A stretch of DNA of 21,284 bases from a virus. The notes below the pieces were generated by a model that was given only the letters and a program-made list of their open reading frames with translations, searched no databases and was not told the DNA's origin. How positions within the stretch are numbered: position 1 is the first letter of the stretch; every line of letters begins with the position of its first letter. Position numbers and translations under genes: made by a program. Where the stretch lies: positions 1-21,284 of the IMG/VR virus record IMGVR_UViG_2597490295_000013. One strand, written 5' to 3'. Positions 1 to 21,284 of the stretch are shown here, one piece after another.

Positions 1-17
1 ATCCCATATGGAACCTC

Positions 18-419
18 CTAACTTTCTGCTATAATCTCTATTTTTTGATTAAGTAATTTTTCTAATTCCGCGACTGTATACTGTTTTACTTCTTTTGGTC
101 TATTACCAATAATAATACCCCTTGAATTTTCATAATAAATTTCATTATTATTTTTATCAAATTCTCTTTTTATCCAAAATCTATCAGAATCTTCAAAATA
201 AATTTGATTATTATTTTTATCAAATTCTTTTCTGAACCAATACTTATCAGAATTTTCAAAATAAATTTCATTATTACATTCATCATATTCTCTTTTTGTC
301 CAATAATCATAAGAATTTTCATAATAAATTCGATTATTATTTTCATCAAGTATTTCAAGATAATCATCAAAATATTTTATAGTATATTCTCCTATTAAGT
401 CTATTCCTTTTAATTTCAT
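18..419 (-). CDS. 21-aa repeat protein (D-x-NNN-x-IY[YF]ENSDxYWxKREF, 4 units), paralog 1
   Basis: ORF with AGGAG RBS below the promoter at 449-477; clear internal repeats; paralogous to 7149-7475 and 17167-17478. Confidence 0.85.
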   Translation of the reverse strand: MKLKGIDLIGEYTIKYFDDYLEILDENNNRIYYENSYDYWTKREYDECNNEIYFENSDKYWFRKEFDKNNNQIYFEDSDRFWIKREFDKNNNEIYYENSRGIIIGNRPKEVKQYTVAELEKLLNQKIEIIAES

Positions 420-448
420 AATTTTCTCCTTTTCTTATTTCTATATAT

Positions 449-477
449 ATTATATCATAAATAAAATAAAAAGTCAA
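449..477 (-). promoter_or_regulatory. sigma-A/70 promoter
   Basis: TTGACT-17bp-TATAAT with extended TG, followed by ATATATAGA. Confidence 0.85.
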
Positions 478-495
478 TAAAATTTATTGACTTTT
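468..495 (-). terminator. Intrinsic terminator whose stem contains the next -35
   Basis: AAAAGTCAATAA-ATT-TTATTGACTTTT hairpin spanning the stop of 484-726. Confidence 0.6.
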
Positions 496-726
496 ATCTT
501 TATTCTTTTCTATTAATTCTTTTAAATTTTTATTGCTTTTATTCGCAAATAAAACTAAGATGCTTGCTGAAATAAAACAATATATTACTGCAACTACAAA
601 TGTCATCGGCGGACTCATAACAATAATTCCCGCAAATACGAATCCAAATAAAATACTTATATCTAATGAGTTCCTACCAAAAAACGATAACATAAATGCT
701 GTCATAATCCATACATAAAAAAACAT
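484..726 (-). CDS. Small membrane protein
   Basis: AAGGAGG RBS; 2-3 hydrophobic segments and a basic tail. Confidence 0.8.
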   Translation of the reverse strand: MFFYVWIMTAFMLSFFGRNSLDISILFGFVFAGIIVMSPPMTFVVAVIYCFISASILVLFANKSNKNLKELIEKNKDKSQ

Positions 727-741
727 AAATCCTCCTTATTA

Positions 742-871
742 AAATTGAGTCACTACCTAACAGCACTCCTATGGAATTACCCAATGGTCTGTCGACTATC
801 TTGCGATTTAAGTCTCAAGGTTTCTGGTTTGTAATGAGCTACTATAACCCTTTTTTCACTTTTCTCAATTT
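742..871 (-). ncRNA. Candidate structured RNA / cis element
   Basis: GC-enriched intergenic stretch with no ORF start; closing AAATTGAG/CTCAATTT stem, ATC-GCAA-GAT hairpin, GACAG/CTGTT and TCATTAC/GTAGTGA pairings. Confidence 0.45.
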
Positions 872-895
872 ATAAACTATTTAGTAAATTAAAAT

Positions 896-1120
896 TTATC
901 TTAATTCCTCTTTAGTAACTGTTATACAATATCCTTCAAAATGCCATTGAATACAATACTCATTTTCATTATCAGTTATAACTTTAAAATCATCATTATA
1001 ACGTACGCCTTCACTCGCTAATCTCAATGCATATAAAATTGCATCTTCAACATTTTTAAATATAAATACTTGATTATCTGTATTTCTCCAATTACAATTT
1101 ACCGCATATACATATTCCAT
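896..1120 (-). CDS. Hypothetical phage protein
   Basis: AGGAGGT RBS, TAA stop. Confidence 0.8.
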   Translation of the reverse strand: MEYVYAVNCNWRNTDNQVFIFKNVEDAILYALRLASEGVRYNDDFKVITDNENEYCIQWHFEGYCITVTKEELR

Positions 1121-1135
1121 AAAGTTACCTCCTTA

Positions 1136-1408
1136 TTAATAAACAATAATTTCATAACCTTTTTCAAGAATTTCTTCTTTTGTTTCTTCTGCAATTTCCC
1201 AATAAATAAAAAATTCTAATTCTTCATTATATTCTTCCGCTTGTTCGATGCTTCCTGTTTCTATGGCGTTCTCATAGCATAAACTATTGCCTAAAATAGC
1301 TATTTCCATTTCAGAAATATTGCCATTCATTAAATAATAATATGTTTCATCACTTTCGCAATAATTTGTAGAAACTTCAATTTTTATTATTTTAGTCATT
1401 GCAATCAT
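1136..1408 (-). CDS. Acidic hypothetical protein
   Basis: GGAGG RBS; very Glu-rich; start may be the ATG at 1399. Confidence 0.8.
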   Translation of the reverse strand: MIAMTKIIKIEVSTNYCESDETYYYLMNGNISEMEIAILGNSLCYENAIETGSIEQAEEYNEELEFFIYWEIAEETKEEILEKGYEIIVY

Positions 1409-1418
1409 CCTCCAAGTT

Positions 1419-2168
1419 TTACTTTCTTTTTATAATCATTTTTACATGAGTTTTTTCTTTTAATTTAATATTGAAATCTTTTTTAACAAATCTCTTTAAA
1501 AATCTAGGAGTATAATGTTTAATATAAATGATTTCATAATTTTCTGGTAATTCCGCAATTAATTGTTCTAGTGTTAATGGTAAATAATTTTCTTTTACTT
1601 CTCGATTCCAATTTTTAAGGTATCTATACTTTAATAAATAATGAATAAGATTTCTATTTAAAGCAATATCTCCCCAATTATCTTGAAAATCTTCTAAATT
1701 CCCATTATTTTTTTCTTTTACTTTCTTTACATCTTTTAAATTACTTGTTTTAATTTGTGAATCACTTATCATCATATCACGAATAACAATATACTTAGTA
1801 TCAATTTTTGTAAATACTTCATTCCAAAATTCCGTTGGATCCGCATAAGAGTATATTTCATGAATAATTGATGATAGAATCAAAGCACTATTTTTCGTTT
1901 TCTCTTGGCTTAATAAATCTAAATCATCTGTAAATGTAATATCACTATTTTGTTTTGCTCTTTCTAACATTTCCTTTGATATGTCATACCCTACATATTT
2001 ACATTCAGGAAGTAAAGATTGGATAAATTTTAATAGTGCTCCATCTGCACATCCATAGTCTAAGAAACTATCAGCTTTTATTTTTCTTAAAAAAAATGAT
2101 TTTTCATGTAAAGATTTTTTCATGCTATCTGTATAACTATTAATATCATTTATTTTAATTTTTGTCAT
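1419..2168 (-). CDS. Class I SAM-dependent methyltransferase-like protein
   Basis: Motif I FLDYGCADG, GYDISKEML, LSSIIHE; own promoter. Confidence 0.8.
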   Translation of the reverse strand: MTKIKINDINSYTDSMKKSLHEKSFFLRKIKADSFLDYGCADGALLKFIQSLLPECKYVGYDISKEMLERAKQNSDITFTDDLDLLSQEKTKNSALILSSIIHEIYSYADPTEFWNEVFTKIDTKYIVIRDMMISDSQIKTSNLKDVKKVKEKNNGNLEDFQDNWGDIALNRNLIHYLLKYRYLKNWNREVKENYLPLTLEQLIAELPENYEIIYIKHYTPRFLKRFVKKDFNIKLKEKTHVKMIIKRK

Positions 2169-2213
2169 TTCAACACTTCCTTTATTTTTTTACTTCTTTT
2201 AACTTCTATATAT

Positions 2214-2242
2214 ATTATATCATATATATAAAGAAAAGTCAA
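2214..2242 (-). promoter_or_regulatory. sigma-A/70 promoter
   Basis: TTGACT-17-TATAAT with extended TG. Confidence 0.85.
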
Positions 2243-2260
2243 GAGAATTTTCCCTTGACT
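2231..2260 (-). terminator. Intrinsic terminator containing the next -35
   Basis: AGTCAAGGG-AAAATT-CTCTTGACT-TTTCTTT downstream of the stop at 2272. Confidence 0.65.
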
Positions 2261-2271
2261 TATAGTAATTT

Positions 2272-2553
2272 TTATAACATTGCTATTTTTTCTTCTTCAT
2301 ATTTAATTTTAGATTCATTCGTTTTTATTAAAAAATTAATAATATTATTTCTTTCTTTTAAATCACCAGTAGATAATATTTTTGTATTACCTGCAACTGC
2401 ATTACCTGATACTGAAATTTGTAATTTACTAAACTTATCATCTTTTAAATTTTCTAAAACTTTATTATCTCTTTTAAGAAGTTCAATTTTATCTGTTGAA
2501 AGTTCATATTTTGTAATTTTATATTTTAAATCATCATATTCTTCATAAGTCAT
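2272..2553 (-). CDS. Hypothetical protein
   Basis: AGGAG RBS, tightly packed in operon. Confidence 0.8.
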   Translation of the reverse strand: MTYEEYDDLKYKITKYELSTDKIELLKRDNKVLENLKDDKFSKLQISVSGNAVAGNTKILSTGDLKERNNIINFLIKTNESKIKYEEEKIAML

Positions 2554-2555
2554 AG

Positions 2556-3071
2556 TTAATCTCCTTGTTTATTTAATATTTGAATTAATCGGTCTATAAC
2601 CGCATCATTTAATCCACCATCTATATTCGTAGAACTAGTAGCAGCAATCCTGTCTGTATAGCTTATTGTTCCCATAATTTCAATAACTTCGTCATCAACC
2701 ACTGCAAAAGATTCGATATTAGAATGATTATCAAGCCAAAATTGTATTTCTTCTCCTCTTGTCATAAGTTCATTAAATTCATAAGGAGTTTGATCTATAA
2801 CTTCACCTTTAAAATTTTTTAATTCTAATATATCTATACAAAATTTTAATCCAAACATTCGCCAAGAGGAAGAAATAACAACTTTGCATCCTGTTTCTTT
2901 TATTACTTTATTAAGATTCTCTACTAATTTAGGGTCTATATCTAATGCGAAGTTTTGTATTTGACTAAGAGATACATTCTGACTTCGTAGTTTTATTCTT
3001 AACATTTCTGCTTCGCATAATCTTATTGACGTATTTAAGACTCCATCAAAATCTAAAAATAAAATTTTCAT
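2556..3071 (-). CDS. HAD-superfamily hydrolase (Swiss-Army-Knife RNA-repair HAD type)
   Basis: FLDFDGVLN, VVISSSWR, RGEEIQFWL, FAVVDD motifs. Confidence 0.85.
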   Translation of the reverse strand: MKILFLDFDGVLNTSIRLCEAEMLRIKLRSQNVSLSQIQNFALDIDPKLVENLNKVIKETGCKVVISSSWRMFGLKFCIDILELKNFKGEVIDQTPYEFNELMTRGEEIQFWLDNHSNIESFAVVDDEVIEIMGTISYTDRIAATSSTNIDGGLNDAVIDRLIQILNKQGD

Positions 3072-3080
3072 ATTAATCTC

Positions 3081-3476
3081 CTATTTTCTAAATTTATTTA
3101 AATTTACTGAACCAGTACTCATTTTTTCTCTTTCTTCTTCTAATTTTACATATAATTCCATCATTTCATAAATAATTCCGTATAATGGTTCATGTGCTTT
3201 AACATCGAAAGTAACTCTGATAATAATTCTTGGTGTATCAATATTCTCTACATCAAGCATTCCTGTTTTAGTTTTCTTAATAACTTTAAATTCATAAGAG
3301 TCTCCAAAAGGAACTAAAATAGGTAATTTTAATACATCACCGATTTTCACACTTTTGTTCATATCTCCTTTCGTCATTGCAATTGCAGTGCTAAGCATTT
3401 TTTCAGTTTTCTTTAAAGTATTATTAAGTGTACCTAATTTTTCTTCCAATTCTTTGAATTTTTCACTTTTAGCCAT
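3081..3476 (-). CDS. Hypothetical protein
   Basis: GGAGG RBS; N-terminal coiled-coil-like region. Confidence 0.8.
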   Translation of the reverse strand: MAKSEKFKELEEKLGTLNNTLKKTEKMLSTAIAMTKGDMNKSVKIGDVLKLPILVPFGDSYEFKVIKKTKTGMLDVENIDTPRIIIRVTFDVKAHEPLYGIIYEMMELYVKLEEEREKMSTGSVNLNKFRK

Positions 3477-3485
3477 AATTCCTCC

Positions 3486-3713
3486 CTAATCCCATTCATT
3501 TAATTTTTTTCTTACATCATATTGAGTTTTTAAAAATAATAAACTCATTTCTAATTTATGATTTTTTAATTCAAGTTTTTCAACAAATAAATTAACATGA
3601 TGGTTTCTATTTATGCTTTCAAGAATTTCAATTTTTTCATTGTTAAGTTTAATTTCATTTCTTATTTTTTTAATTCTTTGTAAAAATTTTCTTTTTTCTT
3701 TATTAATGAACAT
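3486..3713 (-). CDS. Hypothetical coiled-coil protein (start revised to MFINKE)
   Basis: AGGAGG RBS precedes the ATG at 3713. Confidence 0.75.
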   Translation of the reverse strand: MFINKEKRKFLQRIKKIRNEIKLNNEKIEILESINRNHHVNLFVEKLELKNHKLEMSLLFLKTQYDVRKKLNEWD

Positions 3714-3714
3714 A

Positions 3715-3903
3715 TTATCCTCCTTTAACAAGATTAAAATGCTCTTTAAAGAAAACAGAGCCAGTTTCACAAATTACTTCTATATAACCAAATGGATCAG
3801 TTCTAAGTACTAAATCATTTTCAATTTCAAGTACAGTCCCAACAGAAATATACTCATGTATAAAGATGCCTGTTTCACATACTTTAGTGCAAATAGCTTT
3901 CAT
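3715..3903 (-). CDS. Hypothetical protein
   Basis: GAGG RBS, TAA stop. Confidence 0.75.
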   Translation of the reverse strand: MKAICTKVCETGIFIHEYISVGTVLEIENDLVLRTDPFGYIEVICETGSVFFKEHFNLVKGG

Positions 3904-3919
3904 TCTATTTCCTCCTATA

Positions 3920-4138
3920 CTAGTATTTTATTTTAGTAATGCTCTCTATTTCTATTTCTATTTCTATAATTCCTATTTCTTTTAATTTTTGTATTACTTC
4001 TTTTTCATCTATTGCATAAATAAGAAATTCTCTACCATTTACTAAAAAGACTTTATACTCATATCTTTTTCCTCTATTAATAGGTCTTCGTTTAATATGT
4101 TTCCTTAATTTCATTCTTCATTTTCTTTTACGCATCAT
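3920..4138 (-). CDS. Basic hypothetical protein, probably starting MMRKRK[TGA=W]RMKLRK
   Basis: The RBS-like GGAAGTG precedes the ATG at 4138, in frame with the track ORF via TGA at 4118-4120. Confidence 0.6.
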
Positions 4139-4147
4139 TTTCACTTC

Positions 4148-4297
4148 CTAAAGTGTATTGTCTTGTGATAGTAAAGCAATTATAACCACTCCTAATATTA
4201 ATATAATTAGTACACCAATAAAACTATCCATTAAAGCAATCATAAATACTATAAGTATAGATATTGTAAATATTAATAATCCTTTTATTAATTTCAT
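4148..4297 (-). CDS. Small two-TM membrane protein (start MKLIKG)
   Basis: AAAGGA RBS; hydrophobic. Confidence 0.7.
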   Translation of the reverse strand: MKLIKGLLIFTISILIVFMIALMDSFIGVLIILILGVVIIALLSQDNTL

Positions 4298-4310
4298 AAT
4301 AAATTCCTTT

Positions 4311-4448
4311 CTATTTTGTAAATAATGAATTAACAAATACACTTAATTTAAGAAACGTATATGAAAATCCAGCAACGAATAAATATAATCCAGTAATTGC
4401 CATACTACCTAATGTAATAAAAGTTAATACTATTCCTAAAAATTCCAT
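4311..4448 (-). CDS. Small membrane protein (45 aa, MEFLGIVLTF...), not in ORF track
   Basis: AGGAGGT RBS, TAG stop. Confidence 0.7.
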   Translation of the reverse strand: MEFLGIVLTFITLGSMAITGLYLFVAGFSYTFLKLSVFVNSLFTK

Positions 4449-4457
4449 AAATACCTC

Positions 4458-4637
4458 CTATTGTTTAATTATAACATTAATAATCATTAATTCTTGATTT
4501 AAAATATAAAATCTAGTTCTCATCTTTTGTTTAACTTCTTCATCTTTTGAAAAATCAATTCCTATTTTTATATTGCTTAAAATTCTTTCAATGAATGTTT
4601 TTCTTTTAAATAATTTATCTTTAAATTTTTTATGCAT
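4458..4637 (-). CDS. Hypothetical protein
   Basis: GGAGG RBS before the ATG at 4637. Confidence 0.7.
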   Translation of the reverse strand: MHKKFKDKLFKRKTFIERILSNIKIGIDFSKDEEVKQKMRTRFYILNQELMIINVIIKQ

Positions 4638-4649
4638 AATCAACCTCCA

Positions 4650-4811
4650 TTAATAAGTTGGAATATCCGACTTAAAACCGCATTTTAAACATTTTTGAGT
4701 CATATGAATTTGTACATATTTAATTCTTTTATCTTTAATTATCTTAATTGATAACTCTGCATATCTATTTCCAGTATAATACATTGGATTACCACACTTT
4801 GGACAATTCAT
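4650..4811 (-). CDS. Zinc-ribbon protein (53 aa, CPKC...CLKC), not in ORF track
   Basis: Two CxxC pairs; GAGG RBS. Confidence 0.75.
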   Translation of the reverse strand: MNCPKCGNPMYYTGNRYAELSIKIIKDKRIKYVQIHMTQKCLKCGFKSDIPTY

Positions 4812-4968
4812 TAGCGTGTTCCTCTCTTTCTATTTGTTCAATTACTGCTGTTAATTTATTAATTTGAATACCTATTTCTACTTTAACTCTATTACTTTTA
4901 CATTTACTTTTGCTATCTTTTAAATGTATCCTCATAATTTTTAGTTCATGTAGAATATTAAGTTTCAT
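4789..4968 (-). CDS. Hypothetical protein (59 aa, MKLNILHELK...)
   Basis: AGGAG RBS, TAATG overlap with upstream gene. Confidence 0.65.
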   Translation of the reverse strand: MKLNILHELKIMRIHLKDSKSKCKSNRVKVEIGIQINKLTAVIEQIEREEHANELSKVW

Positions 4969-5165
4969 TAATTTCTCTCCTTTTTATTTTCTATATCCTT
5001 TATTAATTTTATTTGCATAATTGTTGTATTGCATAATGATTCCCAATAACAATATTTGCATTTATTATTTGAATCTCTTTTATCATCTAAATATTTTCTA
5101 TTTTGTATACAAAATTCTGCTTGAGCCAATTTGAATATCTCACTTGCCTTAACTATTTTAGACAT
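4968..5165 (-). CDS. Small Cys-rich protein
   Basis: GAGGAG RBS; TTG start; C...CKYC...C. Confidence 0.7.
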   Translation of the reverse strand: MSKIVKASEIFKLAQAEFCIQNRKYLDDKRDSNNKCKYCYWESLCNTTIMQIKLIKDIENKKERN

Positions 5166-5219
5166 TCTTTTCTCCTCTTGGAAATTTTATTAAATTACTT
5201 TTTCCTTATTCCTATATAT

Positions 5220-5248
5220 ATTATATCATATTTATATAAGTTTGTCAA
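5220..5248 (-). promoter_or_regulatory. sigma-A/70 promoter
   Basis: TTGACA-17-TATAAT with extended TG. Confidence 0.9.
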
Positions 5249-5268
5249 TATGAATTATAAAAATTTTA

Positions 5269-5802
5269 TTATAATTTTCTATCTAATAATAATAATGCAA
5301 TTTTATTAGCTCTTGCTTCTAAAGGCAAATTCATGTATGTAGAACAAACTCTTTCATAAGACATTTCATTCTTTTCATAAAGAGTATTAATCATTTCTTC
5401 TATTTTTGTTTGAATTATATCATTCTTTTCATACTTGATTATGTTATTAATAAAATCTACCCAATGACCTAACTCATGTAATAACATAAATTCTAAAAGA
5501 TTGCATTTATTTTTAGCTTTATTTATTAATTTTATATCTTCTTTTATAACATTAGGTTCATTTTCTAATAAGATACTTAATTGAGCAGGTGAAATTATAA
5601 TTTTAGCAGAATATCTATTTAACCCTTTTTTCTTGCGTATATATATTTGAATATGAGAATATGAACATCCATCATAATCAATAAATATTCTAACATTCTT
5701 AAATAATTTATAATATTTCATTTTTAATTTAATACCAAGAATTCTTACTTTTATTATACTCCCAAATTTTATATAATAATCTTTCTTAAATTGTCTATTC
5801 AT
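5269..5802 (-). CDS. HExxH zinc metallopeptidase-like protein (ImmA/IrrE-like motif), paralog 1
   Basis: LLHELGHWVD...LEARANKIA; paralog of 20028-20561. Confidence 0.7.
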   Translation of the reverse strand: MNRQFKKDYYIKFGSIIKVRILGIKLKMKYYKLFKNVRIFIDYDGCSYSHIQIYIRKKKGLNRYSAKIIISPAQLSILLENEPNVIKEDIKLINKAKNKCNLLEFMLLHELGHWVDFINNIIKYEKNDIIQTKIEEMINTLYEKNEMSYERVCSTYMNLPLEARANKIALLLLDRKL

Positions 5803-5828
5803 ATTTCCTCCTTAACCTTTATATAACT

Positions 5829-5857
5829 ATTATACCACATTTATTTAGAACTGTCAA
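5829..5857 (-). promoter_or_regulatory. sigma-A/70 promoter (divergent pair)
   Basis: TTGACA-17-TATAAT with extended TG. Confidence 0.9.
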
Positions 5858-5932
5858 TACAAAGTGCAAACTATTTATTCCCAATTTCTGGAGAAAAATA
5901 CACCGACCAAAATTTTAGGTAAAAAATACTAT

Positions 5933-5961
5933 TTGACAAATTTATATAATTGTGATATAAT
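5933..5961 (+). promoter_or_regulatory. sigma-A/70 promoter (divergent pair)
   Basis: TTGACA-17-TATAAT with extended TG. Confidence 0.9.
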
Positions 5962-6015
5962 ATATATAGAAATAAAAGAATGCAAGAAAAAGAAAAATTT
6001 GGAAGGAAGTGAAGT

Positions 6016-6192
6016 ATGATAGAAAAATTTACATTTCAGCAAGCATTAAGTCAATGTACTGTATGTAAAATTAGTTTTAAGAACTATTATGGAGAGAAAT
6101 TAATTAACAGGAATAATAATATATTAATAATACCAAATCCTAATAAACCTAATAGTCCTGTGTTAATTGATACTAACTGGTATAAAATATAA
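6016..6192 (+). CDS. Hypothetical protein (58 aa, MIEKFTFQQALSQCTVC...)
   Basis: GGAAGTG RBS; first gene after the promoter; not in ORF track. Confidence 0.7.
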   Translation: MIEKFTFQQALSQCTVCKISFKNYYGEKLINRNNNILIIPNPNKPNSPVLIDTNWYKI

Positions 6193-6206
6193 ATAAGGAG
6201 GATATT

Positions 6207-6419
6207 ATGAAATTTATTGATGTAGAAGGAATTGAAGCAATGTTTATAACTATGGATAAAACAGAATTAAAGAATGCACTTAATGCTATAGCAATATTAT
6301 TAAAAAGAAATTTAGAAATAATGAAAGATGACTCTTCTGTTGAAATGTTGTTAGAATATGCAGAAACTTTCGCTGTTTATGCAATAGCACAAGATTTATA
6401 TTCTAAATTAGGACAATAA
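6207..6419 (+). CDS. Hypothetical protein
   Basis: AAGGAGG RBS. Confidence 0.8.
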   Translation: MKFIDVEGIEAMFITMDKTELKNALNAIAILLKRNLEIMKDDSSVEMLLEYAETFAVYAIAQDLYSKLGQ

Positions 6420-6420
6420 A

Positions 6421-6870
6421 ATGTTATATTTTAAGGATGAATTTAAAAAAGAATTCCCTAATATTCCTTTTAATCTAATAGATGAAGAGATGCATGATTT
6501 AATTTATATGCTTAATAAAATAGGATTAAAAACTCAGTTCTGTTGCCAAGGACACCAGAAGACAGAACCTAGTGTAATGTTCGCTGAAGAAGTGACAGAT
6601 GCACAAATAAAAGAATTTATGTGTCATCTCCCTAATATAGTTAAAATTGGTTCATTCTATAAATGAACAAGAGATTTAGGTGCGGAGATGATGGAATTGT
6701 TCGACCCCAAGAGAAAGGATACGATACTTAAGAATTGGTGTTGGCATCTCCCCGGTCCTAGTTTAACTAATAAAGCTACAATTATGGACATTCAAAAAAT
6801 AGTTAAAACAATTTCTGAAATATATGGGTTAGAAAGAGGAGTGGAGTATGAAAAAGAAAGTACTAGATAA
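6421..6870 (+). CDS. Hypothetical protein (149 aa) fused across an in-frame TGA; N-terminal ID...LN..GLKT.FCCQGH motif (weakly TYW3-like)
   Basis: Track ORFs 6421-6666 and 6688-6870 are in the same frame, separated only by TGA 6664-6666 (FYK-W-TRD). Confidence 0.65.
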
Positions 6871-7135
6871 TGAAATAAATATGAATAAAGTTAATTTATT
6901 TTTAGTTCATGTATATTATATTGTAGATAAAGATAGAGGAAAGCTTGAAGTAGTTGCGGTCAGAAATGAATTAGATGTTAAAAAATTAATTGCCGCATTA
7001 AGACAAAAGAAAAGAACTGTAATATTAGAATCGCGTATTAAAACTATGTATGATGTAAATGATATTACTATAGAATATATAATTCCACAATTAGAAGTTG
7101 AAGAAATAAAGATTATTGCAGTAATAGAAGAATAG
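6848..7135 (+). CDS. Hypothetical protein
   Basis: GAGGAG RBS, TAG stop. Confidence 0.75.
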   Translation: MKKKVLDNEINMNKVNLFLVHVYYIVDKDRGKLEVVAVRNELDVKKLIAALRQKKRTVILESRIKTMYDVNDITIEYIIPQLEVEEIKIIAVIEE

Positions 7136-7148
7136 GAGAAAATATATT

Positions 7149-7475
7149 ATGAAACTAAAAGGTATTGAATTAATAGGAGAATATACTATAGTATATTTTA
7201 CTGAAAGCTTTAGAATATTTGATGAAAATGATAATGAAATTTATTCTGAAAATTTAAATAGATTTTGGATAAAAAGAAAATTTGATGAATATAATAATAA
7301 AATTTATTTTGAAAATTCAGATGGTTATTGGGTTAAAAGAGAATTTGATAAAAATAATAATCAAATTTATTATGAAAATTCAAAAGGTATTATTGAAAAT
7401 AATAGACTAATTAAAGAATTAACAGTTGAACAAATTGAAAAACTATTAGGATGCGCTATTAAAATAATAAAATAG
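7149..7475 (+). CDS. 21-aa repeat protein, paralog 2 (3 units)
   Basis: N-terminus MKLKGIELIGEYTI nearly identical to 18-419. Confidence 0.85.
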   Translation: MKLKGIELIGEYTIVYFTESFRIFDENDNEIYSENLNRFWIKRKFDEYNNKIYFENSDGYWVKREFDKNNNQIYYENSKGIIENNRLIKELTVEQIEKLLGCAIKIIK

Positions 7476-7483
7476 GAGATATA

Positions 7484-7783
7484 ATGGATAATAAAACTGA
7501 ATACATCATTTGTGCAGCAATATGGGTACAAGATGGTAATAAATATGTGCATCAGCCAAAAAATGTAGAATCAGGATTTGTAGTTGCTGGATTTAGACAT
7601 TGTAATTGTTTTGTTACTCTTTTTATGCTTTATCCAAATAGAGAATATTTAAATATTTATGTTGATGGATTTTTAACAAGTCATGGAAGATTTGTAAAAA
7701 GAGATAAAGCTGCAGAAATTGCTTACCAATGTTGTCAAACGAATGAACGGAAAAAAATGTTATGTTCAGAAGATATTTATTAA
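7484..7783 (+). CDS. Conserved-looking phage hypothetical protein
   Basis: IICAAIW, GFRH, GFLTSHGRFV.R..A..IA, SEDIY motifs. Confidence 0.8.
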   Translation: MDNKTEYIICAAIWVQDGNKYVHQPKNVESGFVVAGFRHCNCFVTLFMLYPNREYLNIYVDGFLTSHGRFVKRDKAAEIAYQCCQTNERKKMLCSEDIY

Positions 7784-7969
7784 GCTGTGGTATTAAAAGT
7801 TGGGACAAAAACTATTAAAATGTGGTAAACAAATTCTGTTATAACCGTATTAAGCTATTAAAAAATATTATTGAATTTTATTGGAAAATAACTAGAAGTG
7901 ATTGAAAGAAGAACCATGTTCATAAAAAGAAAAATTCAATCACCACAAAAGATTATAAGGAGAAATATT

Positions 7970-8179
7970 ATGTGTAATGAAGATTGTAAAAATTGTAAAG
8001 AAGAATCTTTACCAGTTGAAAGATTAGAACCTAATAAAAAACATGTTATTGGAGTAGGAGTAGATACAGAATTAATTTCTGTTGGTGCTGAAGCACATAT
8101 TGCAATAGGAAATTTAATATTGGTAATTATTGTTGAAAATGAAAACGCAATTAGTTTAGAAATCATAACAGGAGATTAG
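7970..8179 (+). CDS. Hypothetical protein (start MCNEDCKNC)
   Basis: AAGGAG RBS before the ATG at 7970. Confidence 0.7.
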   Translation: MCNEDCKNCKEESLPVERLEPNKKHVIGVGVDTELISVGAEAHIAIGNLILVIIVENENAISLEIITGD

Positions 8180-8187
8180 GAGTTAAA

Positions 8188-8337
8188 ATGACTAGAAAAT
8201 CAAAAGCAAAAGTTATAGAAATGACTATGCCATTTAGAATTAATGAAAAGATAGTTATACCTAAAGATTTTATAGAAATAGATAGAGTGAATGAAGATGG
8301 ATGGATAATTGTAAGAGTAAAAAGGAAAGGAATGTAA
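8188..8337 (+). CDS. Hypothetical protein (49 aa)
   Basis: AGGAG RBS, TAA stop. Confidence 0.65.
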   Translation: MTRKSKAKVIEMTMPFRINEKIVIPKDFIEIDRVNEDGWIIVRVKRKGM

Positions 8338-8338
8338 T

Positions 8339-8503
8339 ATGTTAAAAAAATCATCAATAAAACTTACTGTAATATTAAGTGTTATATTTCTTGTTTATCT
8401 TATTGCTGCAACAGAAAGTTTATTAGCGGGAATTTCAATTTTTGGATTTTTCGCTTTGTTGATTATATCAATTGTACATGATATGCGGAAAATATATAAA
8501 TAA
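8339..8503 (+). CDS. Small two-TM membrane protein (54 aa)
   Basis: AAAGGA RBS; hydrophobic. Confidence 0.65.
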   Translation: MLKKSSIKLTVILSVIFLVYLIAATESLLAGISIFGFFALLIISIVHDMRKIYK

Positions 8504-8514
8504 GGAGAATAGAT

Positions 8515-8655
8515 ATGGGATTTTTAATAAATATAGGAATAACAATGATAATATTCTTAGCAATTTGGTTAATACCATATTATTCATGAAATATTACAGA
8601 AAAAAATTTAAAAAAAATAAAAAAAAAAGATTTAAAAAAAAATAAAAAAAAATAA
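8515..8655 (+). CDS. Small membrane peptide with in-frame TGA (8587-8589) and Lys-rich tail
   Basis: AAGGAG RBS; paralog of 8783-8887, with similarity continuing past the TGA. Confidence 0.55.
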
Positions 8656-8682
8656 AAATAAATTATAAAGGAGGAATGTATT

Positions 8683-8763
8683 ATGTTTATGGGAATATTA
8701 GTATTAATAGTAATAGTTGTAGTAGTTTTTGTTATAAGTTATCATTATCAAGATTATCTTTAA
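8683..8763 (+). CDS. Single-TM micropeptide (26 aa)
   Basis: AAGGAGG RBS. Confidence 0.55.
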   Translation: MFMGILVLIVIVVVVFVISYHYQDYL

Positions 8764-8782
8764 AATATAAAGGAGATATAAG

Positions 8783-8887
8783 ATGGAATTTTTAATAAGT
8801 ATGGGAATAGTAATAATAGTATTATTAGTAGCATGGTCAGTACCATATGGATTGTATCTAATTATAGAACATTTTTTTGAAAAATAA
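8783..8887 (+). CDS. Single-TM micropeptide (34 aa)
   Basis: AAGGAG RBS. Confidence 0.6.
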   Translation: MEFLISMGIVIIVLLVAWSVPYGLYLIIEHFFEK

Positions 8888-8924
8888 AAAATAAAATTTA
8901 TTTAAATTGTATTGGAGGTTAGTT

Positions 8925-9110
8925 ATGAAAGTTTTACAAAAAGGAAGTGAAAGAACATTTAAAAAAGAATGTCATAATTGTTATAGTCTTTTAGAATATA
9001 ATATGGAAGATGCGAAAATATTAGAAAGAGATTTTAATGGGATAATAAATGTAAGTTATTATATAACATGTCCTATATGTAAAGCAATTATAGACGTTAG
9101 CAGAAAATAA
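8925..9110 (+). CDS. Zinc-ribbon protein (start MKVLQKG)
   Basis: CHNC...CPIC; GGAGGT RBS. Confidence 0.8.
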   Translation: MKVLQKGSERTFKKECHNCYSLLEYNMEDAKILERDFNGIINVSYYITCPICKAIIDVSRK

Positions 9111-9139
9111 TTTTATTTAAACCGCATTAGGAGGAAATT

Positions 9140-9283
9140 ATGAAAAATAAATATGTATTTAAGTATAGTTTGATTGGAGATTATAATTTTGATGTAACTG
9201 CACCGAAAGGATATATTTATTATGGATATGAGATAGATGAAAGTTCTCAAATAATTATACATATATTTAAACTAATTGAGTAA
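9140..9283 (+). CDS. Hypothetical protein (47 aa)
   Basis: AGGAGG RBS. Confidence 0.65.
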   Translation: MKNKYVFKYSLIGDYNFDVTAPKGYIYYGYEIDESSQIIIHIFKLIE

Positions 9284-9312
9284 ATACATTTAAACCGCAT
9301 TGGAGGTGTAAT

Positions 9313-9597
9313 ATGTTATTTAAAAAAGAAATTTTAACTGAAATAGAATGTCAAATTCTTGATAAAGATTGTAATGGGTTTACCTTAATAGATGAAGGTG
9401 AATGGGTTCAAAGCGGAAAATATCAGTATAAAACTATAATATTTAAATTTGAAGGAAAATATTATATGTTACAAGATACAAGAAGCGGATCTCCTTTTAC
9501 TGACTGGTATTATGATTCTGATAATTGGAGTGATGAAGTTAATTGCATGGAAGTATATCCGAAAGAAGTTACAATAACTGTATGGGAAGCTGTTTAA
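9313..9597 (+). CDS. Phage hypothetical protein
   Basis: GGAGGTG RBS; acidic/aromatic; RSGSPFTDW motif. Confidence 0.8.
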   Translation: MLFKKEILTEIECQILDKDCNGFTLIDEGEWVQSGKYQYKTIIFKFEGKYYMLQDTRSGSPFTDWYYDSDNWSDEVNCMEVYPKEVTITVWEAV

Positions 9598-9630
9598 TAG
9601 GTAAAAGTATTAATTATTTGGAGGTTAATT

Positions 9631-9732
9631 ATGGAAATTTTAATAGGAATATTAATAGGAACGTTAGGATTAATGGTATTATTTTTAATAGGATGGAAAA
9701 TAGGAGATATTTTATTTAATAAGTACGTTTAA
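9631..9732 (+). CDS. Single-TM micropeptide (33 aa)
   Basis: GGAGGT RBS. Confidence 0.6.
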   Translation: MEILIGILIGTLGLMVLFLIGWKIGDILFNKYV

Positions 9733-9751
9733 ACCGCATTAGGAGGAAGTT

Positions 9752-9835
9752 ATGGATATTATAGGAATGTTAATAGTAATAATAATATGGTCTTTAATAG
9801 GATATTTAATAGGAAAGAATGTATCTAATAAGTAA
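9752..9835 (+). CDS. Single-TM micropeptide (27 aa)
   Basis: AGGAGG RBS. Confidence 0.55.
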   Translation: MDIIGMLIVIIIWSLIGYLIGKNVSNK

Positions 9836-9899
9836 ATTCAGTTAAACCGCACTTAAAGTAGGTATTAAATCAATTAGAACCGCGGTAGGAGGTGTAAAT

Positions 9900-10076
9900 A
9901 TGAATTATAAATCTAAAAAAAATAAAAAACGCAGAAGAAATTATAGACATATTAAATTAGAATGCACTTCTCATAAAGGAGGAAAAAGAAAAATTGATGC
10001 TATAAGTTTTTCTAAGAATCGTAGGAAGTCATGTTCAACAAGAAATTATAAGAAAACAGGATTAAACGTAATATAA
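9900..10076 (+). CDS. Highly basic small protein (58 aa)
   Basis: AGGAGGTG RBS; K/R-rich. Confidence 0.6.
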   Translation: MNYKSKKNKKRRRNYRHIKLECTSHKGGKRKIDAISFSKNRRKSCSTRNYKKTGLNVI

Positions 10077-11140
10077 TAAATAAATTTAAACTGAAAAAAA
10101 AAAGTAGGTATTAAATTTATTAAAATTGTATCTATATTCTAATCTACGTTTTCTTACTCTTGGTCAAAGTTATATAATTCAGCGGTATTAAAGTAATACG
10201 TAAATTCAGTTAAACCGCACTATGTTATATATAAACTAACATATAAAGACTAGTAAGAAAACGTAAGGAAGGATTAGTAAGAAAAAGTAAGTAAGAAAGG
10301 GGTATTAAAAAAGAAATAGAATATATGAGTTATGTAAATAAAAAGTAGAAAAGAGAAGGGTTGTATTAAATTATATAATCAAAGGGGTAAAAGAACCTTT
10401 TATGTTAAAATAAAGGAATTGAAGAGGTAAAAGAATCCCGCTCATCCCATGTACTTAAGTATCCCTATTTATCGTACACTTACTTTTGACCTAGTGGTAT
10501 TGAATTTTACTTAAATTTATCCAGAAGGAGATATTTTTATACTACACCGTATACGAAAGCAATATTATTTTATTTACTCCACGAGATTATTATTCTCGAA
10601 AAGTAATAAAAAAGAGTAGGTACGAGCGTTAGCGAGTACCTATAACGAATAGCGAGTGTAACGAGCAATTCACTATACATAGAGGGGATTTGTATATAAC
10701 GTAATGCGGTGCTAAAGCACCTTATTACTAATTAGTAAGAACGTATTGTTACGTAATTAGGTGCTAACGCACCTTATTACTATAGGATTTATTTACTCTA
10801 CGAGATGACCAAAGTGGAAAGTAAATGAATAGGGGGGGGGGTTTCTTTCTCATTATATATGTACTTTTAAATATATGAGTTAAACATTTCTGCCCAAAAG
10901 ATTAGAACAAACTATATAATAATAAAATTTAAGAATTAGAGGGAGAAATGCGTTACCGCATTTCTCCTATATATTGATTTTATAGTAATTAGATAATTCA
11001 ATAAGGCTACGAGATTAATGAAGTGGAAAGTAATAAGTATGTAATATGTATTATTATTTCCTCGTATTTTAAACTTAATTTCTATCAAAAGTAACCACAT
11101 ATTTATTAAATATTTCTGCCCAGAAGTTTAGAGCATATTA
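10077..11140. other. ~1 kb non-coding region with hairpins, direct repeats and a G10 tract: candidate origin or genome terminus
   Basis: No credible ORF; hairpins 10617-10642, 10647-10671, 10701-10728, 10753-10780, 10942-10967; G-run 10832-10841. Confidence 0.5.
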
Positions 11141-11142
11141 TA

Positions 11143-11171
11143 TTGACAATTTATTATAATTATGTTATAAT
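11143..11171 (+). promoter_or_regulatory. sigma-A/70 promoter
   Basis: TTGACA-17-TATAAT with extended TG. Confidence 0.9.
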
Positions 11172-11200
11172 ATATATAGAAATTAAAGAAAGGATAAATT

Positions 11201-11644
11201 ATGACAAATTGGGAACCTATATATGGATATAATGATTTATATATGATAAGTAAAGATGGACAGTTTAAAAAGGGAAATGAAGTTTTAGAAACTTTCCTAA
11301 GAGAAGATGATAAGGAATATATTATATTAATTAGTAAAACTGGCGAAAAGTGTATTTATTTAGTATCTACCTTATTAAAGAAATATTTTCCGGAAGACAA
11401 AGAAAAGTGAAAACAAATAGAAGAATTCAATAATAAATACTATATAAGTAGCAATGGAAGAGTTCTGTATAAAGATGAATGAGGAAAAGAAAATTTAATA
11501 ACAATACTTTATAGAAATGGTTGCGCATATGTTCGTTTATATGTAAAAAGAGAAAAAAGATACACATATTATATTCATTCATTAATGGATAAGTATTTTC
11601 CAGAAATAGAATATAAAGATGAAGGGTTTAGAGATACTTTTTAA
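11201..11644 (+). CDS. Tandem NUMOD4-domain protein (147 aa) read through two TGA codons
   Basis: Unit 1 WEPIYGYNDLYMISKDGQF...KYFP; unit 2 [TGA]KQIEEFNNKYYISSNGRV...KYFP; TGAs at 11408 and 11480, TAA at 11642. Confidence 0.75.
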
Positions 11645-11656
11645 GGAGGAATAAAT

Positions 11657-11785
11657 ATGAAAGAATTATTATATGAATTATTTTTTACATTAATGCATTG
11701 TATAATATTTTTTGTTTTTGCAGTGATTACTGTAGGTAAAATTATTTTATTACCATTTAGATATATTCTAAATAAATTAAGATAA
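11657..11785 (+). CDS. Small membrane protein (42 aa)
   Basis: AAGGAGG RBS; hydrophobic. Confidence 0.65.
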   Translation: MKELLYELFFTLMHCIIFFVFAVITVGKIILLPFRYILNKLR

Positions 11786-11796
11786 GGAGTAAGATT

Positions 11797-11961
11797 ATGC
11801 GGTTAAGATGTATTTACGACTTAGAAACGGAAGGATTGACGTATGGGAAGATATACAATCTTAGAATAGAAACAAATACTTCTTATGCTGTAAAGAATGA
11901 TAATGGAGACTTAGGGATTTATTTTAAATTTCGATTTAAAATAGTAAAGGAGGAGAACTAA
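11797..11961 (+). CDS. Small beta-rich hypothetical protein (54 aa, GLTYGKIY...NDNG)
   Basis: AAGGAG RBS, TAA stop. Confidence 0.7.
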   Translation: MRLRCIYDLETEGLTYGKIYNLRIETNTSYAVKNDNGDLGIYFKFRFKIVKEEN

Positions 11962-11962
11962 A

Positions 11963-12295
11963 ATGAAAGTGATGTTAGTAATTATGTTAATAGGTTTACT
12001 TGTGATGGGATTAATATTAACTGGATTCCAAGAGCAAATATCAGTGCTTGAAGATCAACAAGTTACTTTACTTCTTAAATTAGAAGAAGAAAATATTGCT
12101 AGACGTGCGGCAATAACGAATTTAGATGAAGTAACATTTGAGGCTGATAAGGCATTGGCAGATTATCAGAACACTATGGTAGATTATATAAATAACAATT
12201 TAGTAACAGCAGAATATATAGAGTATATGTATGAAGTGTTTGACGTAAGAACTAGAGATTTAAAATCAATGATTGAAGCGTTGCAGGGAGAATAG
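11963..12295 (+). CDS. Membrane-anchored coiled-coil protein
   Basis: N-terminal TM/signal segment; AAGGAGG RBS. Confidence 0.8.
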   Translation: MKVMLVIMLIGLLVMGLILTGFQEQISVLEDQQVTLLLKLEEENIARRAAITNLDEVTFEADKALADYQNTMVDYINNNLVTAEYIEYMYEVFDVRTRDLKSMIEALQGE

Positions 12296-12310
12296 TCTCC
12301 CTGTTTTTTT
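12284..12310 (+). terminator. Intrinsic terminator
   Basis: CAGGGAGA-ATAG-TCTCCCTG-T7. Confidence 0.85.
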
Positions 12311-12368
12311 GCGGTTTAAATGAGAAATTTCTTCTTCAGTTTGTCAAGGATGCGGTGTATTTTTCACA

Positions 12369-12451
12369 TAAAAAAAAGAGATAAAAGACTTCCAAGTTCT
12401 ACCCGATGTTGTAGGGGTCGAGTATACCTGTACTTGATTTATCTCTTTTAT
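12369..12451 (-). terminator. Long 3'-UTR hairpin ending in a U-tract
   Basis: AAAAGAGATAAA/TTTATCTCTTTT outer stem with nested CAAGT/ACTTG and TACTCGA/TCGGGTA stems. Confidence 0.55.
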
Positions 12452-12456
12452 ATAAC

Positions 12457-12768
12457 TTACTCAACGTCAACTGCTGGAGCATTTTCTTTGTCTTCTGTAT
12501 TATGACAAGGACAGTCGCAGTCATCTGGACAGTCTTCGTTACAATCGCACTCCGCGTCGTCCTCAATTACAATTTCTAATCTTTTTGATTTAACAATTAC
12601 TTTAATAACAATGTCTTGGTCTTTTCCTCTTAGTAACAACTCTCCACTAGCAAGATCTACTAGAATTTCATCACTTGTAGCTACAAATCCGCTTGCAAGT
12701 CTTGCTTTAACATCTTCTCTAGCAAGTTTAGCTAATTCTTTTGCACTTACTTCTTTAATTACTTCCAT
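12457..12768 (-). CDS. Hypothetical protein with Cys/Asp-rich tail; paralog of 16848-17078
   Basis: AGGAG RBS; RE.VK.RLA.GF..T.DE.L.D shared. Confidence 0.8.
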   Translation of the reverse strand: MEVIKEVSAKELAKLAREDVKARLASGFVATSDEILVDLASGELLLRGKDQDIVIKVIVKSKRLEIVIEDDAECDCNEDCPDDCDCPCHNTEDKENAPAVDVE

Positions 12769-12784
12769 AACCCATCTCTCCTTT

Positions 12785-12955
12785 TTATCCTTTAGTATAC
12801 CTTATTTTACCTCTATCTACTTCTAAATAATCAATATTTATTTCAAGTTTTAAATATCTTCCACGAGTACTGCCATTATCGCTTCCATAAAAAACGACAT
12901 AGCTACCTTTAAAAAACTGTTCTATGTTTACGCTACTTATAAAAAATGTTAACAT
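12785..12955 (-). CDS. Hypothetical protein (56 aa, MLTFFISSVN...)
   Basis: AAGGAGG RBS directly after the structured element; not in ORF track. Confidence 0.65.
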   Translation of the reverse strand: MLTFFISSVNIEQFFKGSYVVFYGSDNGSTRGRYLKLEINIDYLEVDRGKIRYTKG

Positions 12956-12969
12956 ATTTTATCCTCCTT

Positions 12970-13174
12970 ATTAATTCCTTAAAAATGTTTGAAGTTTACT
13001 GGCTGGGTTGTCTCCAGAGACATGATTTTTAATTAAGATTATTGCCTAGGTTAACTTAATTGCGGTACATGTGCTTCGATCAAATGAACTTAGCGCGCAC
13101 TATGTCATTTATGTTTCTTACCAAGGTTCCTACTTTTTCGCGGAACGAGCTTCAAACATTTTTAAGGAATTAAT
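12970..13174 (-). ncRNA. Candidate structured RNA closed by a perfect 25-bp stem
   Basis: Inverted repeat 12970-12994 / 13150-13174 with internal hairpins, just downstream of the promoter at 13198-13226. Confidence 0.6.
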
Positions 13175-13197
13175 TTTCTTTTCCTTTAACTATCTAT

Positions 13198-13226
13198 ATT
13201 ATATCATATCCTTACTTAAAAGTCAA
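13198..13226 (-). promoter_or_regulatory. sigma-A/70 promoter
   Basis: TTGACT-17-TATAAT with extended TG. Confidence 0.85.
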
Positions 13227-13245
13227 TAGTTTTTTTAATATTTTT

Positions 13246-13455
13246 TTAATTTTCTTGCAAAGGTCTGATATTACAAGTGTCACCAGTATCTACTGTAACT
13301 CCATATTCAGCAATCCTTTCTACATACTCCATGAATCTAACATGAGCCTTATGAAGATTCTGTGCTTCGATAATACGAGTTGCTCTACCTTTCGATTTTG
13401 TTTCTGCGTCTGTCCAGTTAAATGAAACTATATAAAATCCTGGCATAATTTTCAT
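13246..13455 (-). CDS. Hypothetical protein
   Basis: AAGGAG RBS, own promoter. Confidence 0.8.
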   Translation of the reverse strand: MKIMPGFYIVSFNWTDAETKSKGRATRIIEAQNLHKAHVRFMEYVERIAEYGVTVDTGDTCNIRPLQEN

Positions 13456-13484
13456 ATCTTTTCTCCTTTCCTTTATCTATATAT

Positions 13485-13513
13485 ATTATATCATATCTAC
13501 ACTTGAATGTCAA
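13485..13513 (-). promoter_or_regulatory. sigma-A/70 promoter
   Basis: TTGACA-17-TATAAT with extended TG. Confidence 0.9.
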
Positions 13514-13527
13514 GTAAATTTTATTAA

Positions 13528-13634
13528 TTTTTACTGGACATATGCTCTTTACGGCTAGGTGATGCATCGAACAGAATTTTACTGGACATGAGCGCTTTAC
13601 AGCTAGGTAGTGCACTGGGCAGAATTTACTGGAA
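13528..13634. repeat. Imperfect tandem repeat, 47-48 bp unit, ~2.2 copies
   Basis: TTTACTGGA at 13530, 13578, 13625; CTTTAC.GCTAGGT shared by two units. Confidence 0.8.
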
Positions 13635-13822
13635 AATTATGGAAAAAGGTCGGTGTATTTGCGGTGTATATGCGGTGTATAATTTCCAGGTTGCCTTCGG
13701 CGTTCGGTGTATAAGTGTCAAGGGTGCGGTGTATAAAAGGGACTTTGGTTTGTCAAGAGTGCGGTGTAGGAGGTCGGTGTATTGAGAAGTGCGGTGTATT
13801 GAAGATAAAAAAAAGAAGAGAA

Positions 13823-14113
13823 TTAATCTTCTTCAACTATTAATGTACTAGTTACTGTTTTAAAAGAAACAATTTCAGAATCTTCTATTAGAAATGCAAT
13901 ATTTTTAAGAGTAAAAAAATCTGTTTCAATATCTCCATTTTCATAAAAAAGTACAAAACTCTCACTATTTGTGCATTTTATTACAAAACAGTTAGGCAAA
14001 CAAGAATCATTTATTAAAATTAAACTTTTTTCATTTTCTAATTCTGTATAAATTTCATTAGTTAATTTTTCACTTGGTAATTCTTCTATTTTGACTTTAA
14101 AATTCATATCCAT
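13823..14113 (-). CDS. Acidic hypothetical protein
   Basis: AGAAAGGTGGTG RBS; terminator over the stop (~13807-13833). Confidence 0.8.
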   Translation of the reverse strand: MDMNFKVKIEELPSEKLTNEIYTELENEKSLILINDSCLPNCFVIKCTNSESFVLFYENGDIETDFFTLKNIAFLIEDSEIVSFKTVTSTLIVEED

Positions 14114-14136
14114 AACTTCACCACCTTTCTACTTAT

Positions 14137-14177
14137 AGTATACCATATGTATTCTTATATTACTATCATGCGGTGTA
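14137..14177 (-). promoter_or_regulatory. Box-type promoter
   Basis: TACACCGC-27bp-TATACT with extended TG. Confidence 0.8.
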
Positions 14178-14278
14178 TAATAAATTTTAGCTGAATGTAT
14201 TATGTACACCGGATAAAGCGGTGTAGTATGTCAAGTTTGCGGTGTATATAAAAGAAAAGAGATTTTACTCTCTTTTAC

Positions 14279-14488
14279 TTATCTGGCATTAACTGGTGTT
14301 AATTCTTCCGCCATTCCTAATTTTACCAATACTAAGTATTCTTTATTGCTAAGGTAAATATAAGTAAATTTATCTTCATCTCCATGTATTGCTACTTCTA
14401 TTTTTAATTCTTCAACTTCTTTTAAACTCATAACTGCTCTACTTGTTTCTCCTAAACGTGTATATGCCACTACTACTATATCAGTCAT
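14279..14488 (-). CDS. Hypothetical protein
   Basis: AGAAAGGTGGTG RBS; terminator ~14251-14276. Confidence 0.8.
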   Translation of the reverse strand: MTDIVVVAYTRLGETSRAVMSLKEVEELKIEVAIHGDEDKFTYIYLSNKEYLVLVKLGMAEELTPVNAR

Positions 14489-14514
14489 TTTCTACACCAC
14501 CTTTCTATACATTA

Positions 14515-14555
14515 AGTATAACATATATAAAACAAATCTTCAACGATGCGGTGTA
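14515..14555 (-). promoter_or_regulatory. Box-type promoter
   Basis: TACACCGC-27bp-TATACT with extended TG. Confidence 0.8.
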
Positions 14556-14580
14556 TTCTTATTCTAAAAAAAAAGAGGAA

Positions 14581-14811
14581 TTAATTCCCCTCTATTTGGC
14601 AAATTTCACATCTGTATTCTTTCTGTTCTAACATAATAATTTGTATGTTTAAAAATTCTAATCCCTTAATGAATCCCGCTATTTTATCCCCTATATGGTC
14701 ATGATAATAATCACCTTCAAGTAAAATTTTTCCAGTTGCAACATCAGTTAATTTCATTGAATAATCGCAAGTTTCACAAAAAGATATTTGTAATACTATT
14801 ATTTTATTCAT
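14581..14811 (-). CDS. Hypothetical protein with two CxxC motifs
   Basis: CETC...GDYYHD...CEIC. Confidence 0.8.
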   Translation of the reverse strand: MNKIIVLQISFCETCDYSMKLTDVATGKILLEGDYYHDHIGDKIAGFIKGLEFLNIQIIMLEQKEYRCEICQIEGN

Positions 14812-14815
14812 AAAA

Positions 14816-14947
14816 TCACTTCTTTCTTGATTGTAAAATAATGATATTAAGCATTAATTGTAATAAAGTTGAAATAACAAGACCTGCCCATGTTAAATCA
14901 CATGCTCCAAATAAAACAAATAAATTATAAAAAAATAAAAATAACAT
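14816..14947 (-). CDS. Small membrane protein; ends at TGA 14816 or, if TGA=W, at a TAA 4 codons later
   Basis: AGAAAGGTGGTG RBS; hydrophobic 43 aa. Confidence 0.6.
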   Translation of the reverse strand: MLFLFFYNLFVLFGACDLTWAGLVISTLLQLMLNIIILQSRKK

Positions 14948-14972
14948 AACTTTTCACCACCTTTCTATAACT

Positions 14973-15013
14973 AGTATACCATATACACCAAGAGAAAGAT
15001 ACAATGCGGTGTA
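14973..15013 (-). promoter_or_regulatory. Box-type promoter
   Basis: TACACCGC-27bp-TATACT with extended TG. Confidence 0.8.
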
Positions 15014-15116
15014 TATAAATTTTTGGCTTTATTAATACACTGACCTTAGTACACCGCACTATCCGGTGTATAGTCTCTTTCTACATCGCAAATACACCGG
15101 AAAAAAAGAAAGGCAA

Positions 15117-15347
15117 TTACTTGCCTTTTTTTGTAATAATTTCTAATAATTTCCTTTTGCCATCTTCTGCCAATGCTTCCTTAAATTGGTTATCGAAATA
15201 ACCTTTCCATGATTGGAAAAAAATGTCACCTCTAGTCCTTGCTTGTTTTCTGGAATAATCTGCCAAATTTGTTTCAACAAGCGTTTTCCTTAATCTTCCT
15301 TTTAAGGAATTAACTAACTGCTCTTTCTTTTTGTAAAGTTTTGCCAT
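15117..15347 (-). CDS. Basic hypothetical protein (start MAKLYKK)
   Basis: GGGAGTG RBS; terminator over the stop. Confidence 0.75.
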   Translation of the reverse strand: MAKLYKKKEQLVNSLKGRLRKTLVETNLADYSRKQARTRGDIFFQSWKGYFDNQFKEALAEDGKRKLLEIITKKGK

Positions 15348-15388
15348 TTTTAGCACTCCCTTCCAATGGAAAGAATAGGGAATAACCC

Positions 15389-15625
15389 CTATTCAACAAA
15401 ATCACTTGCGTTGATTCTTGCTTTTTTTTCAACGATTCTAAAAACAAAATCTTTTTCTTCATCTTTCTCATTGGTAAATACTAGTACAATTCCTTCTTTT
15501 GTAAATTTTACTTCCTGTTCAAAATTTTCTTCTAACAAAGTTGCTAATTCTGTTAAGAGTAATTCTCTTTTAGTGATTTTTGAATTACTTTTTGCTACCT
15601 TGACTGTTTTTACAATTTTAGCCAT
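15389..15625 (-). CDS. Hypothetical protein, possible distant relative of the 12457/16848 family
   Basis: AGAAAGGACGTG RBS identical to that of the 16848 gene; D-hydrophobic-I-V-x-K motif. Confidence 0.75.
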   Translation of the reverse strand: MAKIVKTVKVAKSNSKITKRELLLTELATLLEENFEQEVKFTKEGIVLVFTNEKDEEKDFVFRIVEKKARINASDFVE

Positions 15626-15670
15626 TTGTACACGTCCTTTCTAATAGTTTATAATTCTTTATCTACTTAC

Positions 15671-15711
15671 AGTATACCATAGTTTAATATAGATTAATAC
15701 TGTGCGGTGTA
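15671..15711 (-). promoter_or_regulatory. Box-type promoter
   Basis: TACACCGC-27bp-TATACT with extended TG. Confidence 0.8.
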
Positions 15712-15737
15712 TTAATCTTTTTTGAAAAAAAAAGGAC

Positions 15738-16466
15738 TTAATAAAGCCCTTTATGTTGATTTGCTACAATCCGCCAAGGATGGGAAATAATCCCTTTTGT
15801 AAATTTCTTGTTTTGTCTAAAACATTTCGCCATGATTGCAACTTCTATTTCAGTATCACTTAGTGCGGTATGATTCTCTGAAAATTCCATATCACCTGTA
15901 ATATACCTGTAACCTATTTCCGCACTAGTTTGGGGATTTCTTGCTGGGGTATAAAAACCCCATGTATTAATCATTAAATGAAATCCTTTTTGTTTATACA
16001 AGGTTTCGCAAGCCAAACCCCAAATATCTTGGATTTGTAAATTCATTCTTAAAAATTTTCTACTTTCGTCATACTGATATTGAGAATGTAAATATTTGGT
16101 AGTTGATGTCAATGCTCTCATATCAAACTTTAAATTATAAGCGAGTATTGCCTTTACATTCCATTTCTGTAATAAATTGTTAAATTCTGTTTTCATCACT
16201 TTAAATGGTACTTTCCTCATTTCTCGATTGGAAATTTTTTCCACATACATTGGTCTTTTACTTCCATAATATGCGTTATGCATCATTTTTTTATTGTCAA
16301 AAATTTCCTTTACAATCCATTCTTGTTGAGAATAAATTTTACCTCTTTTATCACAGATTGTAACCCCTATATCATATACAAGGGGGTTATCAAGTGAGCC
16401 GGCAGTTTCTGTGTCAAAAACTGCTAAATATTTAATTCTTTTGTCAATTTTTCCACTTTTTGTCAT
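15738..16466 (-). CDS. DEDDh-family 3'-5' exonuclease (start MTKSGK)
   Basis: ExoI FDTETAG, ExoII AYNLKFD, ExoIII HTALSD. Confidence 0.88.
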   Translation of the reverse strand: MTKSGKIDKRIKYLAVFDTETAGSLDNPLVYDIGVTICDKRGKIYSQQEWIVKEIFDNKKMMHNAYYGSKRPMYVEKISNREMRKVPFKVMKTEFNNLLQKWNVKAILAYNLKFDMRALTSTTKYLHSQYQYDESRKFLRMNLQIQDIWGLACETLYKQKGFHLMINTWGFYTPARNPQTSAEIGYRYITGDMEFSENHTALSDTEIEVAIMAKCFRQNKKFTKGIISHPWRIVANQHKGLY

Positions 16467-16517
16467 TCTACCACTTCCTTCCAATTCTTCATCTTGGCGG
16501 TCTTATATTTATAATTA

Positions 16518-16558
16518 AGTATAACAGATTTTATTAGGTTTTACTACTGTGCGGTGTA
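16518..16558 (-). promoter_or_regulatory. Box-type promoter
   Basis: TACACCGC-27bp-TATACT with extended TG. Confidence 0.8.
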
Positions 16559-16712
16559 TTCCTGATTATGTGCGGTGTAAGTGCGGTGTATTACAGAATT
16601 TCGGTGTATGACAAGGTAGATATATTACACCGGAAGTTGCGGTGTATAGTAGAGTTAGTGTTGCAGTGTATTTGTAGAGAAAAATTGGTATACACCGCAC
16701 TTTAAACTTTAA

Positions 16713-16753
16713 TACACCGGAGGATACTAATTACTCTTATATTATGGTATACT
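16713..16753 (+). promoter_or_regulatory. Box-type promoter (plus strand)
   Basis: TACACCGG-27bp-TATACT with extended TG. Confidence 0.8.
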
Positions 16754-16780
16754 GTAAGTAGATAGAAAGGAAGTGAGTAA

Positions 16781-16855
16781 ATGACTTTAGCATTATTACT
16801 TCTTTCTTTTACCGGGATACTACTATTTAGAAAGGACGTGAAAAAAAATGACTAA
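16781..16855 (+). CDS. Micropeptide (24 aa, hydrophobic)
   Basis: AGAAAGGAAGTG RBS immediately after the promoter. Confidence 0.5.
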   Translation: MTLALLLLSFTGILLFRKDVKKND

Positions 16856-17078
16856 CGAGAAATCTCAAAAAACATTAGATAATGAATTGAGAGAAAATGT
16901 CAAATTACGTTTGGCAGAAGGATTTGAAACAACTGTTGATGAAATGTTAATTGATGGCGGTTCATCATTGATTTTAAGAGTTGGCGGAGTTGGTGGCACT
17001 GACGTAGAAATTAAAATCATTGTAAAAAAAGAGCAACTTAAAATTGAGATTGTTGAGGAAGAAGAAAAAGAGGAGTAA
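16848..17078 (+). CDS. Hypothetical protein, paralog of 12457-12768
   Basis: Shared motifs; acidic C-terminus. Confidence 0.8.
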   Translation: MTNEKSQKTLDNELRENVKLRLAEGFETTVDEMLIDGGSSLILRVGGVGGTDVEIKIIVKKEQLKIEIVEEEEKEE

Positions 17079-17089
17079 TCCTCTTTTTT
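17065..17089 (+). terminator. Intrinsic terminator over the stop codon
   Basis: AAAAGAGGA-GTAA-TCCTCTTTTTT. Confidence 0.8.
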
Positions 17090-17166
17090 AATTATGTCTA
17101 CACCGGAAAGTGCGGTGTATAAGTATATAGTTGCGGTGTATAATAAAAGAGATGATAAATTCATCT

Positions 17167-17478
17167 CTAAATTAATTGTTTTTTTAATTCTTCAAAACTT
17201 TCTTTACTTAATTTGATAGTTTTACCATCAATAATGATTATATGTTTTCTATCATCTCGAATAACACCATCAGAATCTTCATAATAAATTTCTTTTCTGC
17301 ATTCGTCAAATTCAAATTTTGCCCAAACACCATTTGAATTTATTTTGAAAATTAAATTACTATTTTCATCATACTCAAATTTTACCCAATAACCATCAGA
17401 TTCTTCAAAATAAATTTTATTATCATTTTCATCAAATATTTCGAGATAATCAAAATCACCTTCAAAATTTATATTCAT
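17167..17478 (-). CDS. 21-aa repeat protein, paralog 3 (3 units)
   Basis: DENDNKIYFEESDGYWVKFEY repeats. Confidence 0.85.
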   Translation of the reverse strand: MNINFEGDFDYLEIFDENDNKIYFEESDGYWVKFEYDENSNLIFKINSNGVWAKFEFDECRKEIYYEDSDGVIRDDRKHIIIIDGKTIKLSKESFEELKKQLI

Positions 17479-17503
17479 AACTACACCACCTTTCTATACA
17501 TTA

Positions 17504-17544
17504 AGTATATCATAATTATTTTTATATTGCTATCATGCGGTGTA
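17504..17544 (-). promoter_or_regulatory. Box-type promoter
   Basis: TACACCGC-27bp-TATACT with extended TG. Confidence 0.8.
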
Positions 17545-17600
17545 TTTCTAGCTTGTGTCCGGCGTATGTGCGGTGTATTGTGTGGTTGCGGTGTATTGTA

Positions 17601-17629
17601 TAAAAAAAATAGGGAATAATTCCCTATTT
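17601..17629 (-). terminator. Intrinsic terminator over the stop codon
   Basis: AAATAGGGAA-TTA-TTCCCTATTT plus T-tract; near-identical copy at ~20017-20040. Confidence 0.8.
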
Positions 17630-17851
17630 ATACTTATTTTCCCAGTAATACAATCTTTTTAAATCTTTTACATCTTCAATTGCATCAAATATTCCTTCAC
17701 AAAATATATTGATAGGGAAAGTAATAATTATCAATAAAATAGTAAGTGGATGCCATAATCTGTAATTATACATTAAATGGTAATTATGTTTAGGACTTTC
17801 TTTAACTCTAAATACTCCTATCTTTTTTAAAAATTCCATTTTCTTATTCAC
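17624..17851 (-). CDS. Small protein with one TM segment
   Basis: GGAGGT RBS, GTG start. Confidence 0.7.
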   Translation of the reverse strand: MNKKMEFLKKIGVFRVKESPKHNYHLMYNYRLWHPLTILLIIITFPINIFCEGIFDAIEDVKDLKRLYYWENKYK

Positions 17852-17854
17852 TGT

Positions 17855-18310
17855 TTACACCTCCAATAATTTTTCTAATGTCCTAATTATTGATTTTTCA
17901 TCAATAGCAACACCACCATAATTTTCCCATTTATTTCTAATTCCTTCATTGTCATCAAACAACAAACAATCTTTTAAGCCTTTTGTTGCGTGATGCTTTG
18001 GTGACCCATATTGTATAGAATGTATTTCTTTTACCATTGGAAAGTATTTCGCTAACCATGCTTTTTTTTCGGCTCTACAAGCTGTTTTGTATTCCTCACT
18101 GGCAAACATCGGAAGCCATGTAATTACCATAATTTCATATCCTTTTTCTTCCAATTGTTTGCATAAACTGTTAACTTCTTCCATATCTATCATAGGTTCA
18201 ATTTCTGCGAATACTGGTTTAGAATTTTGTAAACGTTCTAACCAGCCTGAAAATCCATATAAATCCGCGATGTTTCCGTCCATGTCAAATGCTATTCTTT
18301 TAATTTTCAT
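17855..18310 (-). CDS. HAD-superfamily hydrolase, 5'(3')-nucleotidase-like (start MKIKRI)
   Basis: FDMDGNIADL, ITW, K..WL, LFDDN motifs. Confidence 0.82.
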   Translation of the reverse strand: MKIKRIAFDMDGNIADLYGFSGWLERLQNSKPVFAEIEPMIDMEEVNSLCKQLEEKGYEIMVITWLPMFASEEYKTACRAEKKAWLAKYFPMVKEIHSIQYGSPKHHATKGLKDCLLFDDNEGIRNKWENYGGVAIDEKSIIRTLEKLLEV

Positions 18311-18346
18311 ACAATACACTCCCTTTCTTATTTATTCTTATACCTT

Positions 18347-18387
18347 ATTATAACATAAATATAAGAGGATTAATACTGTGCGGTGTA
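18347..18387 (-). promoter_or_regulatory. Box-type promoter
   Basis: TACACCGC-27bp-TATAAT with extended TG. Confidence 0.8.
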
Positions 18388-18413
18388 TTCTTATTTTGAA
18401 AAAAAAAGAGGAA

Positions 18414-18731
18414 TTAATTTTCCTCTTTTAATATTATTTCACAAGTTTCTTTTAATTCTTCAACTCCATGTTCTTTTAAAAAAGCATATAATGAATCATT
18501 CGCTGCATCTGCATCTGTATTAGATTCATAGTACTCTAAAAATTCAGTAAAATTAGTTTCAAGATTCAATAATAAAACCATATATGCATCATAACTAGTT
18601 ACTTCTGTTATCAATAAACTAAGTTTATTATCAAGTAAAAGATAAATTTTATTATCATATCTATCTTCTAATGCATTTTCAATAAATTTAATATCATTTT
18701 TTATTATTTTTTCTTTTAATATCATTTTCAT
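18414..18731 (-). CDS. Acidic hypothetical protein
   Basis: AGAAAGGTGGTG RBS; terminator over the stop. Confidence 0.8.
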   Translation of the reverse strand: MKMILKEKIIKNDIKFIENALEDRYDNKIYLLLDNKLSLLITEVTSYDAYMVLLLNLETNFTEFLEYYESNTDADAANDSLYAFLKEHGVEELKETCEIILKEEN

Positions 18732-18755
18732 TTATAACACCACCTTTCTACTTAT

Positions 18756-18796
18756 AGTATAACATATCATAAGACATATTACTATTATGCGGTGTA
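18756..18796 (-). promoter_or_regulatory. Box-type promoter
   Basis: TACACCGC-27bp-TATACT with extended TG. Confidence 0.8.
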
Positions 18797-18874
18797 TTCT
18801 TTCTCTTGGTAGGCATAATACACCGGAAGATGCGGTGTATTGGTATTTAAAGAAAAAACTACCATAAATGGTAG

Positions 18875-19456
18875 TTATCTCCATAACTCATGTACTTTTT
18901 CTTCCATAGTTTTATTTCTATTTTTTCGGAGATGCTTTTCTAATTCCCATATACAAATTTTATGCATTTCCATTTCATTTGTCATTATTTCATATCGAGA
19001 TTCCCAATCAGAAGGAAAACTTTCAACATCATATAAATGTTGTATAAGAATTTTTTTATGAATATGACCGTCTTGAAATTCTATCCAAACAGTATCTTCT
19101 TCCAGTAATTCATAATTTAAATAAGTTATTTTATATACTTCCATTAAATGATGGTATCCCATTTGTACTACATCTAAAAATTTATAATTTCTTAATTTTT
19201 TAAAAAGATGTAAATGAGTTAACTCATAATATAAAAGAGTAAGAATAATTACATTAATTATAAAGTTAATAGCTGTTATTTTTTCAAAAATAGGATAATA
19301 TTCAGCAATATTTGCAAAAATCATCGTGCCTATAACTAGTAAAAACCCTGAAACTATTGCTATAAACGTTCCTATTTTGCCTATGATTTTAACTTGTTTT
19401 ATCGTTTTTAAATGTTTATTATATCTTTCTTTAGTTAAGTAATAACGTTTAATCAT
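18875..19456 (-). CDS. Two-TM membrane protein
   Basis: AGGAGGT RBS; two hydrophobic segments; AACTACC/GGTAGTT terminator at the stop. Confidence 0.8.
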   Translation of the reverse strand: MIKRYYLTKERYNKHLKTIKQVKIIGKIGTFIAIVSGFLLVIGTMIFANIAEYYPIFEKITAINFIINVIILTLLYYELTHLHLFKKLRNYKFLDVVQMGYHHLMEVYKITYLNYELLEEDTVWIEFQDGHIHKKILIQHLYDVESFPSDWESRYEIMTNEMEMHKICIWELEKHLRKNRNKTMEEKVHELWR

Positions 19457-19468
19457 TTTTTTTACCTC

Positions 19469-19684
19469 CTAATATATAATTTGAATTGCATATCTGTCAT
19501 CTCGTAAATACATAATACATTTAACCCATTCTAGTAATTGCATGTAAGTCAAGTTACTATAATGTAAATTTTTCTGCATTCTACCATTCCAAAAATAAAT
19601 AGCATGATTTTCCTTTTCTCTACTTGCTAAACTAAAACATTTTACTTCATCTAACCAGTCATTTTTTCTAGTATATTTAGCCAT
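19469..19684 (-). CDS. Hypothetical protein
   Basis: AAGGTG RBS. Confidence 0.75.
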   Translation of the reverse strand: MAKYTRKNDWLDEVKCFSLASREKENHAIYFWNGRMQKNLHYSNLTYMQLLEWVKCIMYLRDDRYAIQIIY

Positions 19685-19862
19685 TTTTTCTCACCTTCTT
19701 CATTTTATATATAGGACGTAAAATCAATACACTTATTATGCCGAGTAAGTCCCCTTTTACTCCTACTCTAATTATTATCCAATTTTGAGTAGCCCAAATA
19801 ATTAAAAGCATTATTGAAATTATTAAAAAAGTTGAAAATAATTTTATAAGGAATATTCTCAT
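19677..19862 (-). CDS. Small two-TM membrane protein
   Basis: AGAAAGGTGGTG RBS. Confidence 0.7.
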   Translation of the reverse strand: MRIFLIKLFSTFLIISIMLLIIWATQNWIIIRVGVKGDLLGIISVLILRPIYKMKKVRKNG

Positions 19863-19885
19863 ATTTTCACCACCTTTCTAACTAT

Positions 19886-19926
19886 ATTATATCATATATA
19901 AAAAGGTATTGGTAGTGTCCGGTGTA
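19886..19926 (-). promoter_or_regulatory. Box-type promoter
   Basis: TACACCGG-27bp-TATAAT with extended TG. Confidence 0.8.
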
Positions 19927-20027
19927 TTCCTGATTATGTGCGGTGTAAATGCGGTGTATCCCTGCTCATGATTTAGGCATGGAGAATACACCGGAAGATG
20001 CGGTGTATTTATAGAGAAAATAGGGAA

Positions 20028-20561
20028 TTATTCCCTATTTAATACTTCTGCCATTGCGTATGCATTTATATCCGCTCTTTTTTCTATATTAATTTGTTGA
20101 TATAAATAGTAAGTTGTTTCATTATCAAAATTATAATTTTCATATATATAATTCATAATTTCAACTGAAAGTTCTCCATCTTCTTCCATTTCTTCCGGAT
20201 TATCAATATAATCTAAGTAATGACCTAATTCATGTAATAATACAAAATCTAACATGGATAATTTTGGATTAATTCCTTTTAATTTGGTAATTTCTCTAAA
20301 ATATCCATTTGGTAGTAAAATAGGCATATCTTCAATTTCTTCTGATTCAATAAAAAGATAACTCAATCCATTTTCATCTGGCTCTACTCCTATACAAGTT
20401 CCTATAAACATATTAGGAATAATAAAAACTAATTCTACATCATTAAAAATACTATTATAAGTAAGTTGCATTTTTTCAAATAATTTTTTTGTTTGTAGTT
20501 CATTTTTTGTAAGACTGTTCTTTTTAAACATTATTGCAAGTTCTATAGCAGTAAACATCAT
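20028..20561 (-). CDS. HExxH zinc metallopeptidase-like protein, paralog 2 (start MMFTAIE)
   Basis: FVLLHELGHYLD...IEKRADINA. Confidence 0.72.
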   Translation of the reverse strand: MMFTAIELAIMFKKNSLTKNELQTKKLFEKMQLTYNSIFNDVELVFIIPNMFIGTCIGVEPDENGLSYLFIESEEIEDMPILLPNGYFREITKLKGINPKLSMLDFVLLHELGHYLDYIDNPEEMEEDGELSVEIMNYIYENYNFDNETTYYLYQQINIEKRADINAYAMAEVLNRE

Positions 20562-20582
20562 ATCACTTCCTTTCTTACTCAC

Positions 20583-20623
20583 AGTATATCATATACGCCA
20601 AGAGAAAACAATGAAGCGGTGTA
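20583..20623 (-). promoter_or_regulatory. Box-type promoter
   Basis: TACACCGC-27bp-TATACT with extended TG. Confidence 0.8.
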
Positions 20624-20736
20624 TTAAACAATGCGGTGTAAGTGCGGTGTATTCCTGATCACTTGCGGCGTATTGGGTTTACACCGGAAAATGCGGTGTA
20701 TTCTTATAATAAAAGAAAACTACCAATAAATGGTAG

Positions 20737-20949
20737 TTAACGTCTGTTATGGAAAATAATACCATATTTTTTTTCTGTCATAATTAAGATAAAATTGTTA
20801 AAATCTGCGGATATTCCCCATTTTATAAATTCTCTTACTTCTTCTACTTCTATATTTAAGGGATTAAAAACAGCTACCATTTTAATAACTTCTACCTTTA
20901 AAATATTTTCAATTACTCTATCAAACTTTATTAATCTCAAATTATCCAT
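20737..20949 (-). CDS. Hypothetical protein
   Basis: GGAGGT RBS; AACTACCA/TGGTAGTT terminator at the stop. Confidence 0.75.
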   Translation of the reverse strand: MDNLRLIKFDRVIENILKVEVIKMVAVFNPLNIEVEEVREFIKWGISADFNNFILIMTEKKYGIIFHNRR

Positions 20950-20952
20950 TTT

Positions 20953-21273
20953 TTACCTCCAAAAGTAGTTGGTATGTTTTACTAATACTATTGTATTGTA
21001 GTAAAGTTTTTGGTCACATGCTGAATACCTACGAATTAAAGATATTGGAGCATGTTCAAAATTGTGCGGTAATAAATAAAATTTGTTTGAATTTTGAGAA
21101 AAACAGACTAAAAATTCATGCCATGAATAAATATCATTACTTTCAAACTTCACAATATCTCCTACCATAATCATTTTACCGGTTTTATCACAATTTAAAC
21201 CAAAATAAATATTTAACATAACTTTACTATGTTCTATCACTTTCTTTGTTAATTCAAATTGAAATTTTTTCAT
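20953..21273 (-). CDS. YopX-like phage protein
   Basis: GLNCDKTGKMIMVGDIV resembles the YopX GLKDKNGKEIYEGDIV motif; start uncertain at the window edge. Confidence 0.5.
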   Translation of the reverse strand: MKKFQFELTKKVIEHSKVMLNIYFGLNCDKTGKMIMVGDIVKFESNDIYSWHEFLVCFSQNSNKFYLLPHNFEHAPISLIRRYSACDQKLYYNTIVLVKHTNYFWR

Positions 21274-21284
21274 TTGTAACACTT

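Follow-up and report, generated by a model that had tools for sequence, protein, structure and literature searches.

The question raised by this stretch of DNA is whether the TGA codons that stand inside several of its genes are stops, or are read as tryptophan (Trp). The window, by which is meant the whole stretch of 21,284 nucleotides that was analysed, comprises bases 1-21284 of a phage contig (C53, 127,832 bp) from a marine sediment metagenome, which was co-binned with a 2.1-Mb bacterial genome. The original prediction held that TGA is decoded as Trp, and pointed to five in-frame TGAs and to a sixth, at 14816, as an ambiguous exception; all six are found exactly where it had placed them.

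TGA codons within the window

Table 1. Features discussed in the text, numbered from the first base of the phage contig C53, which is also the first base of the window
Feature	Position	Strand	Remarks
Block A	1..5830	-	18 small genes, 16 TGG, one doubtful TGA (4118)
Small basic-protein gene	3920..4144	-	TGA 4118-4120, between ATG 4138 and ATG 4114
Block B	5.8-12.4 kb		carries the window's three secure TGAs, in two plus-strand genes
YoqC-like protein gene (149 aa)	6421..6870	+	in-frame TGA 6664-6666 (codon 82)
Small hydrophobic-protein gene	8515..8655	+	TGA 8587-8589
Promoter-like site, perfect sigma-70 consensus (TTGACA, 17 nt, TG-TATAAT)	11143..11171	+	12/12 matches, consensus only
NUMOD4 gene (147 aa; two NUMOD4-like units, a DNA-binding module of the homing-endonuclease type)	11201..11644	+	one TGG
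Block C, window part	12401..21284 (whole block 12.4-29.3 kb)	-	small genes
Small membrane-protein gene	14804..14946	-	ATG 14946; TGA 14816-14818
tRNA(UCA)	C53:115102-115175	-	ARAGORN, anticodon tca, 74 nt

Judged from their sequence context the codons at 6664, 11408 and 11480 can be regarded as secure Trp codons (Table 1). The first had been described as joining two same-frame open reading frames (ORFs), and it does link ORFs 6421-6666 and 6688-6870 into a single YoqC-like protein, with its column occupied by W in 77 of the 80 aligned homologues (Y in 2, R in 1). YoqC of Bacillus phage SPbeta also has W at this position, and a paralogue on the same contig has TGA.

The other two are codon 70 (11408-11410) and codon 94 (11480-11482) of the NUMOD4 gene, the former having been predicted to fall at the Trp of the second NUMOD4 unit and the latter in the same gene. 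This placement is upheld, as both are spanned by the Pfam NUMOD4 match (residues 68-114 against model positions 1-49, E 1.2e-11) and both correspond to W in P0005, the sole homologue found of this protein (59% identity). The gene has a coding score of 70.6, has no alternative start downstream of its TGAs and is immediately preceded by the promoter-like site. Position 3 of the NUMOD4 model is taken to be Trp on the strength of P0005 and of W4 in unit 1, which is encoded by TGG, since a search for longer proteins with unit 2 found none and the protein had no match in the PDB at E <=1. Nothing was returned either when metagenomes were scanned with the NUMOD4 alignment, using patterns that back-translate W, perhaps as TGG only. 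By composition, the chance that the frames around the secure sites would be free of TAA and TAG is p = 0.0014 (78 codons) and 0.0035 (67 codons).

The remaining sites are less clear. The TGA at 8587 may be codon 25, encoding Trp, or may genuinely terminate a peptide of 24 aa, and its reading is ambiguous; the proposed similarity to the paralogue at 8783 is right as to position, but the likeness does not clearly continue past the TGA, where translation of a run of A yields a lysine-rich sequence; Tandem Repeats Finder (TRF) reports this run as an A-rich tandem repeat. The TGA at 4118 does lie, as claimed, between the body of its gene and an ATG with a ribosome-binding site, standing six codons after ATG 4138, which bears a AGGAAGTGA Shine-Dalgarno-like box; its reading as Trp is ambiguous, with ATG 4114 available as a start under the standard code. 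The TGA at 14816, which is followed four codons later by TAA and overlaps the start region of the next gene, is most simply taken as what it probably is, a real stop with a back-up TAA. Three further ORFs with a TGA, 12320-12826(+), 7858-8166(-) and 16823-17164(-), were rejected as antisense artefacts.

Distribution of TGA along the phage contig

Pfam matches on the contig include a tape measure, a tail protein, DnaE, ribonucleotide reductase (RNR), ThyA, dihydrofolate reductase, gyrase and two Amidase_3 proteins, the last of which, together with an SLT domain, represent wall hydrolases. A search for a terminal repeat found none. The contigs of individual sequencing runs break off near position 199, where there is a repeat, and one loose end matched none of the loci compared. 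No close relative was found in IMG/VR using DnaE, the NUMOD4 protein or a Trp-free YorF-like protein, which is weak evidence as these scans require near-exact 8-residue words.

The comparison of coding density that had been suggested as a check gives a clear result, with the cover of ORFs of at least 150 aa rising from 0.499 under code 11 to 0.653 under code 4 (0.523 with TAG as sense), whereas in the 15 other contigs above 30 kb the change under code 4 is at most 0.022. Counted over all 171 predicted genes, in-frame TGA codons number 114 and TGG codons 261, so that TGA makes up 30% (114/375) of the two. About 95 of the TGA codons are internal, whilst 11 are no more than 12 codons away from the end of a gene and are possible stops. 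Genes end in TAA (123) or TAG (48), and TGA is thus little used as a true stop in the phage, compared with the bin, where 11% of long ORFs end in TGA. The TGA codons are found in 61 of the genes, including those for DnaE, RNR, ThyA, tape measure and terminase, and the frames are open and homologous on both sides. A standard-code annotation would break at least 61 of the ~171 genes, and reading the contig in code 4 restores the five just named, among others.

Within the window, the 52 predicted genes contain 55 TGG and 12 TGA codons (5 of the latter precede a better start and 1 is at a C-terminus), which bears out the observation that most Trp codons are TGG. That TGA is used rarely does not hold for the contig as a whole and is a sampling effect, as the window lies mostly in standard-code blocks. 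Block A is effectively written in the standard code, and the window part of block C has no gene with an internal TGA, TGA there still being usable as a stop. Along the contig, TGA-free blocks (1-5.8, 12.4-29.3 and 115-128 kb) alternate with blocks in which TGA accounts for 26-40% of Trp codons, with internal TGA against TGG codons numbering 6 v 69 in blocks A, C and G and 82 v 175 in blocks D, E and F (Fisher p 1.2e-5). The replication block is the most recoded, with a TGA share of 0.40, against 0.33 in the structural block, and a GIY-YIG gene that lies between the gyrB pieces is written with 3 TGA and no TGG.

Alignment of homologues at the TGA positions, another of the checks proposed, favours Trp. 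In alignments with 80 metagenomic loci, the majority residue is W in 8 of 16 testable TGA columns and 15 of 23 TGG columns, against 15 of 4148 other columns (p 4e-16); the 8 TGA columns with another majority have Y (3), F (2), G, S and I. Against SPbeta, W is found at 7 of 21 TGA positions and 18 of 39 TGG positions (binomial p 6e-9). Homologues of DnaE have W at TGA 424 in 71 of 71, at TGA 464 in 67 of 71, at TGA 1102 in 41 of 60 and at TGA 607 in 0 of 70. Structures in the PDB give W at 2 of 3 TGA positions of thymidylate synthase and 1 of 2 of RNase HI. The bin's own homologues have W at 1 of 16 TGA positions, being too distant for use (tblastn, 20-33% identity).

The tRNA(UCA) and the host

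The search for a tRNA-Trp(TCA) or release-factor gene that the original prediction had called for yields a tRNA(UCA) on the same contig, ~94 kb past the end of the window, and neither a release factor nor a tryptophanyl-tRNA synthetase (TrpRS), searches with the class-Ib synthetase and prfB families having matched other contigs only. The phage encodes a suppressor tRNA for the codon that is recoded. It is the first gene in an array of 25 tRNAs (24 by ARAGORN and one by Rfam only). Its Rfam tRNA score of 36.6 bits exceeds the gathering score of 29 but is the lowest among the 21 tRNA matches, and its acceptor stem has two U-U mismatches. It shares 14 of 16 bases with the phage tRNA(CCA) from the anticodon loop to the variable region; its overall identity is 47/74 to that tRNA and 34/74 to the tRNA-Trp of the bin, and by overall sequence it is no nearer to tRNA-Trp than to other tRNAs. 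A1-U72 and G73 are present, as in the tRNA-Trp genes of both phage and bin.

As TGA falls in frame where relatives have Trp and the contig has its own tRNA with the matching anticodon, it is very likely that this 128-kb phage, with its SPbeta-like replication module, decodes TGA as Trp by means of that tRNA. The host TrpRS would charge the tRNA, in line with its A1-U72 pair and G73, and the charged tRNA would compete with host release factor 2 (RF2) at UGA. Standard-code genes may be translated first, with full-length replication, structural, lysis and homing-endonuclease proteins made only after the suppressor tRNA has accumulated. Three causes had been offered for the in-frame TGAs and were only partly right. 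Regulated read-through of selected genes is the closest in spirit, as decoding would depend on a suppressor tRNA made by the phage and as TGA-free blocks alternate with TGA-rich ones; a code-4 host is unsupported by the co-binned genome. The bin has a prfB above cut-off with SPF and GGQ motifs (RF2), has tRNA-Trp with the CCA anticodon only, has TGA among its stops and shows no rise in coding cover under code 4, and it is on its RF2, tRNA-Trp(CCA) and TGA stops that it is concluded to use the standard code.

The bin may not be the host, because it has no cell-wall synthesis genes, the phage encodes wall hydrolases, and no spacer link was found. A crude search of the bin turned up neither a CRISPR array nor a spacer match, and the single 24-nt match to contig C72 lies in coding sequence. 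Among 76 other genomes of the bin's family no phage-type DnaE was found at E <=1e-50. The best relatives of the bin RF2 (69% identity) are titled Candidatus Izemoplasmatales, and that the co-binning is real and the phage infects the wall-less, standard-code Izemoplasmatales-like bacterium of its bin is regarded as unlikely. Were this so, the phage would be supplying a free-living relative of the mycoplasmas with a tRNA-Trp that reads UGA, and would serve as a living model for how the change of UGA to Trp (code 4) began in that lineage.

The alternative that survives best, and is nevertheless very unlikely, is that the host itself uses code 4, as in Mycoplasma or Spiroplasma, and that the phage shares its code, the standard-code bin not being the host. 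The host is linked to the phage by binning alone, the bin is related to the Mollicutes through its RF2, and the mismatch between a wall-less bin and a phage with wall hydrolases leaves room for another host. The wall hydrolases also count the other way, as the two Amidase_3 proteins and the SLT domain imply a walled host, and known code-4 Mollicutes are wall-less. Such a phage would also not be expected to carry a tRNA(UCA) of its own, to use TGA for only 30% of its Trp codons, or to have whole blocks that avoid internal TGA and contain probable TGA stops.

It is extremely unlikely that the TGAs are true stops in genes that are split, decayed or misassembled, whether as pseudogenes, through sequencing errors or with low-level leaky read-through in place of recoding. 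The sites at 4118, 8587 and 14816 can each be read as an ordinary stop or as lying outside a gene, but this does not extend to 61 of 171 genes with frames open and homologous on both sides, nor to the enrichment of W at TGA columns. Assembly error, with TGG in the reads, had been named as an objection; contigs assembled from four sequencing runs of a single sample, which may be the source, agree in having no other letter at any window TGA. Hardly any weight is given to another residue, be it Gly (code 25), selenocysteine or Cys, for although ARAGORN labels the tRNA 'SeC' from its anticodon and Gly is the commonest residue (0.32) in one TGA column, W leads at TGA columns with the remainder mostly Y or F, and the tRNA, with 74 nt, a variable region of 4 nt and the general tRNA model as its best Rfam clan member, is not a tRNA-Sec, which has ~90 nt or more, a long extra arm and an extended acceptor stem.

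Relation to known systems

Decoding of TGA as Trp by the phage would involve the same codon, amino acid and anticodon as code 4 of the Mycoplasmatales and Entomoplasmatales, which have tRNA-Trp(UCA) and no RF2. In these bacteria the whole cell is recoded and RF2 has been lost, whereas in the phage the change is borne by a phage tRNA, affects part of the genome and would act against the RF2 of the host.

Closer in gene content is SPbeta (SPBc2, NC_001884), with a genome of ~130 kb, with which the contig shares its replication module and gene order. The order YorF-YorG-YorH-YorI-YorJ-YorK-YorL is preserved, DnaE is 44-46% identical to YorL, and there are homologues of YoqC, the terminase YonF, the tape measure, YomH and YomG, with 16 of the 174 searched ORFs (at least 60 aa) matching SPbeta at E <=1e-5. 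SPbeta uses the standard code, and differs further from the contig in the latter's array of 25 tRNA genes and in its lifestyle genes, temperate SPbeta-like phages having an integrase and an arbitrium/repressor module, whilst no integrase, recombinase or lysogeny genes were found by Pfam among the 113 ORFs of at least 100 aa on a contig that may be incomplete.

TGA-to-Trp recoding is already documented in other phages, with TGA-recoded (code 4) phages of standard-code hosts described that include the ~127-kb 'Agate' lineage (Borges et al., bioRxiv 10.1101/2021.08.26.457843). The likeness to Agate extends to size (~128 kb here), TGA at Trp positions, a phage suppressor tRNA, the near absence of TGA as a stop, the alternation of standard-code and recoded blocks, and a homing endonuclease within an early gene that uses TGA only, in our case the GIY-YIG gene within gyrB. 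The Agate genomes that Borges et al. describe have their replication genes in standard code and come from the gut, whereas in this contig that block has the highest share of TGA and the source is sediment; as the replication genes are as recoded as the structural genes, a simple early/late split fits less well than in Agate. Metagenomic contigs with a related DnaE, only 40-52% identical to that of the contig, include TGA-recoded, TAG-recoded and standard-code members. The 'Jade' phages are also TGA-recoded, and have a code-change operon of TrpRS, release factor 1 (RF1) and tRNA (Borges et al., bioRxiv 10.1101/2021.08.26.457843). They resemble the contig in a suppressor tRNA that lies in a standard-code region upstream of recoded genes, and differ from it in having the TrpRS and release factor.

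How TGA-recoded phages are understood to work is unchanged by the contig. What it contributes is a further member, derived from sediment and with a replication module like that of SPbeta, of a group so far known mainly from guts, and one in which the layout is unusually clear, with the tRNA(UCA) at the head of its array placed behind TGA-free genes and the recoded replication and structural blocks coming after.

TGA as a probable sense codon on a phage contig

The contig to which the window belongs, C53, is 127,832 bp long at 28.5% G+C and is one contig of a 78-contig, 2.1-Mb genome bin. Judged by its gene content it is a phage, with Pfam matches to virion and lysis genes (a tape-measure protein, a tail protein, two Amidase_3 proteins and an SLT domain), to genes of replication and nucleotide metabolism (DnaE, a RecJ-like nuclease, DnaB, RNR, ThyA, DHFR, dUTPase, gyrase A and B), and also to DNA and RNA ligases and several homing endonucleases. 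DnaE shares 44-45% identity with YorL of SPbeta-type phages of Bacillus and the order of the genes YorF-YorL is conserved, with SPbeta matches found for 16 of the 174 ORFs of at least 60 aa that were searched. A terminal repeat was looked for and none was found, thus completeness of the contig is not claimed.

The original prediction was that TGA is decoded as Trp, and coding density, measured as the fraction of a contig covered by ORFs of at least 150 aa under alternative codes, agrees with TGA being a sense codon. Cover of C53 rises from 0.499 under code 11 to 0.653 with TGA as sense, against 0.523 with TAG as sense, whilst for the 15 other contigs over 30 kb the change with TGA as sense is at most 0.022. 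In-frame TGAs occur within long conserved genes, with four each in DnaE and RNR, three in ThyA and eight in a 559-aa tail protein. The set of 171 genes derived from a codon log-odds model, for which 43 long ORFs outside the window were the training set, has 114 in-frame TGA and 261 TGG codons, with the genes ending in TAA (123) or TAG (48). Use of TGA relative to TGG is lower in the window (12 v 55) than in the rest of the contig (102 v 206, p 0.013).

The homologues indicate which residue TGA stands for. Compared with SPbeta, W faces 7 of 21 TGA positions (the rest being I 3, Y 2, F 2, gaps 2 and others 1 each) and 18 of 39 TGG positions. Among 80 metagenomic loci retrieved with the DnaE alignment, 16 TGA positions had at least 10 aligned homologues; W was the majority residue at 8 of them, Y at three, F at two, and G, S and I once each. 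For TGG positions W held the majority in 15 of 23, and for other positions in 15 of 4148, an enrichment at TGA over the latter with a binomial p of 4e-16. In DnaE itself W is found in 71/71 homologues at TGA 424, 67/71 at TGA 464 and 41/60 at TGA 1102, and in 0/70 at TGA 607. At the ThyA TGA positions, solved thymidylate synthases carry W in two of three cases, the third aligning one residue off a W, and for RNase HI the count is one of two. Homologues in the bin's own genome, which are too distant to inform, have W at 1 of 16. In these alignments the residue pattern at TGA is that of a Trp codon. A reading of TGA as Gly or Sec was also considered, the pattern fits neither.

The putative decoding tRNA and the layout of recoding

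ARAGORN predicts 24 tRNA genes on the minus strand of C53 between 102,150 and 115,175, and the foremost in the direction of transcription (C53:115102-115175) has the anticodon UCA, so that the tRNA-Trp(TCA) that had been suggested as a sign of recoding has a candidate counterpart on the phage. ARAGORN labels it 'SeC', but its length is 74 nt, its variable region has 4 nt and Rfam matches it to the general tRNA model, where its 36.6 bits exceed the gathering score of 29 but are the lowest among 21 matches. Bases taken to be Trp identity elements (A1-U72, G5-C68 and G73) are present, and the acceptor stem contains two U-U mismatches. An extra tRNA missed by ARAGORN (C53:107,657-107,727, minus strand, Rfam 46.3 bits) has the anticodon CCA, the same A1-U72/G73 end and a weak anticodon stem. 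The two are identical at 47 of 74 bases, and at 14 of 16 from the anticodon loop to the variable region. By these predicted features the phage carries two tRNAs of the Trp type, one with CCA and one with UCA. A release-factor gene, the other sign that had been put forward, is not found on C53, as family searches for release factors and for a class-Ib synthetase matched other contigs only.

Window positions 1419-3071 encode a methyltransferase, for which PHROG gives a weak match to 'tRNA methyltransferase', and a protein with a HAD_SAK_2 'RNA repair' domain, and at the other contig end (C53:126904-127830) are a T4 Rnl2-type RNA ligase and a metallophosphatase. Together with the 25 tRNA genes this looks like a putative tRNA repair kit against host anticodon nucleases.

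Three classes of TGA were separated, those preceding a better start, those no more than 12 codons from the end of the gene and internal ones, and the internal counts are unevenly spread along the contig (blocks A, C and G against D, E and F, Fisher p 1.2e-5). Block G is followed directly by the UCA tRNA, with blocks F and E further downstream. Under the proposed model, expression of the TGA-free blocks (1-5.8 kb, 12.4-29.3 kb and 115-128 kb) and of the tRNA array would precede full-length proteins from the recoded blocks. Of the four internal TGAs of block G, three belong to a GIY-YIG endonuclease gene; this insertion and that of the terminase-like pair are probably introns or inteins, with endonucleases written with TGA only. 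Three genes of block C contain four near-terminal TGAs between them, one in a TGA-TAA tandem, and these look like real stops.

Blocks of C53 and two endonuclease-bearing loci, with internal TGA and TGG codons (for the two loci, those of the endonuclease gene)
Feature	Position	Strand	Content	TGA	TGG
Block A	1-5.8 kb	minus	small genes	1	16
Block B	5.8-12.4 kb	plus	small genes	5	14
Block C	12.4-29.3 kb	minus	small genes	1	38
Block D	29.3-73.5 kb	plus	structural and lysis	42	93
Block E	73.5-101.6 kb	minus	replication	31	56
Block F	tRNA region		tRNA array	9	26
Block G	115.3-127.8 kb	minus	gyrase and others	4	15
gyrB, split (outside window)	C53:118195-121132		two pieces around GIY-YIG gene	3	0
Terminase-like pair (outside window)	C53:32714-35347		genes flanking HNH/NUMOD4-like endonuclease gene	3	0

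Individual sites in the window

Five TGAs in the window had been read as Trp. Those at 6664, 11408 and 11480 are secure as sense codons, those at 4118 and 8587 are ambiguous, and TGA 14816 is most simply a stop. Assembly error had been raised as an alternative, and the per-run assemblies of four runs from one marine-sediment sample, possibly the source, have no other letter at any of these six sites.

A perfect match to the sigma-70 consensus lies at 11143-11171, just upstream of the NUMOD4 gene (11201-11644) that contains 11408 and 11480, therefore this gene would be transcribed by the host polymerase. It would thus have a host-polymerase transcript, yet yield full-length protein only with the suppressor tRNA. 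An intron endonuclease of the Agate phages, a TGA-recoded lineage, would offer a parallel, the same pattern being reported for it by Borges et al.

The consensus ends a 1.1-kb stretch without ORFs (10080-11200), which has short repeated words, a G10 run and a pair of nearly identical hairpins (GGTGCTAAAGCACC and GGTGCTAACGCACC), both with TTATTACT after them; comparison of the stretch with Rfam gave no match. Elsewhere, paralogous genes at 18-419 (minus) and 7149-7475 (plus) carry a 63-bp tandem repeat in 3.6 and 2.9 copies, inverted at one locus relative to the other. In all four runs the 7.2 kb that separates the two (199-7369) assembles apart, as a contig of 7171 nt whose depth is about 0.4-0.6 times that of the adjacent piece. 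This segment may invert or vary among strains, or the assembly may break at the repeat.

The host and the known recoded phages

The bin has a prfB (471.8 bits against a cut-off of 370) with SPF and GGQ motifs adjoining secA, its only tRNA-Trp is tRNA-Trp(CCA), and TGA ends 136 of its 1223 long ORFs, therefore it uses the standard code. Its closest RF2 relatives, with 3 of 64 parts of the collection scanned, are MAGs titled Candidatus Izemoplasmatales at 69% identity. At 92.8% completeness it has no penicillin-binding transpeptidase, FtsW/RodA or MurA above cut-off and a single Mur-ligase-like gene, thus it looks wall-less. The two amidases and the transglycosylase of the phage point, from their domains, to a walled host, and a search for a CRISPR link between phage and bin found none. 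On the proposed check of the host and its code, the bin is a standard-code genome, and phage and bin may not belong together. A wall-less code-4 mollicute, for which TGA would be Trp in the host itself, is argued against by the same wall hydrolases.

Borges et al. (bioRxiv 10.1101/2021.08.26.457843) describe phages of standard-code hosts recoded from TGA to Trp and from TAG to Gln, with suppressor tRNAs in 35% of code-4 genomes, the recoded codon lost as a stop and early regions in standard code. A cold-seep virome paper predicts alternative codes for 16 viruses from sediment, and opal recoding is rare among them, with 3 events. Among 46 loci of at least 12 kb with related DnaE, surveyed for the gain in ORF cover under each sense reading, the majority gain with neither TGA nor TAG. 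Gains with TGA as sense are seen in L146, a 127.7-kb contig (+0.24), and L171 (+0.12), and those with TAG are commoner (L149 +0.42, L131 +0.41, L121 +0.35), these three and L147 being metagenome contigs of 126-200 kb with long-ORF cover up by 0.34-0.42. By this measure the SPbeta-type DnaE clade holds members of three codes, the same mixed picture as in Borges et al. The TGA recoding on C53 is real, readable from the raw sequence and an ordinary case of a known kind, which differs from the recoded phages described in its sediment source, in its SPbeta-like backbone and in a replication block as recoded as the late genes.
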